Shown here: in pieces, positions 1 through 64,000 of the stretch
Layout: each line of letters opens with the position of its first letter
Numbering within the stretch: the stretch's first letter is position 1
Sequence record: NC_070950.1
Length of the DNA stretch: 64,000 nucleotides
Direction: 5' to 3' (one strand)
Notes under the pieces: model-generated
The model's input: the letters and a program-made list of their open reading frames with translations, nothing else
The model's database searches: none
What the model was told of the DNA's origin: nothing
Made by a program: the position numbers and the translations under genes

Positions 1-1
1 G

Positions 2-1066
2 GCTTACTATCAGAAAGCTTGGACTTTGTTATGGGTGCCAGGGAAAGAGAGTATTATAGCTCCTATGCTGATCGTAGAGTGGATGGGTACGGGTTCTGAT
101 ACTAATGCTTATATCGGCGTGATGACGTTAAACGTGGTTAAAAACCCAACGCTGGCTGCTAACCAAACTACGACTGTGAATGGTGTAAAAACCTGCGTAA
201 TGAATGTAGGTGATTTGACAGTAGTCAACAAATATACTGTGACGAACGGAACCTATTCTGGTGATCGTTCTTGGTTTGATGCGATTGGTAACCACTACAT
301 CAACTCAGGATATTTTACTGTTTATCGCAATGCGTCTGGCGAAGTCTCTTTCTATTGGGGTTCTACCAATTCTAAGAACTACGGAAGCGCGACCAGTTAT
401 GGTGTTGCTAAAACGGCGTACCTGTCTGGTAAAATGTCGTCAGCAACCGTCATTTCCGCTATTAACAATTACCCTGGCGGAAGAGATATGTTGGGGTCTG
501 TCGTCTATGCATTAAAAGGCGTCGGTCTATTACTGATTTCCGATACGATGGCTACCGATATCTTTGTGGGTGGCGGCATTACTCCGGCTAAGCTGGCGGG
601 TAGTACCTACCAGTCAGTTCTGGATGGATATGCTAACACAGCGCTGTTAGGATCGTTCTACATCGTTGCCGACATCATCCCGGTCAATCAATGGACGTTG
701 TTCTTCTCAGCGAGTAAGATCGTTTTGAAAGGAACCTATTTCGAACTCCCCGTTGGTACTCTGACATTAACAGATTACTTCACCAATGTTCAAAATAAAA
801 CGTTCTACTTGTTTTTAAAACTCACTGAAGGTAGTCCTGTGTATGAACTGTCATCAACCATGTTGTCGGAAACTTCGACATGTATGTTGATAGCGACGGT
901 TACTACTGACGCCTTAAGCATTGTTTCTGTAGATACACAAAAGGTCTTTTCAATGACCGGCTATCGCGTGTCGTCTCAAGCTATCGGTTCGATCATACCT
1001 GGGTCGACCGGGGGGATCAACGAATTGGGCGAGACACCGTGGCTGTCGTCTACCTTGGTTGATTAA
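2..1066 (+). CDS. Virion tail/baseplate structural protein, 5'-truncated (phiKZ gp131-135-like paralog family)
   Basis: Frame is open from the window edge. C-terminal domain (FYLFLKL...MLIATVTTD..SI......GYRVS....GSIIP) is shared with the next two ORFs. Confidence 0.7.
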   Translation, partial: AYYQKAWTLLWVPGKESIIAPMLIVEWMGTGSDTNAYIGVMTLNVVKNPTLAANQTTTVNGVKTCVMNVGDLTVVNKYTVTNGTYSGDRSWFDAIGNHYINSGYFTVYRNASGEVSFYWGSTNSKNYGSATSYGVAKTAYLSGKMSSATVISAINNYPGGRDMLGSVVYALKGVGLLLISDTMATDIFVGGGITPAKLAGSTYQSVLDGYANTALLGSFYIVADIIPVNQWTLFFSASKIVLKGTYFELPVGTLTLTDYFTNVQNKTFYLFLKLTEGSPVYELSSTMLSETSTCMLIATVTTDALSIVSVDTQKVFSMTGYRVSSQAIGSIIPGSTGGINELGETPWLSSTLVD

Positions 1067-1072
1067 CCCTTT

Positions 1073-1097
1073 AAAAGGAGGGAGTTTCCCTCCTTTT
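1073..1097 (+). terminator. Intrinsic terminator
   Basis: AAAAGGAGGGA-GTT-TCCCTCCTTTT hairpin followed by a T-rich run. Confidence 0.8.
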
Positions 1098-1114
1098 ATT
1101 TTCATAGGTGTAAT

Positions 1115-4100
1115 ATGTCTGACTTTAAAATCCTATCTTTCGATCCCAGAGGGGATAACGCAGATAATCTGTTAACCGAGCAGGTGACGTTGGATGACAC
1201 CACCCTCGATTACATTAAACCGGATTACAGTCCATTTTATTCTAACACTGTGGTTATTACTGATAAAGATGGTCAAGTGAGGAATGAAGGGACAGATTAT
1301 GTTCTGGAAGGTTTAGTCGTCCCACTGGTAAAAACTTCCGGTAAGGATGTAAAGGCTTACATCAGAATCGTCAATACAGAACTCTATGCTAAGTCTCCAC
1401 TGAGCATTCGGTATCATTCTTGCGGGATTAACCACTTTCCGAGAGATATGGTTAAGAACACTCCAACCGGGTCAGAAGGTAACAACCTCCCCGTCGATTG
1501 GAATACGCAAGTTTTAGGCAAGCCCGATTCTTATCCTTTTAAACCGCATATTCATAACGTTGAAACTGAAATAGCGGCGTGGACTGATTTGGCCGATGAA
1601 ATAGAAGAAATTTATCAGTACAGAAAAAATCACATCCTCAGCAAATACCAAGAGTTAAAAGGTCTGAGCGATGCAGTTTGGACTGCGACTGATCTCACCG
1701 CCAAGCAGCTCCGCGATAATGTGATGAATCACGATCGTGATCTCGATAACCCTCATGACGTTGATGCGGCTGACGTTTTACTCGGTAACGTAGACAACTT
1801 TGCTACAGCAACCGCCAATGACGAACTCCTGGGCTCGGCTGATAAGTTCTCTACCCCCCTAGGAGCGCAGTCTATACTTAATAATTCATTACAAAGTACG
1901 GACAGTTATCATCACATTGGTCGTCTTCCCCTTTCTTATTACGGAACTGATTTTTATATCCCCCCTCCGATAGAGGGAGACTTTAAAGGGATGTGGACTA
2001 ACTGTGAAACGGCCGGATTCTGTTTGGAAGATAACGGAACGTTAATGATGCTCGCCAATGCGTCTGACGGAAAGCACAACGGTCTGTTTTACACCACTAT
2101 TGAAAATTGGGATAGCACCAATCCAAAAGTCAGATATACCGGCTATCCTTACCAATGGGGGAATTTGGATTACCGTAAACTCAACGCCATTGTTGAAGGC
2201 TCTGGTAAAGACGTGATGATCGTAGGGAACCGTGTTTCTCAGGATTGGTACATTACTCTGACCAAAGGGACCTTCGACCCAGCGAAACACAATCTGCACA
2301 AAATCTCTTTCGATACCACCCCTCCTGGGATGTGGGACAATTATGTCGTTAACGAAAGATTCCCTTGGTTCGATATCAGCAAGGTTTTTGTTGCAGGGAA
2401 CTATGTTTGGCTGATGTATCTCAACCATCAGTATTTTAGCAATGAGTTGAGGATGGCTAAGGATCTTTATTTTTATCGCATCCCTTTATCAGCCTTTGAT
2501 ACTGACGGTCCGTTGGTATTCCAGGCGGTAACTCTGACAAGCGCGCATAACGTTTTCGGGACATTATTCTCTAACGTTAAACCGCTTAGAATGACGGATC
2601 CTGTTAAGAAGTCCAACGGGTATTATAACAATAGTTGGTGCAGAACTTCCCTGGATCTAACGTCTTCATTCCAGTGGATAAAATCAGTTATTATCCCGAC
2701 AGATTACGATACAACGTCTAACAAGAAGCTGATCTATTTAGAAACTAGAATGCATGACTATTATTATAATGGTTCTGTTTATAGTTTCTATTCTCCGGCC
2801 CTGCAGTTCATTTATATCTTTGATCCTGACAATAATACGTTTTTACTCCATCCTGATAGCGGAAGAAACTACCTAATTGATTTGGGGAATACCTCCAATA
2901 ATCCCCAGAGAGTAGAGGGAAGAATGGGTAATGGGGATGACTGGGTCAACATAGGTAGGAACCAAAGACCTAGTATCTACGCGATGAATGGCTATATTCT
3001 TAAGTCACAAATAAATCAGACTTACACCACCTTTAAATTAAAAACTGATTTACTCAGTTGGTTCAAAGACCCTTATTCGGGAGCAACGGGTGGGACTAAT
3101 GCTCTGACGGTAGTTAAAAAGTCTTATCCGATGGTAGAGCCCCCTGGCGCGGTTCAATCAAGCTATTTCGATGGCGCTGAAATATATGGAGTTTATGGTC
3201 CCCTTCCATCCAGCTCCACCAACGTCGCGACCAAAATGGGTTTATACCTCAGAACCGGATTGGGGGACTACGCCAATCACCCTGAGATGAGATGGGACAA
3301 CACTAATCTCATGATACGTCTGCCCAGCAACCAGGACTTTAAGATAGCGGGTGGTGGAAACTATGCAAGATGCAGTGTGACCGGTGATGCCGCAGCATTA
3401 ACCGCAGCAGGGACAACGATAGGGTGGACTGGATTCAGCGTTTATGAGGATAGGGGTGTTTTCGATAAATTCACCAACTGGCCCGCTCAGCCAAGTAATC
3501 AGGTTGCTTTACCCGGGAACATCACCTGGGATACAAGTGTTCCTGGAGTAGCGACAGCCCAGGTGAATTCTACAGTAAATTACCCAACCACCATTATCAA
3601 CCAGATTAAAGCGGTGTTGACTAATGGTATCGGGGCGACGAAATATTCGTCGTTTACACTTTACGATTTCACCTATTCCCCGTTTGCGGACGTCTATTCG
3701 GTAGCCACCCTTTTCTATACGAAGCCGGGATCTGCTGGACTGTGGACAAGGTTTATTTTGTTTAAACCTACGGTAACAACGTCCGGTACCGTAAAAACTG
3801 TGACCGCTTATTCCGTTCTGTACAACTCCGGTGAAGTGGTTAACGATGGTCCGAGGTTCTTCGCGAACATTGACATGAGCTATTCTAGAGGATTCGACAC
3901 TTATCCCATAGTGGAAGTCTATGTCAATCGAACCACCGGGATCCATTATTACAACATTTATCCGGGCGTTTGTTTCTATCCGGCAGGAAGTACTGGGGCG
4001 TACGCGGTTTCTTATATCGTACAGTCTCGTATACAGCTACAGCGGGCGACATCCAATAACGCGATTACTGTTACCGAAAACACAACAAGACCTACTTGGT

Positions 4101-4627
4101 ATAACGACGAATATTACGTTACCATGATTCCTAAGGTAGGGAGGGTCACTGTTTACGGCATTGATGTGCTAACTGAGATGGCGAATACTGGATCGATCGC
4201 AACAGTAAATGGAACGCGATATGTGACCGCTCACACTTATCCGGCGGATAACTGGTATGTGTATTTTACCAATGCGATTAACGTAACGATAGAAGGCGGC
4301 AGTTATCTCATGCCGACGGGCAGTATATCACTTTACGACATTGTAAGTAATCCCGTTGATAAGACGTTCTACGTTTATATCAGGTTGAACGGAACCAAAG
4401 CGGAATATTTCGTTACTACCAAAAAGCTTTACGTTTCTAGCAAAATGTTGTTTGTTGCAACGATAACGACTAACGATAAAGGGATCAGCAGCATCGATCT
4501 TCTCCAACCGATGATGGTGGGGGATTTGGTTCTCTCTAACGTACGTCGTGGTCAAGCAATTCCTGTTGTGGACGGGTCGCTGGGTCAAGAAGCAACTGTG
4601 GTATGGAAACGCAGCCAAGATAATTAA
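1115..4627 (+). CDS. Large virion tail/baseplate fibre-type protein (phiKZ-like)
   Basis: 1170 aa, Thr/Gly/Asn/Tyr-rich. H..D.DNPHDV.A.DVLLGNVDN fibre motif and the shared family C-terminal domain. Confidence 0.7.
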   Translation: MSDFKILSFDPRGDNADNLLTEQVTLDDTTLDYIKPDYSPFYSNTVVITDKDGQVRNEGTDYVLEGLVVPLVKTSGKDVKAYIRIVNTELYAKSPLSIRYHSCGINHFPRDMVKNTPTGSEGNNLPVDWNTQVLGKPDSYPFKPHIHNVETEIAAWTDLADEIEEIYQYRKNHILSKYQELKGLSDAVWTATDLTAKQLRDNVMNHDRDLDNPHDVDAADVLLGNVDNFATATANDELLGSADKFSTPLGAQSILNNSLQSTDSYHHIGRLPLSYYGTDFYIPPPIEGDFKGMWTNCETAGFCLEDNGTLMMLANASDGKHNGLFYTTIENWDSTNPKVRYTGYPYQWGNLDYRKLNAIVEGSGKDVMIVGNRVSQDWYITLTKGTFDPAKHNLHKISFDTTPPGMWDNYVVNERFPWFDISKVFVAGNYVWLMYLNHQYFSNELRMAKDLYFYRIPLSAFDTDGPLVFQAVTLTSAHNVFGTLFSNVKPLRMTDPVKKSNGYYNNSWCRTSLDLTSSFQWIKSVIIPTDYDTTSNKKLIYLETRMHDYYYNGSVYSFYSPALQFIYIFDPDNNTFLLHPDSGRNYLIDLGNTSNNPQRVEGRMGNGDDWVNIGRNQRPSIYAMNGYILKSQINQTYTTFKLKTDLLSWFKDPYSGATGGTNALTVVKKSYPMVEPPGAVQSSYFDGAEIYGVYGPLPSSSTNVATKMGLYLRTGLGDYANHPEMRWDNTNLMIRLPSNQDFKIAGGGNYARCSVTGDAAALTAAGTTIGWTGFSVYEDRGVFDKFTNWPAQPSNQVALPGNITWDTSVPGVATAQVNSTVNYPTTIINQIKAVLTNGIGATKYSSFTLYDFTYSPFADVYSVATLFYTKPGSAGLWTRFILFKPTVTTSGTVKTVTAYSVLYNSGEVVNDGPRFFANIDMSYSRGFDTYPIVEVYVNRTTGIHYYNIYPGVCFYPAGSTGAYAVSYIVQSRIQLQRATSNNAITVTENTTRPTWYNDEYYVTMIPKVGRVTVYGIDVLTEMANTGSIATVNGTRYVTAHTYPADNWYVYFTNAINVTIEGGSYLMPTGSISLYDIVSNPVDKTFYVYIRLNGTKAEYFVTTKKLYVSSKMLFVATITTNDKGISSIDLLQPMMVGDLVLSNVRRGQAIPVVDGSLGQEATVVWKRSQDN

Positions 4628-4639
4628 TCGTTTTCACAC

Positions 4640-4658
4640 GGGGGAGTAACCCTCCCCC
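4640..4658 (+). terminator. Hairpin, probable terminator
   Basis: GGGGGAG-TAACC-CTCCCCC between genes. Confidence 0.55.
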
Positions 4659-4672
4659 TAAGAGGTCAGATA

Positions 4673-7600
4673 ATGATCATTTTAGATGAAACCATTCCTC
4701 CTAATGGTCAAGAGGATGAGCGCTTCGGTCTTTTACTTTACGCGTTAACCGACTACGGGATTAAAAGGGAGTTACAACACGTCGCCAGTGTGGCGGTGTT
4801 GACCGATAAAGTTGCCGAAGCGAATGCTAAGATGACATCGGTCAGCTCAGCGGTAAACGATGCTCTTGACGCCCACATTGCGACAAAAGGCCCCATCCAT
4901 GGGGAGACCAAGGAAACGATAGGTCTGGGTCTTGTTGACAATTTACGGACAGCCACGTTAGAAGAACATGTTGACGGTAGCGACGACCTGTTCTGTACTC
5001 CTGCTGGAGTAAAATACGCGGCTCAGTTTTTGGTTGAACCTGATTACACCGGGTTTATTCCACAGACTGTACTCCCTATTGCTTATTTCAAAAGACTGAC
5101 TGGGGATCTGAGCATTAACTCAATCTCTTTCAGTCCATGGACTCAGAGTAATAAGAAAGGTAACCTGTACATCACAGACGGTGCTTATTACGTCAGCTTG
5201 TTAAGTAAGAACGGCGGCGGGGTTAATTACCTGAGTGATCTTTTAACATCAAGGGATTTGATGTACTTCACACCTAGTGGCGGTACGATTGTACCTAAAC
5301 TGGCATACGGCTGGAACGCTAAGACGGGATACCAAACCCTGAGTGATGGTTCGAAACAGCTTACCTTTTTCGATTACACTCATAATGGCACTGGTGGGGA
5401 GTTCGCTCTTAATTTTTCGGGGTCTGTAACAGGCGACTATCTGTCGACCTTATTCGATCCTTTACTCGACACGTCTTCTTTAATAGGCGGGCTACGCTTA
5501 ACTCAGGCTGGATTAAATGTCACACTGACGACCATTACCCAGCCAGATGAGTCGGTCGCAACGCTACTGGTGGACAACACTACCGGTTTCAGTTTTAACG
5601 CCACGGGACCGAAGGGAACGGTTAGAACAGGGACGATTAATAACCTCATTCCTTTAGCCGACTTCATCACGGTAACTGACGCTACGGCGGTTACAATTGA
5701 CCCGACCTACACAGCCATTGACCAAACCCACGGCTATGGGAATATGGAATGGGAGGTTAAAGGGAAATCTGCGATTCTTTACACAGATGCTATCCTGAGG
5801 ACAACATTCCAAGGAGTCGTTAAGAAGATCGTCGCCAGAATAGCGTTAAGGTTGACGATAAGTGGGTCCACTTACACGATCGCTCCCTTATCTCAAGTGA
5901 GTATGGCGACGATAACTGCTGGCGCTGTTGCTGTATCCGGGAACATCCTTTTTGAAGAAGAAATTGATGGCGCTTTACACCCAGTTTACGGAAAAGGTCC
6001 GTTCTTAAGCGAGGGCGGGCACGCTACGTCAATGGCTTCCAACCAAAGCTTCTTCTTAAGGGCATTTACTCACGATCTAACCAGCCTCGTTGACCTGGCT
6101 AAAAACTATCACGAAACCCTTTCTCTCTCTGGAGAGTATACAAAGGAATATCCGGGTAGTTTTGCGGCTCCGATAGGGGTGAACATTAAACGCTTCATAC
6201 CGTTTAATAGTACCGCTTCGGGGTTAAAGGTTTTAACCTATCCGATGGCCAATACCTCAGAAGACTACTACGGGGTATTAAGTTGGGATAGTCCTCAGAT
6301 TCTCCAGTCGTCTAAGAACAAGCCGCTGTATTATCGGTTCAAGCAGGCGAGCTCTTTAACCAACTTTACATTAAGCTCCACCATACCGACCAGGCTGATT
6401 GTTAACTCCGGTGCTGATGGCAGCGTTACTGTGAGGGGGTTGAGTTTCTTACGCAGTGATTATACCGCCGGTACGGGTAAACTGGTCATTACGGAGAATG
6501 AGGTTAAAGCGTCTGAAACTTGGGCGTTGGACGCCGACTCCATTACCACAATGGAATCTATCTTGTCGACGTTCTCCACCAGAAGCCACACAGCGTATAC
6601 TTCTGCTGGGGTGGCGTACGACGCAAGTAAACAGTCAATGAGTTGGTCTGTTGGGATTTTGACGACCTCTGACGACATTACCGCAGTAACAAGATGTGTT
6701 GTGTTATTATCGGATGGTTGCGGTTATGTGGGGTGTCAAATCGTTCCTACGACGCCTAATAGCGGAACAAGAACGTTTACCATCAACAGAGCGTCATTGG
6801 GCACACTGACATCCATGACTTTTGGGATGGCTGCTGTTCCTGATTTTAGTGCGGCCGAATATCTGACACCGCCGGCGTACAACGACATAATGGTATTAAC
6901 TCGTTCCGATAATTCGTTAGAGATCGCATTTAATAACGCGTTTAAAACGAAATACGGGATGGCGTCATTCTTATATTCCGGAACAACGCTGGCACTGGAT
7001 AAAATAGAAAATCCAAGAGTCAGTGTAGGGAATTTCCCCATCATCGGGAAACGTGGGTGTTGCCCTATCAGTATTCCTTACTACGGTATTTTCAGGATGA
7101 CGGATAACGAGGAGGAGTTTTTCAACGCCAACCTCAATCGTTATCTTAACCAGTATGGCGATTTAACGGACGACGTAGTCACTATGGGGGGTTCGGATTA
7201 TCACCTAATCAGAATCCCTGCCGGGACCAAAGTGTTCTTGGATGGTCGAGAATTCCAAATGATCTCCGGTTTAGTCGTCTACGCTCAGGTAGGAGTGACG
7301 TCGTATATTTATCTCACAGCGGCGGCCGATAACGTGATGGCCGAGGCCAGAACCGTAAAATCAGAACCTGCCGTTGATGAAATCATTTACGCAGTAATGG
7401 ATGAAGCAGGGAATCTCGTTATCAACGACACGTACACTGTCATTGATGGGTTCGCGGTATCCTACACTCGTCAGGGTAGTTCTATCCCGTATACTACGGG
7501 TTACCCTATGGATCTTGGCGAAACACTCTTCTTTAAAACAACCTTCGGGGATCCTGATCTTGATGTAATCATGAACTCAACCATGCCAGAGTTTGGCGGG

Positions 7601-7888
7601 ATGGAGTACATGCCTGACCTTGATGAGGAGATCAACGACATTATTCCTTCTTGGGATAATCTCGAAGATCAAGCCATGGACCTCATGATGAACCAGATTC
7701 TCCCAGAGGATATTGGAACATTGGAGGAAAATATCGATGAGTGCATCAACGAAATTCAACCTGAGTACGTCGAAGACTACAGAGATTCCAACGACATCAT
7801 TGTTAACCAATTGATGCCGGAAATCGGTATGTCTCGATTTGTATTGACGGATTATATCGTTAACCAGATCTTACCTGATTCGGAATAA
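4673..7888 (+). CDS. Large virion tail/baseplate protein paralog with an acidic repeat extension
   Basis: 1071 aa. H....GPIHGETKETIGLGLVDN motif and family C-terminal domain, followed by 113 extra acidic residues. Confidence 0.7.
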   Translation: MIILDETIPPNGQEDERFGLLLYALTDYGIKRELQHVASVAVLTDKVAEANAKMTSVSSAVNDALDAHIATKGPIHGETKETIGLGLVDNLRTATLEEHVDGSDDLFCTPAGVKYAAQFLVEPDYTGFIPQTVLPIAYFKRLTGDLSINSISFSPWTQSNKKGNLYITDGAYYVSLLSKNGGGVNYLSDLLTSRDLMYFTPSGGTIVPKLAYGWNAKTGYQTLSDGSKQLTFFDYTHNGTGGEFALNFSGSVTGDYLSTLFDPLLDTSSLIGGLRLTQAGLNVTLTTITQPDESVATLLVDNTTGFSFNATGPKGTVRTGTINNLIPLADFITVTDATAVTIDPTYTAIDQTHGYGNMEWEVKGKSAILYTDAILRTTFQGVVKKIVARIALRLTISGSTYTIAPLSQVSMATITAGAVAVSGNILFEEEIDGALHPVYGKGPFLSEGGHATSMASNQSFFLRAFTHDLTSLVDLAKNYHETLSLSGEYTKEYPGSFAAPIGVNIKRFIPFNSTASGLKVLTYPMANTSEDYYGVLSWDSPQILQSSKNKPLYYRFKQASSLTNFTLSSTIPTRLIVNSGADGSVTVRGLSFLRSDYTAGTGKLVITENEVKASETWALDADSITTMESILSTFSTRSHTAYTSAGVAYDASKQSMSWSVGILTTSDDITAVTRCVVLLSDGCGYVGCQIVPTTPNSGTRTFTINRASLGTLTSMTFGMAAVPDFSAAEYLTPPAYNDIMVLTRSDNSLEIAFNNAFKTKYGMASFLYSGTTLALDKIENPRVSVGNFPIIGKRGCCPISIPYYGIFRMTDNEEEFFNANLNRYLNQYGDLTDDVVTMGGSDYHLIRIPAGTKVFLDGREFQMISGLVVYAQVGVTSYIYLTAAADNVMAEARTVKSEPAVDEIIYAVMDEAGNLVINDTYTVIDGFAVSYTRQGSSIPYTTGYPMDLGETLFFKTTFGDPDLDVIMNSTMPEFGGMEYMPDLDEEINDIIPSWDNLEDQAMDLMMNQILPEDIGTLEENIDECINEIQPEYVEDYRDSNDIIVNQLMPEIGMSRFVLTDYIVNQILPDSE
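7547..7885 (+). repeat. Six protein-level tandem repeats, D-x3-N-x3-P, period 19-20 aa
   Basis: LDVIMNSTMPE / LDEEINDIIPS / MDLMMNQILPE / IDECINEIQPE / NDIIVNQLMPE / TDYIVNQILPD. Confidence 0.85.
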
Positions 7889-7892
7889 CGTT

Positions 7893-7928
7893 TATAGCGG
7901 AGAGGGGCTCACGCCCCTCTCCGCTATA
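7893..7928. terminator. Bidirectional terminator between convergent genes
   Basis: 16-bp stem TATAGCGGAGAGGGGC / GCCCCTCTCCGCTATA with a TCAC loop. Confidence 0.85.
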
Positions 7929-7935
7929 TTTATTG

Positions 7936-8922
7936 TTAACCGCCGCCAACCGGCATACCGCCTGTACCGCTGCCACCTGAATTGCTATGACGATGTTTCA
8001 ATAGGGATACTGCTCCGCCCCCTGCTGTTACATCACCTTTCGCATTTATAGATTCTTCTGCGTTAATGCTTCCAGAACATTCCATAGTTCCATCGCCACC
8101 TTCACCCGCAATTGTGGTAATGTTACCCGCCACACCCAAGTTACCGATAACTGACGTGTTAGCCTTTATGTTTACGCCTTCTGGGGCGACGACGTTGACG
8201 TCTTGCGCACTAACTAGCATTTGTTTACAGATTATGCTTAATAGTTTATCGGCACTAATTCCAAATGTGTCCGCGCACTTAATTAAGATGTTCATCTTAG
8301 CCAGTGTAATTTCTGACCCATCCTGATTTCGTACGCTCGTGGTGTGTGACATCGAATCAGTAGCGATAATGTTGCCTTCGCCATCCCCTAGGAGAACAGT
8401 ACCTGCCTGAGCATCTACCTGGAACTGATATTTGGTCTTCTCTCCATTAGCTTGGGATGTCATAAACCCAACCTTACCCGTATGAGTGGAGATCTCAAAC
8501 GTGTAATAGTTATCCAGAGAGAATTCAGCATTCTCGTCTAAATTAGGATTGGCGGAAAATCCCCAAACTACTGTCTCCAATCGTTTAGTCTTCGTATCGA
8601 CCCCATGGAGTGTCCAGAGTAATTGATCCGAATCCCCATACCGATATATGGCGACCGGGGTCCCTTCTCTGACATCCGGAGCCGTCATTCGGTTACCGCC
8701 GTCACCCATCCACTTAGCCGTAACTGAGTTAGATCCCAAAACCTGAGAAGTTTTGTTAGTTCCGTCGGCAGTTTGCGAAGTTTGAACAGAGGTTTGGGCT
8801 GTGGCCACTTCCCTACCGTCAGCCATCATGTTATACGATGGAAGGGAAACGGTAATTTCTTTTGAGTCAGTTTGTTTAGTCGATGTTACCGTTCCGACAC
8901 CTAAACAATTCAGTAAATTCAT
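7936..8922 (-). CDS. Baseplate central spike (phiKZ gp164 / P2 gpV-like)
   Basis: N-terminal OB-like region (RMTAPDVREG..V.IYRYGD), beta-helix-like repeats, C-terminal apex motif VSLLKHRH (HxH). Confidence 0.8.
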   Translation of the reverse strand: MNLLNCLGVGTVTSTKQTDSKEITVSLPSYNMMADGREVATAQTSVQTSQTADGTNKTSQVLGSNSVTAKWMGDGGNRMTAPDVREGTPVAIYRYGDSDQLLWTLHGVDTKTKRLETVVWGFSANPNLDENAEFSLDNYYTFEISTHTGKVGFMTSQANGEKTKYQFQVDAQAGTVLLGDGEGNIIATDSMSHTTSVRNQDGSEITLAKMNILIKCADTFGISADKLLSIICKQMLVSAQDVNVVAPEGVNIKANTSVIGNLGVAGNITTIAGEGGDGTMECSGSINAEESINAKGDVTAGGGAVSLLKHRHSNSGGSGTGGMPVGGG

Positions 8923-8972
8923 ACCCTGTCCCTTTATTTATAAGACTTTGTCATTTAAAAAATGGTTACTAT

Positions 8973-11447
8973 ATGATCGTTAAGCTGATATTAAAAGGTT
9001 ACATTCCTTTGAACACCAAAGGAGTAGAATATTTTGAAACGGATCAATTGGGCTTAATGAATATCCTGATTGGACGCAATGGGCATGGGAAGAGTTCCAT
9101 ACTCAACGAGGCGTCGCCGATGCCTCCTGAAAACGCCGACTATGTAGAAGATGGCTATAAATACGTCGAAATAATTAATAAGGGAAAACGGTATTATTTG
9201 GAATCTTTCACGGGATCAAAAAGCAAACACTCGTTTAAAGATTCAGAAGGTAACGAACTTAATTCAGGCGGTACCCAAGCGGTACAAAAAGAACTGGTTA
9301 AACAGTATTTTGACCTCACCCCGTTGTACTTTAAAGTTCTTACTGCAATCAACGAAAACTATCGTTTCACGGCATTAGGGGTGGCAGAAAGGAAGTTCCT
9401 CTTAATGGACCTCTACCCTAACGATACCAAATACGCGCTGATTGTCTATAACAAAATCAAATCGGCGTATAGCGATACCGTAGGGGCGTTAAAGAACCAA
9501 AGTCAGAGATTGATTGAGGAACAGCAACGCGTAAGTGCCTTAGGAGGAAAAACCAAAGAAGAACTTCTTCACGATATTTCTCAGCTCGATAAACGCATTA
9601 ACGAAATTGTTTACCTGCAAGGAGAACTCAACGGAACTGCTAACGTTAGCGGGGATCTTCGTTTAGAAATTGAGGATTTCAATAGCAAAGTAAAATCTCT
9701 GCTCGTGATGGGAATGACCACAGGGACACTGTCACGTCAACAGTTAATAGCGAGCATTGAGAGTTTAAAAGCCTCGTTGGTTTATCACGAAACCCAGCAG
9801 AAGATGTATCAGACACAACTCAATGATATTTCATCCGCGATGAGTGGGCTAGAGTTGAAGGACCACGACCCTAAACAATTTGAAACGCAACTGTTGGATC
9901 TCGAGTATCGTCATGCCGTACTCGAAACGGTATTGAACGACTCGGAAGAACTCATCAAACGAGAACCGTTTATATCTGAACACCGGGAACGGCTGATTAA
10001 CCTCGCTCCTGGTTTTAGAACCTTGATAGATCGGATAAACTTAATCCCCCTTTGTTCTAATCCAGAGTTAACCACGAGTCAGTACCAAAACTGGTTAGAT
10101 AAGTCCGAACAGATTTTTAACGAAGGTAAACAATCCAGGGTTGAGTTGGAACACGTCCAACATCAACTCAAACATTATCGTGATGCTTCGGAAGTCCAGT
10201 GTCCTGAATGCTCTTCTCAGTTTAAACCTGGGTTCGATAAGACCTACGAATCTAAATTGATTAAACAGGAAGATGGATTAAAATCGACCATCGCTCATCT
10301 AACGAGTAAGTATAAGCAATACAAACAAACCCTCGCTTTGGATCAAGAATGGTTCAGTCAAATGAGGGCTTTGGAACAGTACGTAGAAAGCAGTCATGAA
10401 GCGAAATTCTTGCTTCATCTGTTAAGCGAGTATAAGGTAGGTTATGAACCAGCCGATAGGCTCATAAACGTCATTAAAACGCTCACTACGACGCTGGATT
10501 ATAAGAAACAACAGGATGCCTTGACCGAAGAAATAAACGTCTTAAAAACCCGTATAAACGTGTTTAAAACGAATAATATGGAAGAGGCTCTGGCCGCGTA
10601 CTCACTCAGCGAAGAAAGGCTGGGTGATAGTAATCGTGCAATTCGTCGTTGTATGACGTTGATGAGGGAGCATCAGAAGACCTTAAAGGATTATGACGCT
10701 TACGAAATAACGATTGATGCGGTCAGAGAAGGTCAGGCAAGAATCCTTGATTTGTTACGGGATGAGGGTAAAGTCAGTTTGCATAGAAGACTCAACGAAG
10801 TAATGTCAAGTCTTCTCCCTCAGAAAGATGAAGTCATGTCTCTGATGATCAGACAGGAGTCGTTAAAGACTCTGGTCGGGTCTATCGAAGATAACATCGC
10901 GAACCTTAAGAAAAGACAATCTGATCTTAAGATCTTGATGGACGGACTCTGCCCTAAGAAAGGATACATCGGGGAATTGATGAAGGACTTTATTACCGCG
11001 ATTTGTGCGAACATGAACGCGGTAATACGGGACATATGGAGTACGCCTCTCTTTGTTAAACCGTGTGTTAATAAGAAAGGTGAAATGGATTATAACTTCC
11101 CAGTTATTAATGGCGACTCTAGCAGAACAGCTTCTGACGTGGCTAAATGTAGCGGGGGAGAAAAGGAGATTATTAACTTCGCATTTCGGTTAGTTGTCTC
11201 TCGGTACGTGAAATACGACAGTCCTCTTTTCTTGGACGAGGTTGGCGTTAACATGGACGAATACCATCGAGGTCGATTCTTTGATTATGTCAAGCGGCTG
11301 ATGGCGACGGGTAAGATTGATCAGTGTTTTATGATCAGTCATTACTCTTCACAGTATGGGCTCATGGACAATGCCAACATTATTGCTTTAAATACAGAAG
11401 GTTTAACGGTTCCCCCTAACGTCAATCTCAGTACAACGATAAGGTAA
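8973..11447 (+). CDS. sbcC: SbcC/Rad50-like SMC ATPase (phiKZ gp165-like)
   Basis: Walker A GRNGHGKSS, coiled coils, Zn-hook CPEC, signature CSGGE, Walker B LFLDE, H-loop ISH. Start moved to ATG 8973 because the tool start at 8883 overlaps the spike gene. Confidence 0.9.
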   Translation: MIVKLILKGYIPLNTKGVEYFETDQLGLMNILIGRNGHGKSSILNEASPMPPENADYVEDGYKYVEIINKGKRYYLESFTGSKSKHSFKDSEGNELNSGGTQAVQKELVKQYFDLTPLYFKVLTAINENYRFTALGVAERKFLLMDLYPNDTKYALIVYNKIKSAYSDTVGALKNQSQRLIEEQQRVSALGGKTKEELLHDISQLDKRINEIVYLQGELNGTANVSGDLRLEIEDFNSKVKSLLVMGMTTGTLSRQQLIASIESLKASLVYHETQQKMYQTQLNDISSAMSGLELKDHDPKQFETQLLDLEYRHAVLETVLNDSEELIKREPFISEHRERLINLAPGFRTLIDRINLIPLCSNPELTTSQYQNWLDKSEQIFNEGKQSRVELEHVQHQLKHYRDASEVQCPECSSQFKPGFDKTYESKLIKQEDGLKSTIAHLTSKYKQYKQTLALDQEWFSQMRALEQYVESSHEAKFLLHLLSEYKVGYEPADRLINVIKTLTTTLDYKKQQDALTEEINVLKTRINVFKTNNMEEALAAYSLSEERLGDSNRAIRRCMTLMREHQKTLKDYDAYEITIDAVREGQARILDLLRDEGKVSLHRRLNEVMSSLLPQKDEVMSLMIRQESLKTLVGSIEDNIANLKKRQSDLKILMDGLCPKKGYIGELMKDFITAICANMNAVIRDIWSTPLFVKPCVNKKGEMDYNFPVINGDSSRTASDVAKCSGGEKEIINFAFRLVVSRYVKYDSPLFLDEVGVNMDEYHRGRFFDYVKRLMATGKIDQCFMISHYSSQYGLMDNANIIALNTEGLTVPPNVNLSTTIR

Positions 11448-11451
11448 TACC

Positions 11452-11736
11452 ATGTTGACCTTTACCACCACGGTGCGTAACAAAGCCGATAAGCTCGCAG
11501 CGGAACTCGATAAGGTTATCAGTAACTCATCGATAAACACCCGTAAAGCGACTTGGTTATTGCGTTACGCCAATGTCATTAACTACGCAAACGTCAATGG
11601 ATTAAAATTAGTTGAATTCAATACCAGAGCCGAAACTATTCGCAAATGGATAGCGACGGGGCATGTTTTCTTTGAGGGTAACAAAGCCATCTCTCTTGAA
11701 GAAATCGGTATGGATTTCAATACCGGTCGCCGGTAA
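11452..11736 (+). CDS. Hypothetical protein
   Basis: 94 aa ORF 4 nt after the sbcC stop. Confidence 0.75.
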   Translation: MLTFTTTVRNKADKLAAELDKVISNSSINTRKATWLLRYANVINYANVNGLKLVEFNTRAETIRKWIATGHVFFEGNKAISLEEIGMDFNTGRR

Positions 11737-11747
11737 AATAAGACAGA

Positions 11748-11757
11748 TCTATATTAT
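11748..11757 (+). promoter_or_regulatory. Putative phage-RNAP early-type promoter motif
   Basis: TCTATATTAT. Recurs intergenically at 25005, 43415, 45036 and 53125, and resembles the phiKZ early consensus TATATTAC. Confidence 0.45.
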
Positions 11758-11826
11758 CTTAGAGAACCGTGAAGGGTGTCTCATTTTCTCTTACACCCTT
11801 CACTTTTTACTACGAGGAAATAAAAA

Positions 11827-12495
11827 ATGAAGACCGCATTTGGTTTAATGTTCATTCTTATCATGGGGATAAGTAGCGCATTCGCATCAGTGAGTACATC
11901 TCAGTCGGATTACCACTATTTTAATAAACAGAAAACTTATATTTTCGAAGCATCCAAACTTACGGGGATCTCCCCTGAATTAGTTACCGCAATAGGTTCC
12001 ATTGAAAGTGGCCTGGGGCGTAATAAAGTTAATCGGTATTCTAAAGTCAAAGGTGTGATGCAAACCACCAAGCGGACTTATAACTCTAACCTTAAGAAAC
12101 ACCACGAAAGACTTGGGTTATCTCCTAACGCTTCTATCAAAAACGATAGAGCAAATATCTTAGTTGCTACCGCAGCATTAGCAGATAACAAACGTTACTT
12201 AGAGAAAGTCACGAATAAAAAAATCACAGATGGGGATGTGTTCATTTCTCATCTGGTAGGTTTAGGTGGCGCAGCTAAAATAATCAAAGGTAAACCCAAC
12301 GCCCCTATAAGCCGTTATATCACGCTTCATAAAGGTAACATGCGACTCTATACTGACAAAGGACGGGTATTGACCGTGGCGCAGTTTAGGAGGAATATGG
12401 ATCGGTTGGTAAAGAGAGAAAGCGCGAAGTATGCCGTGGTTATCAATCAGAACAAGTTGGATCGTTTGATAACAGCTGTCGCGTATAATCAATAA
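11827..12495 (+). CDS. Lytic transglycosylase (SLT family) with signal peptide
   Basis: SPELVTAIGSIESG (catalytic Glu) and GVMQ motif. N-terminus is K plus a hydrophobic core plus an AFA cleavage site. Confidence 0.8.
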   Translation: MKTAFGLMFILIMGISSAFASVSTSQSDYHYFNKQKTYIFEASKLTGISPELVTAIGSIESGLGRNKVNRYSKVKGVMQTTKRTYNSNLKKHHERLGLSPNASIKNDRANILVATAALADNKRYLEKVTNKKITDGDVFISHLVGLGGAAKIIKGKPNAPISRYITLHKGNMRLYTDKGRVLTVAQFRRNMDRLVKRESAKYAVVINQNKLDRLITAVAYNQ

Positions 12496-12585
12496 ATTTC
12501 CACCGATCGAATCCTTTATATAGGAGGATGTTTACTGTGGGTTGAGCGTGGTAACTTAACCCACTCTTTTTAAAGAGGCAGTATT

Positions 12586-12843
12586 GTGAACAAGACAATG
12601 CAATTTTCCCTTAACGACAAAGGGGTTTTAGTACAAGACGACAACGGTAACATTCCCGTTCAAATTATTGAAAATCAGACTGAGGACGGGCGTAAAACAG
12701 CCGCTATCGTATTCGGTGGAGAAACCCAAGGTTTCGCTTGTTTCGATTCTAATCAGAATAAACCGATAAGCGTAATCCCCTCCAAACCGTTTCAAGATCC
12801 AAATCTCGATGAATCGCTGTACAATATTTGTAAAGCCATCTGA
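12586..12843 (+). CDS. Hypothetical protein
   Basis: 85 aa, GTG start, GAGG RBS. Confidence 0.65.
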   Translation: MNKTMQFSLNDKGVLVQDDNGNIPVQIIENQTEDGRKTAAIVFGGETQGFACFDSNQNKPISVIPSKPFQDPNLDESLYNICKAI

Positions 12844-12847
12844 TTTA

Positions 12848-12872
12848 ATAGGGGAGGTTCTTCCTCCCCTAT
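12848..12872 (+). terminator. Intrinsic terminator
   Basis: ATAGGGGAGG-TTCTT-CCTCCCCTAT. Confidence 0.7.
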
Positions 12873-12902
12873 CCCTTATACCGCATTTTCGGAATTCTAA
12901 GA

Positions 12903-13313
12903 ATGAATAAAAATGAAATTATTGACCTCCGTTTTGGTCGCAGCGAATTCAAAGTCAATGGGTATTTCGTAGCCTTTACTGCCGGGATGACTAAGCAATT
13001 CGGCAGGGTTGTTAAAATCGAATTTAAAATTAAAAACTCTGCCTCTCGTTTTAGGCTGATCGCTCACGCATTGACGGTTATTGAAGAAACCGATCTCATT
13101 CTTTTGCATGGCGGAGATTCAAATATTATGGAATTTGTACTCGACGCTTGTGAGCAAAGCAAGAGTATTGTTGAATACGGCGGTGAACAGTTCGAAGCCT
13201 TTAATGTTTTGGAACGTGCTATCAAAGAAGACCCCGTTAATTGGGAACGGATGTTAAGTAAAGTGCAGTCGTCCTTGTTAACTAATAGTCCTTTGAGACA
13301 ACATTATCACTGA
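12903..13313 (+). CDS. Hypothetical protein
   Basis: 136 aa ORF in a co-oriented run. Confidence 0.75.
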   Translation: MNKNEIIDLRFGRSEFKVNGYFVAFTAGMTKQFGRVVKIEFKIKNSASRFRLIAHALTVIEETDLILLHGGDSNIMEFVLDACEQSKSIVEYGGEQFEAFNVLERAIKEDPVNWERMLSKVQSSLLTNSPLRQHYH

Positions 13314-13332
13314 CTTTAGATGGGAGTGTGCT

Positions 13333-13803
13333 ATGGATACGACGGTTGCTTCAGAGATACCATTAGATCAGACCCCTCAGTACGCAGACGATGTAGAGTG
13401 CACGGATGCGTATATTTTTGAAACCGACGAAGACGGAGTAGGTTTAGAACTCGCTTTGTTCTCTCCCCTGCCCGATAGCTTTACTCCCGTATTAAGAATG
13501 GCTCTGGTCAAGTTGGATACCGCTATGCCTATTGACGGTATAGAGGGTTTATACCGGGATCTTGACCAGACATTTGTTAACAATTACATGACCGGGTATC
13601 TGGAAGATGATTTCGAACGCTTCTTTATCCATTTAGCGGAGCATCTAGAAAGATATGGCGGGGATACTCACCCGGCGATGATTGCGACGATTGAACAGAT
13701 AGCCTGCATGACTGAGATCTACGAGCTAAAGGATTTCAGAGAGTTCATTTACGGCGTGACCGTTATGGTCAAACTCTTTAATCCAGAACCCACCATCCAC
13801 TAA
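13333..13803 (+). CDS. Hypothetical acidic protein
   Basis: 156 aa, GGGAG RBS. Confidence 0.75.
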   Translation: MDTTVASEIPLDQTPQYADDVECTDAYIFETDEDGVGLELALFSPLPDSFTPVLRMALVKLDTAMPIDGIEGLYRDLDQTFVNNYMTGYLEDDFERFFIHLAEHLERYGGDTHPAMIATIEQIACMTEIYELKDFREFIYGVTVMVKLFNPEPTIH

Positions 13804-13811
13804 AGGTTTTT

Positions 13812-14438
13812 ATGGACACCAAATCCCCGGATTTTTATTTTGATTTAGACGACACCCTGACCGGCACCAACCCTTATTTATATCGCCGCGCTAAAACGTT
13901 TACTAAGCTGAATGGAGAACATGACGTTCACGACGTTCTCGTTCAATCAGAAAAGAATGGATTAACGACCCTACAACTACCTAAACCAATAGGTGATTAC
14001 ATTTTTACCCACTTCCTGGAAGACGGTAACTTTATGTTATCTGTTAACCGGTCTCCGTTATTAGAAGGGAATCTGGGTGCTTTTATTTGCTTGCTTAAAA
14101 CGATAAGAGCCAAAGGTGGGAAGGTAGGTGTTTGTACTCATCGCGGGTTTCATCCCAAAGCCAAGTCTTACTCCGAATATTGGCTAGATGCCAATATTGG
14201 AATGAAGTATTTTGACGAAGTTCATGTCCTCGACCCCAAGGCTCATCCTGATAAGCTGAAGTACCTCGAGACACAGTCAGAATCCTTTAAGTTGGTTGAT
14301 GATAATCCGTTCCATGATTTGAACAAAGTTCATCCCAGGGATAATCGAATCTTGCATTATAACGGGATTTCGGATTACTCAGGTTACCGCTTTCAACGCA
14401 AAGTCAAATCCGTTTCTGATATCATGCAATTGCTTTAA
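13812..14438 (+). CDS. HAD-superfamily phosphatase (5'(3')-nucleotidase-like)
   Basis: Motif I FYFDLDDTL, motif II VCTHRG, Lys motif DKLKYL, motif IV LVDDNP. Confidence 0.8.
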   Translation: MDTKSPDFYFDLDDTLTGTNPYLYRRAKTFTKLNGEHDVHDVLVQSEKNGLTTLQLPKPIGDYIFTHFLEDGNFMLSVNRSPLLEGNLGAFICLLKTIRAKGGKVGVCTHRGFHPKAKSYSEYWLDANIGMKYFDEVHVLDPKAHPDKLKYLETQSESFKLVDDNPFHDLNKVHPRDNRILHYNGISDYSGYRFQRKVKSVSDIMQLL

Positions 14439-14452
14439 ATTTAAACGATACC

Positions 14453-14482
14453 TACTATCTCTTGGGAAACCAAGAGATAGTA
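14453..14482 (+). terminator. Intrinsic terminator
   Basis: 13-bp stem TACTATCTCTTGG / CCAAGAGATAGTA with a GAAA loop. Confidence 0.75.
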
Positions 14483-14516
14483 AAACCACTATTTTTGCAT
14501 TTAGGAAATTTTTACC

Positions 14517-16421
14517 ATGAGAGAGCAACTAGCTGAACAAATCAGGTATCATAATAAACGTTATTTTTTAGATAACGATCCGGAAATATCCGACGATCAA
14601 TACGACGAATTAAAACGGCAATACGACGCGTTGGGCGGTAATAAAAGTACTTCCCCCATCTTGTTAGACATGGAGGGGAGTGCTCTGCACAAGGTAGGGT
14701 TAGACATCCCCATGCTATCTTTATCTAAGAAATTGAACTTATCGGAATACGAAGCCTGGGAATCCGATTACGAAGATAAGGATAAATATCATTCTTACAA
14801 ACTGGACGGTCTGGCGATTGAAGCCTGTTACGAGTTTGGTTTGTTGACTAAACTCCGTACACGAGGAGATGGGTTAACTGGCGAAGATATCTTAGATAAT
14901 GCCGGGGTCTTCTCACCAGATCAACTCCCTTTAGAAAATCCAGCTTTAAAGGATTTCCACCGAGTTTGGTTACGAGGGGAAGGGTATGTCAGACTCGACG
15001 ATCTGGTTGTTATCAATGAGATCAACGCCAAGAGTTATCCCAATTGTCGTAGTGCGGCATCGGGCCTTATTCGTAGAAATCCAAAAGACAACGAAGATCT
15101 GGCAGGTAAGATTTCTTATAACGTTTATTGGTGCAGTGAACGTTTTGGTTTAGAGACTTACTCCGCCGTTATGGATAAACTCCGTGACTTCGGTTTCAGT
15201 ACTGCCCCGGAATGTCAGTATGAAGACATTGTCAATAATAACCGTCCCCCACTTCTTCCTACTGACGGAATCGTTTCCGTTATCGATAGTTTTTCTGATC
15301 AAGATGAATTGGGTTCGACTAATGAATACCCTCGCTGGGGCGTTGCTTATAAGTTCCCCCCAGAGCAAGCGGAAACCATTGCCGAAAACGTTTCGTGGGA
15401 AACGGGTAGAACAGGTCGGGTCACTCCTGTCCTCACCTATAAGGCGGTCACATTAGGTGGTAACACAAATACGGAATGTTCTTTGTTTAATTATCGTCAC
15501 TTCATCAAAACGGGTGTGCGTAAAGGGAGTCGGATTATCATTGCCCGTAACGGTGACGTCATTCCTTATTTCGTTAAGGTTGTGGAAGCCGGATTAGGGG
15601 ATGAGTTTAAAACCCCTAAAGTCTGTCCGTCGTGTTCGTCCATCCTGATGTACGAAGGGAAAGACGAGAAGAACATCTTCTTAACCTGTAAAAATACCGC
15701 GGATTGTCCAGCGCAGCATATCCAGCGATTCATTAATTTTGTCAGTCGTAAGGGATTGGATATCAAAGGTTACGGCGATAAGATGATGGAGAAACATGTC
15801 GGGGAAGGGAAAGTCAGCACGCTTTCTGACATTCTTAACTTAGGAGAAATCCTTTCAGGGGAGGGTTTGGATAGGAATACTGAGAAGGTTATTGAGAAAC
15901 TCAATAACTTAGGAAGTTACCCGGCATATAAGGTACTGGGTGCTTTGGGTATTCCTGGTGTCGCCGAAGGAACAGCTAAACTCATTACCGCTCAAGTCGG
16001 CAGTGTGGAAGATCTAATCGCTCTGCTTAAAGACGTTAAACGTTTGCTGGAGATTGAAGGTGTTGGAGTGAGTACCGTAAATGAGATCCAATCGTTTTTA
16101 AGTAACCCGGCTCTCCTTACGGATGTCGAAAACGTACTGAATAAACTCACGTTAACATTTGAAAAAGGGCAAGAACACGATATCAAAGTTTGCGTTACCG
16201 GGGGGTTATCCATTCCGAGAAAAGCAGCAGAAGAGAAGTTCAATCTTTCTGGGATTGAGTTACTGGACGGTGTAACTAAAAAGATGGATGTTCTCGTCTT
16301 CGCACCTGGAGGGAGCCAGGGTAAGAAGGATAAAGCTATCGCCATGAATAAAGTGGTTATAGAAGCAACCGACGTTCACACTGTAGAACAAATTATCGAT
16401 CAAATATTAACAGCCATTTAG
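14517..16421 (+). CDS. ligA: NAD-dependent DNA ligase
   Basis: Domain Ia YHNKRYF..DPEISDDQYD, adenylation KLDGLA, RGEG, AYKFP, GRTGRVTP, Zn finger CPSC...C...DC, HhH repeats, BRCT-like end. Confidence 0.96.
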   Translation: MREQLAEQIRYHNKRYFLDNDPEISDDQYDELKRQYDALGGNKSTSPILLDMEGSALHKVGLDIPMLSLSKKLNLSEYEAWESDYEDKDKYHSYKLDGLAIEACYEFGLLTKLRTRGDGLTGEDILDNAGVFSPDQLPLENPALKDFHRVWLRGEGYVRLDDLVVINEINAKSYPNCRSAASGLIRRNPKDNEDLAGKISYNVYWCSERFGLETYSAVMDKLRDFGFSTAPECQYEDIVNNNRPPLLPTDGIVSVIDSFSDQDELGSTNEYPRWGVAYKFPPEQAETIAENVSWETGRTGRVTPVLTYKAVTLGGNTNTECSLFNYRHFIKTGVRKGSRIIIARNGDVIPYFVKVVEAGLGDEFKTPKVCPSCSSILMYEGKDEKNIFLTCKNTADCPAQHIQRFINFVSRKGLDIKGYGDKMMEKHVGEGKVSTLSDILNLGEILSGEGLDRNTEKVIEKLNNLGSYPAYKVLGALGIPGVAEGTAKLITAQVGSVEDLIALLKDVKRLLEIEGVGVSTVNEIQSFLSNPALLTDVENVLNKLTLTFEKGQEHDIKVCVTGGLSIPRKAAEEKFNLSGIELLDGVTKKMDVLVFAPGGSQGKKDKAIAMNKVVIEATDVHTVEQIIDQILTAI

Positions 16422-16431
16422 GAGAAAAGCA

Positions 16432-16758
16432 ATGCGAATTATTAAAATCGTAACTGTTTTTGTAGATGCGACTATGGAGGAGATCAAAGCGATCGTGAAA
16501 CAACACGTCGAGCGTAATTTATACGAAGATCATATCCTCGAATACAAAGAAGGTTCGGCCGTTTTCTTGGTTGCCGAAAACCAAGCCGGATTGGTTGCGA
16601 CCTCTTTGCAAGGCGCTTTCGATAATTCGGAATACACGCCTCGCTCTACGTTAACGGATACTGACAAGGGATTGATCGTATTGCGTTACACCAAACTCAC
16701 TGGGGACCTGCGCGCTTCTAACGGTACTCGTAATCAAGCCAAAGCCATGTTTAACTAA
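16432..16758 (+). CDS. Hypothetical protein
   Basis: 108 aa, AGGAG RBS. Confidence 0.75.
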   Translation: MRIIKIVTVFVDATMEEIKAIVKQHVERNLYEDHILEYKEGSAVFLVAENQAGLVATSLQGAFDNSEYTPRSTLTDTDKGLIVLRYTKLTGDLRASNGTRNQAKAMFN

Positions 16759-16773
16759 TCGGATATCAACAAA

Positions 16774-18054
16774 ATGACCAAAGAAACTAAAGCAGAAAAC
16801 AAATCTGACGTTATCTTTTTCGGAGATGAGAAAAAAGAGGCGGATGGATTTAAAGTTCGAGAGAAACAGATACAGGTTGCTAATCCTAAACGCGACTATC
16901 ATCTGATGATCGACGGAGAGGATAAAACTTCCGAATTAGTTGACGTGGATAAAGCGGGCATGGACGATTTCCAATTTCGGTTCGGATTCTTTATGTACAT
17001 CCGCGATAAAAACAAGAAGCTAAAAAGACTCTTTGAATACGGTTCTGCTGAGGGTTTGAAAGAGTTTACGTTTAAGCAATCTGATAAAGAATATCGGATC
17101 GTTTTAAGCAAGGGCTCCTCCGTGACACTTCAGACTAAATCTGGTGGCGGGATGTTCGATGAGGACTTCATGCCCATGGGAGAGGACGTCTCAGTGAACG
17201 ATTACCGATTACGTGATGCGTTCCACCCCTCTTTTAACCTTAAACCTGAGACAGGAAACAAAACTACTCTGGTAGTTCTTAACTCCACTGTTTCACTCAA
17301 ATATGTTTACGGGATTAATCTCGTTATCAATCAGGATATCACAGAAGGAACGCTGATATCCTCCTATGTTTACAATTCTCGGTATTCGGATTACCATAAG
17401 CTGGTTAACCCGACCATTGTGCGGTCAGAGATTGATGAAGGGTCGTTATCCGAATCACCTTATATTGTAAAAAGTGTTATTCGTGACTCCGGACTGAGAG
17501 GAAAGAGGGTTTCCGTCGTCAACTCTGTGTTTCTTAAAACCAGAATTAATGCCGAAGGTGGGATCACAGCAAGTAAAGTTAGTTTAGAAAACTCCAACAT
17601 CAGCTCCAGAAGTTCTAACGTAGATTTCGACGGGAGCTCTTTCAACGTTTACTCAGGCGTACAGCTTAATACGGTCGCCGGCGTTCTAATCAAACGTAAA
17701 GTAGATTTTTTAGAGTACTCCATCGGTGATGTCACTCTGATAGCGGTACGTAAAGGCGGGCTTTATCCTCGCACCTATGAATCCGACAAGGGTGTTGAAA
17801 TGATTATCTCGACACCTTATCGTTACGTCGATATTAGGGATGAAATTGTTGTTAGAGAGAAAGATTCCCGCAGTGAAATCACGGCTAAAGTAGCTAAGCT
17901 CATTTTCAATAGGGATACTGAACAGACTATTTATCAGGGTCCGTTCCAGAGTAACACTGTGGAGTCGACTATCGTTGAATCTTTCTCTGACGCCATTATG
18001 TCCCGTCTTCGTCTGTTGGGGATGATTGATACAGCTTTAAGTGTGGGGATTTAA
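16774..18054 (+). CDS. Hypothetical protein with a probable beta-solenoid segment
   Basis: 426 aa with repeated hydrophobic-x-x-S pattern (TIVRSEIDEGSL, YIVKSVIRDS, SLENSNISS). Confidence 0.7.
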   Translation: MTKETKAENKSDVIFFGDEKKEADGFKVREKQIQVANPKRDYHLMIDGEDKTSELVDVDKAGMDDFQFRFGFFMYIRDKNKKLKRLFEYGSAEGLKEFTFKQSDKEYRIVLSKGSSVTLQTKSGGGMFDEDFMPMGEDVSVNDYRLRDAFHPSFNLKPETGNKTTLVVLNSTVSLKYVYGINLVINQDITEGTLISSYVYNSRYSDYHKLVNPTIVRSEIDEGSLSESPYIVKSVIRDSGLRGKRVSVVNSVFLKTRINAEGGITASKVSLENSNISSRSSNVDFDGSSFNVYSGVQLNTVAGVLIKRKVDFLEYSIGDVTLIAVRKGGLYPRTYESDKGVEMIISTPYRYVDIRDEIVVREKDSRSEITAKVAKLIFNRDTEQTIYQGPFQSNTVESTIVESFSDAIMSRLRLLGMIDTALSVGI

Positions 18055-18057
18055 ACC

Positions 18058-18663
18058 ATGTTAAAAATTCGTTTCGAAGAATTAAAGACGTTTAACAAAC
18101 TCATTGTTAACGACTTTACCATTAAGGTCGATAAAGGCCACGAGAACCTTCCTGCTGAGCTTTACGAAGGTAAGACGCTCATCGCTACCATACCGACAAC
18201 AAAATCGTCCTCAGGCGTTCCTATTAAGCCTATGGGGTTATTCCCGTTCGTTACTTTAATGGCCATGGGTGGGGCTATTATCAGTCAACAGAAAGAAGGC
18301 GTCTTTGATAAACTCCAGGGTTTATCCGAAGAAATCTTTTCTCACGCGGTTCATCGTCAAACGATGGGGGAACAGTTCTGCGACGATCCTAAGAATCACA
18401 AGTACCTTCGTGTGTGCTTGGATAATGGGGCGTGGTCAACTGAGAAGGAAATCCAACCCGGTATTTTTGTGAATAACGAGTTTTACGTGTCGTCCAACGT
18501 TAATTCGAAAAATCAGCGTTTTATGAAGGTTATTTCTATAACCGACGTCGCCTCCCCTAATCGTAAAAATATCGTTAGGCAGGAACTCCGTCAGGTTTAC
18601 GTCTTCACTGTACCGTTTGGGGAATTCGGATTTAAACACGAATTGGTCCAGTCGATTAAATAA
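18058..18663 (+). CDS. Hypothetical protein
   Basis: 201 aa ORF 3 nt after the upstream stop. Confidence 0.75.
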   Translation: MLKIRFEELKTFNKLIVNDFTIKVDKGHENLPAELYEGKTLIATIPTTKSSSGVPIKPMGLFPFVTLMAMGGAIISQQKEGVFDKLQGLSEEIFSHAVHRQTMGEQFCDDPKNHKYLRVCLDNGAWSTEKEIQPGIFVNNEFYVSSNVNSKNQRFMKVISITDVASPNRKNIVRQELRQVYVFTVPFGEFGFKHELVQSIK

Positions 18664-18670
18664 CGTTGAG

Positions 18671-18692
18671 AGGGGAGATTAAGTTCTCCCCT
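18671..18692 (+). terminator. Probable terminator
   Basis: AGGGGAGA-TTAAGT-TCTCCCCT followed by ATTT. Confidence 0.6.
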
Positions 18693-18715
18693 ATTTAACC
18701 AACGAGGATAAGATT

Positions 18716-19237
18716 TTGGATCAAATTATTATCTACACCGACGGCAGTTGTCTTGAGAATAGCGCGGCCGGAGGACCGGGAGGATGGGCGTACATTATCG
18801 TAGGCAAGGATGAAAAATATTCGATAGAGCAAAACAAAGGTTATTTTAAAACCACAAATAACCGAATGGAAATGATGGCGTGTTTAGAAGCGTTATTGGA
18901 GTTCGATTACCCGAAAAGAATTATCATTCATACCGATAGCCAATATCTCATCGACGGGATGACCAAATGGATTTACGGTTGGAGAAAAAGGAATTGGGTG
19001 ACGGGTTACGGAGAAGCAGTTAAAAACAAAGACCTTTGGCAGGCGTTGATTGACGCAAGCAAATTTCATAAAGTCACCTACGTGAAAGTTAAAGCACACA
19101 ACGGCGATAAGTATAATGAACGTTGCGATGTTCTCGCTAAAGAAGCGGCGAGAAATCCAGAACTCGACGACGTAGGTTTCGTCCCCGTACACAACCCACC
19201 CAAAATTAAATATCCTTATTACTTTAGGAAAAGATAA
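18716..19237 (+). CDS. rnhA: Ribonuclease HI
   Basis: IYTDGSC...GPGGW, TTNNRMEMMA, TDSQY, VKNKDLWQ, KVKAHNG...NERCDVLAK. TTG start. Confidence 0.96.
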   Translation: MDQIIIYTDGSCLENSAAGGPGGWAYIIVGKDEKYSIEQNKGYFKTTNNRMEMMACLEALLEFDYPKRIIIHTDSQYLIDGMTKWIYGWRKRNWVTGYGEAVKNKDLWQALIDASKFHKVTYVKVKAHNGDKYNERCDVLAKEAARNPELDDVGFVPVHNPPKIKYPYYFRKR

Positions 19238-19239
19238 TC

Positions 19240-20580
19240 ATGGTTTCAATTGATGATGTGCAGAAAAAACTCACTGCTTATTTTGACGACCGTTTAATCG
19301 GACAACCTGAATTAGTAGAGGGTATTGTAACCAATATCAAACTACGAGAAATCTACCATAACAATTTAGCCTTTGCTAAAGAAACTGGGATTTATATCCC
19401 CCCTTTAAATATGCTGGTTAGGGGGAAATCTGGCAACGGTAAAAGTCATTCGATTAACTTTATTTGTCGATCTTTGGGATTACCTTTCGTCAGCGTCAAC
19501 GCCACGGATTTTACTTCTTCCGGTTACGTTGGCGCTTCGTTGTCAGATATTCCTAAAATGCTGATCGATGAAGCGGAAAGGATTCTTAAAGAGAAAGATC
19601 AAATTAAGGGTGGGTTCGACGTTCCCCCTCCTACACAGGACGATAAAGATATTGAGGAAGCCGACAATCGTTTTAAAGCGATAGAAAAAGAATTAATCGA
19701 CTTGGGCGTTCGTATGGATAAAATGGGCCCTAAGCGACCTGCCTTCGCCCACTCTATACGTTTGTATGAAAAGGGGATACCGTACAGAATCAGACTTTGT
19801 TTCCGTAACAAAACACCTAAGAAACTTTATGCCGAATTAACCGAAGGGAAGGAATTTACGGATAAAGAGAGGACTAAGATTAATAGTCTTTTAAACAAGC
19901 TATCCACCCCATATAAACCCTACTCGTTTAAATTCGATACAAGTTTCATTGATAAGTTCAGGTTAGGTGGAATAAAAGATTCTAATCCTGGAGTCAAAGA
20001 GTATGCCCAAAATAAGGGCATCGTTATGATCGATGAGATCGATAAAATCCTTATGGGTAAGAACGGACAATACAACGTTGGCACTCACGGAATCATTAGG
20101 GAGATTTTAGCGTATCTGTCCGGATCGAACATTATGTGCGGAGGGGATATGTTTGATACGTCAAACATCATCTTTATCTGTGCTGGCGCTTTTGACATGG
20201 TTGACTTTAAAGACATCCCCACCGAACTCTTAGGTCGGCTCCCTACACGTTTAACTGTTAAGGACCCTACTGAAGATAGTCTTTACCGGATGCTGACTTC
20301 CCAGGTAGTCGACCCGTGGGGTATGGTCAAACTCATTCTTCGTAATAAAGGATGTGAGAATTTTATCATTAGTGATGAAATCTCTAGGCATATCGCCAAA
20401 CGTGTTATTGAGGACGAAAAGATCAAACCCATTGGGGTCAGACGTTTAATGGCCGTGATTAGCGAAATAGCTAAAATCTATTATCTCATGGACGAGATAG
20501 ATAAAGAGATAACTTTATCAGAGTTCGTAGCGGATAAAGCACTTAAAACGATTAGAGACGGTTTATTAGAATCGGTTTAA
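19240..20580 (+). CDS. hslU: HslU (ClpY)-like AAA+ ATPase
   Basis: Walker A GKSGNGKS, VNATDFTSSGYVG pore loop, long I-domain, Walker B MIDEIDKI, FICAGAF, PTELLGRLP, GVRRL. Confidence 0.9.
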   Translation: MVSIDDVQKKLTAYFDDRLIGQPELVEGIVTNIKLREIYHNNLAFAKETGIYIPPLNMLVRGKSGNGKSHSINFICRSLGLPFVSVNATDFTSSGYVGASLSDIPKMLIDEAERILKEKDQIKGGFDVPPPTQDDKDIEEADNRFKAIEKELIDLGVRMDKMGPKRPAFAHSIRLYEKGIPYRIRLCFRNKTPKKLYAELTEGKEFTDKERTKINSLLNKLSTPYKPYSFKFDTSFIDKFRLGGIKDSNPGVKEYAQNKGIVMIDEIDKILMGKNGQYNVGTHGIIREILAYLSGSNIMCGGDMFDTSNIIFICAGAFDMVDFKDIPTELLGRLPTRLTVKDPTEDSLYRMLTSQVVDPWGMVKLILRNKGCENFIISDEISRHIAKRVIEDEKIKPIGVRRLMAVISEIAKIYYLMDEIDKEITLSEFVADKALKTIRDGLLESV

Positions 20581-20582
20581 AC

Positions 20583-20614
20583 TTATATCCTGGGCGGATC
20601 CGCCCAGGATATAA
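20583..20614. terminator. Perfect 32-nt palindrome, probable terminator
   Basis: TTATATCCTGGGCGGATCCGCCCAGGATATAA. Confidence 0.75.
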
Positions 20615-20643
20615 TCTGTTAATTTAACTTTTGGAAACTCATC

Positions 20644-21162
20644 ATGCTTTTAGACGAATGGGCCAGAGAGTTTAACGTTCTACTACCACGGGAGGGTAAA
20701 ATGGATTTTATCGATTATCTTAAAGTACATGAAAGGACCATCGATTTATGTTTTTTAGGGGTTTTTATTATTTTGTTGGGAGCGTTAGGATTTTTCCTAA
20801 TGAAAATTAGAATTGACCTCGACAAAGAATATAAAAAGTATATGGACAGACGCGATTTTAAACTGGTTCAATCTATTCGTTTTTATTTGGCCTTTAAAGA
20901 ACCTCCGTCGGAATGCGACCGGACTAAACTCCTTATAAAGAATGAAAAAGAGCTTCTTATCGTGCTAGACCATTTTTTGAGAAAAGACGTTGTGTTACGC
21001 AAGAAGCTTAGGTTTAAAAGGCTCGGGGTTAAATTGTCAGACGGCAATTTCGAGATAAAAATCAAATCAATTTTTAGAACAAACCAATATGTGTTGGTCG
21101 CGGATTCCTCAAAGTTATTAATCTTCTTAGGTCTATTACTGGAGAAAAATAAAAATGGTTGA
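20644..21162 (+). CDS. Hypothetical membrane protein
   Basis: One TM segment (LCFLGVFIILLGALGFFLM). Alternative start at 20701. Confidence 0.7.
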   Translation: MLLDEWAREFNVLLPREGKMDFIDYLKVHERTIDLCFLGVFIILLGALGFFLMKIRIDLDKEYKKYMDRRDFKLVQSIRFYLAFKEPPSECDRTKLLIKNEKELLIVLDHFLRKDVVLRKKLRFKRLGVKLSDGNFEIKIKSIFRTNQYVLVADSSKLLIFLGLLLEKNKNG

Positions 21163-21541
21163 ATTGTCGTTAGTCTCTATCATTTTTGGAATTGGGTTAG
21201 GTATACTGCTGACTCTTTTTTGGATTAAATTTTTAAAGGGAGTGCTGGAGAAGAAAGAAGCTGAAAGGAAACTTAAAGAGGAAATAGATGAAAAATCTAA
21301 GGAGTTGGATTTACTGGTGTCTAAATTAAGAAAAGAGGTTCGTAGTCTTGATGAGTTACTTAACCATCCGGACTTCGCCGAACTGTACAGTTTTCTTAAA
21401 TGTTCGATAATAGTAAGGTCCGACGCCCTTTTCATTATTTCGCCGTATTGGAGTAATACCAAAGAATGCTTTGAACATATTCCGATTCATTTAAAGCGGG
21501 TTGACCGGATCTCCTCGCGCATTTTAGGCGAACTTATCTAA
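21155..21541 (+). CDS. Hypothetical membrane-anchored protein
   Basis: N-terminal TM segment followed by a coiled coil. Confidence 0.7.
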   Translation: MVELSLVSIIFGIGLGILLTLFWIKFLKGVLEKKEAERKLKEEIDEKSKELDLLVSKLRKEVRSLDELLNHPDFAELYSFLKCSIIVRSDALFIISPYWSNTKECFEHIPIHLKRVDRISSRILGELI

Positions 21542-21577
21542 GTTCGATTTCTAAAACATACACTCATTAGGCAAATT

Positions 21578-21817
21578 ATGAAACTCGAAGACTATCAGCA
21601 TCACGTTTCCATCGTCCAACACGAAGATGGAAAGGAACTCCCCTATTTCAAACAAAAGACTTACTGTGGCGCTAAACCAGAACCTTGGATGTTTCAAGGG
21701 GCTGGACACGCCATACTGGCGATTTCTAATCAAAGCTACACACAACCCTGCCCGGAATGTATTAAAGCCATACAGGCGATTACAGAAGGGTATTTAAAGG
21801 AAAATTCCAATGACTAA
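21578..21817 (+). CDS. Small putative Zn-binding protein
   Basis: H...TYCG...GHA...PCPEC. Confidence 0.7.
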   Translation: MKLEDYQHHVSIVQHEDGKELPYFKQKTYCGAKPEPWMFQGAGHAILAISNQSYTQPCPECIKAIQAITEGYLKENSND

Positions 21818-22703
21818 AAGTTGCGGTAAAAACGTTCTTTCAGCAAAACAGGTCAAGAAAAATCTCGAACATTTACACGACACCCACCTAGTCAAATTAG
21901 GGGCGGTGTCCGACCAACTATTCAGCGTGCAATCTTTAAAAGCCTCATTATCTCGATTATTTGAAGCGGGTGAGTTGGGTGAAGTTATTGCCGACCCGGA
22001 TTATTTTAATGACGGGGTTTGTTTGGATCGTGATACCATTGAGTTTAAGAACCTCTGCGGGTTTATGGTGTCTGATTGCTTTTTCGATCTTGACGATGGC
22101 TTTTTCCATATTGGGTGTAAAGTAAGGTTTTTAAATAGCTTTAATGTCAGAACTGAAGACGAAATAGAATTCATTCCTAGGGTTTTGTTCGATGGCCAGG
22201 GAAGACCTAAGATCGTCGCATTTGATGTTAAGATTCATCCATTTATCGACGCTATAACCGAAGCAGTTAAAAGCCATTCTTACGGTTACACCCATGTCAA
22301 GAACTTCCTGTCCCAAACCGATTCCAACACACATACTTTAATACTAGGTTATTTTGATAAAAATAAAATCGCCCCTATCGAGCTCGAGAGAGTGTTGTCT
22401 CGCCTTTCCTTAAGTGGGGCGCCTATAGGGGAAGGTTCTAGACCGCCTACCGGAAGATCTAAGAAGAGATGGAGGACAGTAGATCATAATAATTCGCTTG
22501 GGCGAGTTATTTCATATGCGATAAATGACCATAGCGAAGACGCTTATTTTGTGGCGGGCGTTATTGAATTGAACTTGAATAATCCTCTAGTACTAGAGAC
22601 CTTTAAACAAGGGGCATTAACTATCGCCCCCAGAGTTTCTATGAATGTGGATATCTTTTCTTCCTGCACGGAACTTATCTGCTTTGATCTCATTCAGGAA
22701 TAA
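21810..22703 (+). CDS. Hypothetical protein; C-terminal half may be a degenerate prohead-protease fold
   Basis: 297 aa; IGEGSRPP...TVDHNN...TIAPRV...LICFDLI. Confidence 0.65.
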   Translation: MTKSCGKNVLSAKQVKKNLEHLHDTHLVKLGAVSDQLFSVQSLKASLSRLFEAGELGEVIADPDYFNDGVCLDRDTIEFKNLCGFMVSDCFFDLDDGFFHIGCKVRFLNSFNVRTEDEIEFIPRVLFDGQGRPKIVAFDVKIHPFIDAITEAVKSHSYGYTHVKNFLSQTDSNTHTLILGYFDKNKIAPIELERVLSRLSLSGAPIGEGSRPPTGRSKKRWRTVDHNNSLGRVISYAINDHSEDAYFVAGVIELNLNNPLVLETFKQGALTIAPRVSMNVDIFSSCTELICFDLIQE

Positions 22704-22706
22704 GTT

Positions 22707-22811
22707 ATGGCTAAATCCAAAATGTCCGACTTTATTGATATTGCCGTGCTGTTCCTGGTAATATCTCTCGTCTTAACCTTTTTCTTTTACGCTATTATTA
22801 AATATGGATAA
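22707..22811 (+). CDS. Small membrane protein (34 aa, not in the ORF track)
   Basis: MAKSKMSDFIDIAVLFLVISLVLTFFFYAIIKYG; stop overlaps the next start. Confidence 0.55.
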   Translation: MAKSKMSDFIDIAVLFLVISLVLTFFFYAIIKYG

Positions 22812-23154
22812 AACTACTATGTTTGACCTTATTAAGCTTCTCGAGATCTTCCTGGGATTCTTTATTTGTATTCTGCTGATCGTTCTGCTCATCATAACGG
22901 TACGGAAAAACAAATACCCTCAACTACCGCCCACCCATGAAACGATACGTTACATCATCTCTGGGGCTCTCCAGACGAAGAAATACGACACGCCTGATCT
23001 TTATACCTATCTCGGTATAAAACTCTCTAAAGAGTATGGAGAGTTCTTAAACATAAAGATAGAGTACGATCTATTATCCCCTCCCGGGCAAGTAACCTTT
23101 TACATAAAGGATTATAGGCTTAAACGAGTTTACCCGCTAACCTTTAACGCATAA
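22804..23154 (+). CDS. Hypothetical membrane protein
   Basis: N-terminal TM segment, 116 aa. Confidence 0.7.
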   Translation: MDKTTMFDLIKLLEIFLGFFICILLIVLLIITVRKNKYPQLPPTHETIRYIISGALQTKKYDTPDLYTYLGIKLSKEYGEFLNIKIEYDLLSPPGQVTFYIKDYRLKRVYPLTFNA

Positions 23155-23164
23155 AACATAGTCC

Positions 23165-23196
23165 TACTCCTACTCCCGTAATAGGGAGTAGGAGTA
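23165..23196. terminator. Terminator of the repeated CTCCTACTCCC hairpin family
   Basis: TACTCCTACTCCC-GTAATA-GGGAGTAGGAGTA. Confidence 0.75.
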
Positions 23197-23249
23197 CTCT
23201 TATGAATTTATTTTTAATTAATTAATGTTAAACCTAGGATAGTATAGTA

Positions 23250-23450
23250 TAAATAGCTCTAGCGTAATATATTAGGCCTTCGGCCTAAAGGGCTAGGGTA
23301 AGTCAATTCGTTCGTTTCAGCATCAATCAAGGTATTCGCTACGCTCATACTTTCTTATGCTTACACTCACCCATGCAACCTGGAGAGAAACCCCGACTGA
23401 ACAAAGTTGTTTATTCCTTCTCAGGGGAATAAACAGTTCGTCGGCTAAAG
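23250..23450 (+). ncRNA. Candidate structured non-coding RNA or leader
   Basis: No credible ORF. Nested helices 23257-63/23292-98, 23272-77/23283-88, 23393-402/23436-44, 23408-17/23426-35. Strand is assumed. Confidence 0.4.
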
Positions 23451-23530
23451 ACATAGGATGTTTTATGATCAGTAAAGAAATACGATAATCTAAACTTATT
23501 AGTTCAAACACTGTAATCTAGGAGATAACC

Positions 23531-23647
23531 ATGAATATCGTAATGCCATTAAAGTTACTCGGAGGGTTACTTATCCTGGGGGTGAGTTTTGGATTACTGG
23601 TTTATCTCATTGTTAAACTCTCCGTTAAAATGGCGTATAAAAAATGA
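23531..23647 (+). CDS. Small membrane protein (38 aa, not in the ORF track)
   Basis: AGGAG RBS; MNIVMPLKLLGGLLILGVSFGLLVYLIVKLSVKMAYKK; ATGA overlap with the next gene. Confidence 0.65.
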   Translation: MNIVMPLKLLGGLLILGVSFGLLVYLIVKLSVKMAYKK

Positions 23648-24111
23648 GTGAAGAAGAGCTGTCATTAGGTTATATTTCGGTTAAAGTCATTCCCACTCAG
23701 GAAGGGATTCTTAAAGATAAGGTGTTGGATGCAGGCTGTCTTCCGTTAGATGAAGGGTCGTACCACGCTACGCTTATTTTTGATATTCATCAGGATGGTG
23801 TCATTCCCAACGTACCTATGATTCCTGAAAAGATCTTCGAGGGAAAGGTTATTGGAATCAAGGAACTCGGAGAGCGTAAAGGAGATATTATCTCAGCCGT
23901 TGTACTCGAACTGGATTCTCCTGAACTGATAGAAGAACACGATCGGTTAATACAATGTGGGTATGGTCATTCCTATCCGGATTACATCCCCCATATTTCG
24001 CTCGCTTACAAGGTCACAGAAGAGCAAATGGAAGATCTCAAACGACAGTGTGAGTCGCTTATTGGTAAAACGTTCTACTTATCCGGAGAAAGCATCGACT
24101 GGATAGATTAA
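23644..24111 (+). CDS. acb1: 2H phosphoesterase, Acb1 / T4 gp57B-like (putative anti-CBASS nuclease)
   Basis: HxT motif YHATL and HxS motif YIPHISLAY. VVLELDSPELIEEH...GYGHSYPDY parallels T4 57B LVLDSEYLRCRH...GATHDFDDYTPHITL. Similar size. Confidence 0.8.
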   Translation: MSEEELSLGYISVKVIPTQEGILKDKVLDAGCLPLDEGSYHATLIFDIHQDGVIPNVPMIPEKIFEGKVIGIKELGERKGDIISAVVLELDSPELIEEHDRLIQCGYGHSYPDYIPHISLAYKVTEEQMEDLKRQCESLIGKTFYLSGESIDWID

Positions 24112-24124
24112 GAGGTAAAGGGGT

Positions 24125-24553
24125 ATGTCTGATAAACTTACTGTATCACTTTTTAAGCTTATAAAAAACCACACTGGGTTAACGTTAAAGGAAGGCGAAT
24201 TCTCTTTAACGGGAGAAAGACCCTTTTGGTTCAGAATACCTCCTTTTCCCCTTAACCCCAGTTCAAGAGAGAGATTGAGAGATCTCTTTCAAGATAACTT
24301 TGATGTGACTGTAGTTGATTATGTTGACGATTACCAGATCATATTCAGCCAAATTGAACCAACAACTTCTCGTCGTATAAAACGCGTCAGGAACATCCTA
24401 GATGTGTTAGAAAGAGAGTACGGTAGAAACTGTCTCAGACCAGAAACCGGTAGAATCTTGAGCGGATATTACTCTACTCATAAAGACAGAATAGAACAGG
24501 AAGAACTTGCTTATAATAAAAAGATTTTAAATGAAGCGTTACGAAGACGCTAA
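24125..24553 (+). CDS. Hypothetical protein
   Basis: 142 aa, GAGG RBS. Confidence 0.75.
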   Translation: MSDKLTVSLFKLIKNHTGLTLKEGEFSLTGERPFWFRIPPFPLNPSSRERLRDLFQDNFDVTVVDYVDDYQIIFSQIEPTTSRRIKRVRNILDVLEREYGRNCLRPETGRILSGYYSTHKDRIEQEELAYNKKILNEALRRR

Positions 24554-24594
24554 TCTTATGCGATATTTTTAATCTTAAAACGTGGGGTGGGTAA

Positions 24595-24918
24595 ATGACG
24601 TACGATGAAGTCGAGAAATATCTGGAAATGGGAGAGGCTATCTCTAAGGGTAGTTGGAAAGCTAACGAAGCGGTTTATTTAGAGCCGACAACGTTACTTA
24701 ATCCAGCTCACTATCCTGAGTGTTTAAAAGCCGCAGGTATTAACTCCCTTTTGAGAGTCGATCGGCATTTAGTGCGTGTTACCGCGAGTAACACTGTTGA
24801 GCGTTTTATTCCCAACATTGTAGAAAGAAAAGAAAACGATTGGTACGTTAAGAGTTACACCTTCGAACAAAATAAAGCATTGCCAGAACACAATCAAACC
24901 CAAGAAGAAGCTGCATAA
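24595..24918 (+). CDS. Divergent DUF2829/Tad2-like protein
   Basis: MTYDE...L..G..I...SW N-terminus and TASNTVERFIP....ENDW end follow the Tad2 spacing, but WNG and SQxD are missing. Confidence 0.5.
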   Translation: MTYDEVEKYLEMGEAISKGSWKANEAVYLEPTTLLNPAHYPECLKAAGINSLLRVDRHLVRVTASNTVERFIPNIVERKENDWYVKSYTFEQNKALPEHNQTQEEAA

Positions 24919-24923
24919 TAACA

Positions 24924-24935
24924 CCCCCCCCCCCC
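24924..24935. repeat. Poly-C homopolymer (12 C)
   Basis: ACA-CCCCCCCCCCCC-TACAC, intergenic. Confidence 0.8.
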
Positions 24936-24949
24936 TACACTTAGATTTT

Positions 24950-24979
24950 AACCAGGAGAGGCGTAAGCCTCTCCTGGTT
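24950..24979 (+). terminator. Intrinsic terminator
   Basis: AACCAGGAGAGGC-GTAA-GCCTCTCCTGGTT followed by T-rich sequence. Confidence 0.85.
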
Positions 24980-24981
24980 TA

Positions 24982-25026
24982 TTTTACATGTATTCTTTTT
25001 TGGATCGATATTATTAAAGTGTAAAC
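24982..25026 (+). promoter_or_regulatory. Conserved 45-nt promoter-like element, copy 1
   Basis: 36/45 ungapped identity to 53102-53146; core GATC..TATTAT.AAAG.GTAAAC. Confidence 0.6.
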
Positions 25027-25053
25027 CTCAATAACTTTTTAGGAATTAACATC

Positions 25054-25269
25054 ATGAATGGTCTTTTTGGAACAGGTTGTTTGCTGTTAGGTGCTGCGGT
25101 GTATTTCTTCCTGAAGTACCTGGAACTGCGTAAAGATTTTAAAGAGAATAAGATTAAAGACAAGGGTCGGGCGTCTGGGTATAAAAATGCCTATTTCTCT
25201 TTAACCATTTGCGTTTTGGGCCTGGGCGTCTTTTTAATGGTTAATGGGACTCTGTTGGAGATCAGATAA
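25054..25269 (+). CDS. Small two-TM membrane protein
   Basis: Two hydrophobic segments, TTTAGGAA RBS. Confidence 0.75.
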   Translation: MNGLFGTGCLLLGAAVYFFLKYLELRKDFKENKIKDKGRASGYKNAYFSLTICVLGLGVFLMVNGTLLEIR

Positions 25270-25736
25270 TGGATATCGTTATGCTGACCGACGCAGAAAC
25301 AGTTTTGGATGTCGTCGATGCAGAGGAATACTATCTTCCTACGGGAATTATGCGGCATTGGATACAGATGGCTATCCGAAGAGGGCCTGGGCATTGTAGG
25401 GCATTTTGGTTTGAAGGTGGGATCTTTGTTTTGACCAAAATACCCTTAACGAATAGTAATACCTGGAACGCTTCGATTTGGATTTCTGAAGATTACAGGC
25501 GAAAAGGACTGGCCAAGCGAATAACCGTTTTGGCTTTGGATATGTTCAGACTGGCTAACGCGACTCTACGTTTCCATCCTTGGGATCAGCGTAGCGTTGC
25601 ATTCTTTTCTAATTTGGTTAACGAGGGATTGTTGACCGGGAAGAATTTTGGGGATATTGGGTCAAGACGTCTTTTATCTTCTGAACTCCTTAAAGACCCT
25701 GAGACTTTTACATCCCAGCGCGTTGAGTTAGTTTAA
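25269..25736 (+). CDS. GNAT-family acetyltransferase
   Basis: Motif A IWISEDYRRKGLAKRI; later SVAFFSNL. Confidence 0.65.
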   Translation: MDIVMLTDAETVLDVVDAEEYYLPTGIMRHWIQMAIRRGPGHCRAFWFEGGIFVLTKIPLTNSNTWNASIWISEDYRRKGLAKRITVLALDMFRLANATLRFHPWDQRSVAFFSNLVNEGLLTGKNFGDIGSRRLLSSELLKDPETFTSQRVELV

Positions 25737-25760
25737 TCTTTCATAGTAAGAGGTAATAAA

Positions 25761-26141
25761 ATGGACCGTAACGAATTAGCGATTATTCTCATCGATCAAC
25801 TTAACAAATTCCTTTACCCTAAACTTGAGAAAACCAATATGACGAAATTTTGTCTATTGGGAACGCTGAGCCTTGAGGTCGTCACCGGTCAGTTTTATGA
25901 TCATAAAACATGCGTGGGGTCGGAGGATATCCTTGCATTGCTCAAAGAGCACGGGATTAACAACGACGGATTCTTAAGCGTAGAAAAACGACTATCGGCC
26001 TTTGGCGACATTTTGACATCCTATTCCTATAGAGTTCTAGGGGATCGTTATGGCGATTCTTTTGTTACTGTGAATTTCAATTTGAATTTAACCAATCTTA
26101 ACATGCTTGAGTTTACTAACGAACTAGCGCGGTACGAATAA
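25761..26141 (+). CDS. Hypothetical protein
   Basis: 126 aa, GAGG RBS. Confidence 0.75.
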   Translation: MDRNELAIILIDQLNKFLYPKLEKTNMTKFCLLGTLSLEVVTGQFYDHKTCVGSEDILALLKEHGINNDGFLSVEKRLSAFGDILTSYSYRVLGDRYGDSFVTVNFNLNLTNLNMLEFTNELARYE

Positions 26142-26186
26142 ATCATAGTCCCGCCAATTTATTTTATACTTTTAGGAAACGCCATC

Positions 26187-26927
26187 ATGAACATCAATCA
26201 GTTGCCAGAGAACCATCACGTCATTTCTTCTATGGTCAATCCGTTTGACGCTAATGAGGAATTGTTCTTCGTTACCCATGCTCGTGTAAATACTTACTTG
26301 GATCTCGATGTTTGGTTCTGCGATATGGGTACCGGGGATATGAGAGTTGTCGAGCCCTACGGCAAAGTATCCGACGTTCGGTTGCATGATTACATGGAAA
26401 GACATGTTGCGAACAATTCGGATCAATTTCTTTATCCCACCGTGATCGCCCCGCTGAGTTTGCAGGATACCGTTCTAAAGGTGGAGGGTATTCTCGGTGG
26501 TGATAAACTTAACCCATTTCCGTTATCTGGAAGCGGCGCCGACCCGATGACCGGATGGTACACCGACCCTCACGGAGTGAAAAGGAATATTCGAAAATTA
26601 CCGGATATTTTTGATTTATTAAAGGATGAACAACAAGAAAACACTCACCCTCTCGAAAGTACTAACACCAGTAAATCCCTTCATCGCCCTTCGCCAGAGG
26701 AAATATCAGCTGGAGCGACTAAGGAGTACGAAGCGAGGAAAGCGGCTTTAAAAGAACTTCTGGAAACCGGAGGTGAAATTAAAGCCATTCCTAAAATTGT
26801 TCATTACACTAAATTGGTGAGTTACGATGAAAAGGCTCATATCCCTACTCCAAGAAAAGGGAAGCTCAAGAAACCAAACCATAATCTTAACGCGATCATG
26901 GGGTTGTTAGCGAGGACCAAGAAGTGA
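26187..26927 (+). CDS. Hypothetical protein with a basic C-terminal tail
   Basis: 246 aa, TTTAGGAA RBS. Confidence 0.8.
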   Translation: MNINQLPENHHVISSMVNPFDANEELFFVTHARVNTYLDLDVWFCDMGTGDMRVVEPYGKVSDVRLHDYMERHVANNSDQFLYPTVIAPLSLQDTVLKVEGILGGDKLNPFPLSGSGADPMTGWYTDPHGVKRNIRKLPDIFDLLKDEQQENTHPLESTNTSKSLHRPSPEEISAGATKEYEARKAALKELLETGGEIKAIPKIVHYTKLVSYDEKAHIPTPRKGKLKKPNHNLNAIMGLLARTKK

Positions 26928-27298
26928 CAGAAGCGTATCAGAGTTGGGCTGCTGATTTTAAAAAATCCGTGGGTCGACTCAAGGAAGTAAAATCGGCCGG
27001 CTACGGTAAATATCGTTTAGGTGTGCAGGATCCGCCAGGAAAGCCCTACGTTCTGGTGGAAGTAAAAACTTCCGATTGTGCGTACACGCCCAACTATTCG
27101 TTGGATCTTGTGAAAACGATTAAGATTCCAAAACCTAAAGGGTTGCGGTTATCGGTAGAACGTCGTATTCGATTAGTAGGGTACCTTTTACAAATCGGCG
27201 TGTTTGATTTACTCACTCAGGCAGAATGGGGGATGGTCTTTAATGTCTCTCGTGGGTCCATCTGGCATTATAAGAAACAGTACGAGGAATCGTTATGA
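26924..27298 (+). CDS. Putative HTH DNA-binding protein
   Basis: C-terminal LTQAEWGMVFNVSRGSIWHY has HTH spacing; GTGA overlap with the upstream stop. Confidence 0.55.
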   Translation: MTEAYQSWAADFKKSVGRLKEVKSAGYGKYRLGVQDPPGKPYVLVEVKTSDCAYTPNYSLDLVKTIKIPKPKGLRLSVERRIRLVGYLLQIGVFDLLTQAEWGMVFNVSRGSIWHYKKQYEESL

Positions 27299-27609
27299 AG
27301 ATTTATGCTGTAGTTAGTAAGGAAACCGATAATGTGATCGCTCAGTTTCTCGATCACGGGACGGAGAAAGTCAAGTTCAATGGGATCAAATTGGGGATCT
27401 TGGATCAACAGGTTCATCCAGATGAAAGAGAACTGCTGAAAGTTGTAGAGGTTTATCTTTCGTCGTCAAAAGGAAAGATGGATCAGACGAAACAACTCGA
27501 TCCAGACACGTTTATTGTTGAGACGCTCAGTTATTATGAGGAGGTCGATTTTGTCTATCTATCTCGTAACCCTGAGCATGACATCGCTCTGTGCACACCA
27601 AAGGAATAA
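27295..27609 (+). CDS. Hypothetical protein
   Basis: 104 aa, ATGA overlap. Confidence 0.75.
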   Translation: MKIYAVVSKETDNVIAQFLDHGTEKVKFNGIKLGILDQQVHPDERELLKVVEVYLSSSKGKMDQTKQLDPDTFIVETLSYYEEVDFVYLSRNPEHDIALCTPKE

Positions 27610-27611
27610 CG

Positions 27612-27977
27612 ATGCCCGAGATTGTAACCGCTTTTAGTGCTTGGGAATCGAAGTTCGTCTCCAGCTTAAATGAAATGGAGAATTTTCTGAAGACTCCGCC
27701 CGAGCACACCAAAATCGAATCGATGATCAAAGGGACGAAACACGGTGTTTGGATTACGTTACTTTATTTCAAAGACCGGGACGTTGTTCTAGGGAGAAGT
27801 TTCTCTATCACCAAGTGCCCTATCTACGTTGCGAATAACGTCGTGAGAACCAAACTGATTCGTCATATCGCCGACCGTGGATTAGAGTCAATTGTTTCGA
27901 TGACTCGGTGGGGCGGTATCTTAGGAATGAGTTCCGCCACCACCATTCGATGTTTTAAAGAAACTAAAGCACAATAA
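27612..27977 (+). CDS. Hypothetical protein
   Basis: Start moved to ATG 27612, which follows an AAGGA RBS. Confidence 0.7.
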   Translation: MPEIVTAFSAWESKFVSSLNEMENFLKTPPEHTKIESMIKGTKHGVWITLLYFKDRDVVLGRSFSITKCPIYVANNVVRTKLIRHIADRGLESIVSMTRWGGILGMSSATTIRCFKETKAQ

Positions 27978-28008
27978 CCTTTCAATACCTTTATTTAGGA
28001 AAAATATC

Positions 28009-28536
28009 ATGGTCAAACATTTTGCAGAAGATTTTAAATTAATGCTAGATCTTCACCAGCGCGTACCAGTTGAAGTGCTCAGGACCTCAGACCAGGTTAA
28101 AGCCGCAGTTAAGGTTATCGTAGACACTGTGTCTAAAATCAACGAAGCTCACCCTAGCAAACTCTTACAATCAGGGTTTGCTATCACGGGATCTCATATT
28201 GCAAAAAATACTGATTTTGTTATTGAGCAAACCGAACTTAAGTTGGCATTATCAGAAATAGTGAGTTCTTCTTGTTACCGTGTAAAGATTGATCTGGTGA
28301 ACACGAAAAATGACTGTCCTTCCTCGGCGGACCACCACATCTTATCCGAAGCTATTTTACTAGCTTTGGATATTTATGCCGTCTCCCCCTCTGGGGTTAG
28401 AGTGAATGATAAGCCTAAACCCAGCCTGTGTTTAGCAAATCATTTACAAGAAAGTTTTAAAATGTATTCTTGCGAAGCTTTCGTCAATATCAACCCCTAC
28501 GCGATAGACATCCTCTTCCCTATCGTTTCATTATAA
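28009..28536 (+). CDS. Hypothetical protein
   Basis: 175 aa, TTTAGGAA RBS. Confidence 0.75.
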   Translation: MVKHFAEDFKLMLDLHQRVPVEVLRTSDQVKAAVKVIVDTVSKINEAHPSKLLQSGFAITGSHIAKNTDFVIEQTELKLALSEIVSSSCYRVKIDLVNTKNDCPSSADHHILSEAILLALDIYAVSPSGVRVNDKPKPSLCLANHLQESFKMYSCEAFVNINPYAIDILFPIVSL

Positions 28537-28567
28537 TCAAAAATCTCCGTGCCCTACCTAAATAAGG

Positions 28568-28921
28568 ATGAATAAAATGAGTACATTTCTGTTAGTTGTA
28601 TCCGGCTGGTTCGCTCTGTCTGTTATCTGTGTCGCTGGCTACTCCTTCGTAAGAGAGGGGTGGAAAAAAGAAGATCTCTCTTGGTCGGAGTTTATTAAAC
28701 AAAGCACGATCTGCGCTAACGTCATTAAAGACAAAGCGGCACATAAACCTCACGATGTGACGTTGGCGGATTTCTTAAGCTCCGAAGAAGTTAAACCTTG
28801 GTTAAAAGGTTTTGACTACGACGTTGAAGAGAAAACCGATTCTTACGTTATTACGTTGAGAACCCCGTCTCACGCAAGAGATTTTCTGTTACCACGACAG
28901 CTCTTTCCTAATGCCGCATAA
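28568..28921 (+). CDS. Hypothetical membrane-anchored protein
   Basis: N-terminal TM segment, AAGGA RBS. Confidence 0.75.
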   Translation: MNKMSTFLLVVSGWFALSVICVAGYSFVREGWKKEDLSWSEFIKQSTICANVIKDKAAHKPHDVTLADFLSSEEVKPWLKGFDYDVEEKTDSYVITLRTPSHARDFLLPRQLFPNAA

Positions 28922-28924
28922 AAC

Positions 28925-28958
28925 AGTATAGTCCATCCCCTAGGGGATGGACTATACT
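28925..28958. terminator. Perfect 34-nt palindrome, probable terminator
   Basis: AGTATAGTCCATCCCCTAGGGGATGGACTATACT, with T10 downstream. Confidence 0.8.
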
Positions 28959-28987
28959 CAACATTTCATTTTTTTTTTCACTAACGA

Positions 28988-28997
28988 ATTTTATGCT
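28988..28997 (+). promoter_or_regulatory. Putative late promoter (TATG core)
   Basis: ATTTTATGCT. Identical 10-mer at 32441-32450, and ATTTTATG on the minus strand at 43392-43399; all lie 65-76 nt before tailspike starts. Confidence 0.45.
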
Positions 28998-29070
28998 TTG
29001 AAAACCGAGTATGTGGGACGCCGCATAAACGTAATCATACATGTATGCTTATTGGTGAAAAGAGGACATT

Positions 29071-30708
29071 ATGACCACACCAACCAAATTACCGATTCCC
29101 AGCAATAACTTGCTGGATTCGAGATTTAACTTTGAGAAGTTAGACCAGATAGTTAATTCCGATGCCAATTATTATACCGATAGATTCGGTAAGAAAAGAT
29201 TTACTTTTAATGGAATATATCTCGCTTTAAAAGGATACTTTGATACTTTAAAATCAAATTTATCTTCAGACGAAGGATATAAAGAAATAGGCGGGTTTTT
29301 TAGTGCTGAGGGACCGGAACAGATAGGCTATCAAAAATATTCCATTTTTGATAGAGTTTTCAAAAGAGGGATGTATGAAATTGATCAAGGGCCTGGAGAT
29401 CCAAAAGGAATTGCCGGAATAACATTTGGTGGGGAAAATAATAAAGGGACGATCCTACTGGATGAAAGAGGGCGTATTCAAACCTATTCCGTAAAAGAAA
29501 ATGTTATTACCGCCGCAAGGGTAGCCATTCCCTATGGAGAACTCTTTGGTCAAGGACCTAATGCCAGTAACTACGACGGGCACATCGTCCATTTCCCTTT
29601 TCCAGGAGGAGAAGACGACAGCCTACATTCGTCTTTAGTTTTTATTCCAAACCAATTAGGCGGTTCTGACGTATGGGTGCGGGGACCGGGGGCGTACGGA
29701 AATTACGACGTTCCTTATCCTAATGCTAAAAAAGTGATGTCTAAACTCGCCAAAGTTAATGATCTTCCACCGGCTATATTAAAATCGAGTACCAACTATA
29801 GCAGCTTTGTTAGCTCGGTAAGTTGGAGCCTGCTTTTTGTTTTAAGAACCGATACTGTTGGACCTATTTTTACCGGTGTTTATATTTCTGGAAACGTTCT
29901 TAGTAATGCGGTATATAGTTATCTCATAGAGGTTAACAATGTCGGAACTTTAGCCCCAACTACAGCGACAGCTAAAGATGTGATGAGGGTGACTTGTCTT
30001 AGGGACCGAGGCGACGCCCAGTGGAGTACCGATAACCAGACTAAATTCGGTTACGTTTACGATAGTGCTAATAACACGCTTTCTTTTTATGCTAAAGATG
30101 CGATACGCAGCGATAACGCGACCTTTATTCCTTGGCGTTACACCGATCAAAATAGTGCAGGTGTTTTAGGCGTAGATGTTAAACAACCTAATAACACTTA
30201 TGTTAGCGTGGAGCCCACTGGAATTGTTTATTTAGATGTCAACGACGCATTAACGAACAACACTTATGTGGATCTAAATGATGGGACTGTCGTAAAGACC
30301 ACCGGTGCAGTGATAAGACTCACTAATGGCATTACTTCAAGCACCAAAACACCCATCACGGGATTATTCAAAAAGAACGATGATTATTGCGCTATTAACC
30401 GAGGATATTCCGGGTTAAATATTGTAACGGCAACGAAATTATCTACGGGAACCTATCAAATTACTGGGGCGACAACTAATAAGACGGGTATAGGGTGGAA
30501 ACTCAAATCCCCGGTTTTTTCTGGTGGGAGCGGGATTCAAAATATAGTTGGGAACATAGTTTCTGATACGGGAACTGTGATTACAATCGAAGTAAGACAA
30601 GTGGTCTACACACTTAATACTACGACTAATGCGATCACCCAATCTCTTGGTGATTTGATTGATATTCCTGCTGATTCATGGGTTGATATCCACACGTCAT
30701 TGAGGTAA
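29071..30708 (+). CDS. Tail fibre / receptor-binding protein with the shared N-terminal module
   Basis: MTTPT..IPS..D..FN.EKLD..VNSD..YTDRFG..R.T module. C-terminal KLSTGTY.I.G...GDLIDIPADSWVDI resembles enterobacterial prophage tail-fibre ends. Confidence 0.8.
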   Translation: MTTPTKLPIPSNNLLDSRFNFEKLDQIVNSDANYYTDRFGKKRFTFNGIYLALKGYFDTLKSNLSSDEGYKEIGGFFSAEGPEQIGYQKYSIFDRVFKRGMYEIDQGPGDPKGIAGITFGGENNKGTILLDERGRIQTYSVKENVITAARVAIPYGELFGQGPNASNYDGHIVHFPFPGGEDDSLHSSLVFIPNQLGGSDVWVRGPGAYGNYDVPYPNAKKVMSKLAKVNDLPPAILKSSTNYSSFVSSVSWSLLFVLRTDTVGPIFTGVYISGNVLSNAVYSYLIEVNNVGTLAPTTATAKDVMRVTCLRDRGDAQWSTDNQTKFGYVYDSANNTLSFYAKDAIRSDNATFIPWRYTDQNSAGVLGVDVKQPNNTYVSVEPTGIVYLDVNDALTNNTYVDLNDGTVVKTTGAVIRLTNGITSSTKTPITGLFKKNDDYCAINRGYSGLNIVTATKLSTGTYQITGATTNKTGIGWKLKSPVFSGGSGIQNIVGNIVSDTGTVITIEVRQVVYTLNTTTNAITQSLGDLIDIPADSWVDIHTSLR

Positions 30709-30711
30709 ATA

Positions 30712-32391
30712 ATGAATTTTTATTATGTCGATCCTTCTCTTAAAGTAGATGGAAACGGAACGCTGTCATCTCCTTTTAATTCGATGGATTCCTTGGTTGC
30801 TTCCAGCTGGGCGCATCCGATGACCATTCTTATTAAAAGAGGGACATCTTTTAAATGGTCGTATTTAAATAATTCCTTAGCTAATCTTAACTCTGTCTTA
30901 TTTTGTAACCAATCTGGAACGCAAAGCGTTCTTTCTTCTTATGGCGATGGTCCTCTGCCAATATGGTATCCGGCAGATGAAACAAAAAGACACACTTATA
31001 CCATATTTCAAAATTTTTACATAGGTGATCTTCAACTATCTCCTACCCCTGGCGTGGTGCAAACAATGGGGTATCTTTATGGTTGGATAAAGGGAGACAG
31101 TAATGGGTTATGTAACATGGAAATCGGTAATTTAAGATTTATAGGAACGCCTGAATCTATCGGTAAGTCTGCTGGAATGAATGAGGTGGCGTGTATATTG
31201 TTACAGGCGGATTACGTCAGTAGGACGAATATCGCGCACAAAATTTACATCCATGACATATACGGAGACCATGTTAATTGTGGAATAATGGTAAGAGGAA
31301 ATCCACATCTTTCCGATACCACTACTTTTTATGGTGATCAAAGAAAAAGTTATGGGGTAAGAATACTGGATATCTCTTTTACAAACATAATCAATTACGG
31401 CATCAAGCTCTGTGGCGCAACCAGTAAAAATAAAAATAAAAATGTGAGGGGGGATGAATGGGAATCCGGATTCGATGGGGTTTATTACTCTTCTTACAAA
31501 ACAAACGTTTATAATCCAAACACCGATCCAAAAGGTTCAACTGGTCGTGCCGATGTTCCCATTTGGATTACTATGTGTTCTTATATCACGGGGCAGAATT
31601 TCGAGATTCACGGATCAGGGCCTGGTCTTCCCGATAGACAATCGTTGGATTTTGATTATCATACCAACAATTGTACTTTTCGATATGGGTATTGTACTAA
31701 CAACGCCAGAGGTCCGATGTTTATACAAGGCCCTTATAGCAACTCTTGGTATGCTGCACAAGGATATACTGCGCCGAGCTCGGATCCGTACACTTTATAT
31801 AAGACATTAGGGTGCGGTGTAATAAATAATGTCATTGAATACGTGACGTTCTATAACGACGGAATCGGCAGAACCGACGAGGTTAGTACATTTAAATGGA
31901 CGAAACCACAAGTTTATCGGTATTGCTATGACAACACCATCAGAAACTGTCTTTTTATCGATTCAGCCACCAGAACGGGTGATAACATTGTAGGGGCGAA
32001 CCCTCAGACTGATGATGATGCAACCGCTAATTCTCTTAGCATCGATAGCTGTATTTTTTATTGGAGAATAAGAGACGAAAGCGATTTAATCTCATCGTCT
32101 GTTGTGACGTCATTTGGAGCCTTACTCCAAAAAATCAGTTTCAAAAACTGTTTGATTTTTTCTAAGTCGTGGGCTACCACGCCATCATTACCTGGCGTGG
32201 TTACATCGGGAATCCTTTACGCAGATCCTAAATTTAAAAATGAAATCCCAACTGTTCCTCCTTCCGGATTTAAAGAAGCGATGAATATTTTGAGGTTATC
32301 AAGTAGTTCTCCTGCTTTATCCGCGGGTACCATTAATCCGAATCCAGATAGTTGGGGCAACACAGGAAAAAATATAGGGTGGGAACAATAA
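30712..32391 (+). CDS. Right-handed parallel beta-helix protein (putative depolymerase), lacking the N-module
   Basis: YYVDPS...GNGT..SPF, ILIKRGT, SSYGDGPLP start; Asn-ladder repeats; ADPKF...LRLSSSSPALSAG end. Confidence 0.75.
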   Translation: MNFYYVDPSLKVDGNGTLSSPFNSMDSLVASSWAHPMTILIKRGTSFKWSYLNNSLANLNSVLFCNQSGTQSVLSSYGDGPLPIWYPADETKRHTYTIFQNFYIGDLQLSPTPGVVQTMGYLYGWIKGDSNGLCNMEIGNLRFIGTPESIGKSAGMNEVACILLQADYVSRTNIAHKIYIHDIYGDHVNCGIMVRGNPHLSDTTTFYGDQRKSYGVRILDISFTNIINYGIKLCGATSKNKNKNVRGDEWESGFDGVYYSSYKTNVYNPNTDPKGSTGRADVPIWITMCSYITGQNFEIHGSGPGLPDRQSLDFDYHTNNCTFRYGYCTNNARGPMFIQGPYSNSWYAAQGYTAPSSDPYTLYKTLGCGVINNVIEYVTFYNDGIGRTDEVSTFKWTKPQVYRYCYDNTIRNCLFIDSATRTGDNIVGANPQTDDDATANSLSIDSCIFYWRIRDESDLISSSVVTSFGALLQKISFKNCLIFSKSWATTPSLPGVVTSGILYADPKFKNEIPTVPPSGFKEAMNILRLSSSSPALSAGTINPNPDSWGNTGKNIGWEQ

Positions 32392-32399
32392 TCTAACAA

Positions 32400-32432
32400 T
32401 TACTACTGGTCGGTATTTCCGACCAGTAGTAA
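32400..32432. terminator. Intrinsic terminator
   Basis: 14-bp stem TTACTACTGGTCGG / CCGACCAGTAGTAA. Confidence 0.8.
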
Positions 32433-32512
32433 CCTTCTCGATTTTATGCTGATCTAAATTCAGTAGACTTGCGCAAGTCTTTACAATTTATTTATTCATA
32501 AGGAGTAACCTC

Positions 32513-34627
32513 GTGGCTACAACTCCAACTACGGGTGATATCCCCAGCAATGCTGCGGTGGACCTCAAGTTTAACTCGGAACAATTCGACCGAGTGATGA
32601 ATTCTGACGATCTGACTTATACAGATCGGTTTGGTAAAAAACGCATTACGATGAAAGGTGTACAAGAACTAGCTAACGGGTTCCAGGATACTTTCACTAA
32701 TCTGCTGGGTTCTCCTGACGGGTTCAAATTAATCGGCGGAGTTAAATCTTTTGATACTTTAAGATCGACCCCGGTGAAAACGGAAGGCCAGCGTATTTTT
32801 CTTAAGTCTTATTATGAAAACGGCTCTACCGGCGGTGGTATTTTTATTGGTCATATCGGCACTAAGTTAGATGACGGCGGTACTGTTGCCCAGGGCGTGG
32901 GCTTTTATTGGGAAAGGGTTGGGTCAGAAATAAAACTCGCCGATTACGGGATTTACCAGCAAAATATTTCCGTGGGAACCCCCGTCGACATGTCCGGATT
33001 ATTGCAGAGTGCAATAAATCAAGCGATTTCTCGCAAAACCCATATCGTTACAGGCATGGGAAACGAAAACCATTATATAAAATCAGGGATTTATATAAAA
33101 AATGGGATTACCATAACAGGACTCAAAGGGATCACGGGTCCGCTCCCATTATTTCTAGACTCATCTGTTTTCTCAGGAATAACAGCGCCTGGGTACAGTG
33201 TTCCATGGGCCCTAACTAACCTTAACGCCACGTACGACGCTACAGGAATGATCTTCGGGACATCGATAGGAAACCAGTTAATCGATTCAATAACGATAAG
33301 AGATATTAACTCAAGACATTCCAAATTGGGCGGGCAGCTTCATACATTTAGCGGAACGGTAATTAGAGGGGCTTTATGTTCAACTGGTTTCGACGGGCCA
33401 GGGGTTTACTTGTCGAGCTGTTATGATTCGTCAATTCTTGATGTCCGGGCCATCAGTTGCGGTAACACGTCTTATTGGGGTGTTTCTTTCGAGAGTTATC
33501 CGGCATCAACAGCGTCAACATTGGATACTTCCAATCACTTAACCGTTGGGTCTGTTGAAGTTCACGATTGTTACGACAAATGTTTAAACCTGAATGCTTC
33601 TTCAAGCATGATATCTCATATCCATGAAGAGGCTTCTTACGTCACCGACACCACTACTTGGTCTTCGGCGACGGTCTCGACTAATGGATTTGGATGGACC
33701 AACACCATTCTTTCCGGAGCCTGGTCCGTTTATGGAACAGTTAGAATTCTTCCTACTTCTTCTACTGACAGTAATCACGTAACGACGATCGTTTCTGATC
33801 AGCTAGAAATAGGGTCGATTAACACCACGGGTAATGTCAGTCTCCATTTCTCGTACACGACCGTAAAAAGGGGAATCTCCATAGGTACGGCGGATATAGC
33901 AAAGAATCTCTATGTTACTTCCGATGTTCCTGGAGAAATAGGTTACTGTCAATTGATAGGCGATGCGTCCGTAGCCACCATCTTATCTAACTCATTAAAT
34001 TTTGAATATCTTAATATTCCTGGATCTTCCGGATCGGTTAGTTCCGCCGGAGGCGTGTTTGGAAAGGTCGTGTGTAAAACGGCCAGTTTTAGTTCTTCCG
34101 TAATTCATAAAGGGTCATTTACGACATTGAATTTGTTAGGTAAAACTTACGTTAGGGATGTTGGGGCGGCAGCACTGGTCGTTTCAGGAGGAAAAAATAA
34201 AATAGAGGATTCCTATATTTCTGGGAATGCAACTTTAGACGGCGGCGGAACAATATTTAACACGGACATAGCCGGACCCGCATCCTTTACTGGATCGTGG
34301 GCGTCGAGAATGAATAGAGTTAATGGAAATTACTCTATTGGATCTTCCTCAGCTGAGACGTACGCGTCAGAACATAGTAACATTTTCGTAAACGGTCAGC
34401 TTTCAATCAATGGATACGCTAAAGCATCGTTAGAAAAAATGACCGTGGGTAACATCTACTTCAATGTTACTGGCGGATGGTGTACTTTAGAAAAAATAAA
34501 GATGGCCGGGGCTTTAAGTGGAAACCCAATAAGCGCAACAAATATTCCTGGGTACGGGTCGGTAACAACCAATCCTTCTACCGGGGCGATCTATGTTTAT
34601 AAATCCACAGGATGGACGGAATTATAA
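32513..34627 (+). CDS. Tailspike / putative depolymerase with the shared N-terminal module
   Basis: GTG start after AAGGAG. N-module, then tailspike neck motif (IFLKSYYE..STGGG.F...DDGGT...G.YWER), then D.S.LLQSAIN.A beta-helix cap. Confidence 0.85.
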   Translation: MATTPTTGDIPSNAAVDLKFNSEQFDRVMNSDDLTYTDRFGKKRITMKGVQELANGFQDTFTNLLGSPDGFKLIGGVKSFDTLRSTPVKTEGQRIFLKSYYENGSTGGGIFIGHIGTKLDDGGTVAQGVGFYWERVGSEIKLADYGIYQQNISVGTPVDMSGLLQSAINQAISRKTHIVTGMGNENHYIKSGIYIKNGITITGLKGITGPLPLFLDSSVFSGITAPGYSVPWALTNLNATYDATGMIFGTSIGNQLIDSITIRDINSRHSKLGGQLHTFSGTVIRGALCSTGFDGPGVYLSSCYDSSILDVRAISCGNTSYWGVSFESYPASTASTLDTSNHLTVGSVEVHDCYDKCLNLNASSSMISHIHEEASYVTDTTTWSSATVSTNGFGWTNTILSGAWSVYGTVRILPTSSTDSNHVTTIVSDQLEIGSINTTGNVSLHFSYTTVKRGISIGTADIAKNLYVTSDVPGEIGYCQLIGDASVATILSNSLNFEYLNIPGSSGSVSSAGGVFGKVVCKTASFSSSVIHKGSFTTLNLLGKTYVRDVGAAALVVSGGKNKIEDSYISGNATLDGGGTIFNTDIAGPASFTGSWASRMNRVNGNYSIGSSSAETYASEHSNIFVNGQLSINGYAKASLEKMTVGNIYFNVTGGWCTLEKIKMAGALSGNPISATNIPGYGSVTTNPSTGAIYVYKSTGWTEL

Positions 34628-34643
34628 ATTTAAAATCAATCTT

Positions 34644-34669
34644 ATTTCCCTGACGGACGTCAGGGAAAT
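34644..34669. terminator. Hairpin, probable terminator
   Basis: ATTTCCCTGACG-GA-CGTCAGGGAAAT. Confidence 0.65.
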
Positions 34670-34692
34670 GGCTATTAAAGAAAGGCTAGAAC

Positions 34693-37600
34693 ATGACCAC
34701 GCCAACCGATAAAGATATACCGAGTAACTCGGTACAAGATAGACTGTATAACGCCGAGAAATTTGATGAGTTTATGAACTCGGATAATGTCAATTACACT
34801 GACCGTAAAGGAAAAAGCAGATGGACATTATCGGGTATTAGACAAGCCGTCCAAAATTGGATGGATACTCTGAAAACCAGTTCAGGGGCTTCAGCTATCG
34901 GCTACGGTACGAGCACAGTCGCCGATGAAATCGCTAAGACGGTCAAGCAGCAGATCACTTTCTCAACCGGCGGCACACTGAATACACCGTTAGATCGTAT
35001 AAGTGACGGAACGTATTTGTATTACTGGACCGGTGTATTCCCGAAACAAATCCCGGCGAATTCAACAATTGATTCAACCGGCGGCATGGGAGTTGGTGCG
35101 TGGGCCGCGGATACCGATTCATTATTGAGAAAAAAATTATCAGATGAGGGCGGTTCTCAGCTTATTTTCGGGTTAGGAAACATAATCGGGACAGTCGTCG
35201 AGATCCTGAATTCCACAGAATCCCCCCAGATATATCAGGCAAATGGGTTTTATGCGCAGAATGACGGCGGCGAAGGCGTTTGGGTAGCGACGGGGAATAC
35301 CTCTCCTGAATTATCAGGTAAACACGTGCCATCAAGCGCGGCGGTATACAACGCAAATGGCGTCGAATATCAACTGAAAGTACAATCTGGATTTGAATTA
35401 TCAGCAAAAGCTAACGGATCTAAGCCAGTCAGCAATGTCGATGCTCAAACCGAAGATTTCGTATGTCTTGGTGAAGTAGTGAACGGTATCACGTCGCGTG
35501 TCAAAACTATGAGCAATGACGACGATTTTTGGACGTACCTAAAAGTCACCATACCGTCCGAGACCCCATTACGTATCGGGAAAAGCAGTATCAAGGCTTA
35601 TTCGCGCTTGACGTTAGATTTTCAGCAGGCTTCAATTTACGTCAGGCCGAGCCCGTCAAAACGCCAGGAAGTCACCGGCGTTTATATGAACGCCATCGAG
35701 CGCGGTATTGAAGATATCAAGGCGATATCCGCAAAGTATGCCGGTAAGACGTCTTACTTTAATATGACCGTTTCGAATTTTCACATCATCGGTGGGAAGT
35801 TCTTCGGCGACCATAACACTGATAAGGGGGTTGCGAATTGCAGTACCGGCACTGGATTGCTCACTTACAATTTAGAAGAGTCCAGCGTCACTAATACGTG
35901 GTTCCAGGGATTTGCTTGTGGGCGTCAATACGTCCGCACCGTGTCCGGTTATTATTTCGATAACCTTGGGCGCAAAATAACGGGCACGCTGGTTCCAGAA
36001 GTTGCTTCTTCAGCCACTGGTTCTTATGAGGGCGTTAAGGAATGGTCCGTCACGGCTTATGGCTGCCGTTACATGTACCTGAGAACTGTCAGTAACTGGG
36101 CGAGATTCGAGAACTGCAAATTCGGTACCTACGCTGACTGGGGGTCAAGCCCTGATGGCAACCAGTGCGAATACTTCATTGAGAACCGAGGAGCCGGTGT
36201 AGTATTCAGTGGCGGTGTGATTGAAGCCAATACCTCGGCCGCCAACCCAACAAAAGGCTTTGTGAGGGACTTCGCCCGCGGGTGTACGTTCACAGGTATC
36301 TACTACGAGAACTGCCTGTCGGCTGGGTGGGTCATCACCACTCCTGAAAAGAGCCAGTACAACCGAGCTAATGGACTGTTCCTTACAGCTATTGGGAGTC
36401 AGTATACTGGATCGTCGAAGGGCGCCCCCCTGGTTAAATTTGAACCGGGATACTTTGGCTCATACGACGCTACTACGGGGCTGTATAAAACAGGTGGTTG
36501 GGAAACAAATTACCAGTATTCGGGTGGGGTTAACACCTGGTCTGTAGGTCAACCTGTTTTAGATTCCGGGGCTTTCCCTCACGGTGGGTATGACTTTAAA
36601 TATGGGACTTACGGGATCCATTATTCTGGAGCTGCGCCGGATGTAGACTCGCTTCGGGACACCCCTGAAGGTAATGAGTTTCTGTCTCAATATGGATTAC
36701 TGGTTAACTCCGGAGTTTTGTTATTCCCTGAATTATCCCCGGCATATCACTCTAACATCGTAGTTTGGTATAAAGACCTGACGGGTAACTTTGACCCAAG
36801 GGGTATTGTTGTTGGTGATTTCGACAATAACAACGTGTCTGATGGGACCAGCAATGCGCTCTACCGTACTAATGGGTTTAATTACTATGACTACGGTAAT
36901 GGGTATAAGGCGGCCATTGTGCCCTACGTTAACCCGCGCCCACTCGATAACAGGATGACAACGTCTGCCGGACGCAAGTTAAAAATTACTGTAACCAGTG
37001 ACGCTCCTATTATCCTGAAAAGCATTCAGGCGTTCGTAGGGGGGACTCCGATATTCCCGCCAGCCGTTAAGGAATATGTGCCTCGTTCACAACGAGACCG
37101 CATATGGGGTACTATGACTGGTGCCTCTACGAATTCTGGTGCGTATTACGGTCCACTGATTGGCGGCGGTATCTTCCGACCAGGTGATGTAGTGTTACCT
37201 TTTACGCCGTTCCAGAACCCCTTGTTGCTGGATCCGCTAACGTACACAGATATTTCCGGGACCTTTGGCTCGAGCGCAGAAATCGTTACTATTACCGGTG
37301 GTGCGACCTGGGGAGCTGGATTATCCGGTAAAACCATCGCCCTTACAGTAGTAGACCAAGACGCAACCCATGGCTGGACAACCGTCTCGGTACCGTCTGA
37401 CAGTTTGGCATACATCTTAACCGGGATGCCGGTTAACATAACGGCAAACTCCTCCGGGGGGGGTACAGGGTTTATAAATATTGTACGCAGGATTATTAAT
37501 TCCGATGGGACTCTGAGCAATAATTACGTGTTGTCCGGTACCCTTGGGGCCCCTGGTACGACCCTAACAGCGTCAACAAACGGGAGTTATACATTGCGCT

Positions 37601-38334
37601 CTGGGGTGTCTTCGACGCTTTCTGGTGTTTCTGGTTCGTTCAGTTCTGGATCGTGGTTAGGTTCGTCATCTGGAGATTTGCGCGTAGGGTATGGGGCTTC
37701 ATCTTCTAGTACGCGTCAAATACGTTACTACTACAACGGCACGGATGTGTCCGCCGGGATAGGGTCTAATGGTCTTACCTCCTTGTACTTAACAGGTACA
37801 GGCGGGATCACCCTCAATGGGTCTTTACTAACAAGTACAAGCTACTCATTTGGTAGTGCGTCGGCATACCCAGCGAACATCTACTCTCAAAACGCCGTAA
37901 CAGTAGTCTCTGACGAGAACTACAAAACCGACATAGTAGAGTTAGAAGATGCTGAGATTGAGTGCGCTAAAGCCTGCGCCAAGTTGTATCGCCGCTATAA
38001 GTTGAAAACAGCCGTAGCTTTAAAAGGTGAAGATGGGGCCAGATACCATGTGGGTACCATTGCTCAACTTGTTATGCAGGCTTTCACTGACGCTGGTCTG
38101 GACTGGACGAAGTACGGGATCATTACTTATGAGTCTTGGGAAGATTCCGATGCAGTTTTTGAAACTGTGGGTGCTACCTATGATGAAGAAGGTAATGAGT
38201 TAACTCCTGAAACTACTGTAGAAGTTACTCCTGCTAAAAAGGCCGGGGAAATCTACATGGTTCGCTACGACGAATTTAATAGTTTCGTTATGGCTGGACT
38301 AGAAGCGCGGATTCAAGACCTAGAGATTAAGTGA
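34693..38334 (+). CDS. Large tailspike with N-module, TSP1/gp66-type N-domain, beta-helix and C-terminal S74 intramolecular chaperone
   Basis: GGTL.....DG..YYWTG.FPK.IPANST..STGG.G.GAW domain; VSDENYKTDI Ser-Lys autocleavage site; HVG.IAQ.V..AF...GLD..KYG; RYDEF..F. Confidence 0.88.
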   Translation: MTTPTDKDIPSNSVQDRLYNAEKFDEFMNSDNVNYTDRKGKSRWTLSGIRQAVQNWMDTLKTSSGASAIGYGTSTVADEIAKTVKQQITFSTGGTLNTPLDRISDGTYLYYWTGVFPKQIPANSTIDSTGGMGVGAWAADTDSLLRKKLSDEGGSQLIFGLGNIIGTVVEILNSTESPQIYQANGFYAQNDGGEGVWVATGNTSPELSGKHVPSSAAVYNANGVEYQLKVQSGFELSAKANGSKPVSNVDAQTEDFVCLGEVVNGITSRVKTMSNDDDFWTYLKVTIPSETPLRIGKSSIKAYSRLTLDFQQASIYVRPSPSKRQEVTGVYMNAIERGIEDIKAISAKYAGKTSYFNMTVSNFHIIGGKFFGDHNTDKGVANCSTGTGLLTYNLEESSVTNTWFQGFACGRQYVRTVSGYYFDNLGRKITGTLVPEVASSATGSYEGVKEWSVTAYGCRYMYLRTVSNWARFENCKFGTYADWGSSPDGNQCEYFIENRGAGVVFSGGVIEANTSAANPTKGFVRDFARGCTFTGIYYENCLSAGWVITTPEKSQYNRANGLFLTAIGSQYTGSSKGAPLVKFEPGYFGSYDATTGLYKTGGWETNYQYSGGVNTWSVGQPVLDSGAFPHGGYDFKYGTYGIHYSGAAPDVDSLRDTPEGNEFLSQYGLLVNSGVLLFPELSPAYHSNIVVWYKDLTGNFDPRGIVVGDFDNNNVSDGTSNALYRTNGFNYYDYGNGYKAAIVPYVNPRPLDNRMTTSAGRKLKITVTSDAPIILKSIQAFVGGTPIFPPAVKEYVPRSQRDRIWGTMTGASTNSGAYYGPLIGGGIFRPGDVVLPFTPFQNPLLLDPLTYTDISGTFGSSAEIVTITGGATWGAGLSGKTIALTVVDQDATHGWTTVSVPSDSLAYILTGMPVNITANSSGGGTGFINIVRRIINSDGTLSNNYVLSGTLGAPGTTLTASTNGSYTLRSGVSSTLSGVSGSFSSGSWLGSSSGDLRVGYGASSSSTRQIRYYYNGTDVSAGIGSNGLTSLYLTGTGGITLNGSLLTSTSYSFGSASAYPANIYSQNAVTVVSDENYKTDIVELEDAEIECAKACAKLYRRYKLKTAVALKGEDGARYHVGTIAQLVMQAFTDAGLDWTKYGIITYESWEDSDAVFETVGATYDEEGNELTPETTVEVTPAKKAGEIYMVRYDEFNSFVMAGLEARIQDLEIK

Positions 38335-38473
38335 TTAATAACTCACAATTGATGTGGGGACCGGTGACGAGTGATAGAATCTGTAAGAGGTGACATCGTT
38401 ACAGATTTTTTGTTACCGCACCGGTCGATGTTATGAAAGGATCATGGTTTTATCACACACAGCAGGTACTTAT

Positions 38474-39247
38474 ATGCATAATCGTAGTGTTAAGCGTGCT
38501 AACCGCGACGCTCGTCGCGAAGCAAGACGTCAAGATAAGTCCCAAAGTAGTCAACTGAAACTGGTGGACAACAATTTCAGTGAAGTAAACCTACCTCTTG
38601 CAAAAGCTGATCGGAGTAAGATTGAGCCGAAAACCCCAATGCAACAAAAATATTGGGATGGGTTACACGCCCACGATGTCGTCATCGGTATTGGTGAAGC
38701 GGGTAGCGGTAAAACGTTCCTCCCGACTTGTTACGCTGCAGAACGTCTGCTGGCTAAAGACGTGGAAAAGATTATCGTTACACGACCAGTCCTACAGGCC
38801 GATGAAGATCTGGGTTTTCTCCCCGGGGATGTTAATGAGAAATTCGCACCTTACTTCCGACCGGTCTACGATATCTTACTGAAGCGCCTGGGTGGTGGAA
38901 TGCTTAACTATTGCATGAAGCCTGGCGTGGAGAAAGTTGAAGTCGCCCCCTTTGCTTTTATGAGAGGTCGTACTTTTTCTGACTCAGTAGTGATTCTTGA
39001 CGAAGCGCAAAACGTTACAGTTATGCAGATGAAAATGTTCATCACTCGTATGGGTGAGAACACTACGGTAATCATCAACGGCGACCTTACCCAGTGCGAT
39101 CTTCCTAAAGGAGTTAAATCCGGTCTGGAAGATCTGCTGGAACGCATTGAACGAGATCCTGAAAATGGATTCCCGATTTATCGTTTCAATGCGGCTGATA
39201 GTGTGCGGTCAGAGATTTGTTCCAAAGCCCTGAAACTTTATAAGTAA
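38474..39247 (+). CDS. phoH: PhoH-family ATPase
   Basis: GEAGSGKT, VTRPVLQADEDLGFLPGD, FMRGRTF, ILDEAQN, NGDLTQCDLP. Likely start is ATG 38474; the tool start is 38390. Confidence 0.95.
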   Translation: MHNRSVKRANRDARREARRQDKSQSSQLKLVDNNFSEVNLPLAKADRSKIEPKTPMQQKYWDGLHAHDVVIGIGEAGSGKTFLPTCYAAERLLAKDVEKIIVTRPVLQADEDLGFLPGDVNEKFAPYFRPVYDILLKRLGGGMLNYCMKPGVEKVEVAPFAFMRGRTFSDSVVILDEAQNVTVMQMKMFITRMGENTTVIINGDLTQCDLPKGVKSGLEDLLERIERDPENGFPIYRFNAADSVRSEICSKALKLYK

Positions 39248-39252
39248 GTTCT

Positions 39253-39289
39253 AATAACTCCTACTCCCGATAAGGGAGTAGGAGTTATT
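39253..39289. terminator. Terminator of the repeated CTCCTACTCCC hairpin family
   Basis: 16-bp stem AATAACTCCTACTCCC-GATAA-GGGAGTAGGAGTTATT. Confidence 0.85.
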
Positions 39290-39337
39290 TTAAACGCACC
39301 ACGACCATTTATGAACTTTTCATAAGAGACTGTAATC

Positions 39338-39805
39338 ATGAACCTCATGTACGACAATTACTACGGAAAAGAAATACTTGGATTGGGTTTAGAGGGTGAA
39401 GTCATCACAATGCTAAATTTGGCGATGGCTGATATTAATCACTTCGCTAAGAAAAGTATCGCTAAAGATATCAACCCCTATCCGTTCAATCTGGAAGATT
39501 TTAAGCACAACCGTTTTAACGAACACTACTTCCTCGTTTTTGATGGGAAGAAAATAGTGTCGATTCTATCCGTCGTTTACGCTTTAGAGCATCATCTCAA
39601 AATAGCTAAAATCTTTAACGTTTATACGTTACCGGAGTATCGCCATAAAGGGCTTGCTAAACGCAACCTAATCGCCGCTATCGTGTCGGCAAGATCAAAT
39701 GGGTACATTGTGCAGTTAAACGTTTACAGGTCTAATAAAGCCGCTCAGAGGCTTTACAAGAGCCTTAAATTTAAACCCGTCGAATACACTATGCAGCTCG
39801 GTTAA
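39338..39805 (+). CDS. GNAT-family acetyltransferase
   Basis: IFNVYTLPEYRHKGLAK (motif A); LNV...NKAAQRLYKSLKF (motif B). Confidence 0.85.
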   Translation: MNLMYDNYYGKEILGLGLEGEVITMLNLAMADINHFAKKSIAKDINPYPFNLEDFKHNRFNEHYFLVFDGKKIVSILSVVYALEHHLKIAKIFNVYTLPEYRHKGLAKRNLIAAIVSARSNGYIVQLNVYRSNKAAQRLYKSLKFKPVEYTMQLG

Positions 39806-39917
39806 TTTTAACGACCATAATGTTTTATTGGTAATAAACGAGAATACGTTGTTTTAAACATCGGTTTGAAATAACACGTTCTCATTTTAAACAATAAATA
39901 AAAAGGTAATAGCCGTT

Positions 39918-40706
39918 ATGAAAATCACGAAACAAGAATTATTATCCGCTTATGTTAACAACGGCACGTCAGATGTCTTAATTATCAATAAAGATAATGA
40001 CACGTTAACTCTTCGTCTTCGTCAGTCTGATACCGATTACGACGATTTCAAGAACATCATAGGTTGGTTAGAAGAAATCACCTTCGTTGGCCATAATGAA
40101 TTACGTCTAAATCCAGGATCCTCACTAACCGGTAAGATCCATCTGGATAACGTGAGTTCTGACGTAGCGAAACTTAATATCGGCCACAGCTCTCTTGGTG
40201 TAACTAAGATAATTGGACGTGGTAGTGTGGAACTCACTAACGCCAGGATACAAGCGGCCACGATCATCTCCAATGCAGGTGATGATGTTACGACAATTAA
40301 AGATTCCGAAATCATTAAAGTTGATGTGGGGGCGAGTAAGATAGCTAATAGTTCTTTGGTTTGTAAAGACATCGTAGGATCGTCCCTCAAAGTCCATAAC
40401 TCCGATATTTGTCATTCGGTTATTTACGCTAACGGGGGAGAGATATTGGATAAGGCGATACGTTCTATTGTCGTCGATACGGACTTATTCGAAGGGAAGT
40501 ATTTATCCATTGGATTCAACGGTTGTCAGATCGTTTGTTATACAAATAAGAACGAGAAGATCGTCGTTGTAGGCGATAAACGATACAACCTAGGACTGTG
40601 GGAAGAACAATTCGTTAATAAAGAGCAAAATTCATTCATTAAAATGGTGAATCAAAAGAAATTAGAAATGATGAATATGTTCTTCGATAGTTTGGCGTTT
40701 AAATAA
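39918..40706 (+). CDS. Hypothetical protein with a probable beta-solenoid segment
   Basis: Repeated I-x-D/N-S-x-I pattern (TIKDSEII, KIANSSL, VHNSDICHSVI). Confidence 0.7.
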   Translation: MKITKQELLSAYVNNGTSDVLIINKDNDTLTLRLRQSDTDYDDFKNIIGWLEEITFVGHNELRLNPGSSLTGKIHLDNVSSDVAKLNIGHSSLGVTKIIGRGSVELTNARIQAATIISNAGDDVTTIKDSEIIKVDVGASKIANSSLVCKDIVGSSLKVHNSDICHSVIYANGGEILDKAIRSIVVDTDLFEGKYLSIGFNGCQIVCYTNKNEKIVVVGDKRYNLGLWEEQFVNKEQNSFIKMVNQKKLEMMNMFFDSLAFK

Positions 40707-40712
40707 TAAAGT

Positions 40713-40748
40713 TTTACTCTACCTCGCGATATCGCGAGGTAGAGTAAA
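40713..40748. terminator. Perfect 36-nt palindrome, bidirectional terminator
   Basis: TTTACTCTACCTCGCGATATCGCGAGGTAGAGTAAA between convergent stops. Confidence 0.85.
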
Positions 40749-40752
40749 TTGT

Positions 40753-43323
40753 TTAACTTACATAAATGGAAGTTAACGATAGCTGGGAGAATATCCCTGA
40801 AATGTACGCCTGAACACCTCGCGTCCCTACGGTGTAGCGATCAATAAAACTATTCATTTGGGTCGAACTAGTTCCTGAATAGTCAGTCCCTGAAACCGAC
40901 ACGGAGGTTGTTCCCGATAGAGTATTGACTGAACTGGTAATATTAGTGGCGATGGATCTCGCCAAAATACCACTTCCGGGATAGTCAATTTTAAAAACAT
41001 CAAAAAAGGTATTACCGGATTGCAAATGGGTGGCCTGCAGACAATTTCCTTTGGCCACATATAAAGCCCCGGACCAACTACTATTATTTACTCCGGTGTT
41101 CCAGATCATCAGAGAAGAAATTGGCGTACCTGAGTTATTATAATAGGAGCAGTCACTTAACCGGAACCATTGGGCTAAATTCAAATTAGATGATGTGACC
41201 GAACTTAACGAGTAGTCGCCGGAAAAACTTACCCCTGACGCTTTCAGTCTGTGAAGGAACGCCGAATCGGCGGTCGTTAAAGGCAAATTAGTCCCTGATT
41301 TGACACTCCCTCCCCTCATGTTAATTTCTACACGTTGATTGGCTTCCTGGGTGCCGTCGTTGGTAATGAACCTTGATAACTCACAGTCGTTGAAATTATA
41401 GGACCCCCTTTGTGAGATTCTCACTAGGGTGGGGGTGCCGTTGTAATTGGGGTTGTGTAATCTCCTAGCGTCGAGCCTAATATTGTGTTGAAATCCGTAA
41501 GATGGACGTTTGATAATTAAATTATCCACCCCTACGTTGTTCATACTGACTTTCATGTCGATAGGTTCGAACATAGTGTCGGTCGATGCAGAAGTATTGC
41601 TTGCCCTGGGCTTCGTGTTGGTGAAATCAATTTTTAACGTCCCGCCGGCGGCGTAGGTAACGTTGTCAAATCGAATATTCATAGGAGGGGTAACCGTTCT
41701 GTCGCGGTTTATCCAATAAATATTTTGAAGGCAACTAGAAGCTTCCGGAGTCTCAATAGTCAAGCCGTCAATATCTATTTTATTAAATAGCTCCCCAGCC
41801 ATCTGAGACCCAGTAGGTAAAGAAGTGTAATTATCGGCGGCTCCCTGTACAATGGACCCTTCTCCATTGGACGCTAAACTGTAATATTTCCAAAATCCTC
41901 TGACCCTGACGTTACGCATAATCAGCGTCCCATCGGTGATTCCTCCGGAAGTAGTCCTGGCCTGCACAAGTGAAGGGAAAAGAAATTTTCCGTAGTAAGG
42001 GTCTCCGGATCCCCTCCCCAGTTCGTATACTGTGTCAAGTATCTCGAGAGTTGAGTTTTTAGTACCTAAGAAAACAGCAGCTCCGTCACCAATCTTGCAG
42101 TTTACAAGTTTGTAATATCCGATGCTTGGGTTATGACTATCGAAGTTGTTGGCCGAGCAATTATCAAAAATGGTATCGGCTATCCAACCGGCCGCGGATA
42201 TCGACCCCCATCCGTAGCCAAACGCGTTTACGTTTCTTACGTATAACTTCGCCCCCCACCCATGGTGGAGTGTGTAAGATGCATAAATGGTCGTTTGATC
42301 CGAGGAAGAAAAGGAAGCGGTTGGGTGAGCGTCGTAGATGAAATCCACGTAGGTGTTGTAGTAATACTGAATGTCGATAACGTGACGTGATCCTATTTCC
42401 GTAATCGGTTTATTGAGTATTCTCCCCTCTTTTATGATCAAGTTGGACACATAAAAGAACTGGAAGAATATAGGTCTAGGTCCATAACGATAGTCGACGT
42501 CCGGCATAATAAATTCACTGAAACCAGCCTGGATAGGTAGCGCCGATATGCTAGTAATCGACGTCCCGTTGTAAGGGAAGACGTTATCCATTTTGCCGTT
42601 AGCGCTTATCCTGGTTACGTGAGCGAGTTTCTGAGTTTTTGCGCCAGCTTGGGTTTGTGTGCTATTATAAACATATAGGTCGTCTGAAAAATTCATAATG
42701 ACCATGCTGTCGTTTAAAGTCGTGTCCGATCCCAACGAATCTAAACAACCGTTTCCGCTTAAGAAGTCTGTGGAGGCATTAGCATTTAACTTAGTTACCA
42801 CGGAAGATCCGGAGGCATGGTTAACTAATCCGCTCGATTGAGAGATCCAGAAAGTCCCGGTAAAATCAGCCGCCGGAATAATTTTCATTCCCCCTAAATC
42901 GGTCTTCTTATTATCGATGATCCAGTTAAACTTGGCGTTACCGGAAATCAAGTACTCACCAGATTTTTGTTTTATAGGAATGCCCGTCAATGTCGACAAT
43001 TGAATAAGGGCTAAAAGTTTGTCGGTGACGTCAACATCCCCCGTGTTCTCTATACCAAACATGTCACAGGAAAGAAATGTTTGAAGGTTAGAGACTTTAC
43101 CTCCATAAGGAAGATTTATAATTGACGACCCGTCCCCTCCGGTTAAAACATTCAGGGTTTCCTGGACGGCCGCCGCTACCCCCTTAGCGGTCAATCTCTG
43201 GTTACCAAAACGATCAGTATAGGTATTCTCATCGGAATTAATGATCTCATCTAACTTTTCGGCATTAAATCTAACATCTATAGCGGTGCTACTGGGTATA
43301 CCATTTTGTGTTGGAGTCGTCAT
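40753..43323 (-). CDS. Tailspike / putative depolymerase with the shared N-terminal module
   Basis: MTTPTQNGIPS..D.RFNAEKLDEIINSD..YTDRFG module, then DMFGI..TG.VD.TD cap and a beta-helix-like body. Confidence 0.85.
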   Translation of the reverse strand: MTTPTQNGIPSSTAIDVRFNAEKLDEIINSDENTYTDRFGNQRLTAKGVAAAVQETLNVLTGGDGSSIINLPYGGKVSNLQTFLSCDMFGIENTGDVDVTDKLLALIQLSTLTGIPIKQKSGEYLISGNAKFNWIIDNKKTDLGGMKIIPAADFTGTFWISQSSGLVNHASGSSVVTKLNANASTDFLSGNGCLDSLGSDTTLNDSMVIMNFSDDLYVYNSTQTQAGAKTQKLAHVTRISANGKMDNVFPYNGTSITSISALPIQAGFSEFIMPDVDYRYGPRPIFFQFFYVSNLIIKEGRILNKPITEIGSRHVIDIQYYYNTYVDFIYDAHPTASFSSSDQTTIYASYTLHHGWGAKLYVRNVNAFGYGWGSISAAGWIADTIFDNCSANNFDSHNPSIGYYKLVNCKIGDGAAVFLGTKNSTLEILDTVYELGRGSGDPYYGKFLFPSLVQARTTSGGITDGTLIMRNVRVRGFWKYYSLASNGEGSIVQGAADNYTSLPTGSQMAGELFNKIDIDGLTIETPEASSCLQNIYWINRDRTVTPPMNIRFDNVTYAAGGTLKIDFTNTKPRASNTSASTDTMFEPIDMKVSMNNVGVDNLIIKRPSYGFQHNIRLDARRLHNPNYNGTPTLVRISQRGSYNFNDCELSRFITNDGTQEANQRVEINMRGGSVKSGTNLPLTTADSAFLHRLKASGVSFSGDYSLSSVTSSNLNLAQWFRLSDCSYYNNSGTPISSLMIWNTGVNNSSWSGALYVAKGNCLQATHLQSGNTFFDVFKIDYPGSGILARSIATNITSSVNTLSGTTSVSVSGTDYSGTSSTQMNSFIDRYTVGTRGVQAYISGIFSQLSLTSIYVS

Positions 43324-43436
43324 CTCTCCCTCCGACTATAAAAATTAACGGCCACACATATTACTATGCATGACTCCTAATGAACTTGGGTCATAAAATT
43401 CAACATGATATTAATCTACATTATTGAGGTTTTATT

Positions 43437-43712
43437 ATGAAATTTACTTCTGCTGTTGCAAAACTCAAACCCGGTTACGGGATTCAGTGCACCGATTGGA
43501 ATGGTGCTAATCAATTTGTTTTTGATGCCTCTTTGACCATGTCTCTCGTTGAAGCACGCAAGCAGGGCTTCCCCGGCCCGGTTAAACTGAAACCGGTTTA
43601 CGTGTTGCATAACGCTAAAGGTGAGCTGCAACCTGGTTGGGTGCCTTCTCAGGGTGATCTGCGCAACGAGAACTGGGTCGTTGTCAAAATCAAAGACGCG
43701 CTGGCGAAATGA
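43437..43712 (+). CDS. tad2: DUF2829 / Tad2-family protein (putative immune-signal sponge)
   Basis: MKF..A...LKPG.....WNG..F.F ... GWVPSQGDL.NENW matches the Tad2 pattern F..A...LK.G...WNG...WVPSQ.D...EDW. Confidence 0.8.
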   Translation: MKFTSAVAKLKPGYGIQCTDWNGANQFVFDASLTMSLVEARKQGFPGPVKLKPVYVLHNAKGELQPGWVPSQGDLRNENWVVVKIKDALAK

Positions 43713-44035
43713 ACTACCATCTCTTCTTCGTCGTAGGATTGACGGTTTGTTTGATCGTTTTTAGTGTCTTTGACGATTACTACACGAAAAGAGCGATTGG
43801 ACTTAAAGGTTACGTTCCTTTCTGGGCCGTCGCAGTAATTCCAGGAAAATCCAAACTTAGTCTTAAACTGATTAAGTTTAAGATGGCGTGTTATGTTTTA
43901 GTTTGGATTGCGTGGCTGGTCATTCTATCATCTCCGTTACCTTTTCTTGTTGCGTTGATGATGACGATCTTGGGATTACTCAGTTGTATCATGTTAGGAT
44001 CGTTGCTTCACAACATCGCTCAATCTAAAAAATAA
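43709..44035 (+). CDS. Hypothetical three-TM membrane protein
   Basis: Three hydrophobic segments; ATGA overlap. Confidence 0.75.
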   Translation: MNYHLFFVVGLTVCLIVFSVFDDYYTKRAIGLKGYVPFWAVAVIPGKSKLSLKLIKFKMACYVLVWIAWLVILSSPLPFLVALMMTILGLLSCIMLGSLLHNIAQSKK

Positions 44036-44039
44036 ATCT

Positions 44040-44068
44040 AAGTAGGAGAGGTTTCCCCTCTCCTACTT
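44040..44068. terminator. Hairpin, probable terminator
   Basis: AAGTAGGAGAGG-TTTCC-CCTCTCCTACTT. Confidence 0.7.
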
Positions 44069-44086
44069 AATAAAGGATGATCTTTT

Positions 44087-45010
44087 ATGCCTATCATTAT
44101 CGTTCCAGTTAGCGGTGGGGTGGAATCCACTGCTTTACTCCATAAAGCCTTACAAGGTGACAACGAAGTTCATCCCGTATACGTTGCCGTCAACGGCGAT
44201 CCCAGATCATCAGTATTTGATTTAACCGCAGCCGAACATATAGTGAATTGGTTTGAAGAACATAAAGGTGGTTACGTCGGGAGATTAAGACCCTTAACGT
44301 ATATGATCAATCCGGTTTTCTTTCATCTCCATAACAACAACAAAATAGAAAACACTCCGGCTAATTATGGAGTGACCCAACAATTTCAATTGGTTTACAA
44401 CATTAGTCTTCTTCGATCTAAATTTTGGGATTGTAATCCAGGTGTCTGGATTGGTTGGTTAAAGGAGGATGGCAATGAATTTTCTTTTAACGAATACGAT
44501 TTCTCGGCAGAGGAGTATAAGGAACTATTAAAATTACCCGTGACACTAGGGACGTTATCTAATATAGATAGAACGTGTAAGCCTTTTAGAGCCCCCTTCT
44601 GGGAAATGACTAAATCGGATGTTTATCTGAGCTTACCTGAAGAACTTAAAACTTTAGTCGTTCCTAACGGTTCCGAGTATTATAACGGAGACGGTGACTT
44701 GGTCAGAACACCTTGGAAAGCTAAAAGGAAAGAATGGATCAATGCGAACATACCTATTAAAGACAGTTATGTATTTTCAGCAGCTCAGATTTCCCGCATA
44801 GGGCGATACGCCGGAAAGAAACTCTTGGGGAAAGATTTCAATCTCTCTCCTAATTACGACGCTTTAATCGAATTAGTTTATCGAGACTCTCGATGGCACC
44901 CCCTCCCCTTTACCAATAAAGACTTCTACACCATTTGTAGTGCGAATAACTTAAAAGACATCGTCAGGGAAGCCCAACACAACATCCCTGCTATCAGACC
45001 AATCGGTTAG
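44087..45010 (+). CDS. PP-loop ATP pyrophosphatase, QueC-like
   Basis: IIVPVSGGVESTALL (SGGxD/ES loop after the first strand); later PFWEMTKSDV matches the P(F/L)...TK..V motif. Confidence 0.65.
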   Translation: MPIIIVPVSGGVESTALLHKALQGDNEVHPVYVAVNGDPRSSVFDLTAAEHIVNWFEEHKGGYVGRLRPLTYMINPVFFHLHNNNKIENTPANYGVTQQFQLVYNISLLRSKFWDCNPGVWIGWLKEDGNEFSFNEYDFSAEEYKELLKLPVTLGTLSNIDRTCKPFRAPFWEMTKSDVYLSLPEELKTLVVPNGSEYYNGDGDLVRTPWKAKRKEWINANIPIKDSYVFSAAQISRIGRYAGKKLLGKDFNLSPNYDALIELVYRDSRWHPLPFTNKDFYTICSANNLKDIVREAQHNIPAIRPIG

Positions 45011-45061
45011 TTGGATGGCTTTATCTATTTTCAGTTCTACATTATCTTTTCGGAGTAATCA

Positions 45062-45250
45062 ATGAAATGTAATCACGATTTTGAAAAACCAACTTACGAA
45101 TTCTTAAAGAAGGAGCTGGGTTTCTTTCACTGCTTTAAACGAACGTGTAAACTATGCGGTCATGTTCACCAACAAGAAGTGAAACGTAAATCAGATGCGC
45201 CTCTCTGGGCTAAAGAAGCGGAAGAGGTATTTCACTATCACAAATTTTAG
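45062..45250 (+). CDS. Small Zn-ribbon protein
   Basis: CNH...CFKRTCKLCGH. Confidence 0.7.
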   Translation: MKCNHDFEKPTYEFLKKELGFFHCFKRTCKLCGHVHQQEVKRKSDAPLWAKEAEEVFHYHKF

Positions 45251-45262
45251 GAGTCAATATCA

Positions 45263-45658
45263 ATGGGTATGATCGATTATGTTTACGTTGAGGGAGATAA
45301 TAAGGTCGGAATCCCTAAACTAATCGGCGGTGAGCACTATCAAACCACGGAAATGGATTGTCTTTCGGTTAAATACAAAATTAATGAAAATGGTGTATTT
45401 TCTGTCGTGGGAAAGGGTAATTGGGAAGGTGATTACGAACAAGATGTTTTGGGTGGGCGTTTAACCGAAACAATTGCGCTCGTAGGAGAAACGGAAGAAG
45501 GTAATAAAGAGCTTTTTCTTTATATCGAGAATAACGTTGTTAAATTCGTTTTCGAATACGGTAACATTCGGTATAGAGCCGAAGATATTAACCTTGACAG
45601 CATGTATCGAAAATTCACCGATGAATTCTTGGGTGAATTCGAATTCTTATTAGAGTGA
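45263..45658 (+). CDS. Hypothetical protein
   Basis: 131 aa, AGGAG RBS. Confidence 0.75.
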   Translation: MGMIDYVYVEGDNKVGIPKLIGGEHYQTTEMDCLSVKYKINENGVFSVVGKGNWEGDYEQDVLGGRLTETIALVGETEEGNKELFLYIENNVVKFVFEYGNIRYRAEDINLDSMYRKFTDEFLGEFEFLLE

Positions 45659-45665
45659 GGATAAA

Positions 45666-46232
45666 ATGGCTTTCTCTATTTCTGGAAATGGTCTAAAGAC
45701 AAAGGGTTTAAGGACACCTAATTGCTCTTGGATTAAAAATGCAAATGATCGATTCTATTCAATCGATAATGGTTGGGAGCGGTATATGAAAGCCTCTACA
45801 GAAGAGATCATTAATGGGGTAAAACGCATTAACCTCAGTTCACCTGATTTTGGCATTAACGATATTTTGATTAGTTTAATCGTTAGATTCAATACCGATA
45901 TTCGTTTGAGCAAAATCTTCAAGAAGGTTAACAATAACGATGTTCCTTCTTTGTTTAATGACAGCGACTTCGTAAAGCATTACACTCAGCGACCTCATAT
46001 AGAAAACGGGTTATTGAAATATAACAGTTGGACAGTGGGGGCGGGCCGTCTGCCAAAAATCCAGTCTTTTGATTGGAGAGTGTATGGGTCTGAGGGATTT
46101 AATATCATAACCATCCCCAACCCAAAACCTAAACTAAAGATCCGGTTTACAAGAAGTAATAAGCCAGGGTACGTTAATTTTGTTGTTAAAGAACAACCGG
46201 AACTTAACGAATGGGAGAAAGTTTATGGGTAA
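45666..46232 (+). CDS. Hypothetical protein
   Basis: 188 aa, GAGGA RBS. Confidence 0.75.
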   Translation: MAFSISGNGLKTKGLRTPNCSWIKNANDRFYSIDNGWERYMKASTEEIINGVKRINLSSPDFGINDILISLIVRFNTDIRLSKIFKKVNNNDVPSLFNDSDFVKHYTQRPHIENGLLKYNSWTVGAGRLPKIQSFDWRVYGSEGFNIITIPNPKPKLKIRFTRSNKPGYVNFVVKEQPELNEWEKVYG

Positions 46233-46443
46233 AGCGGATCGAATTAAAGTTAAACGGGCCGCGAAGTCATTGGCCTCGATGAAAGACGAGATGGCACGGG
46301 CGTTAGACAGGTCGTTTTTAGCCGCAATCGAAGCGTTAAAATCGGTTACGGCCCCACCCCAACCGGCTTTGGTGAAAAAGTCGGAAGCAGAGGACCTGGA
46401 CGAAGGTACGATCGTTGAGGAACGCAGTAATGACAAAACGTAA
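46225..46443 (+). CDS. Hypothetical protein
   Basis: Start moved to ATG 46225, overlapping the upstream stop. Confidence 0.65.
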   Translation: MGKADRIKVKRAAKSLASMKDEMARALDRSFLAAIEALKSVTAPPQPALVKKSEAEDLDEGTIVEERSNDKT

Positions 46444-46735
46444 GTTACTCTCTGGTCAAGGCATGACACGATCTGAAAAGAAGATTTTCAGATATTTCGA
46501 GGGTCGTGTTTTAAGGGGTCGGCGTAAGTATATTAAAATTACTCGTGATGAGATTTTATCTCGGAAATATGACGGGTCTTTCATGCCCGAATCGGCATTC
46601 GTCAAGATGTTGGAAAAATCCTTCGGTCACGCCTTCGAAGGAAAAATAAACGAACGCTGGTCTGCGAGTTTAGCCAACTATTCTTCTCTCAACAAAAAGG
46701 TCGCTCTTCGCGGACATTTAAGAGATTCTGTTTAA
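46430..46735 (+). CDS. Basic hypothetical protein
   Basis: K/R-rich; start moved to 46430 after a GAGGA RBS. Confidence 0.7.
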   Translation: MTKRKLLSGQGMTRSEKKIFRYFEGRVLRGRRKYIKITRDEILSRKYDGSFMPESAFVKMLEKSFGHAFEGKINERWSASLANYSSLNKKVALRGHLRDSV

Positions 46736-46761
46736 ACCTAATTACCGACAGGAAATAAAAA

Positions 46762-47151
46762 ATGAGTAAACGAGGATTATCATCCAGCCCCTATAGGAGT
46801 AGACTCGAAAAGAAAAAGTTGGATAAGAGGAGAGCCGATCTTTTCACAGGACCTAAACTGAGGGGCCGTAAAGCTATTCAACAGAAAATCCGGATTGAAT
46901 CATATTTTAAAGACATTTGTTGGAATCCCGACGGATACTTATTAAGTCAAAATCACACTCGTAAATTTAGACAAATGCTCTCCGCCACCCCAATTCTTAG
47001 TGCTTCAGCGGAAGCGCTTAATGGTTCCGCTAACCGACAAGAGAGTATCTACGAAACATTCTCTTTTTATACCCACAAAAATATTGACCTTAGAGATTAT
47101 CGCAAGGCTCATGGTCGTCCTTTAACTACTAACGGATTCCAACATGGCTAA
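46762..47151 (+). CDS. Basic hypothetical protein
   Basis: K/R-rich, AGGA RBS. Confidence 0.75.
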   Translation: MSKRGLSSSPYRSRLEKKKLDKRRADLFTGPKLRGRKAIQQKIRIESYFKDICWNPDGYLLSQNHTRKFRQMLSATPILSASAEALNGSANRQESIYETFSFYTHKNIDLRDYRKAHGRPLTTNGFQHG

Positions 47152-47692
47152 AAGTATCTGGAAACCGGGCGTTAAGATCACCCGTAAAGAAAAGAAAGCG
47201 CTTCGTCGTTTAATGCCGCATCCTAATAAGGGTCGTAAGCACTACCAGTGGCGGGTAGAAAACTTACGCATTAGTCACATCATGAAAAACGTATTGAATG
47301 ATGACGGTACGCTGAATATCGTTCAGGTTGCTAAACACTCGGTTCGCGTTTCGGCTAAACTCACGATGAAGAGAGAATTCGCGATATCGCGTGTCCAGGG
47401 TAAAGTAAAGGGTCCGATCTTTACAGAAGTCGATAACATCGGTCAAAATCAAGGGGAGGTCACCGAGAGACTGAGAACCGGATACCAATTCACCGTGACC
47501 TCCCCAGAGTTAGCGAAAACGATTAGGGAACTCCCCGCTGATATCGATCCGGTCCAATTCAAAGAAACCTGTGATAAGGTTATCGAACAATATCTCAGTG
47601 ATAACATTAAGAACGGAACCACCAATCCAGAAATAAAAGGAGTGCATCTTTGTGGCAAAGCCAGTAACATACCGCCAGTTCCTAAAGAATAA
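47144..47692 (+). CDS. Basic hypothetical protein
   Basis: K/R-rich N-terminus, 182 aa. Confidence 0.75.
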   Translation: MAKSIWKPGVKITRKEKKALRRLMPHPNKGRKHYQWRVENLRISHIMKNVLNDDGTLNIVQVAKHSVRVSAKLTMKREFAISRVQGKVKGPIFTEVDNIGQNQGEVTERLRTGYQFTVTSPELAKTIRELPADIDPVQFKETCDKVIEQYLSDNIKNGTTNPEIKGVHLCGKASNIPPVPKE

Positions 47693-47906
47693 CGGCATCC
47701 CTAAAGATAAGAAGGAACCCCTTATCCCACCCACAGCGACATTGCTGCCTAAACCGGAAGTTCCTAAAGGATTGGATTCTAGTCTTCGCGGTACAGATGG
47801 AATCGGGATTGATACGTTTGGGGACGTGGATGGTCGTTCAGGGAGGATTCAAATCATTAATGCTAAGAAAGCCCACGGAGAATGGTTTACTTGGCCTAAC
47901 AAATGA
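47652..47906 (+). CDS. Hypothetical protein
   Basis: 84 aa, GTG start after AAAGGAG; overlaps the upstream gene by 41 nt. Confidence 0.55.
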   Translation: MAKPVTYRQFLKNNGIPKDKKEPLIPPTATLLPKPEVPKGLDSSLRGTDGIGIDTFGDVDGRSGRIQIINAKKAHGEWFTWPNK

Positions 47907-48811
47907 GGTCCGCAAAGGTGGCAGTTAAAACAATCCCGCTTCACTCCCTCACAGTCTCTGAATTGAAAATAGATTTGGGTAAAACCACTAAAGACCGACC
48001 CGTTATCTTCCATCTCCTGATAATGGTGGCGGCTAACATCAGGTTTCCTTATTTAAGGACGGAACTCACCTACGGGGATAAAATAAAACACAGCTCTAAT
48101 TTCTCCATCCATATAGACGCTTTAAAGGAGATCGTAGCGGGAAAACAAAATGTGTTTAACTTTTTCATCAGTCACTTAAAAGAGACTCTTAATAAAGAAA
48201 CTGAATCGGCTTACTTTAGGGGCTTAAAAGAAGGTTGTGATAAGATAAAAATTCTTGGGAACAAGCTTGATCTTTTTGAAGAAGAGCCGGTGTGCTTCAA
48301 TCAAGTTTTCATTGAGCACGTTAATCGTATTTTTATGAAAAAAGAAGCGTCCGTGCGGCGTAGAATGCTATTCCACAAGGAACCTTTTAGATTAGTAGAA
48401 AGTTTCTCTTTCCCGCTAGAAACCAACGGACCGACTTTGTCCTTTTACATGGTTACGTCAGGAGAGAGGCAGCTGCCTTGGGTCCTTTGTATTATTGAGT
48501 TAGATTATCTGGTTAATAAAGAGTTTGACATTTATCTGACAAACGAAGATTTTCAGCTCATCATTAACAAAACGGTAAGCGCCGAAGAACTTTGTATTGG
48601 GAAAGCCATATTAGTAGCCAAAGGGATTTTTGGTGAGGAGTCATCTATTACGGGAAGGCTGAAAACACTATACGAGGCTTTCTTCCAGGTAGGGGTCGGG
48701 TCTGAAACATTAATCAGTTCTGGGTTTTATCAGGCAACGGTAAAAACATATTTGGATTGTGAAAATATCCAGAAAGCGCAGTTTAGTCAAAATTCAGAGA
48801 TGAAGAAATAA
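47903..48811 (+). CDS. Hypothetical protein
   Basis: 302 aa, ATGA overlap. Confidence 0.75.
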   Translation: MRSAKVAVKTIPLHSLTVSELKIDLGKTTKDRPVIFHLLIMVAANIRFPYLRTELTYGDKIKHSSNFSIHIDALKEIVAGKQNVFNFFISHLKETLNKETESAYFRGLKEGCDKIKILGNKLDLFEEEPVCFNQVFIEHVNRIFMKKEASVRRRMLFHKEPFRLVESFSFPLETNGPTLSFYMVTSGERQLPWVLCIIELDYLVNKEFDIYLTNEDFQLIINKTVSAEELCIGKAILVAKGIFGEESSITGRLKTLYEAFFQVGVGSETLISSGFYQATVKTYLDCENIQKAQFSQNSEMKK

Positions 48812-49110
48812 TGGAAACGTTAAAACTAGCACATAAATCTGGGAAGATGGATGTCTACACTTTTTCTTTTGGGACTAAATCCTTCTCGATTAGAACCACA
48901 CAACCTTTAACGAGGATGAATAGACTAAATAAATTAATCGAATATTTGAGTTCGTCTAATTCAGCAGTTAAAATTTCTCCCAAGGATGTTTGCGATCTTT
49001 ATAAACTTCGCGTAATGACAGATGATGGGAAGAACATTAGATTACTATTAACCATTAAAACTATGGTTGAGAAACTCATAGTCAAATTAGAGAAGGATAA
49101 CCAAAAATGA
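48811..49110 (+). CDS. Hypothetical protein
   Basis: 99 aa, TAATG overlap. Confidence 0.7.
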   Translation: METLKLAHKSGKMDVYTFSFGTKSFSIRTTQPLTRMNRLNKLIEYLSSSNSAVKISPKDVCDLYKLRVMTDDGKNIRLLLTIKTMVEKLIVKLEKDNQK

Positions 49111-49628
49111 TCATTAGTCTTATTATCGCATTGGACGAAAATAACGTTATTGGTCAAGATGATCATATTCCTTGGAATGAACCAGAGGATATGATGTGGT
49201 TTGTTAATAAAACCCGTCATAAAGCCATCGTAATGGGTCGTAAGACGTTTGATGGATTATCTAACCCATTACCAGATCGTTTGAATATCGTGCTCTCTAA
49301 GGACGGTAAAGATCGCCCTGGAGCCATTACGGCTAAAACACCATGGGATGTTCAGAAAGCGGCTATCGACTCAGGTTATAACGAATTGGTTATTTGTGGC
49401 GGCCCTGGGTTATACGACTACGCGCTGAATAACAATATTGTCGATAAGATTTACCTTACACGGGTTTTGAAAGAACACGAAGGTAACGTTAAATACGAAC
49501 ATCCTCTTTTGGAAGAACTCTTAGGCAGTGATAAAGTTGGTAATCTGTATGCCGATAAGTGGGTTCTGGATCAATTCGTCTCAGCACCGGGTTTGGTGTT
49601 CCGGACCTTAACCAAAGTAAGGAAATAA
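49107..49628 (+). CDS. folA: Dihydrofolate reductase
   Basis: IIALDENNVIG....IPWNEPEDMMWF..KT....VMGRKTFD....PLPDRLNIVLS; VICGGPGLY; IYLTRV. Confidence 0.95.
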   Translation: MIISLIIALDENNVIGQDDHIPWNEPEDMMWFVNKTRHKAIVMGRKTFDGLSNPLPDRLNIVLSKDGKDRPGAITAKTPWDVQKAAIDSGYNELVICGGPGLYDYALNNNIVDKIYLTRVLKEHEGNVKYEHPLLEELLGSDKVGNLYADKWVLDQFVSAPGLVFRTLTKVRK

Positions 49629-49629
49629 A

Positions 49630-50091
49630 ATGGGGCTGGTCATCAGAATAGGTAATGCGCGAATAAGACCTCAAGATCCGATGTTCCCGCATTACGAAAT
49701 GGATGTCGAGACGGAGGTTCTGGCAAGAGACGACAGTGCTCCGTTCACAGTTGGGATATGGTCGAGTAATGAGATTGAACCACGTTACTGCGATTGGATA
49801 TCCTTTTGTGGAGAGGTTGGTATATTCGAAGCATTTTTTTACATAGACCGTAATGGAGATCCTTGTGCTTACGGAGATCCGGGCGCCGTTTTCCTTTCTA
49901 ATGATATTTTGGATAGTTTTAAAGAAGCGTTAGAAACTTATCAAGCCAAATATCCCGATGTGGAAATAAAGGACGAACTGACGACCGATACAGTTAAAAC
50001 ATATCTTCATTATTTGAATTGGTTGATTTATTGGTCTGAAAGGGCTTTAAAAAACGAAGACATTCCGGCCATTGGGATTGGGGTTGAATAG
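49630..50091 (+). CDS. Hypothetical protein
   Basis: 153 aa, adjacent to folA. Confidence 0.75.
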   Translation: MGLVIRIGNARIRPQDPMFPHYEMDVETEVLARDDSAPFTVGIWSSNEIEPRYCDWISFCGEVGIFEAFFYIDRNGDPCAYGDPGAVFLSNDILDSFKEALETYQAKYPDVEIKDELTTDTVKTYLHYLNWLIYWSERALKNEDIPAIGIGVE

Positions 50092-50100
50092 GGGTAAGAT

Positions 50101-50661
50101 ATGAAACAGAAATTTCATCAAGGCGATTTAGTTTTTATAAAAGAAGACCTCGGCCCATACATGTCCCATTTCGAAAGTGGGTGTCTGGCCATCGTTCAAT
50201 ACAGTTACAATGATCGTTACGGCGACAAAGATAAATCAAAAGAGTTTAAAAATGAGTCTGGCATCAGCTATTCTCTTTGGTTGGAAGGGAGGGGAAGTGT
50301 TGCTTGGTATCATCAGAACCAACTCATTCTCATTGAAGCGGGGAGAGGTGATCTCTTAGAACGGTGGGAAAAGGAAGAGGAAGAGAAAAAGGTTAGGGAA
50401 TCCGATCTGGATTATATCTTTTCCATTAAAGATCCAAATCAACTAGGCTATTACAGTCTGCAGGCCTTGGCTGACGTTATGGAACTGGGCTCGCTTTGGG
50501 GTTCAAGAGGAGAGGGCGTGGATTTGGTCCGTAATCAACACTGCATGCGTATTCTCTTTAGCCGATTCGTATCGTGTGAAAACCCAAAAGAAGAATTCCT
50601 GAAAGCCGTAGCCGAGTTTAAAGAGAAAGTTCGGTCTGACAAAATCGACACACAGATTTAA
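50101..50661 (+). CDS. Hypothetical protein
   Basis: 186 aa; SH3-like start KFHQGDLVFI is tentative. Confidence 0.75.
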   Translation: MKQKFHQGDLVFIKEDLGPYMSHFESGCLAIVQYSYNDRYGDKDKSKEFKNESGISYSLWLEGRGSVAWYHQNQLILIEAGRGDLLERWEKEEEEKKVRESDLDYIFSIKDPNQLGYYSLQALADVMELGSLWGSRGEGVDLVRNQHCMRILFSRFVSCENPKEEFLKAVAEFKEKVRSDKIDTQI

Positions 50662-50716
50662 TCAGGTCTTTAATATCTCTTCGTAAATCCAATTACTAAT
50701 TTTAGGAAAAAATATC

Positions 50717-51151
50717 ATGAGTGACGAAATCGAAAAACCAGATTGCTTTTATATTGCTGAAGGTCATCTGTCAGGATGCAGTTCTACGTCTTTCGACAAA
50801 GAAGGGTTCTTAAGTAATACCGAGGTCGATGAAACGCTGATTGAAAGTCTGGTCGGCGGGTATCTCGAAATAGAAGATCACGAAGATGGGCTTAGTTATT
50901 TTGAGGCGTTGGTGACCGTCTCGGAAGAACGGATTGGATGTGGATTTAAAACCCATACGGTAAAACGTCACACGCTCCATATCGAAGCCGTCAATGACGA
51001 ATCAGACACCCTGAAATTCACCATCGACAACGTTGATACGAAAGACTTCGACGCGCTAATCGAACGTTACAACGGTGTGATCTCCGCCTTTGATGAGAAT
51101 CGTCAACACTCTCTGTACTCGGCCTTTGCAACTGCTTTACAATACTGCTAA
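50717..51151 (+). CDS. Hypothetical acidic protein
   Basis: 144 aa, TTTAGGAA RBS. Confidence 0.75.
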   Translation: MSDEIEKPDCFYIAEGHLSGCSSTSFDKEGFLSNTEVDETLIESLVGGYLEIEDHEDGLSYFEALVTVSEERIGCGFKTHTVKRHTLHIEAVNDESDTLKFTIDNVDTKDFDALIERYNGVISAFDENRQHSLYSAFATALQYC

Positions 51152-51178
51152 TTAACATCACTTTTAGGAATAAATATC

Positions 51179-51682
51179 ATGTCTGACATCAAACGTATCG
51201 CTGACCTTATGTACCAATCGGTTATTCAAAGAAACCCGGATATTCTGAAAGCCGGTCTTATCGTGCTGGCCACCGACCAAAAAGTAATGGTAAAATCATC
51301 GGTTTATTTTATCCCCAGACCGATCACCGCCGGGAAGGACGAAGTAGAAGGAGAAGTTGAAGAAGCGGCTAAGGAATTCGATTTCCACGTCTATCATCTC
51401 GATAAGGTTAAGGTTATTTTGGATGAAGGGCTTAAAATAAGAGCCGTGATCATCAGTGGCGGGAGTGATAATTTCCCTGGTTTCCAACAACAGCATCTCG
51501 GATATGGCCGGTTCCCTCAAATGGGGGAAATCCACCCTACTGACGTGTTCGAGGTTATTGGGTTTTCTGACGCCGGAATGTATCCAGGAAACGTTTTCGG
51601 TTTATACGATGCGCTTTGTAAAATTTACGATGGTAAGGCGGTTCCCGGGGGACGCCGGGCTGACCGACCAGTTCCTTTCTGA
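51179..51682 (+). CDS. Hypothetical protein
   Basis: 167 aa, TTTAGGAA RBS. Confidence 0.75.
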   Translation: MSDIKRIADLMYQSVIQRNPDILKAGLIVLATDQKVMVKSSVYFIPRPITAGKDEVEGEVEEAAKEFDFHVYHLDKVKVILDEGLKIRAVIISGGSDNFPGFQQQHLGYGRFPQMGEIHPTDVFEVIGFSDAGMYPGNVFGLYDALCKIYDGKAVPGGRRADRPVPF

Positions 51683-51725
51683 TTGAACGAGAACATCGTG
51701 AAAACTACAATTATTAGGAATAAAA

Positions 51726-52091
51726 ATGATAGTAAGACTCGTAGTTAACCAACATTGTCGTCTAGGTTGGTGGTTTGAAAGAGAATATTTCTCCCACCTT
51801 AATCGTGATCTGAGAGACCTCGCCCCTAAGAATAGTGAGAAGTATTATTCTGGCGGGGAACATGGTGTTAACCTACTCACGGATGAAGGTGATGAGATCA
51901 GGGCGTGGTTAGAACTCGTCAAAGAAACTTATCCGGTTATTGAAGAAGAGATCGGTTTACTTCTTAAAGAAATCGGAAACAGTAAAGGTGGTTTTTACGA
52001 CATGCGTAAAATACTGCAGGATCGTAAACCCTCTTTACTTTGGCGGTGGTCTCCATTGAACAAGGACTTCTTACCCCCTTCTGTATTTTGA
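51726..52091 (+). CDS. Hypothetical protein, paralog of 55716-56108
   Basis: Shared RLG, DLxDLAP and WLxLVxExxPxxxEExxL motifs. Confidence 0.75.
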   Translation: MIVRLVVNQHCRLGWWFEREYFSHLNRDLRDLAPKNSEKYYSGGEHGVNLLTDEGDEIRAWLELVKETYPVIEEEIGLLLKEIGNSKGGFYDMRKILQDRKPSLLWRWSPLNKDFLPPSVF

Positions 52092-52176
52092 TCTGCAGTA
52101 ATACCCAGACAAGGATGTCGTCAACACAGCTTAGTGCTGTTTCGAGTCAACTAATTAAACTCAACGAGGAATAAAC

Positions 52177-53052
52177 ATGTTAAGAAATATTCACGAATGC
52201 ATCCGCGCTATCGATATTCATTCTGGTGTAGTGATGTCACTCAGACTCAACGCAGATGATCGAGTAGAACGTCTCACTGCGTCGATCATGATCTCAGATA
52301 GATACGATAACCGGTTCTTAATATTACCGGATGAAATTAGAACATTCACACAAACCATCCGTGAGTTTGTGCACGGAATTATACCAGGATTTAATCCTAA
52401 CGCACCTAAACTTCAATATGTCGTAGTAGAAAACCTGAAAGAAAAACGGGTCAACATTTCTTTTAAAGGAACGACGATAAAAGTGGGCGGGGATAGAGAC
52501 CCAAGAATCAATCTTACTGAGATTCTTGAAACAATATCACTCTGGCACCCTTTCATTCTCCAGTGGGAATCCACCGGGATAATAGATCACTCTGCCCTTG
52601 ATCTGCTAAACAGAATGCTGTTGCTTCATCGAGACTCCGGCAACTTCCTTAAAGTTCTAACTCGGCAAGGAAATATGTCCAATCCGTTGACGACCATTAC
52701 TGTAAGAGATGGTCGAGGATCTCGCAAGGAGCTGGTGATTTCTAACAGAACCCAATTCTCGATGATTATTTCTGGTACTGCCGGTAAAGACATCTTGGAG
52801 TTGATTATCGAAACGCTCCAATCTAAACCAATGTTAGGTAATCGGAAAGGTCACATCAAAGAGCTGGCAGGGAAGTACGTTTTTGTCTGCTCCTTGATAA
52901 AAGCCCCTCGTAAAGAAAACTTTGATCGACGCCAGCTCACGATTATGAGTGAAGCCGGGCCCTATCCTCAAGCGATCCGTTTAAATTTTGAAACAGAAGA
53001 AGAAAGAAATGAAATTCTTTCTGGGTTAGAACACGCCTTAACAATCGTTTAA
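52177..53052 (+). CDS. Hypothetical protein
   Basis: 291 aa, GAGGA RBS. Confidence 0.75.
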   Translation: MLRNIHECIRAIDIHSGVVMSLRLNADDRVERLTASIMISDRYDNRFLILPDEIRTFTQTIREFVHGIIPGFNPNAPKLQYVVVENLKEKRVNISFKGTTIKVGGDRDPRINLTEILETISLWHPFILQWESTGIIDHSALDLLNRMLLLHRDSGNFLKVLTRQGNMSNPLTTITVRDGRGSRKELVISNRTQFSMIISGTAGKDILELIIETLQSKPMLGNRKGHIKELAGKYVFVCSLIKAPRKENFDRRQLTIMSEAGPYPQAIRLNFETEEERNEILSGLEHALTIV

Positions 53053-53054
53053 CC

Positions 53055-53089
53055 TATACTCCTACTCCCGATAAGGGAGTAGGAGTATA
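53055..53089. terminator. Terminator of the repeated CTCCTACTCCC hairpin family
   Basis: 15-bp stem; 29-nt core identical to 39257-39285. Confidence 0.85.
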
Positions 53090-53101
53090 AACCTTATTAT
53101 T

Positions 53102-53146
53102 TTTTACTTGTATTTATTTATAGATCTTTATTATCAAAGCGTAAAC
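53102..53146 (+). promoter_or_regulatory. Conserved 45-nt promoter-like element, copy 2
   Basis: 36/45 identity to 24982-25026. Confidence 0.6.
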
Positions 53147-53247
53147 TAAAACAACTGTTGACCTTATATGGTTGTTTTTTCCTAACCGAGGAAATGGAAG
53201 TCCTCGGTCTTTTTTAATACGGAATGCAAATTTAGGAAACCCACATC

Positions 53248-53664
53248 ATGAAAAATATCTTTATCGCCCTCTCTCTGTTCGTTTTCTCTTTCTCTGCACT
53301 GGCTGAAGATTTTGTCTGTAAGACGGAAGCCTATGTCGCTGATCCGAAAGGAACTGATCCGGCCGTAATAACTCACGGTGTTTACAGTTTTGATTACAAT
53401 CGCTCTACCGATGTTTTAACCAAAATTGATGGTAAGAAAGATGACTTCGCAGTCCCTACCTTTGCAGTAGGTAAGGACGACAAAGGCATCACCGTCCGCG
53501 TGGGGTATAAAGGCAAAATGGTATATTGGTTTGGGTTTAACGGCCGTGCTATCGATTCCGTCATTCTGGCGGAACATAAAACCATGATAACCCGAGATTC
53601 TTTTAAAGGGGATACCATGGCGAAAACTGTTTATTTGAAAATGTACAGCGACTGTTCTTATTAA
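53248..53664 (+). CDS. Exported hypothetical protein
   Basis: Signal peptide MKNIFIALSLFVFSFSALA; one Cys near each end. Confidence 0.75.
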   Translation: MKNIFIALSLFVFSFSALAEDFVCKTEAYVADPKGTDPAVITHGVYSFDYNRSTDVLTKIDGKKDDFAVPTFAVGKDDKGITVRVGYKGKMVYWFGFNGRAIDSVILAEHKTMITRDSFKGDTMAKTVYLKMYSDCSY

Positions 53665-53673
53665 GGGACGACG

Positions 53674-54369
53674 ATGAAAAGAAATGTGTTTGTCGAAATG
53701 CTCGACAACGGAGTGAGGATAAGAGCGCTTTCAGAAGATGGTAAATCCACACTGATCGACCACACGTTCACCACTCAATCGTTGTTGACTTCCGAACAGT
53801 TTCGACACCTAGTGGACATCGCAGAAGAGAATTGGGAGATCGAAAGCCAGTTTAGAAGGTCTGTTCAGCTGTCTGTCCACTGGGGGGTAGTTACCAAGGA
53901 AATTGTAGACGGGTTAACTGAATACATCGGCGATCGTAAAGTTGCTGAACTGGGTTGCGGGCACGGTTATCTTCTTTCTTGTTTAAAAGAAAAAGGAGTC
54001 GATATCCGAGGATACGACCTGGGGATCGAATCAGGAGAGGCCGAAGAATGGTTGGGGTCTAAACTCGTAACTGATAAAAAGCACCATTTGTTTGCTTCTT
54101 ATACTTCGGGTAATTATAACGAACTCTCGTTCGATTATTACGATATCATTCTCATGGTCTGGCCTCGTAATGCCGACCAAGCATTACTCAAAATGAAGCC
54201 TGGGCGGACGCTCATTCTCATCGGGGAATTGGACGGCTGCACCGGAGGTCCTCTTCAAGAGAGGATTTTGGATGAGCGTTTTGAAGTCATAGAAGAAAAT
54301 TTCTTAGGGGAGCATTTTATTCGTTGGCCTGGATTGTACGACAAGATTAACATTTATCGTAAAAACTGA
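53674..54369 (+). CDS. Class I SAM-dependent methyltransferase
   Basis: Motif I VAELGCGHGYL, acidic GYD, DIILMVWP, MKPG..LILIGE. Confidence 0.8.
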   Translation: MKRNVFVEMLDNGVRIRALSEDGKSTLIDHTFTTQSLLTSEQFRHLVDIAEENWEIESQFRRSVQLSVHWGVVTKEIVDGLTEYIGDRKVAELGCGHGYLLSCLKEKGVDIRGYDLGIESGEAEEWLGSKLVTDKKHHLFASYTSGNYNELSFDYYDIILMVWPRNADQALLKMKPGRTLILIGELDGCTGGPLQERILDERFEVIEENFLGEHFIRWPGLYDKINIYRKN

Positions 54370-54396
54370 CATCAACTTTATTTAGGGAAACGTATC

Positions 54397-54852
54397 ATGT
54401 CATTACTGAAAAACATCGTTATTAAATCTTCTTCTATTTCCGCCATCTGCGGGATTCCGACTTATAAGGATAAACCTTGCGCTTACACCAACGTGGGGTT
54501 CAATCGCAAACTTTACGGCACTGGCGTGGATTACGTCCTTGATAATTCGGATGGGATCCTCAAACAAACTAATCTGGATGAAGCCAGTTCTGATCAGCCG
54601 ACTAAGCTTAACGGTGTTTTCATTATTAAACACATGACTGGGTTGGTTGACGGCAATTCCTGCGTAATCGGGGTTAAGGATGACGTTATCCTTTGCGTAG
54701 CGGATAGCAAGGGTCTTATTTGGACCCACCCCACCCATTCCACAATGACCATTCAGGATGAATGCCTCAAAGAGGTGATGACTCCGGATGGATTCGAGCA
54801 GTATAAGCTGGGGCGCAAACGTCGCTTCTCTGACGATCTGGCTTTCTTTTAA
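54397..54852 (+). CDS. Hypothetical protein
   Basis: 151 aa, TAGGGA RBS. Confidence 0.7.
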   Translation: MSLLKNIVIKSSSISAICGIPTYKDKPCAYTNVGFNRKLYGTGVDYVLDNSDGILKQTNLDEASSDQPTKLNGVFIIKHMTGLVDGNSCVIGVKDDVILCVADSKGLIWTHPTHSTMTIQDECLKEVMTPDGFEQYKLGRKRRFSDDLAFF

Positions 54853-54864
54853 AGGAAACGAAAA

Positions 54865-55179
54865 ATGCACTCGCAACTCACGACCATTATCGACACGGTA
54901 GAACGGGTTAAAAACGATCGGTTTAATCCCGAGACCTTCATCACCAGTCGAAAAGTAAGCACCAACGATATGGTGTTTTCTTACAGTTATCTTTTGGGTA
55001 ATCTTTACATCAAAGGTGCGTTCGACGACGGCGAATTCGAAATCTTCAAAGATCACGCTACCTGGCAGGTTTGGATCTGGGGTGAAAAGAAACCTGATCG
55101 CTGTCAGTTCTCCTGTCCTGAACACGGGTACGATAAAGTAAAACACTTTATCGAAACCACTTTCCCAGAAACGAAATAA
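54865..55179 (+). CDS. Hypothetical protein
   Basis: 104 aa, AAGGA RBS. Confidence 0.75.
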   Translation: MHSQLTTIIDTVERVKNDRFNPETFITSRKVSTNDMVFSYSYLLGNLYIKGAFDDGEFEIFKDHATWQVWIWGEKKPDRCQFSCPEHGYDKVKHFIETTFPETK

Positions 55180-55182
55180 CTT

Positions 55183-55204
55183 AATCGGGAGGAAACTCCC
55201 GATT
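55183..55204. terminator. Hairpin, probable terminator
   Basis: AATCGGGAG-GAAA-CTCCCGATT. Confidence 0.65.
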
Positions 55205-55225
55205 GATAGATTAGGAAACCACGCC

Positions 55226-55690
55226 ATGTCCGATATTTTTGAAGCTAAGACTTATATCGAAATCGTTTCTTGTTCTGATGACGAGGTGATTCTTAGAGAT
55301 ACTCGCCATGACGGGATCTTGAAAATTAAATGCCTCGGTGATTTAAAAGGAACCGCCGTCTGTTCTGAAATCCAACATGCTTTTATTTACGGTAATCTGT
55401 TGCTGAGAATCAAAGGAGAGAATACTTTCTTCTGCAAAGAAGGGTTTGACCTATCAGGTAACGTTCAAATCCATAACGTTGTTCTTCTCGACCCTATTTT
55501 GGAAGATGCTTCTCTGATCGACGTTGAACTCCCTAATGCAGAGTTAAGCGTCCGTTTTGCTTCTCTTGAAAACGTTCCTTCTTATAAGCGACCAAAGAAA
55601 ATTACCTTGGCTTACGGGTTGTATGCAGGAAGCGATCTTTGTGGTTCTTCAGATATTAACCGTATTAACAGATCGAATGTAAGAGTCTAA
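55226..55690 (+). CDS. Hypothetical protein
   Basis: 154 aa, TTAGGAA RBS. Confidence 0.75.
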   Translation: MSDIFEAKTYIEIVSCSDDEVILRDTRHDGILKIKCLGDLKGTAVCSEIQHAFIYGNLLLRIKGENTFFCKEGFDLSGNVQIHNVVLLDPILEDASLIDVELPNAELSVRFASLENVPSYKRPKKITLAYGLYAGSDLCGSSDINRINRSNVRV

Positions 55691-55715
55691 AATATTTATA
55701 TCACGGGAGATTAAA

Positions 55716-56108
55716 ATGGTTACTGTCGATTTAACAATGGGCTGTGTGACTCGTCTGGGTCTAATCATCAACAGAATCCAAAATTATCCGCGTCGTAAGG
55801 ACCTCAAAGATTTAGCTCCGCTATTTATCTTTGATGAAACCAATTGGTTTTATCCGCGTTGCGAAATAAAGTGGAATAACTCGGAAGCCTTAATCACCTG
55901 GTTGGGGTTGGTGGCTGACGAATTTCCCGAAGTCGGTGAAGAAGTCGAATTGATCGTTCGTGCGATCGAGGGTAAAACGTCCGGTCGGGTCAGTATTTTT
56001 GATTTACTCAATACCCCCACCCACCAACACCTTCTCCTGGTTTGGGATATCCATGAGAAGAAAACAACGGTTAAACATCCCGGCGGGGACCATCCCTATT
56101 CGAAATAA
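55716..56108 (+). CDS. Hypothetical protein, paralog of 51726-52091
   Basis: Shared motifs RLG, KDLKDLAP, WLGLVADEFPEVGEEV. Confidence 0.75.
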   Translation: MVTVDLTMGCVTRLGLIINRIQNYPRRKDLKDLAPLFIFDETNWFYPRCEIKWNNSEALITWLGLVADEFPEVGEEVELIVRAIEGKTSGRVSIFDLLNTPTHQHLLLVWDIHEKKTTVKHPGGDHPYSK

Positions 56109-56127
56109 CAAAATAAGGAGATGAGAA

Positions 56128-56460
56128 ATGGGCTTACCCTCTCGTTTCGCAGAAGAAATGTTTACCCCTATTACAGGGTATGCATTTTCAGAGAAAATAA
56201 ATCCCGGATATTTGGTCTCGTTGAAAGGGATTTCATACAAATCGGATATCTCGTTTTTAGAAAACCTCGGCGATATCGAGGAGTTCACTAAAGAGTTTAT
56301 CGATCAGGATTTCCAGTTCACGCTGGGGGTCGTCGTCGGAGTGACCGATTTGGAACTCATCGTAAAACTTCGGACAGGGGACCACGTTAAGATCTCTGAC
56401 ATAGGTGACGGAGAAATCGTCATTGCTCCGACAGTAAAAATCGCCGAGCGTTGGATATAA
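56128..56460 (+). CDS. Hypothetical protein
   Basis: 110 aa, AAGGAG RBS. Confidence 0.75.
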   Translation: MGLPSRFAEEMFTPITGYAFSEKINPGYLVSLKGISYKSDISFLENLGDIEEFTKEFIDQDFQFTLGVVVGVTDLELIVKLRTGDHVKISDIGDGEIVIAPTVKIAERWI

Positions 56461-56484
56461 GACAACCTTTTAGGAATTGACACC

Positions 56485-56862
56485 ATGTCTAAGTTATCAT
56501 CTTCAGCGGTAAATGATTTATTTTGTGACTGTTTGGCTGAATCAGAAGAAGATCCCGACGTAAAGGTCGTAGTGGGTATCGTAGGGGTCTTTATCTTCGA
56601 TCCCGCTAAACTTATTGAAAACAAAGAAAGTATCGTTTCTTTTCTCATGGAGCTTCCTGAGAAATTTCAGGAAGAGAAAGGAGGCGGGTGGAGTTTCCTC
56701 GAAGCTTGTATGGACAAAGAGGGAAACCACTGGGCAGAACATCCAACCATCGAACGGCTAATGGGTCTGGGGATCGCCATAGATAAAGTAGAATACGTTC
56801 TACCGCGCGAAATGTGGTCCGTCCTCCCAGGCGGAATGCCGTATTTTGTTATTAAGAAATAA
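56485..56862 (+). CDS. Conserved hypothetical phage protein
   Basis: GGGWSFLEAC.D..G..W and PREMW..LPGGMPYF motifs, recalled from a widespread uncharacterised family. Confidence 0.8.
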   Translation: MSKLSSSAVNDLFCDCLAESEEDPDVKVVVGIVGVFIFDPAKLIENKESIVSFLMELPEKFQEEKGGGWSFLEACMDKEGNHWAEHPTIERLMGLGIAIDKVEYVLPREMWSVLPGGMPYFVIKK

Positions 56863-56891
56863 CCAAACCTAACTTTTGAAAGGAACATCCA

Positions 56892-57350
56892 ATGAAAAGC
56901 ATCGTTTTAGTTTTACTCTCTTTCTTTTCCGCTTCCGTATTTGCTGGTGCAATGGGAATGGTCGATCCTCTGGACGTTGTAGGTGATCGTTGTGCCCCAG
57001 GTGATATCGTCTTTTACGGTCAAACTGAAAAAGGACATAAAGAAGTTCTCGTCTGCCGTTGGGACAATGATGTCTTTTACTCCTACGGTAAGATCGGTCA
57101 GAAACCCGAGCTGTATCTCAAAGTCAACGTTCGCGACGTAAGGGCTCAGGTTGAAGACACCGACAACACCAGCGGCGAACAAGTCATTATCAAAAATGGT
57201 AATGTGCTTTATTACGTTGGCGCGAAATCTTACTTCAACGAAGCCAAAGATGTAGGTTGGGTTAACGTTACCGATACCGATGGTAAAAAGATCGTTAACA
57301 TTCCACTGGTAGGCAGCGGAACCATAAGCGATATCCGTAACCAATTTTAA
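56892..57350 (+). CDS. Exported hypothetical protein
   Basis: Signal peptide MKSIVLVLLSFFSASVFA; Cys pair; YSYGKIGQKPEL. Confidence 0.8.
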   Translation: MKSIVLVLLSFFSASVFAGAMGMVDPLDVVGDRCAPGDIVFYGQTEKGHKEVLVCRWDNDVFYSYGKIGQKPELYLKVNVRDVRAQVEDTDNTSGEQVIIKNGNVLYYVGAKSYFNEAKDVGWVNVTDTDGKKIVNIPLVGSGTISDIRNQF

Positions 57351-57364
57351 CTGAGAAGATTAAG

Positions 57365-57712
57365 ATGACGTATAAAGAGCTCAACGAACTACTCTCTACC
57401 AAAACACCGACCGAACAGTTTGTTTGGTTGGAAGCTGAAGTTAAACGCCTCGGTCTCGAGATCACCGATAAGCGCCACGCCGATTGGATGACTGAAGGAA
57501 AGCAAGATCCTTTCGGAGGACAGTATGACGGCGATGACCGCCCGCATCAGTCTCAACGTACCGACTATGTCGTAGGGAACGCGGTTTACCTGGCGGATCG
57601 GCACGACCTCAGTCTCATCGCTCAACAAACCGAAGCTAAAGAACGCATCCGCTGGCTATCCCGGCAGTTGTATAAACATCGATTAATCCAGGCCATCCTT
57701 TTAGCCGAATAA
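57365..57712 (+). CDS. Hypothetical phage protein
   Basis: 115 aa; DW...G..DP.G..YD and AKERIRWLSR motifs. Confidence 0.75.
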   Translation: MTYKELNELLSTKTPTEQFVWLEAEVKRLGLEITDKRHADWMTEGKQDPFGGQYDGDDRPHQSQRTDYVVGNAVYLADRHDLSLIAQQTEAKERIRWLSRQLYKHRLIQAILLAE

Positions 57713-57725
57713 CAAAGGTATCACC

Positions 57726-58079
57726 GTGAAAAACATTTTAGGTCTCATCATCCTGTTCTTTCTGGCAACAACCCCGGCCCGAGCCCACTTGTTTGGACCG
57801 GTGGACCAAGTCAACATCCGTGGTTACGAAACGACTCTGATCAACATGCGGTTAAAATCGGATCGTAACGACTACTACGCGTTTAGCGTCGGAGACGTCA
57901 CTAAGGTGGACAGTAAGGGCAATCCGGTTAAGATGTACGTGATGGCTGGCATGGAAGCCATTTTCCCGATGACCATCAGTAACAAGTACATTAAAAACGA
58001 CCACATCAAGATCTGTTCCTGGCCTCTTGATGCCCACTCGCAATTCACCGGAAAGGTATGCTTCGATGTTCGCGTATAA
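57726..58079 (+). CDS. Exported Ig-like / pilus-chaperone-like protein (gene 1 of trio)
   Basis: GTG start after AAAGG; signal peptide ending ARA; alternating beta strands; C-terminal ICS...KVC Cys pair. Confidence 0.7.
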   Translation: MKNILGLIILFFLATTPARAHLFGPVDQVNIRGYETTLINMRLKSDRNDYYAFSVGDVTKVDSKGNPVKMYVMAGMEAIFPMTISNKYIKNDHIKICSWPLDAHSQFTGKVCFDVRV

Positions 58080-58461
58080 AACACTCATCATCCTCATTGC
58101 AGCGTTTTTCACTAACCTGGCGTTAGCTGACGCACCCTACATGACTAACAACACCGCCTCGTCTTCTGAACGAGTACAGGTCGGTGATGTGAGTTGCGAT
58201 TCTTCTAAACCACAGTCGACTATTAATATAGGAGCTTACGGTAACAACGGCAATCGTTACAGTTACGAAGATTCTGATAAAGGCGGGTTCGTATCCATCT
58301 CCATCCCTATCGGGGAATCTGCCGTAAAGACGGATTGCTCGCGCCTCTATGACTTAGGCGTGAAGATGAAAGAAGTTGAATTAAAACAGCGTGAAATGGC
58401 TGTTGCTGCCGCCGAAGAAAACCTTCGGCTCCAACAGCAGCGAGCTTTAGATTTCAAATAA
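58066..58461 (+). CDS. Exported protein with a beta region and C-terminal coiled coil (gene 2 of trio)
   Basis: Start moved to ATG 58066 after GAAAGG; signal peptide ending ALA; GDVSC...SISIPIG...DCSRLY then heptads. Confidence 0.75.
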   Translation: MFAYKTLIILIAAFFTNLALADAPYMTNNTASSSERVQVGDVSCDSSKPQSTINIGAYGNNGNRYSYEDSDKGGFVSISIPIGESAVKTDCSRLYDLGVKMKEVELKQREMAVAAAEENLRLQQQRALDFK

Positions 58462-58506
58462 CCAACCTTAACGTTATACCAACCAACCCAACAGGAAAAT
58501 TCCTAA

Positions 58507-58998
58507 ATGAAAAAGATCATGATCGCTATTGCTCTTCTGTCTACCACAGCATTCGCCAACGCCGCTTCTGAGCAGGTATGGAACGCGTCTCTCACCAACA
58601 GCCAAATCACCTGCGGCATCGACTACACCGGCGGCACCCAGGTTGAAGGCGGTATTCTTACCGCTAACGAAAGCGGGACGAATACATCCAAAGCGATTTC
58701 CTTCACCCTGATCGCGAACACGCAAAACGTCAACTGGCAGATCACCGAAGCCAAACTGGTTCAAAACACCGGCCGGTTTGATTTCAGCGATAACCTGCTG
58801 AGTGTAAACGATAAGACCAAAACGTCGGTCTACATCAACGATCAGGAATACGCGTGGCCTGACGCCGCTCAAGCTAAAGCGTTGGCCAGCAATTCTCGCG
58901 TGATCAAACTGGCGCCGAAAATCAATCTGGAACAGTCGGTCTTCCCGATTGGCCAAACAAGGATCGCTGGGAAAATTGTGATTACGTGCACGCAGTAA
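58507..58998 (+). CDS. Exported pilin/fimbrial-subunit-like protein (gene 3 of trio)
   Basis: Signal peptide ending ANA; Cys near each mature terminus (ITC ... VITC); terminal alternating strand. Confidence 0.75.
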   Translation: MKKIMIAIALLSTTAFANAASEQVWNASLTNSQITCGIDYTGGTQVEGGILTANESGTNTSKAISFTLIANTQNVNWQITEAKLVQNTGRFDFSDNLLSVNDKTKTSVYINDQEYAWPDAAQAKALASNSRVIKLAPKINLEQSVFPIGQTRIAGKIVITCTQ

Positions 58999-59012
58999 AT
59001 TAGGTTTACTTA

Positions 59013-59048
59013 TTTTAACCTACCGACCGGTTGGTCGGTAGGTTAAAA
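59013..59048. terminator. Intrinsic terminator closing the trio
   Basis: 16-bp stem TTTTAACCTACCGACC-GGTT-GGTCGGTAGGTTAAAA. Confidence 0.85.
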
Positions 59049-59069
59049 ACTTTTAAGTAAGGATATGAA

Positions 59070-60089
59070 ATGGGGCGGCTACCAACGAAATCTAAACATG
59101 AAATATACCTTGAAAGAGTTAAATTAAAACATAATAATTTTTATGATTACTCTAAAACTATCTTTACCGGGTCTCTGAACACAGTAAAAATAATTTGTCC
59201 TATTCACGGTGAATTCGAACAACGAGCATCCAAACATTTAGAGGGGTGTGGGTGTAAACAATGTGGAACCGACCGACAGCGAAAGGCTCTAAATAAAACA
59301 ACGGAAGATTTCATTAAAGAAGCCAAGGCAATTCACGGAGAAACATACGACTACTCACAAACGGTTTACTCAAATGGCCACTTCCCGGTAAAAATAATTT
59401 GCAGAACTCACGGTGTATTCTATCAGACGCCCTCCAATCACATTGGAGCGCATAAACATGGGTGTCAAAAATGTGTCTATGATAGCTTACGACTCGGATC
59501 TAAAATATTCATTGATCGGGCGAAAGAAGTGCATGGCGATAGGTACGATTATTCTAAAGTCGTTTACAATAAAAACTCTGAAGAGGTCGTCATCGTTTGT
59601 AAAGAACATGGGGAGTTCAAACAAACACCAAATACCCACACTGTCGACAAATCAGGGTGTCCCAGCTGTTCCAAAAAATTCACCAGAATGGTTCCGCTAA
59701 CGGTTTACTTTATAGTAAGCGAGGACCTTAAATTCATCAAGATAGGTGTTACACGATCTTTAGTAGGTAGATTAAAAACTCTCTTCTCTGCACGCCACAC
59801 CAAATTAATAGGATTCAATTCTTTCTTTTACACTAGAAAGTTTTATTCTGATGGTTACGAGGCTGGAGAAGCGGAGCGTAGTTTCAAAAATATGTTTTCA
59901 GAGTATAACGCCGGTTTCCTTATTGAAGGCTACTCTGGATCAACAGAATGGTTCAAGCTTAACCAAATAATTCTTAACTGGATAAAGGAGAATATAGACG
60001 ATCAACTCGATTTAACAGCACCGCCCTCTAACGCACGGTTAGGTTTAGACTCGATTCCTGGACAACCCGCATCCAAGGCAAGATTGTGA
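59070..60089 (+). mobile_element. Free-standing homing endonuclease: three Zn-ribbon repeats plus a GIY-YIG-like (T5orf172-type) domain
   Basis: 3x F....K..HG..YDYS...Y......V.I.C..HG.F.Q....H....GC..C; then VYFI.....IKIGVT....RL..L. Confidence 0.8.
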
Positions 60090-60126
60090 TCAACTGCATT
60101 CAGTAATCGTCATCTGTACTTCTTCA

Positions 60127-60149
60127 ATAGGGGGAACGCTTCCCCTATT
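60127..60149 (+). terminator. Intrinsic terminator
   Basis: AATAGGGGAA-CGC-TTCCCCTATT followed by T residues. Confidence 0.65.
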
Positions 60150-60179
60150 TTTCTCCATCTCACTTTTAGGAAAACACAA

Positions 60180-60578
60180 ATGTCTACTATCTCTCAAAAC
60201 TCAACTACTGATATGAACGGCAAAGTGACTTTTAATAAAGGCGCTTTCCCGCAGCTGATGACCCCAACTTTCATGATCTTCATCTGGGCCTATCAGCCGG
60301 TTATGAACGCCATCCAGGGCTGGAACCCGGCCATCGGTTTCATCTTCGCCTTTGTCGTCTTCCTGATCTGGTTTTGTCATGACCGCGCATTCTTGGCTTC
60401 ACAAGGTGCGTTCGTCCCTCACTGGCTTTGGTTCCTTTTCGTTCCGGTGTATATCTATAAACGCCAGAAACGTAACGGTAATAGCCGTTGGTGGGTTGTC
60501 TTCTGGCTGATCAGTGTATTAATGGGTCTGGTGGTTTCCGCCGCCACTATGGCAGTATTCCATCCCCAGGGTTACTAA
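60180..60578 (+). CDS. Multi-pass membrane protein
   Basis: About four TM segments; WLWFLFVPVYIYKR motif. Confidence 0.8.
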   Translation: MSTISQNSTTDMNGKVTFNKGAFPQLMTPTFMIFIWAYQPVMNAIQGWNPAIGFIFAFVVFLIWFCHDRAFLASQGAFVPHWLWFLFVPVYIYKRQKRNGNSRWWVVFWLISVLMGLVVSAATMAVFHPQGY

Positions 60579-60585
60579 TTTCATA

Positions 60586-60609
60586 TGTGAGGCGGAATTC
60601 CGCCTCACA
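60586..60609. terminator. Perfect 24-nt palindrome, probable terminator
   Basis: TGTGAGGCGGAATTCCGCCTCACA. Confidence 0.7.
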
Positions 60610-60653
60610 AAAACTCTCTTTTATTTTTTATTTATTTCTTAGGAATAAACATC

Positions 60654-61298
60654 ATGGCAACTCCACGTAAAAAGAAACCTGCAACAAAAAACCGCATGAC
60701 TTTCGAACAAAAACGTCTGTCTGAAATCATTAAGAAAGTCTATCACGAGCTTTATTTTGTCGGGGCGTCTTTTTATAAACCGACGGCGGTCAACGCCAAT
60801 AAGCTCTTCTTGGGCGCTCAGGGCAAGGAAGTGCATACCGCCAGGAGAATTCTATTAGATCATTTGATCAGCCTTAAGACGAACTGGCCTTTATGGGTTG
60901 GGTGTTTCTTCAATACCCCTAATGGAATCTCTGTGGCTACCGCAGACTCTTTATGGGAAGCAGAGACGATGTTATCCTTCGGGGGACAGTTCAATAAAAG
61001 AATAGAGACTGTGGTAGATGGCATCATCGAAGCTGAAAATGACCCCGACTGCACTCGGGAAACATTGATAGGCTACGGATATTTCTTTAGCCACTGCGAC
61101 ATCTACAACATGTCTGGGACAGACGAACGTTTAGTAAAACTGATGCTCCCCTATATGGATAAACATTTGGCTAAAGAAGTTAAACCAGAAGACGTCGTCG
61201 TTAGCACAGACCTTTTGATCGAATCAATAGTCAAACGTGGTGGGGTCGCTAAAGATGGCAAAATCGAAGAATACATCGAGGTGTCGGAGGAGTGGTGA
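60654..61298 (+). CDS. Hypothetical protein
   Basis: 214 aa, basic N-terminus, TTAGGAA RBS. Confidence 0.8.
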   Translation: MATPRKKKPATKNRMTFEQKRLSEIIKKVYHELYFVGASFYKPTAVNANKLFLGAQGKEVHTARRILLDHLISLKTNWPLWVGCFFNTPNGISVATADSLWEAETMLSFGGQFNKRIETVVDGIIEAENDPDCTRETLIGYGYFFSHCDIYNMSGTDERLVKLMLPYMDKHLAKEVKPEDVVVSTDLLIESIVKRGGVAKDGKIEEYIEVSEEW

Positions 61299-61852
61299 AA
61301 CGATTATACCTGTTACTCATTTTGCTCGGATTAAGTTTTAGTAGTTTGGCCAGAGTCGACATCGTCCTGGTCTGTAACAAAGTTGGAGAGACCAAAGGAA
61401 CTGGGGTTGTTAAACCGACTCTTTACAACACCGACATCAATTATTTTATAATTTCCAAAAATAAAATCTCGTTACTTAATGGGCGTTACGGTGGGGTTCT
61501 TATGGAACTGCCTTTTTTCCTTTTTCATGATAAAGGAAAAATAGAAGGTAGTGGGACTGCTGGGTACGATAAGATCGATCTCGGTTTTACTAACGGCGAC
61601 CTCGTCATAAACCTCACTAGGTTCACGAAATTCATAGCGACCCCGGATAACAAAGAGAACAAAGTAGATAAAACGATTGAGTTCTCAGAATGTTATATTT
61701 TGGATCGGATTATCACGCCTGATGTAGAAGAAGCAGTACCTTTCTCTGAAACTGATAATAGTGATGTTAAAGGCAGAAGAGGTCCTGGTCCGGGACCTGG
61801 TCCGGCTAATCCAGGCGGTCACCCCAACGGTCCTCCGGGACCACCCCGTTAA
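61292..61852 (+). CDS. Exported hypothetical protein with a Gly/Pro-rich tail
   Basis: Signal peptide ending SLA; Cys near each end of the domain; ends RRGPGPGPGPANPGGHPNGPPGPPR. Confidence 0.75.
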   Translation: MVKRLYLLLILLGLSFSSLARVDIVLVCNKVGETKGTGVVKPTLYNTDINYFIISKNKISLLNGRYGGVLMELPFFLFHDKGKIEGSGTAGYDKIDLGFTNGDLVINLTRFTKFIATPDNKENKVDKTIEFSECYILDRIITPDVEEAVPFSETDNSDVKGRRGPGPGPGPANPGGHPNGPPGPPR

Positions 61853-61870
61853 TTACTCAAAGGAAATATC

Positions 61871-62488
61871 GTGGAAAAAACTATTTTTGACAAGATCGTC
61901 GACTGGTCTACTGAACGCAATATCATCACCGCGGGCAAGCCTTCCGGCCAAGTCCTTAAAGTCATGGAAGAAATGGGAGAAATCGCGGGCGGCGTTGCTC
62001 GCAATAAACTCGATTTGATCAAAGATGCCGTAGGTGATGTTTTGGTCATCATGACCAACGTCGCTAAGATGTACGGGGTTGAACCGTCTTCTGTTATTAC
62101 CTTTGACGAAGATGAACGAGGAGGGCATTTTGAATGGAGCGCAGGTACGATTGGGTTGATCGCGGACATGTACGCCTTTTGGGGGGAAGCTTTTAGCCTT
62201 GTAGAAGATCACGACGTCGAGCGCAATTTTACCGACCTAGACGCCGTCTATTATCCGGTACTCAATATCCTTTATGAGATCGCCCGCCGTTATAACTTTA
62301 CGTTGCAGGAAGCCATCGAAGCGTCTTACGACGAGATTAAAGATCGTAAGGGGGTTTTCTATAATGACGTCTTCGTTAAAGAAGCTGACTTTACTCCGGC
62401 TTGGGCGGTTGAGACGTTAGTGGATAAAGGTCTGTCGATGTCGGCTCGAGGATATCTCTCCCATTGGTTGGCGAGACAAGCCGGTTAG
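61871..62488 (+). CDS. mazG: MazG-like nucleotide pyrophosphohydrolase
   Basis: Q.LKVMEEMGEIA...IKDAVGD; EA.EASYDEIKDRKG.....FVKEAD; internal insertion. Confidence 0.85.
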   Translation: MEKTIFDKIVDWSTERNIITAGKPSGQVLKVMEEMGEIAGGVARNKLDLIKDAVGDVLVIMTNVAKMYGVEPSSVITFDEDERGGHFEWSAGTIGLIADMYAFWGEAFSLVEDHDVERNFTDLDAVYYPVLNILYEIARRYNFTLQEAIEASYDEIKDRKGVFYNDVFVKEADFTPAWAVETLVDKGLSMSARGYLSHWLARQAG

Positions 62489-62534
62489 TAATCTTTGTGG
62501 GTGGGGCTTCCCACCCCCTATTTAGGAGAAAATT

Positions 62535-62810
62535 ATGGCTCAGGCGCCATCCATAGTTTATTATGCTGCACGCACCACACCGACGGGAATTCTTTTGGTT
62601 GGTCAGGATCCTGACACCAAAGAGGTTCGTAAGTTCGATGTACCTAAAGATAAGCTGAACGCCAAATTAGGCGAGAAGTTTCGTTTGAGTTTCGGGGAGT
62701 TTCTCAGGGAAGATGAGCCTGACCCGATTATCTTCAGGGTTCATGATCTGAGTAAACCCAAAAAGAAACTCAATCCAAATAAGAAACATGCTAAAAGGAA
62801 AAGAAAATGA
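62535..62810 (+). CDS. Hypothetical protein with a basic tail
   Basis: 91 aa, AGGAG RBS. Confidence 0.75.
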   Translation: MAQAPSIVYYAARTTPTGILLVGQDPDTKEVRKFDVPKDKLNAKLGEKFRLSFGEFLREDEPDPIIFRVHDLSKPKKKLNPNKKHAKRKRK

Positions 62811-63016
62811 TCACGGAGATAGTAACTATCGTACTATGTTACTTCGCCGGAGGGTGGTTTTTACATTTACTCTGGTGGCGTAATCAGAGAGCTCCAAAAG
62901 AAGGCTACGTCAAAACGTTATTCAAAGCCTGGCTTAGTCCTATATGGCATCTGTTTATTCTTATCGGCCATGCGTTCAAACGGGTAAGTGAATTCTTTTT
63001 GGAAATCTTTAAGTAG
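62807..63016 (+). CDS. Small membrane protein
   Basis: Hydrophobic, ATGA overlap. Confidence 0.7.
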   Translation: MITEIVTIVLCYFAGGWFLHLLWWRNQRAPKEGYVKTLFKAWLSPIWHLFILIGHAFKRVSEFFLEIFK

Positions 63017-63018
63017 TC

Positions 63019-63243
63019 ATGTTAGAGTTTAAAATTAAATGCGTCAGAGGAAGACGGATGTATAAACTGTTTTCCTTTTTAAGGGAAGTTCTTTACGGGA
63101 GAGGGGTGATTTCTTCTACAGCGATTGACTGGGAGTTGGGAGAAATCACTTTGAGTATCTTTGCGCCGGGAGAAGAAGAAACACTGACAGAAGAAATAAA
63201 ACAGTATTGCGAACAACACAGCTCATTGACTTTTCTATCCTAG
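63019..63243 (+). CDS. Hypothetical protein
   Basis: 74 aa in a co-oriented run. Confidence 0.6.
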   Translation: MLEFKIKCVRGRRMYKLFSFLREVLYGRGVISSTAIDWELGEITLSIFAPGEEETLTEEIKQYCEQHSSLTFLS

Positions 63244-63267
63244 TCTATCTTTTTAGGAACCAACATC

Positions 63268-63516
63268 ATGATGAATAGGTTGAAGTTAAGACTAAAGAAA
63301 AACCTTTCTAAGACCTATCGACAATCCATTAGGTTTGAATCAGATTACCGCTATAGGGTTATCGACCTCGGCAATCATTTTCGTATTGAAAAAAGGATCT
63401 CCGGATATTGGATATTTGCACACTGGATGCGTTTACCGGTTATTTTTAATACCTACGACAGGGCTAAGAACAAGATCATTATTCTCGGCATTCATCACAC
63501 GTTTAAACTCAACTAA
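63268..63516 (+). CDS. Hypothetical basic protein
   Basis: 82 aa, TTTAGGAA RBS. Confidence 0.65.
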   Translation: MMNRLKLRLKKNLSKTYRQSIRFESDYRYRVIDLGNHFRIEKRISGYWIFAHWMRLPVIFNTYDRAKNKIIILGIHHTFKLN

Positions 63517-63545
63517 TCGATTCACTACTAATTAAGGAAACAAAA

Positions 63546-63968
63546 ATGTATTTATGGTTATTTCGCATTTTAATGGTAATTGCTGTTGCGCTCAATCTTT
63601 ATGGGACGTCGGTTGGTAGCGAGCAAATCGTTTCGTTCGCTGACTGGTTATTTTTACTCTTCACGTCATTCACGATAGGTTGTGTTATCGCTTTGTGTTT
63701 AGTTTACGCCACCCTATTCGCAGCGGGTCAAAAAGTCAAAGATATAGCTAAGAATATCTTAGCTAAAAACGAAGAACGTAAGAAAAAATCATGGTACGGT
63801 CTCAGGGTATGTGTCGGTCGTATCTGGGTATTTGGTTTCATGGCGTTTATGGCTTACTCAGGTTCACCTATTTTGGCTACGCTCAGCATCGTCTTCGTAT
63901 TGATGTCATATGGGCTGAGTTCTTTGATCATGACAAAGGTAAAAGACGTTGTCGCTAAGGAGATTTAA
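63546..63968 (+). CDS. Multi-pass membrane protein
   Basis: About four TM segments, AAGGA RBS. Confidence 0.75.
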   Translation: MYLWLFRILMVIAVALNLYGTSVGSEQIVSFADWLFLLFTSFTIGCVIALCLVYATLFAAGQKVKDIAKNILAKNEERKKKSWYGLRVCVGRIWVFGFMAFMAYSGSPILATLSIVFVLMSYGLSSLIMTKVKDVVAKEI

Positions 63969-64000
63969 TGGAGAATATCTCTTTCGGCGATTACCGAAGA

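Follow-up and report, generated by a model that had tools for sequence, protein, structure and literature searches.

The window analysed here is a stretch of 64,000 nucleotides from sequence record NC_070950.1. The open reading frame at positions 4673-7888 on the plus strand encodes gp058 of Klebsiella phage Miami (1071 aa by translation; 100% match to MT701590 66673-69888), the third of three paralogous baseplate/tail-fibre proteins, and it ends in an acidic repeat tail. The locus contains the following features:

26..1066, plus strand: 3' part of the gene for paralog gp056, truncated at the window edge; lacks the tail
1115..4627, plus strand: paralog gp057; without the tail
4673..7888, plus strand: gp058 gene, with its stop codon at 7886-7888
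4685..5083, plus strand: conserved N-terminal region of gp058 (residues 5-137), by tblastn and low nucleotide diversity
7220..7552, plus strand: C-terminal domain of gp058 common to gp056 (residues 850-960; BLASTP against gp056 residues 1086-1204, E 2e-4)
7547..7885, plus strand: acidic repeat tail of gp058 (residues 959-1071), the proposed six-slot adaptor array
7562..7588, plus strand: core of unit 1, D964 to P972
7622..7648, plus strand: core of unit 2, D984 to P992
7679..7705, plus strand: core of unit 3, D1003 to P1011
7736..7762, plus strand: core of unit 4, D1022 to P1030, with E-Y after it, a feature of most distal-tail-protein adaptors
7793..7819, plus strand: core of unit 5, D1041 to P1049
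7850..7876, plus strand: core of unit 6, D1060 to P1068, without a counterpart in the relative P0002
7893..7928, no strand assigned: terminator hairpin with a 16-bp stem, flanked by the convergent genes gp058 and gp059

PHROG 14667/3573, tblastn and synteny place these proteins among the baseplate fibre paralogs of phiKZ/EL-like phages (EL ORF114-116, Joad gp99-101), and the gene order beside a baseplate protein is conserved between gp058 and both of these sets. EL ORF116 and Joad/RisingSun gp101 share the gene position and the protein body of gp058, with 23% identity over residues 15-955. Judged by these alignments and by synteny, the carrier of the tail is a fibre protein of the EL ORF116 type. 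However, EL ORF116 (956 aa) ends approximately where the gp058 tail begins, Joad gp101 continues at that point into an extension of some 150 aa that is beta-rich and unrelated, and neither contains the repeat. Residues 5-137 are the only part of gp058 covered by tblastn matches to many phiKZ/EL-like jumbo phages and are likely the virion-attachment end.

The 113-residue tail contains six D-x3-N-x3-P motifs, which start at residues 964, 984, 1003, 1022, 1041 and 1060 (DNA positions 7562, 7622, 7679, 7736, 7793 and 7850). Their Asn residues are 968, 988, 1007, 1026, 1045 and 1064, giving spacings of 20, 19, 19, 19 and 19, and the protein ends three residues past the Pro of unit 6, as most distal tail proteins do past theirs. 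Not one of 200,000 shuffles of the 117-aa tail contained six motifs, the maximum being three. The segment of residues 955-1071 has 30 D+E versus 3 K+R and a net charge of -27. At the DNA level the units have diverged (mean column identity 48%), Tandem Repeats Finder detected nothing in the tail DNA, and the pN/pS of the tail is 0.08; the tail is kept at the protein level. Across the Miami genome, the pattern D..[MIVL]N...P is found six times in gp058 and otherwise only as two singletons, and the motif array is unique to gp058 within this genome.

An earlier note had described this acidic extension and its regular repeats from the letters alone, had read the pattern as maintained at the protein level over diverged DNA, and had stated that the two upstream paralogs stop right after the shared domain. 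All three statements hold. The last 119 residues of gp056 align to gp058 residues 850-960 (E 2e-4) and gp056 ends there, while gp057 and gp056 can be aligned over nearly their whole length, leaving only a few residues at either end. The direct C-terminal match between gp057 and gp058 is not significant on its own.

The same note had offered a cleaved propeptide and an assembly scaffold as alternatives to docking; both have lost ground without being ruled out. As a C-terminal propeptide or intramolecular chaperone, the tail would aid folding or assembly of the fibre and then be removed. C-terminal chaperone domains are common among phage fibres, one of them, Peptidase_S74, occurs in this window in tailspike gp095, and the gp058 tail follows the domain where the paralogs end. 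However, a Pfam scan of gp056-058 returned no family match, Peptidase_S74 included, although the same kind of scan detects S74 in gp095. The paralogs that share the C-terminal domain fold without the tail, the periodic composition with its strong net charge is unlike that of known chaperone domains, and a PDB sequence search with gp058, gp057 and the tail found no relative. We consider removal as a propeptide very improbable. Readings of the units as EF-hand, dockerin, LRR or beta-spiral/beta-solenoid were also rejected, on the misfit of pattern and periodicity and on the same Pfam and PDB sequence searches.

Structure prediction offers only limited guidance. AlphaFold2 gave an unusable model for full-length gp058 from a two-sequence alignment (pLDDT 29.6) and an only suggestive one for the tail alone (pLDDT 53). 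In the latter, low-confidence model, five helices of 8-17 residues are predicted, each with Pro near its start and Asn near its end. The helical hydrophobic moment of the tail is modestly above that of shuffles (z 2.3), and the beta-type moment is not (z -0.3, -1.2). These data could fit a purely structural helical-repeat extension, namely a Pro-punctuated rod, segmented coiled coil or solenoid whose role is to lengthen, trimerise or position the fibre without docking anything, with D, N and P acting as helix caps. Between Miami and the relative P0002, conservation in the linkers is about the same as in the motif cores, as expected within a folded domain. On the other hand, the tail model has low confidence, and gp056, gp057 and the EL and Joad orthologues manage without the tail.

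To analyze the distribution of the tail, 1.84e9 representative proteins were considered, among which it occurs in only two clusters at 50%. Its holders are the Miami-like phages and one 45%-identical relative, P0002, with five units. A word-indexed search of proteins yielded just one further cluster, the near-identical P0017, and no relatives of gp058 were found in IMG/VR. The P0002 contig ends directly after the tail gene; contigs reached via gp098 homologues were considered as a source of spikes of the P0002 lineage and discarded, as they are at the level of the Miami genus. The tail-bearing phages are reported on Klebsiella, Raoultella and Stenotrophomonas.

Within the gp058 gene, the tail has the lowest nucleotide diversity (0.021 versus 0.057). 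A conserved antisense gene was rejected as the cause, since the antisense open frame is not kept. The low diversity and pN/pS fit a conserved partner within the virion rather than a variable host receptor. This bears on a third alternative, in which the tail is a host-facing fibre tip whose periodic Asp and Asn bind a component of the cell surface, or else divalent cations that form bridges to LPS or capsule. The C-terminal end of a fibre protein is normally distal, the different globular addition at the same place in the Joad orthologue suggests a specificity module, and Asp and Asn are, as general knowledge, frequent Ca2+ ligands. However, variation usually peaks in receptor-binding tips whereas the tail is the least variable part of its gene, the units match neither EF-hand, dockerin nor LRR patterns nor any Pfam family, and an acidic capsule would repel an acidic tail. 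A role at the host surface therefore seems very unlikely to us.

The candidate partners within the virion are tailspikes that share an N-terminal module (N-module). Those in the window are:

29071..29235, plus strand: class A N-module of the spike-like protein gp092, a proposed partner (60% identical to the Sf11 gp13 N-terminus)
32513..32680, plus strand: class C N-module of tailspike gp094
34693..34857, plus strand: class D N-module of gp095, a tailspike that continues with Tail_spike_N and a Peptidase_S74 chaperone domain
43159..43323, minus strand: class E N-module of tailspike gp099

All six N-module classes of the Miami-like phages (A, B1, B2, C, D and E) align to residues 1-60 of gp13, the tailspike of Shigella siphophage Sf11, with 48-60% identity (pairwise E 1e-18 to 1e-21), and a search of gp095 against the PDB matched 9occ_G (E 7e-15). 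On this alignment evidence, the N-module and the N-terminal helices of gp13 are homologous. The gene order of the classes is kept while the spike bodies are swapped. Both gp095 and gp054 contain the Tail_spike_N (TSP1/gp66) head domain. The net charge of the N-modules is near neutral (+3 to -3), and the idea that they complement the acidic tail electrostatically failed.

The tail of Sf11 has been solved (PDB 9OCC). According to the report of that structure, residues 4-59 of three gp13 chains form a helical bundle with a single helical adaptor from gp17, the distal tail protein, such that the acidic adaptor helix is clamped by the gp13 N-terminal helices; the named contacts are Glu129, Glu136, Glu147 and Glu152 to Arg16/Lys19 (PMC12724387). 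The gp17 adaptor helix ends in D146-EVV-N150-REL-P154, the same motif as in the gp058 units, and two of these reported contacts, Glu147 and Glu152, fall within residues 146-154. The 156-aa distal tail protein of KpV2811 likewise has D-EIV-N-RDW-P-EYP at its C-terminus. Of 78 translated distal-tail-protein homologues, 68 have the motif, and most of these stop three residues past the Pro. When the 36-aa adaptor segment is shuffled, 1.3% of the shuffles contain the strict motif by chance; requiring the hydrophobic position lowers this to 0.4%, and adding the acid that follows lowers it to 0.1%.

Profile comparisons did not show homology. A profile of 11 Miami and P0002 units ranked the KpV2811 distal-tail-protein C-terminus first among 866 six-frame fragments of that phage's genome, but with E-values of only 0.54 and 2.5. 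In the reverse direction, a profile of distal-tail-protein adaptors did not rank gp058 with its best matches in the window, and BLAST with the distal tail protein against the window did not find the gp058 tail. We therefore claim no homology between the gp058 tail and the distal-tail-protein adaptor; as far as these comparisons go, the likeness is at the motif level only. Of the Glu positions that contact Lys19, the equivalent at D+1 is acidic in two of the six gp058 units and that at N+2 in none, and the Lys19 equivalent is basic in three of the six N-module classes.

The correspondence with the Sf11-type adaptor can thus be set out as follows. In both systems, spikes with exchanged enzymatic bodies keep a common anchor, the partner N-modules are homologous by alignment to the gp13 N-terminus, and the receiving element, putative in gp058, is an acidic C-terminal segment with D-x2-h-N-x3-P at its end, after which E-Y and the protein's terminus often come. 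The carriers differ: in Sf11 it is a siphovirus distal tail protein (Dit), which gp058 is not, and no distal-tail-protein homologue was found in the Miami/YC1 composite genome. Sf11 has one adaptor per distal-tail-protein chain and six per tail, whereas Miami has six diverged tandem copies on a myovirus fibre paralog.

The earlier note had named a tail in relatives lacking N-module spikes as the case that would refute docking. No such case was found: each of the seven tail-bearing phage records has 4-9 N-module spikes. Moreover, exactly these seven records have two or more N-module spikes, and they account for 45 of 250 places, while each of the other 205 records has one. Since the holders are one genus and one relative, this co-occurrence amounts to about one evolutionary event. 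'Vibrio' and 'Acinetobacter' N-module phages could not be counted as independent lineages, their distal tail proteins being near-identical. The number of repeats does not follow the number of tailspikes, as six units stand against 4, 7 or 9 spikes per phage.

We can now return to the structural extension. The lack of demonstrated profile homology to the adaptor is in its favour, but it would leave unexplained both the co-occurrence with multi-spike arrays and the presence of the same motif in the structurally defined spike adaptor of phages with the N-module. A role in fibre architecture alone remains possible, though unlikely.

Together, these data support the idea, put forward in the earlier note, of a Pro-capped helix per unit with the N-module as its partner, because the N-module has its homologue in the N-terminal helices of Sf11 gp13, which dock on one acidic helix, the D-x3-N-x3-P adaptor end is shared, and no record has the tail without spikes. 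All of these tests are indirect, though they point the same way, and binding is inferred. We propose, as the reading we favour with some reserve, that the tail is a hub with several slots, each unit docking one spike trimer; the helicity of the Miami units, their binding to the N-modules and the stoichiometry are inferred, and there are no binding data.

In this mechanistic model of docking, the tail would consist of six adaptor helices for tailspikes, arranged in tandem. Every unit of 19 residues may form a short acidic amphipathic helix with Pro at its end, and the three N-terminal helices of one spike trimer would wrap around it to form a four-helix bundle, as in Sf11. Such an array on the end of a baseplate fibre would allow a jumbo myovirus without a distal tail protein to carry several capsule depolymerases, which could be interchangeable because the N-module is kept while the enzymatic bodies swap. 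Since the same motif holds the tailspike in a small unrelated phage, the gp058 tail is probably a rack for interchangeable capsule-degrading spikes, again in the absence of binding data.

It is tempting to speculate further that the diverged units act as addresses, one for each positional N-module class (A, B1, B2, C, D and E), giving an ordered array with up to six depolymerase kinds per fibre chain. Both the units and the N-module classes vary at positions that are in mutual contact in Sf11. A pairing of six classes with six units is not robust, as the class count shifts with the clustering cut-off (8, 6, 5, 4 or 3), and we regard such addressing as doubtful. If true, the five-unit relative P0002 would be expected to have one class fewer.

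Other multi-spike phages use different means. In the two-RBP Klebsiella podophages KP32, K11 and KP34, a folded branching domain of RBP1 receives one peptide of RBP2 (PMC6872550, PMC13352976). There, too, a short conserved N-terminal element hangs the second RBP on the first and permits modular exchange of depolymerases, but the receiving side in Miami would consist of short repeated helices with several slots per chain, and no sequence relation between the gp058 system and this docking was found. The tailspikes of CBA120, G7C and RaK2, which likewise form a branched multi-spike adsorption apparatus on a myovirus, branch through T4 gp10-like/XD domains, folded domains inside the spikes (PMC10253068). 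Within the sensitivity of Pfam HMMs, no gp10-like/XD domain was detected in gp056-058 or, Tail_spike_N aside, in the spikes scanned. A further analogy, from general knowledge, is the cellulosomal scaffoldin, whose tandem cohesins, folded domains of about 140 aa, are slots for enzymes that share a docking module. Both would present a row of similar slots for interchangeable enzymes on one polypeptide; however, the gp058 slot would be a 19-residue helix, and there is no relation in sequence or fold. An addressable array, if it exists, would correspond in phages to a scaffoldin whose cohesin-dockerin pairs are specific.

To our knowledge, the attachment of depolymerases in jumbo or multi-spike Klebsiella phages is known solely for folded branching domains. 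The docking element suggested here is much smaller, an acidic helix of 19 residues around a D-x3-N-x3-P core; its motif is common to small siphoviruses, with one copy per distal tail protein, and to a nucleus-forming jumbo myovirus, with six in tandem on a fibre. The analysis also brings out, within the Sf11 adaptor, a conserved core motif to which the available part of PMC12724387 does not draw attention, and it marks the gp058 C-terminus as a precise spot to inspect in virion maps; for the sister phages, no virion proteomics or maps were found in the literature. If true, the model would account for how a phiKZ/EL-like lineage acquired the spike system of unrelated phages, and for the constancy of the N-modules against the turnover of the spike bodies.

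The ORF at window 4673-7888 (+) is 100% identical to positions 66673-69888 of MT701590, the record of Klebsiella phage Miami, a 253-kb jumbo myovirus (Miamivirus), in which the gene CPT_Miami_058 (gp058) is annotated as 'hypothetical protein'. In a 2026 survey, Miami is assigned to Chimalliviridae and is predicted to have six receptor-binding proteins, in what is called a 'branched multi-fiber arrangement' (PMC13709898). The 1071-residue product carries six D-x3-N-x3-P motifs in its C-terminal tail (residues 959-1071), starting at residues 964, 984, 1003, 1022, 1041 and 1060, with Asn-to-Asn spacings of 20, 19, 19, 19 and 19. The last 117 residues contain 30 acidic against 3 basic residues. 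Shuffling the tail 200,000 times never produced six motifs; the best shuffle had three. Aligned as DNA, the six 19-residue units average just 48% identity per column, and Tandem Repeats Finder reported no repeat there, which supports the claim of the earlier note that the pattern is maintained at the protein level.

That note had also stated that the two upstream paralogs lack the extension, and alignment confirms this: gp058 residues 850-960 align with gp056 residues 1086-1204 (E 2e-4), gp056 stops exactly where the gp058 tail starts, and gp057 stops at the equivalent point of its alignment with gp056. The tail could be a cleaved propeptide, but it shows no signature of S74 or any other chaperone and the paralogs manage without one. 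EL ORF112-117 and Joad gp97-102 have the same gene order as Miami gp053-gp059, and the gp058 body matches Joad/RisingSun gp101 (over residues 15-955) and EL ORF116 (over residues 1-939). EL ORF116 (956 aa; comparison stretch L005:9001-11871) has no C-terminal extension and gp101 of Erwinia phage Joad (L004:11805-12255) has an unrelated, beta-rich one of ~150 aa, which makes the fibre C-terminus a site for adding lineage-specific modules.

An exhaustive phmmer search of 1.84 billion representative proteins with the tail hit two clusters only, its own and that of P0002, a metagenomic orthologue of 1064 aa with 45% identity to gp058 over the whole protein and 52% within the tail. In P0002, five units retain D, N and P with the spacing seen in gp058, and the sixth is missing. 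A 90%-cluster search added a single, near-identical cluster. The exhaustive search thus shows that the tandem array is restricted to one small lineage. The gp058 gene occurs in six more phage records at 92.6-96.7% nucleotide identity. In the 'Stenotrophomonas phage BUCTxx100' (OR529409.1; L017, L106), gp058 is ~95% identical to that of the Klebsiella phages and the N-module spike array is of the same kind; for so close a relative, its host label looks surprising.

All six units are intact in the six Miami-like phages compared, and only five tail positions vary. Across these phages, pN/pS is 0.084 for the tail against 0.049 for the body, and no other 117-codon window of the gene is as low in nucleotide diversity as the tail (0.021 versus a body mean of 0.057); the N-terminal window comes next. 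No antisense frame has been conserved. A host-facing or ion-binding tip would agree with the position of the tail, but it conflicts with this conservation, as no part of the gene varies less in phages reported on three host genera. The variable middle and conserved ends of gp058 fit protein-protein contacts within the virion, not a tip that determines host range.

The spike proteins gp092, gp094, gp095 and gp099 in the window start with a common module of ~55 residues (N-module). In gp095 it is followed by Tail_spike_N and, at the end, a Peptidase_S74 chaperone domain. Just upstream of the window, gp054 (L001:1633-4404) is a fusion: residues 1-244 have 42% identity to the entire 245-aa Joad gp98, and Tail_spike_N and a GH28 depolymerase domain come after them, so that this spike is anchored through an ancestral fibre protein and not an N-module. 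The N-module protein gp092 has no recognisable depolymerase domain, and gp093 (window 30712-32391, 559 aa, RaK2 gp525-like), which has no N-module, begins 4 nt past the gp092 stop; the two may be a working pair.

By position, the N-modules group into classes A, B1, B2, C and D on one strand and E on the other, with gene order kept and spike bodies differing; clustering gives 8 down to 3 classes depending on the cut-off. Comparison of window 29071-43323 with the corresponding stretches of related phages (L007, L009, L011, L013, L014, L106-L108) reveals a highly mosaic cluster within the genus, in which flanks are 84-97% identical and spike bodies are replaced. In KPN8_74 (L007:9854-12085), an in-frame class B1 N-module runs from L007 9854, upstream of the annotated start, which is probably too late. 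VB_ZK_P1 gene 144 (L107:23165-23521) is a 118-aa ORF with hardly anything beyond a class D N-module: what is left of a spike, or else an N-module standing alone, which could fill a slot.

By tblastn, N-modules occur at 250 places in 212 phage records. Seven Miami-like records hold 45 of the 250 (4, 4, 7, 9, 7, 7 and 7 per record), and every other record, mostly from siphoviruses of ~47 kb, holds one. Multi-copy arrays are thus confined to the tail-bearing Miami-like records, although this co-occurrence amounts to about one event because all lie within one genus. The comparison of repeat number with tailspike count proposed with the multi-slot docking hub of the earlier note gave no tracking: six-unit tails accompany four spikes in Miami, seven in four phages and nine in KPN8.

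A structural precedent exists in the Shigella siphophage Sf11. The gp095 N-terminus matches its tailspike gp13 (PDB 9occ chain G; E 7e-15), residues 1-60 of which are 48-60% identical to all six N-module classes. According to a 2025 report, the N-terminal helices (residues 4-59) of three gp13 chains bundle with one helical adaptor region, contributed by the distal tail protein gp17; Lys19 forms salt bridges with Glu136, Glu147 and Glu152, and Arg16 with Glu129 (PMC12724387). Translation of gp17 from the Sf11 genome revealed that the adaptor ends in D146-EVV-N150-REL-P154, a D-x3-N-x3-P motif within which Glu147 and Glu152 fall. Klebsiella phage KpV2811 has a distal tail protein of 156 aa with the same C-terminal motif, then E-Y-P.

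We collected 80 distal-tail-protein homologues from IMG/VR, of which 78 could be translated. The motif stands at the adaptor position in 68 of the 78; one has Leu for Pro, and nine, a clade at 60-62% identity (L091-L099, siphovirus contigs), have Thr for Asn (D-IIV-T-ETL-P). N-module spikes persist beside this clade, implying that Asn is dispensable there, and such a spike lies in the flank of 76 of the 80 loci. Most homologues, likewise gp058, end three residues past the Pro. Within this family (L020:6881-8254; L021; L110:8347-9717), most distal tail proteins have 156-159 aa and end right past the motif; those of Sf11 and a few others have 456-457 aa, with an extra C-terminal domain beyond it.

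No distal-tail-protein homologue was found in the composite genome of Miami and its relative YC1. A scan of that whole genome (open frames of at least 80 aa, 154,395 residues) for D..[MIVL]N...P returned the six matches in gp058 and, elsewhere, two singletons, a number close to chance expectation. The only other in-gene match, near residue 486 of the 2268-aa annotated endolysin WNY41030 of YC1 (L105:17372-24178; residue 495 of an open frame beginning 27 nt upstream), is probably due to chance. If N-modules dock as in Sf11, the gp058 tail would be the only candidate receiver found.

The Sf11 adaptor is carried by a distal tail protein, whereas gp058 is not one. When the 36-residue adaptor segment is shuffled with its composition preserved, the strict motif arises in 1.3% of cases, falling to 0.4% with the hydrophobic position common to all 11 Miami/P0002 units, and to 0.1% with an acid after Pro as well. 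Against the whole KpV2811 genome, cut into 866 six-frame fragments, a profile of the 11 units ranked the distal-tail-protein C-terminus first, with an E of only 0.54; in the Sf11 stretch it ranked it second (E 2.5). The reverse profile (26 distinct adaptor 19-mers) did not place gp058 among its top matches in the window, nor did BLAST detect it. What is alike is therefore a short motif together with its setting, namely an acidic putative helix in a C-terminal tail of phages with a common N-module. The tail would work like the Sf11 adaptor, but homology to it has not been shown, as the profile test failed; common descent and convergence cannot be told apart. There are also points of tension with Sf11-like docking: the Glu contact positions are only partly retained in the gp058 units, and N-modules are near neutral overall. 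At the position equivalent to Lys19, classes A, C and E have a basic residue and B1 and B2 a hydrophobic one, while in D the basic residue is displaced by one position.

The full-length gp058 model was unusable (pLDDT 29.6). That of the tail alone, of low confidence (pLDDT 53), has five helices of 8-17 residues, four of which start within three residues of a Pro, and all end within a few residues of a motif Asn. The helical hydrophobic moment modestly exceeds that of shuffles (z 2.3) and the beta-type moment does not; unit helicity remains an inference. A purely structural helical extension would fit this model and the evenly conserved linkers, but leaves unexplained both the motif match to the adaptor and the co-occurrence of tail and multi-spike array.

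We propose a docking model. Each gp058 unit would offer one amphipathic acidic helix, to be clamped by the three N-terminal helices of one spike trimer, and six units would provide up to six slots per chain. The repeat, its conservation and lineage restriction, the homology of the N-modules and the occurrence of the motif in the adaptor of known structure are all demonstrated, but binding, occupancy and any differences in preference among the units are inferred. The principle of spike N-terminal helices docking around one adaptor helix is already known from a siphovirus, in work published in 2025. We found no description in the searchable literature of such units set in tandem on the fibre paralog of a myovirus.

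Follow-up and report, generated by a model that had tools for sequence, protein, structure and literature searches.

A diverged member of the Acb1 phosphodiesterase family is predicted in the chimallin-encoding jumbo phage Miami

The window analysed here is a stretch of 64,000 nucleotides. Its positions 22800-24600 were found to be identical (100% DNA identity) to bases 84800-86600 of MT701590.1, the genome of Klebsiella phage Miami, so that the window corresponds approximately to bases 62001-126000 of this record. Miami is a jumbo phage of 253 kb, belonging to the genus Miamivirus, and the same locus is present in phages KPN8, YC1, BUCTxx100, phiKp_32 and VB_ZK_P1, as well as in a RefSeq copy (87-94.5% DNA identity). 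Four genes are found between two intrinsic terminators, in the order 38-aa peptide gene, acb1, gene 081 and gene 082. The features of the locus are as follows.

23167-23195, plus strand: intrinsic terminator that ends the unit upstream, behind gene 078 (G+C-rich inverted repeat with a T-run after it, annotated in MT701590)
23196-23530, plus strand: ORF-poor leader/promoter region of 335 nt, with hairpins (sequence inspection)
23531-23647, plus strand: CPT_Miami_079, gene for a 38-aa single-pass membrane peptide (ORF with a strong AGGAG Shine-Dalgarno sequence)
23644-24111, plus strand: acb1 (CPT_Miami_080), predicted Acb1-family 2H phosphodiesterase of 155 aa (PF23474, phrog_755 and predicted fold)
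23764-23772, plus strand: first catalytic motif, H41-A-T43, corresponding to T4 H44/T46 (family alignment)
23992-24000, plus strand: second catalytic motif, H117-I-S119, corresponding to T4 H113/T115 (family alignment)
24125-24553, plus strand: gene 081, 142 aa, part of the acb1 transcription unit (ORF without informative match)
24595-24918, plus strand: gene 082, 107 aa, a weak Tad2/DUF2829-like candidate (PF11195 match below the cut-off)
24950-24979, plus strand: intrinsic terminator ending the four-gene unit (13-bp stem followed by a T-run, annotated in MT701590)

In GenBank, CPT_Miami_080 is called an 'RNA ligase' of 129 aa, starting at GTG 23722. Since the phrog_755 alignment with the Miami protein begins at residue 8 of the longer ORF, and tblastn matches in other phages begin at its residues 2-9, the true start, as judged from these alignments, is ATG 23644, which yields 155 aa, and the GenBank form is truncated at its N-terminus. 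The annotated 129-aa form is devoid of the first beta-strand (residues 9-15 in the model described below) and of an almost invariant tyrosine, Tyr10. The two motifs from which the first-pass annotation had started, HxT (YHATL) and HxS (PHISL), were found at residues 40-44 and 116-120 of the 155-aa ORF. Compared to phage VB_ZK_P1, acb1 has undergone 55 synonymous and 6 non-synonymous codon changes, which shows that purifying selection on it is strong.

The 38-aa membrane peptide and its overlap with acb1, both pointed out at first reading, are real and conserved in three Miami-like phages. The peptide has a single long hydrophobic segment, and its C-terminus is rich in Lys. An AGGAG sequence lies seven bases ahead of the start of its gene, and the TGA of this gene overlaps the acb1 ATG as ATGA. 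No Shine-Dalgarno sequence was seen in the 15 bases ahead of the acb1 ATG. Because of this and of the ATGA overlap, it is reasonable to suppose that acb1 is translationally coupled to the peptide ORF. VB_ZK_P1, BUCTxx100 and phiKp_32 all retain the ORF with its frame and the ATGA overlap, with respectively 8, 2 and 6 synonymous versus 4, 3 and 1 non-synonymous codon changes in the peptide gene. No peptide was found upstream of acb1 in relatives of 59% and 41% identity: in the former, only 13 bases separate the end of RNase H from acb1, too few for the peptide gene, and in the latter another gene occupies its place. The peptide is thus a trait of the Miami-like phages examined rather than a general partner of Acb1.

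In the leader (23100-23700), Rfam matches were at chance level only, none being near threshold, and a sigma-70 scan found no promoter. Neither a 19-mer from the AT-rich block nor a scan for recurring 10-mers revealed a repeated promoter motif in the 64-kb window. In phiKp_32, a 1392-bp TnpB insertion was present at about position 23360. The region 23228-24929 is covered, in five pieces, by contigs of a single transcriptomic library, which leave out 22793-23227 and everything past 24929, and fragments of acb1, 081 and 082 were found in three metatranscriptomes. The library contigs fit the proposed bounds of the unit and give them slight support; their samples were metagenomic or mixed, and neither transcription nor ends nor strand can be proved by them.

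We compared the Acb1 and LigT-type profiles on this protein. The Pfam Acb1 model PF23474 matched at 47.7 bits (cut-off 27, E 1.7e-12) over profile positions 33-122 of 144, and the same outcome was obtained when the whole Miami record was searched instead of the ORF alone. Among LigT-type models, 2_5_RNA_ligase2 (PF13563) scored 19.7 bits, under its cut-off of 27, and LigT_PEase (PF02834) did not match. An NCBIfam search with the 23644-24111 ORF and its neighbours returned no family. The PHROG family phrog_755 matched residues 8-155 of the Miami protein with an E of 6e-24. T4 Acb1 (gp57B, taken from the T4 record) is also found in phrog_755, with 228 bits, so that 'RNA ligase' is merely the name that phrog_755 gives to the Acb1 family. 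Three PDB sequences matched at E <= 0.001, and all are Acb1 proteins (FBB1 7t26, BCSR5 9q2g and 9q2y); the next ones were weaker, from E 0.79 (a plant CPDase).

A word-based homologue search gave two matches, and an exhaustive one, among 1.84 billion representatives, gave 218 relatives at E <= 1e-3. All of the 61 homologues that were aligned passed PF23474, and 23 of them touched the 2_5_RNA_ligase2 model. Aligned by hhalign to a profile of the T4-like clade, the homologue profile yielded a probability of 99.9% (E 3.8e-36, 149 columns). A short HxT/S pair could be due to chance, but the Pfam, phrog_755 and hhalign statistics could not, and the homology is therefore real.

The AlphaFold (AF2) model of the 155-aa protein had a pLDDT of 91.2 and a pTM of 0.85. 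Its predicted topology, beta-alpha-beta-beta / beta-alpha-beta-alpha-beta, is the layout of 2H enzymes. In a structural search against representatives, the best match was the Acb1 of Burkholderia phage BCSR5 (9q2y_B, Z 15.7 over 147 residues, rmsd 2.7 A), then that of FBB1 (7t27_A, Z 15.0), and other 2H proteins remained at or below 12.2. Foldseek ranks 1 to 5 were all Acb1 chains, with BCSR5 on top, and E. coli LigT came 39th or lower. The BCSR5 enzyme (9Q2G/9Q2Y), which phmmer also detected at E 3e-4, is only 14-17% identical to the Miami protein and, unlike it, keeps a Trp at the position of T4 W74, where Miami has a Leu; we found no paper on this enzyme.

The next-best folds after Acb1 were CPDase- and LigT-type enzymes. 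LigT of E. coli (5LDM), the Arabidopsis CPDase (1FSI) and the Deinococcus CPDase (5H7F) share with the Miami protein the 2H fold and the two HxT/S motifs (Z 10-12), but with 170-190 aa they exceed it in length, they score clearly lower in fold than Acb1, and their Pfam models are not passed by Miami. The cGAMP phosphodiesterase of penguinpox (9BKQ, Z 10.6) is likewise a viral 2H enzyme degrading a cGAS-type immune signal; it differs by its length (about 200 aa), its 13% identity, its origin in a eukaryotic virus and its action on 2'3'-cGAMP. The Acb1-like identity proposed at first reading is borne out, as the HMM comparison favours PF23474 over LigT and the best PDB matches, in sequence and in fold, are all Acb1. 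Clustering with LigT or other 2H clades, named beforehand as the outcome that would speak against it, was observed neither by HMM nor by fold. We conclude from sequence and predicted fold that the Miami protein is a diverged member of the Acb1 family, its catalytic residues being intact.

These comparisons also bear on a different reading, according to which the protein would be a housekeeping RNA-end enzyme, either a 2',3'-cyclic phosphodiesterase or a LigT-like 2'-5' ligase, working on RNA of the phage or of the host in primer or tRNA processing, or in RNA repair. The label 'RNA ligase' of GenBank and PHROG points in this direction, as do the sub-threshold match to 2_5_RNA_ligase2, a model touched by 23 of the 61 aligned homologues, and the CPDase/LigT-type folds of the second tier. 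However, the label is only that of a PHROG in which T4 Acb1 is included, and Acb1 beats every other 2H model in both sequence and fold. Moreover, no RNA ligase or polynucleotide kinase was present among the genes scanned, at about 18.7-28.5 kb of the window. We consider such a role quite unlikely.

The substrate pocket was compared with that of T4 Acb1, in which the catalytic tetrad is H44/T46/H113/T115, the stacking aromatics are Y12, W74, F107 and W147, E141 touches the adenine N6, and residues 145-152 make up a lid which, with W147, closes over the ligand (Hobbs 2022, PMC9117128). The residue numbers of that study match the T4 sequence that we extracted. The Miami protein resembles T4 gp57B and FBB1 Acb1 (7T26/7T27) in its PF23474 and phrog_755 assignments, its compact 2H fold of about 150 aa and its HxT/S tetrad. 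By BLASTP, Miami residues 56-124 aligned with T4 gp57B residues 53-120 (37% identity, 37 bits overall). The C-terminal half had been said to parallel T4 gp57B. This holds around the second His motif, where the best block is found (37% over 70 residues), whereas the last 30 residues are different.

All four tetrad residues are retained in Miami, as H41, T43, H117 and S119. Among 120 aligned members of the family, the His of the first motif is invariant (120/120) and its Thr nearly so (118/120), and the His of the second motif is found in 119. The third position of the latter is a Ser in 87 and a Thr in 33, Ser being thus the commoner state at the end of the tetrad. The aromatics at T4 positions 12 and 107 are also kept, Y10 corresponding to T4 Y12 and Y111 to F107. 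These residues have a direct bearing on the possibility that the gene is a relic, catalytically dead or retained for binding only. The divergent C-terminal region is the one observation in its favour, against which stand the four intact catalytic residues, the strong purifying selection and a model that is confident and compact; we judge it very improbable.

The remainder of the pocket departs from T4. Miami has L75 in place of W74, by alignment; in the 120 members this column holds L in 68, F in 28, M in 17 and W in 6. As Trp is found in only 6 of 120 sampled members, W74 is a trait of the T4-like clade rather than a Pfam-wide one. MAFFT and hhalign agreed in pairing E149 with T4 E138, D152 with E141 and W153 with P142. 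On this pairing the E141 to D152 change is conservative, and E149 is conserved; in the nearest relatives the E141 position is occupied by Q or T, and the following one by W or M. After the second His motif, the AF2 model has a helix at 126-139 where T4 has a loop. The alignment stops at T4 K144, so that the T4 lid (145-152) and W147 have no aligned counterpart. The Miami protein ends two residues past W153, and this Trp may stand in for W147 and the lid. The Leu at the W74 position, the variable E141 position (D, Q or T) and the missing alignment to the T4 lid were counted against the reading that we prefer below. On the alignment, the catalytic machinery is intact and the substrate cage appears only partly T4-like. 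Given the W74 to L75 change, the added helix and the lack of an aligned T4-type lid, the substrate range of the Miami enzyme is one that we infer.

The same differences suggest that fold, chemistry and counter-defence role might be those of T4 Acb1, with a substrate range shifted by the altered pocket. The enzyme could then be a specialist of cA3, the NucC activator of type III CBASS and type III CRISPR, or could accept signals that resist T4 Acb1, for example larger rings, as cA4 is not cleaved by the T4 enzyme. L75, the extra helix and the shorter C-terminus, where the T4 lid finds no aligned counterpart, favour this view, and so does the adenine-contact position, at which members of the Miami subclade differ. 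Against this, in most of the 120 sampled members the residue at the W74 position is L, F or M, meaning that Trp is not required family-wide. Furthermore, in Hobbs 2022 (PMC9117128) the nine further homologues that were tested all cleaved 3'3'-cGAMP and cAAA (9/9), and no positive pointer to another ligand was found. A shift of this kind seems unlikely to us.

We examined the relatives of the gene. The closest tblastn homologues outside the Miami group belong to phages of 235-285 kb, namely Vibrio pTD1-like phages, Photobacterium PDCC-1, Erwinia RisingSun and Joad, Pseudomonas EL-like phages, and OBP. A quick maximum-likelihood tree had a branch (SH-aLRT 86) with the T4-like sequences on one side and Miami on the other. 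Miami grouped with two metagenomic proteins (support 97), within a set holding pTD1, RisingSun and EL, and OBP was found elsewhere, beside EJP2, a non-chimallin phage. The position apart from the tested T4-like clade is a further point for a shifted substrate range. Together with the BLASTP score of only 37 bits, it was also counted against the preferred reading. Since 37 bits is by our estimate too low for a default large-database search starting from T4, the Miami branch probably lies outside both the 273 proteins and the nine tested homologues of Hobbs 2022.

The family phrog_755 was not found in the genomes of phiKZ, 201phi2-1, PCH45 and Goslar, and acb1 is therefore an accessory gene of nucleus-forming phages. 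Its presence is patchy: Miami, pTD1, RisingSun, EL and OBP have it, and phiKZ, 201phi2-1, PCH45 and Goslar do not. The record of Asesino (KX397364) was negative for both chimallin and Acb1. In Miami, pTD1, RisingSun, EL and two metagenomic contigs, acb1 lies 1-4 kb downstream of RNase H, a conserved place that points to mainly vertical inheritance among these members of the family. The position, which is a stable, replication-type neighbourhood and not a variable anti-defence island, was another element counted against the preferred reading. It would suit an RNA-end enzyme, whereas the accessory status of the gene, missing from four model chimalliviruses, would not. A DHH phosphoesterase following RNase H, as in phage EL, was considered as well and then discarded, since the Miami gene at that place encodes an AAA ATPase.

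Chimallin was identified in Miami at 232048-233937 of the record (phrog_4795, E 7e-99), and phrog_4795 was also present in pTD1, RisingSun, EL, OBP, PCH45, Goslar and 201phi2-1. No match was obtained in Miami with the phiKZ chimallin as a single query or with Pfam PF25677; as the broader phrog_4795 profile did match, we attribute these two blanks to a lack of sensitivity. Miami thus encodes chimallin, and the phage-nucleus context holds. Prichard et al. 2023 likewise regard Miami as distantly related to the chimallivirus RAY.

The view that the phage nucleus leaves signalling-based defences effective, on which the first reading relied, agrees with this finding and with the literature. RNA-guided type III CRISPR with NucC (cA3) restricts the chimallivirus PCH45, a phiKZ mutant is affected by CBASS-NucC, and the phiKZ sponge Tad1 counters CBASS and Thoeris (PMC13282480). 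PCH45, the chimallivirus reported to be vulnerable to cA3/NucC immunity, has no acb1. That NucC-based immunity is the documented signalling defence against chimalliviruses, and that PCH45 is devoid of the gene, also argues for a range shifted towards cA3.

Taken together, we hold as probable, by analogy with the characterised enzymes, that the Miami protein is a cytoplasmic Acb1-type nuclease cleaving adenine-containing cyclic di- and trinucleotide signals. Translation of its gene would start at ATG 23644, with ribosomes probably re-initiating once they have read the 38-aa peptide ORF, and would yield a metal-independent 2H phosphodiesterase predicted to act in the cytoplasm. In this enzyme, H41/T43 and H117/S119 would lie opposite one another in a U-shaped beta-sheet pocket. 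T4 and FBB1 Acb1 use His-mediated acid-base catalysis (Hobbs 2022, PMC9117128). By analogy with them, the 3'-5' bond of 3'3'-cGAMP, cUA, cAAA and cAAG would be cut, with a 2',3'-cyclic phosphate as intermediate. Removal of the signal, at a time of expression that we likewise infer, would precede the activation of CBASS effectors such as Cap4, Cap5, CapV or NucC. The nucleus would shield DNA from nucleases and not from a soluble host alarm, a gap that Acb1 may fill.

Acb1 is an established family, and the Miami copy is an expected diverged member together with an annotation correction, not a new system. Pfam already tags the Miami protein cluster as Acb1, and tools of the AntiDefenseFinder type already call acb1 in some jumbo phages. 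We came across no publication dealing with Acb1 in Miami or reporting a test of a chimallivirus homologue. According to a 2026 review (PMC13282480), Tad1 is so far the sole anti-defence protein described in jumbo phages. An Acb1-type nuclease common to several genera of chimalliviruses would offer a second one that is easy to test, and would reveal how nucleus-forming phages answer soluble alarms, which the nuclear shell is unable to stop. As a practical matter, the GenBank entry should be renamed (Acb1-family phosphodiesterase, not RNA ligase) and made to start at ATG 23644 instead of GTG 23722, as cloning of the annotated 129-aa version would entail the loss of the first beta-strand and of the conserved Tyr10. 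Miami-like phages infect Klebsiella pneumoniae, and knowledge of their counter-defence genes aids host-range prediction when phages are chosen.

Finally, we analysed the two genes that follow acb1 in the unit. Gene 081 had no Pfam, NCBIfam or PDB match and nothing usable in the Atlas; it matched marginally phrog_22859, a PHROG of unknown function (E 0.0067), and is present only in 7 Miami-like records. For gene 082, the match to PF11195 covered profile positions 1-72 of 73, with 23.4 bits, just below the cut-off of 25 (E 8.5e-5). Its close homologues have a precomputed PF11195 match, and its Atlas model reached a TM of 0.74 to a Tad2 cluster. Aligned by hhalign to canonical Tad2, it gave a probability of only 14%, and a PDB profile search returned no Tad2, only a chance match to a ribosomal protein. 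Gene 082 is thus a candidate Tad2-like nucleotide-signal sponge, which the four-gene, terminator-bounded unit may hold in addition to Acb1.

A broader and rather doubtful proposal is that the chimallivirus Acb1 branch is tuned to other signals, for instance cA3, that its patchy presence decides resistance, and that acb1 forms with 081 and 082 an anti-signalling operon. If its signal-spectrum part were true, the presence of acb1 would decide which nucleus-forming phages resist signalling-based immunity.

Sponges such as phiKZ Tad1 and phage Tad2 resemble Acb1 in that they neutralise nucleotide immune signals, in jumbo phages and others, but they sequester them without cleavage and have an unrelated fold; phiKZ itself has no Acb1-family gene. 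Miami also carries a canonical Tad2, located at 43437-43712 in the window (PF11195 53 bits; E 6e-7 to SptTad2 in the PDB). With the weak Tad2-like neighbour of acb1, this indicates that Miami invests in anti-signalling genes.

The GenBank start of CPT_Miami_080, the acb1 gene of Klebsiella phage Miami, is a GTG at 23722, which gives a product of 129 aa. Alignment of the 155-aa form with homologues and with phrog_755 begins at residues 2-9, meaning that the annotated protein is devoid of the first beta-strand and of the conserved Tyr10. As for the product name 'RNA ligase', it is simply the label of phrog_755 itself, a family whose members include T4 Acb1. The omitted stretch and the other features of the window considered here are as follows.

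23196-23530: ORF-poor leader, 335 nt, upstream of the peptide/acb1 unit
23644-23721 (MT701590 85644-85721): N-terminal stretch omitted by GenBank from CPT_Miami_080
24125-24553: gene 081, 142 aa, flanked by acb1 and Tad2-like gene 082
24595-24918: gene 082, 107 aa, last in the acb1 unit
43437-43712: a canonical member of the anti-Thoeris sponge family Tad2, scoring 53 bits on PF11195

The product of 43437-43712 matches SptTad2 in the PDB (E 6e-7) and SPO1 Tad2 (7.5e-5), so that anti-signalling genes of at least two kinds are present in Miami. Gene 082 is a weak Tad2/DUF2829-like candidate: PF11195 scored 23.4 bits on it, against a cut-off of 25, its Atlas fold compares to a Tad2 cluster with a TM of 0.74, hhalign gave a probability of 14% only, and the PGWVPSQGD motif of canonical Tad2 is missing. 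Its neighbour, gene 081, is an orphan confined to the seven Miami-like records; a family search returned nothing informative, with phrog_22859 as the sole, marginal match (E 0.0067), and the Atlas model is of low confidence.

The leader contains a hairpin, GGCC-TTCG-GGCC, at about 23276-23287; farther on, at about 23409-23434, it has a 9-bp stem with perfect pairing. No Rfam match was obtained for this segment, nor was a sigma-70-like promoter found in it; a contig of the RNA library starts inside it, at 23228. In the chimallivirus phiKp_32 (LC768500), the leader is interrupted at a site equivalent to about 23360, upstream of the peptide/acb1 unit, by a 1392-bp insertion (767-2158 of excerpt L012) encoding an IS200/IS605-type tnpB. 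Any promoter upstream of about 23360 would thus be split from acb1 in this phage.

In Pseudomonas phage EL (NC_007623, L019 1500-2738), a DHHA1-domain phosphoesterase (PF02272, 32 bits) lies between RNase H and the Acb1-family gene. Miami has an AAA ATPase (19240-20580) at the matching position. Escherichia phage EJP2 (OQ411014, 349 kb) is chimallin-negative, and its Acb1-family gene has a gene for nicotinamide phosphoribosyltransferase on one side and one of the SIR2 family on the other (L021 1-4189), a grouping that may serve anti-defence or NAD metabolism.

BUCTxx100 (OR529409, L013) is 94% identical to Miami in DNA across the acb1 locus. It is labelled a Stenotrophomonas phage, a surprising host given such close kinship with Klebsiella and Raoultella phages.

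What the first reader, a model, noticed from the sequence alone, without database searches (positions are those of the whole stretch)
29071..43323. Array of receptor-binding proteins sharing one interchangeable N-terminal module
Seen: four otherwise unrelated proteins (29071, 32513, 34693, and 40753-43323 on the minus strand) start with the same ~55-aa module, MTTPT..IPS...D..[FY]N.E[KQ][LF]D...NSD...YTDR[FK]G..R.T..G. Their bodies differ completely. Established: multi-tailspike phages use shared N-terminal anchors to hang different depolymerases on one baseplate, and I recognise this module type from enterobacterial prophage tail fibres. Inference: a phiKZ-like jumbo phage has co-opted a prophage-type anchor as a plug-in adaptor for several capsule, EPS or LPS specificities. 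This arrangement is poorly described in this lineage.
Basis: partly seen in the sequence, partly recalled or inferred. Interest (0 to 1): 0.8.

Follow-up and report, generated by a model that had tools for sequence, protein, structure and literature searches.

The report
Tailspike array with position-specific anchor heads
Klebsiella jumbo phage Miami carries four different tail spike/fibre genes that all begin with the same 60-residue attachment head, a head whose structure is already solved in a small Shigella phage, so the arrangement is a new variant of a known plug-in design rather than a new kind of system.

Summary
The window is Klebsiella phage Miami (Chimalliviridae, phiKZ-like). Four proteins (gp092, gp094, gp095, gp099) share only their first 60-100 residues. 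A profile of the module finds exactly four copies in the whole genome, all in this window.

The module is homologous in sequence and predicted fold to residues 4-59 of Shigella siphophage Sf11 tailspike gp13 (PDB 9OCC). There, three heads clamp one helix of the distal tail protein.

Three bodies resemble experimentally validated Klebsiella capsule depolymerases: KN4dep, KN2 ORF96 and the K64 lyase, whose catalytic Tyr/His/Arg are conserved. The fourth resembles the non-enzymatic RaK2 gp526 fibre.

- Across six Miami-like genomes, 40 heads fall into six subtypes that follow gene order, while bodies are swapped (32 body clusters). Subtype-specific residues include the two positions that contact the dock in Sf11. 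The head therefore looks like a position label, not one interchangeable plug.
- Miami has no homologue of the Sf11 docking protein, so the dock is unknown.
- Each transcription unit starts with an ATTTTATG motif containing the phiKZ late-promoter TATG.

The head also occurs once each in about 230 small siphophage records, in E. coli prophages, and three times in an Aeromonas chimallivirus. Verdict: a real feature, a new variant of a known kind, of moderate interest.

The parts
28988..28995 (+). ATTTTATG motif 76 nt upstream of gp092. It is a candidate late promoter and contains TATG.
   Evidence: only 3 matches in the 64 kb window, all sense and upstream of head-bearing genes. TATG is the phiKZ late-promoter consensus. 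Promoter function is inferred.
29071..30708 (+). gp092, an RBP with a subtype A head (29071-29250). Its body is RaK2 gp526-like and ends in a Phage_tail_C_2 domain.
   Evidence: Pfam PF25670 E 9e-8. phrog_20024 E 9e-131 over residues 61-543. PDB 9occ_G E 3.5e-11 on residues 2-50. RaK2 gp526 is a virion fibre protein without a degrading domain.
30712..32391 (+). gp093, a headless predicted right-handed beta-helix protein in the same transcription unit as gp092. It is a candidate glycan-active enzyme or partner of gp092.
   Evidence: No module. phrog_16942 E 4e-208, the RaK2_00525 family. AF2 model pLDDT 62, confident over residues 1-260. Foldseek top hits are beta-helix glycosidases, lyases and tailspikes at TM about 0.3. 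Homologues lie in Pantoea chromosomes and phage FBKp24. Among the six Miami-like loci it is found only in Miami.
32441..32448 (+). ATTTTATG motif 65 nt upstream of gp094.
32513..34627 (+). gp094, an RBP with a subtype D head (32513-32698). Its neck is conserved to about residue 135-190 across relatives, and its body is of the KN4dep family.
   Evidence: 9occ_G E 1.3e-9 on residues 1-55 and neck hits to DpK2/Depo32/WceF. Body 37.6% identical over 99% to KN4-1 KN4dep, which is a validated KN4 depolymerase. Neck conservation.
34693..38334 (+). gp095, an RBP with a subtype E head (34693-34872), a Tail_spike_N neck, a KN2-depolymerase-like body and a C-terminal S74 intramolecular chaperone.
   Evidence: Pfam PF18668 E 8e-15 (residues 77-138) and PF13884 E 1e-8 (residues 1073-1136). 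9occ_G E 7e-14 on residues 2-161. About 81% nucleotide identity to orf96 of phage 0507-KN2-1, a validated KN2 depolymerase. 73% protein identity overall to siphophage VLCpiS13a gp65, with the similarity lying in the body. GC is 0.50 here against 0.40-0.45 around it.
38474..39247 (+). PhoH-like ATPase gene embedded in the RBP island. It is conserved at this place in all six genomes and is not an RBP.
   Evidence: Pfam PF02562 E 8.5e-73. Synteny.
39338..39805 (+). GNAT acetyltransferase gene embedded in the island and conserved in all six genomes.
   Evidence: Pfam PF00583 E 2.5e-12..
39918..40706 (+). gp098, a 262-aa protein of unknown function, conserved at this place in all six genomes.
   Evidence: No Pfam or PHROG hit. 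Conservation.
40713..40748 (.). A 16-bp-stem hairpin between the convergent ends of gp098 and gp099. It looks like a bidirectional terminator.
   Evidence: Annotated as a terminator in the record.
40753..43323 (-). gp099, an RBP with a subtype F head (43144-43323). Its body is homologous to the K64 capsule lyase K64-ORF41.
   Evidence: 8x8m_A E 8e-52 over residues 55-763 and 9occ_G E 9e-10 on residues 2-57. The lyase Tyr, His and Arg are aligned and conserved. AF2 head model and Foldseek match to 9occ chains at TM 0.71-0.77.
43392..43399 (-). ATTTTATG motif 69 nt upstream of gp099.

Best explanation
The region is the receptor-binding-protein island of the chimallivirus Miami. It has three late transcription units: gp092-gp093, gp094-gp095, and gp099 on the other strand.

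The four head-bearing proteins are most likely trimeric tail spikes or fibres. Each is fixed to the virion by its first 60 or so residues: an extended N-terminal peptide, helix 14-29, a short hairpin, and helix 46-61. In Sf11, three such heads wrap around one helix donated by a tail protein.

In the Miami lineage the head has diversified into six subtypes (A to F) that keep a fixed gene order. Miami has A, D, E and F. I infer that each subtype addresses its spike to its own docking helix on the baseplate periphery.

Recombination just behind the head (residues 50-190, depending on subtype) exchanges the enzymatic bodies with unrelated Klebsiella phages. This sets which capsule types can be degraded.

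Shown: homology of the head to a solved anchor, the subtype structure, body homologies, and absence of the siphophage dock. Inferred: trimer state, presence in the virion, subtype-specific docking, promoter function and capsule specificities.
For: Head equals solved anchor:
- All four heads hit 9occ_G (Sf11 gp13) residues 3-58 at E 1e-9 to 7e-14.
- The AF2 model of gp099 residues 1-150 (pLDDT 78) matches five 9occ gp13 chains at target-normalised TM 0.71-0.77, rmsd 2.5-3.0 A and 49-53% identity.
- In Sf11 these residues form a helical bundle with one helix of distal tail protein gp17, and mass spectrometry identified gp13 in mature virions.

Position:
- In the 150 best of 1279 profile hits among 1.84 billion representatives, the module begins at residue 1-6 in 148. 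One starts at residue 11 and one is a repeat artefact.

Bodies are RBP-like:
- Pfam and PHROG tail hits.
- KN4dep family.
- KN2 ORF96.
- K64 lyase with catalytic residues conserved.
- RaK2 gp526, a virion fibre protein.

Subtypes:
- All 780 head pairs are homologous, but only 17 of 780 body pairs are, giving 32 body clusters among 40 RBPs.
- The six head clusters are perfectly collinear in six genomes.
- Within-slot identity is 0.76 against 0.47 between slots.
- Five of six slots are exactly monophyletic.
- Sf11 contact residues Arg16 and Lys19 map to two of the 12 subtype-specific columns.

Body exchange:
- gp095 against siphophage VLCpiS13a gp65 shows a weakly similar head, an unrelated neck and a near-identical body.
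- There is a GC jump in the gp095 body.

Late expression:
- The TATG-containing motif lies upstream of each unit.
- Sigma-70-like sites are not enriched.
Against: - No homologue of the Sf11 docking protein gp17 exists anywhere in Miami, by single sequence or by a 120-sequence HMM. Elsewhere it accompanies the head in 5 of the 6 contexts I could check: Sf11, VLCpiS13a, E. coli XJ55, L013 and L014.
- No virion proteomics or structure exists for Miami.
- Subtype-specific residues could reflect old paralogues each under its own purifying selection, without different docks.
- KPN8 has two genes each of subtypes A, B and E, which a strict one-dock-one-spike model does not explain.
- Miami lacks subtypes B and C, yet the baseplate-module segment I compared (gp057 residues 1-330) is 97% identical to KPN8.
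- The motif was found after the fact.
Confidence: 0.72

Rival explanations
1. There is one promiscuous dock. All head subtypes bind the same kind of site, so the spikes compete and virions are mosaics. On this reading the six subtypes are merely old paralogues kept in order by synteny.
For: Sixteen head positions are invariant in all 40 heads, and the fold is shared. KPN8 has duplicated subtypes A, B and E. Miami and KPN8 are 97% identical in the baseplate-module segment I compared (gp057 residues 1-330), although one has 4 spikes and the other 9. Siphophages manage with one dock type.
Against: Subtype-specific positions cluster on helix 1 and include the two Sf11 contact positions. Subtypes have stayed distinct and collinear in six genomes while the sequence directly behind them was repeatedly replaced. 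Free exchange of heads would be expected to blur this pattern.
Confidence: 0.2
2. The head is chiefly a trimerisation or assembly-nucleation element, or a tag recognised by an assembly factor. Attachment to the virion would then be made by the neck domains or by spike-to-spike contacts, as in CBA120 and RaK2.
For: Necks include Tail_spike_N (PF18668) in gp095. Subtype D has a neck conserved to residues 135-190. gp054, outside the window, has a long lineage-typical N-terminal region plus Tail_spike_N and could be the organiser. No Sf11-type dock is present.
Against: In the only solved case the head itself is the interface with the tail. Necks fall into 12 clusters and are often replaced together with the body. 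The head is therefore the only element common to all 40 proteins.
Confidence: 0.06
3. Some of these proteins are not virion parts but soluble enzymes released at lysis. The shared N-terminus would then be a relic.
For: gp093 has no head and has chromosomal homologues in Pantoea. Non-structural genes (PhoH, GNAT) sit inside the island.
Against: The heads are under strong constraint: 16 invariant positions and 0.76 identity within subtype. Homologous bodies are virion proteins in other phages. A relic would not be kept at residue 1 in 40 of 40 genes.
Confidence: 0.02

Closest known systems
Shigella siphophage Sf11 tailspike gp13 N-terminal anchor with distal tail protein gp17 adaptor helix (PDB 9OCC; J Virol 2025, PMC12724387)
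   Same: The head family is the same by sequence (E to 7e-14) and by predicted fold (TM 0.71-0.77). It sits at the extreme N-terminus of a tail spike, followed in gp095 by a similar neck.
   Different: Sf11 and its relatives have one such spike per genome and a gp17-like dock encoded a few kb upstream. Miami is a contractile-tailed jumbo phage with four such spikes (relatives have up to nine), six head subtypes and no gp17 homologue.
Branched multi-tailspike complexes of Ackermannviridae (CBA120 TSP1-4) and G7C gp63.1/gp66
   Same: Several enzymatically different spikes sit on one virion. The Tail_spike_N (PF18668) neck domain is present in gp095 and in gp054.
   Different: From established knowledge, those systems assemble through long N-terminal regions with T4 gp10-like domains on two organiser spikes. 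Here every spike carries the same short helical head. No gp10-like domain was reported by Pfam.
Alcyoneusvirus (RaK2, phiK64-1) hyperbranched fibres with 10-11 RBPs
   Same: Both are Klebsiella jumbo phages with a cluster of many RBP genes, conserved N-terminal domains and variable depolymerase bodies. The gp092-gp093 pair is homologous to RaK2 gp526-gp525.
   Different: It is a different phage family. RaK2 N-terminal domains are CBA120-like beta-sandwiches, not the Sf11-type head. The PHROG match of gp092 starts only at residue 61.
Goslar DUF7941 'fibre cloud' (Chimalliviridae; Sci Adv 2026, PMC13742148)
   Same: Both are in the same phage family, and both have many host-recognition proteins sharing one assembly module. 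Miami gp054, gp056, gp057 and gp058 share a lineage-wide N-terminal module that also hits Goslar near 20 kb.
   Different: The module in this finding is unrelated to that one. Within the family I found it only in Miami-like phages and in Aeromonas Ferozepurvirus. Whether the gp057-type module is DUF7941 was not tested.

Membership tests
Sf11 gp13-type tailspike N-terminal anchor | Sequence homology to gp13 residues 4-59 | tested here: met
   phmmer against PDB gives 9occ_G at E 3.5e-11, 1.3e-9, 6.9e-14 and 9.2e-10 for gp092, gp094, gp095 and gp099. In each case the match lies on residues 1-2 to 50-58.
Sf11 gp13-type tailspike N-terminal anchor | Same fold as the solved head | tested here: met
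   The AF2 model of gp099 residues 1-150 matches 9occ chains G, I, J, K and L at target-normalised TM 0.71-0.77 and rmsd 2.5-3.0 A over 52-57 residues. This is a monomer prediction only.
Sf11 gp13-type tailspike N-terminal anchor | Located at the extreme N-terminus of a tail spike or fibre | tested here: met
   This holds for all four in Miami, for 40 of 40 in the relatives and for 148 of the 150 best global hits.
Sf11 gp13-type tailspike N-terminal anchor | Genome encodes a gp17-like distal tail protein carrying the adaptor helix | tested here: not met
   There is no hit in any piece of the Miami record. The best E is 0.2-8, and none falls on HMM positions 1-160. The protein is present next to the head in Sf11, VLCpiS13a, E. 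coli XJ55, L013 and L014.
Sf11 gp13-type tailspike N-terminal anchor | Three heads bundle with one helix of a tail protein on the virion | not testable with these tools
   This needs a structure of the Miami baseplate or a complex prediction. The structure tool here folds single chains only.
Multi-RBP branched adsorption apparatus (CBA120 / RaK2 type) | Several RBP genes with different enzymatic bodies in one genome | tested here: met
   There are four head-bearing RBPs, plus the headless gp093 and the GH28-type gp054. A published table gives Miami 6 RBPs.
Multi-RBP branched adsorption apparatus (CBA120 / RaK2 type) | Organiser spike with a long N-terminal region that carries the other spikes | tested here: inconclusive
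   gp054 has a 275-residue lineage-typical N-terminal region plus Tail_spike_N. No interaction could be tested.
Klebsiella capsule depolymerases | gp099: homology to K64-ORF41 lyase with catalytic Tyr, His and Arg | tested here: met
   E 8e-52 over 700 residues. The three residues align to identical residues. The PDB chain index is the published number plus 20, which I inferred from all three fitting at that offset. Capsule type was not tested.
Klebsiella capsule depolymerases | gp095: homology to validated KN2 depolymerase ORF96, plus S74 chaperone | tested here: met
   81% nucleotide identity over 2.85 kb to orf96 (BAN78446.1). PF13884 E 1e-8.
Klebsiella capsule depolymerases | gp094: homology to validated KN4dep | tested here: met
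   37.6% identity over 99% of the body, E 8e-95. At this distance the capsule type cannot be inferred.
Chimalliviridae (phiKZ-like, nucleus-forming) | Taxonomic placement and hallmark genes (split multisubunit RNA polymerases, tubulin-like protein) | tested here: met
   Taxonomy. The record annotates RNAP beta fragments and a tubulin-like protein. Miami is described as a distant relative of the nucleus-forming phage RAY. I did not look for chimallin itself.

The most novel reading that the evidence does not exclude
The six head subtypes form an addressing code. Each subtype would dock on its own helix of a so-far-unidentified chimallivirus baseplate protein that is not a distal tail protein. 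The virion would then have up to six kinds of socket per sixfold unit, each able to take any body, and gene order in the island would mirror the socket set. That would make Miami-like phages a natural multi-socket chassis. It would also give the first handle on the unmodelled peripheral baseplate of Chimalliviridae.
Probability: 0.35. Interest if true: 0.65.

Novelty: new variant of a known kind. Interest (0 to 1): 0.5.

Why it matters
Plug-in N-terminal anchors are a known principle for Klebsiella phage spikes, so the finding does not change the picture of how host range evolves.

Three things are new here:
- The anchor solved in a small siphophage is reused in arrays of 3 to 9 in two genera of nucleus-forming jumbo phages, apparently without its usual dock.
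- The anchor has split into position-specific subtypes.
- Recent structures of phiKZ and Goslar left the peripheral baseplate and fibres unmodelled. A short, recognisable head with a solved homologue therefore gives a concrete feature to look for in maps of this family. It also gives a simple way to count and classify spikes in new jumbo-phage genomes.

Tried and rejected
- Docking protein by homology. I searched with Sf11 gp17 as a single sequence and as a 120-sequence HMM, against the window and then against every piece of the Miami record. Nothing was found.
- Docking protein by neighbourhood. None of the conserved small genes flanking the island has a homologue in the Aeromonas RBP locus. 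gp090, gp091 and gp098 have no family hits.
- 'Siphophages with two heads'. One search suggested 7 loci with two copies. These were spurious second domains with i-E above 100. Every non-jumbo locus has one copy.
- P0059, a 1053-aa protein with 17 partial matches. It is a perfect 56-residue tandem repeat with weak hits, and is unrelated.
- Single origin of the jumbo-phage heads. A neighbour-joining tree of 101 heads does not resolve it.
- Bacterial genome scan. The pattern-limited scan found only three Burkholderiales loci. It therefore says little about enterobacteria, and a DNA search of E. coli genomes was used instead.
- Sigma-70 promoters. They are not enriched, as expected for this family.
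- Word-indexed protein search with the head of gp099. It reached only close, subtype F relatives, 22 clusters in all.

Slip to report: early in my thinking, I began to write out from memory what I took to be the sequence of a coliphage tail-fibre protein as a possible comparator.

Full report
**Identity of the window**

Megablast of window 28000-44000 gives a 100% match to Klebsiella phage Miami (MT701590 / NC_070950, 253,383 bp). Window position equals record position minus 62,000.

Miami is a myophage of genus Miamivirus, family Chimalliviridae. The record annotates split RNA-polymerase beta subunits and a tubulin-like protein. A paper on nucleus-forming phages calls Miami a distant relative of Erwinia phage RAY. 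'phiKZ-like jumbo phage' is therefore correct.

**The observation**

- Pairwise BLASTP similarity is confined to the first 60-102 residues, at 39-53% identity and E 1e-13 to 2e-17. Nothing else is shared.
- A profile of the four heads finds exactly these four in all six frames of the window, and the next hit has E 2.2.
- tblastn finds four places in the whole record.
- A richer profile run on each piece of the record finds no more.
- The ORF between the first two (gp093, 30712-32391) lacks the module.

**What the module is**

All four heads hit one solved structure, PDB 9OCC chain G, on its residues 3-58. This is tailspike gp13 of Shigella siphophage Sf11.

The paper reports that gp13 residues 4-59 were modelled in the tail map. 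Three of them form a helical bundle with a single adaptor helix of the distal tail protein gp17. Salt bridges run from gp13 Arg16 and Lys19 to gp17 glutamates. There are six trimers per virion, and mass spectrometry identified gp13 in mature virions.

An AlphaFold2 model of gp099 residues 1-150, built on 25 sequences (pLDDT 78), gives:
- an extended peptide at residues 1-13
- a helix at 14-29
- a hairpin at 34-44
- a helix at 46-61.

Foldseek matches it to five gp13 chains of 9OCC at target-normalised TM 0.71-0.77 and rmsd 2.5-3.0 A. The module is therefore a known virion-attachment head.

**Distribution**

A profile search of 1.84 billion representative proteins gives 1279 hits at E <= 1e-3 and 420 at E <= 1e-10. 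The module begins at residue 1-6 in 148 of the 150 best, whose median length is 650 residues.

Among 50,697 phage records, 236 have the head. There is one copy each in 44-49 kb siphophages of Salmonella, Klebsiella, Escherichia, Shigella and others. Miami has 4, KPN8 has 9, and YC1, phiKp_32, BUCTxx100 and VB_ZK_P1 have 7 each. IMG/VR gives 52 loci. Half of the contigs are 42-52 kb and most of the rest are shorter fragments, with one copy each.

Aeromonas phage pAEv1810 (Ferozepurvirus, also Chimalliviridae) has three head-bearing genes side by side, with heads 30-33% identical to Miami's.

Seven of 5426 complete E. coli genomes carry head-like DNA in chromosomal tail-spike genes. In strain XJ55 the context is a prophage tail module. 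It has a 165-residue gp17-like protein (E 9e-81) and a head-bearing SGNH/GDSL hydrolase (E 6e-21).

**The bodies**

- **gp099** is homologous over 700 residues to the K64 capsule lyase K64-ORF41 (8X8M, E 8e-52). It keeps the published catalytic Tyr, His and Arg. The PDB chain index is the published number plus 20, an offset I inferred because all three residues fit it.
- **gp095** has a Tail_spike_N neck and a C-terminal S74 chaperone. It is about 81% identical in DNA to orf96 of phage 0507-KN2-1, a validated KN2 depolymerase. Against gp65 of siphophage VLCpiS13a the heads are only weakly similar, the necks are unrelated, and the bodies are near-identical from about residue 185. GC rises to 0.50 in this body, against 0.40-0.45 nearby. 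These points indicate recent exchange of the body.
- **gp094** is 37.6% identical over 99% of its body to the validated KN4 depolymerase of phage KN4-1.
- **gp092** matches the RaK2 gp526 family from residue 61 on. RaK2 gp526 is a virion fibre protein without a predicted degrading domain.
- **gp093** is headless and homologous to RaK2_00525. It is predicted to be a right-handed beta-helix resembling glycosidases, lyases and tailspikes, at modest confidence.

Capsule specificities cannot be read from these similarities, except perhaps for gp095.

**Comparative anatomy**

The island lies at the same place in six Miami-like genomes, between homologues of gp091 and gp100. PhoH, a GNAT and gp098 are embedded in it. 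The six loci hold 40 head-bearing genes.

- All 780 head pairs are homologous (median 53% identity). Only 17 of 780 body pairs are, giving 32 body clusters.
- The heads cluster into six subtypes whose order A, B, C, D, E, F (F on the opposite strand) is the same in every genome. Miami has A (gp092), D (gp094), E (gp095) and F (gp099) and lacks B and C. KPN8 has two each of A, B and E.
- Identity is 0.76 within subtypes and 0.47 between them.
- Five subtypes are exactly monophyletic in a neighbour-joining tree.
- Within a subtype, similarity usually ends at residue 50-85. It ends at 135-190 in D and at 70-130 in F.
- Twelve columns are conserved within subtypes but differ between them. They lie mostly on helix 1. 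They include the columns equivalent to Sf11 Arg16 and Lys19, the residues that touch the dock.

I read this as position-specific anchoring. It could also be old paralogy under separate constraint.

**The missing dock**

Where I could inspect the context outside jumbo phages, the head came with a gp17-like distal tail protein a few kb upstream. This held for Sf11, VLCpiS13a, E. coli XJ55 and two Burkholderiales prophage-like loci, but not for L012.

Miami has none, by single sequence or by a 120-member profile, in any piece of the record.

The baseplate cluster at the start of the window and just upstream holds gp054, gp056, gp057 and gp058. gp054 carries GH28 and Tail_spike_N domains. These four share a different, long N-terminal module found in 116 chimallivirus-type records, including EL and Goslar. 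They are the obvious candidates to carry docking helices, but I could not test this.

The 2026 structures of phiKZ and Goslar leave the peripheral baseplate and fibres largely unmodelled. Goslar uses another shared module, DUF7941, for a cloud of host-recognition proteins.

**Expression signals**

The octamer ATTTTATG occurs three times in the 64 kb window, against 4.7 expected. Each is in sense orientation, 65-76 nt upstream of gp092, gp094 and gp099. It is present upstream of 24 of the 40 genes in the six genomes.

It contains TATG, the phiKZ late-promoter consensus whose G is the start site. Sigma-70-like sites are not enriched.

With the annotated terminators and the hairpins at 28925-28958 and 40713-40748, this suggests three late units. 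The motif was found after the fact and its function is inferred.

**Comparison and novelty**

Shared N-terminal anchors with swapped bodies are established for Klebsiella phages. A 2026 survey lists Miami with six RBPs in a 'branched multi-fiber arrangement'; the term 'N-terminal' does not occur in its main text.

What I did not find described:
- the identity of the head with the Sf11 anchor
- its use in arrays in two chimallivirus genera
- the six collinear subtypes
- the absence of the usual dock.

I rate this a new variant of a known kind, of moderate interest.

Early in my thinking I began to write from memory a supposed coliphage tail-fibre sequence.

Noticed in passing
window 43437-43712 (+), gp100: A 91-aa protein next to gp099 matches the Pfam Tad2-like (Thoeris anti-defence 2) domain over its whole length (E 4.5e-14, 53 bits against a cutoff of 25). 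It is a candidate anti-Thoeris protein, annotated as hypothetical in the record.
   Followed up: no
window 1-1066 (end of gp056), 1115-4627 (gp057), 4673-7888 (gp058); L010:44305-47076 (gp054): A second family of proteins shares an N-terminal module. gp056 against gp057 gives 28% identity over 400 residues (E 1e-31), with weaker links to gp054 and gp058. The gp057 N-terminus hits 116 chimallivirus-type records including EL, RisingSun and Goslar. It may be the DUF7941 module described for Goslar, but I did not test that.
   Followed up: partly
window 38474-39247, 39338-39805, 39918-40706: PhoH-like ATPase, GNAT acetyltransferase and an unknown 262-aa protein sit inside the RBP island at the same place in all six related genomes. 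I have no explanation for why non-structural genes are kept there.
   Followed up: partly
window 30712-32391, gp093: This headless beta-helix protein has its closest named relatives in Pantoea chromosomes (57-58% identity, one on a 4.19 Mb contig), as well as in phage FBKp24. Among the six Miami-like loci it occurs only in Miami.
   Followed up: partly
L008 (phiKp_32): 1898-3034 and 29037-30173; L073 (Miami): 22809-23945: IS200/IS605-type TnpB genes flank the RBP region in phiKp_32. Miami carries a 'putative transposase' elsewhere.
   Followed up: no
L008:15898-16677 (phiKp_32 subtype C gene): This head-bearing ORF is only 259 aa and is followed by a separate 445-aa ORF. The subtype C spike of phiKp_32 may be truncated or split.
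   Followed up: no
L009 (Stenotrophomonas phage BUCTxx100): This phage is recorded on Stenotrophomonas maltophilia. Yet it is about 91% identical in DNA to Klebsiella phage Miami in the flanks of the island, and it carries seven spikes of the same design. The host label or the host range deserves a look.
   Followed up: no
P0059: This 1053-aa metagenomic protein is made of 17 identical 56-residue repeats that each weakly match head positions 12-36. It is probably unrelated or an assembly artefact.
   Followed up: yes
window 34628-34692: The 65-nt gap between gp094 and gp095 holds a perfect GC-rich inverted repeat, visible in the sequence printed. It has no ATTTTATG motif. The record does not annotate it as a terminator.
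   Followed up: no
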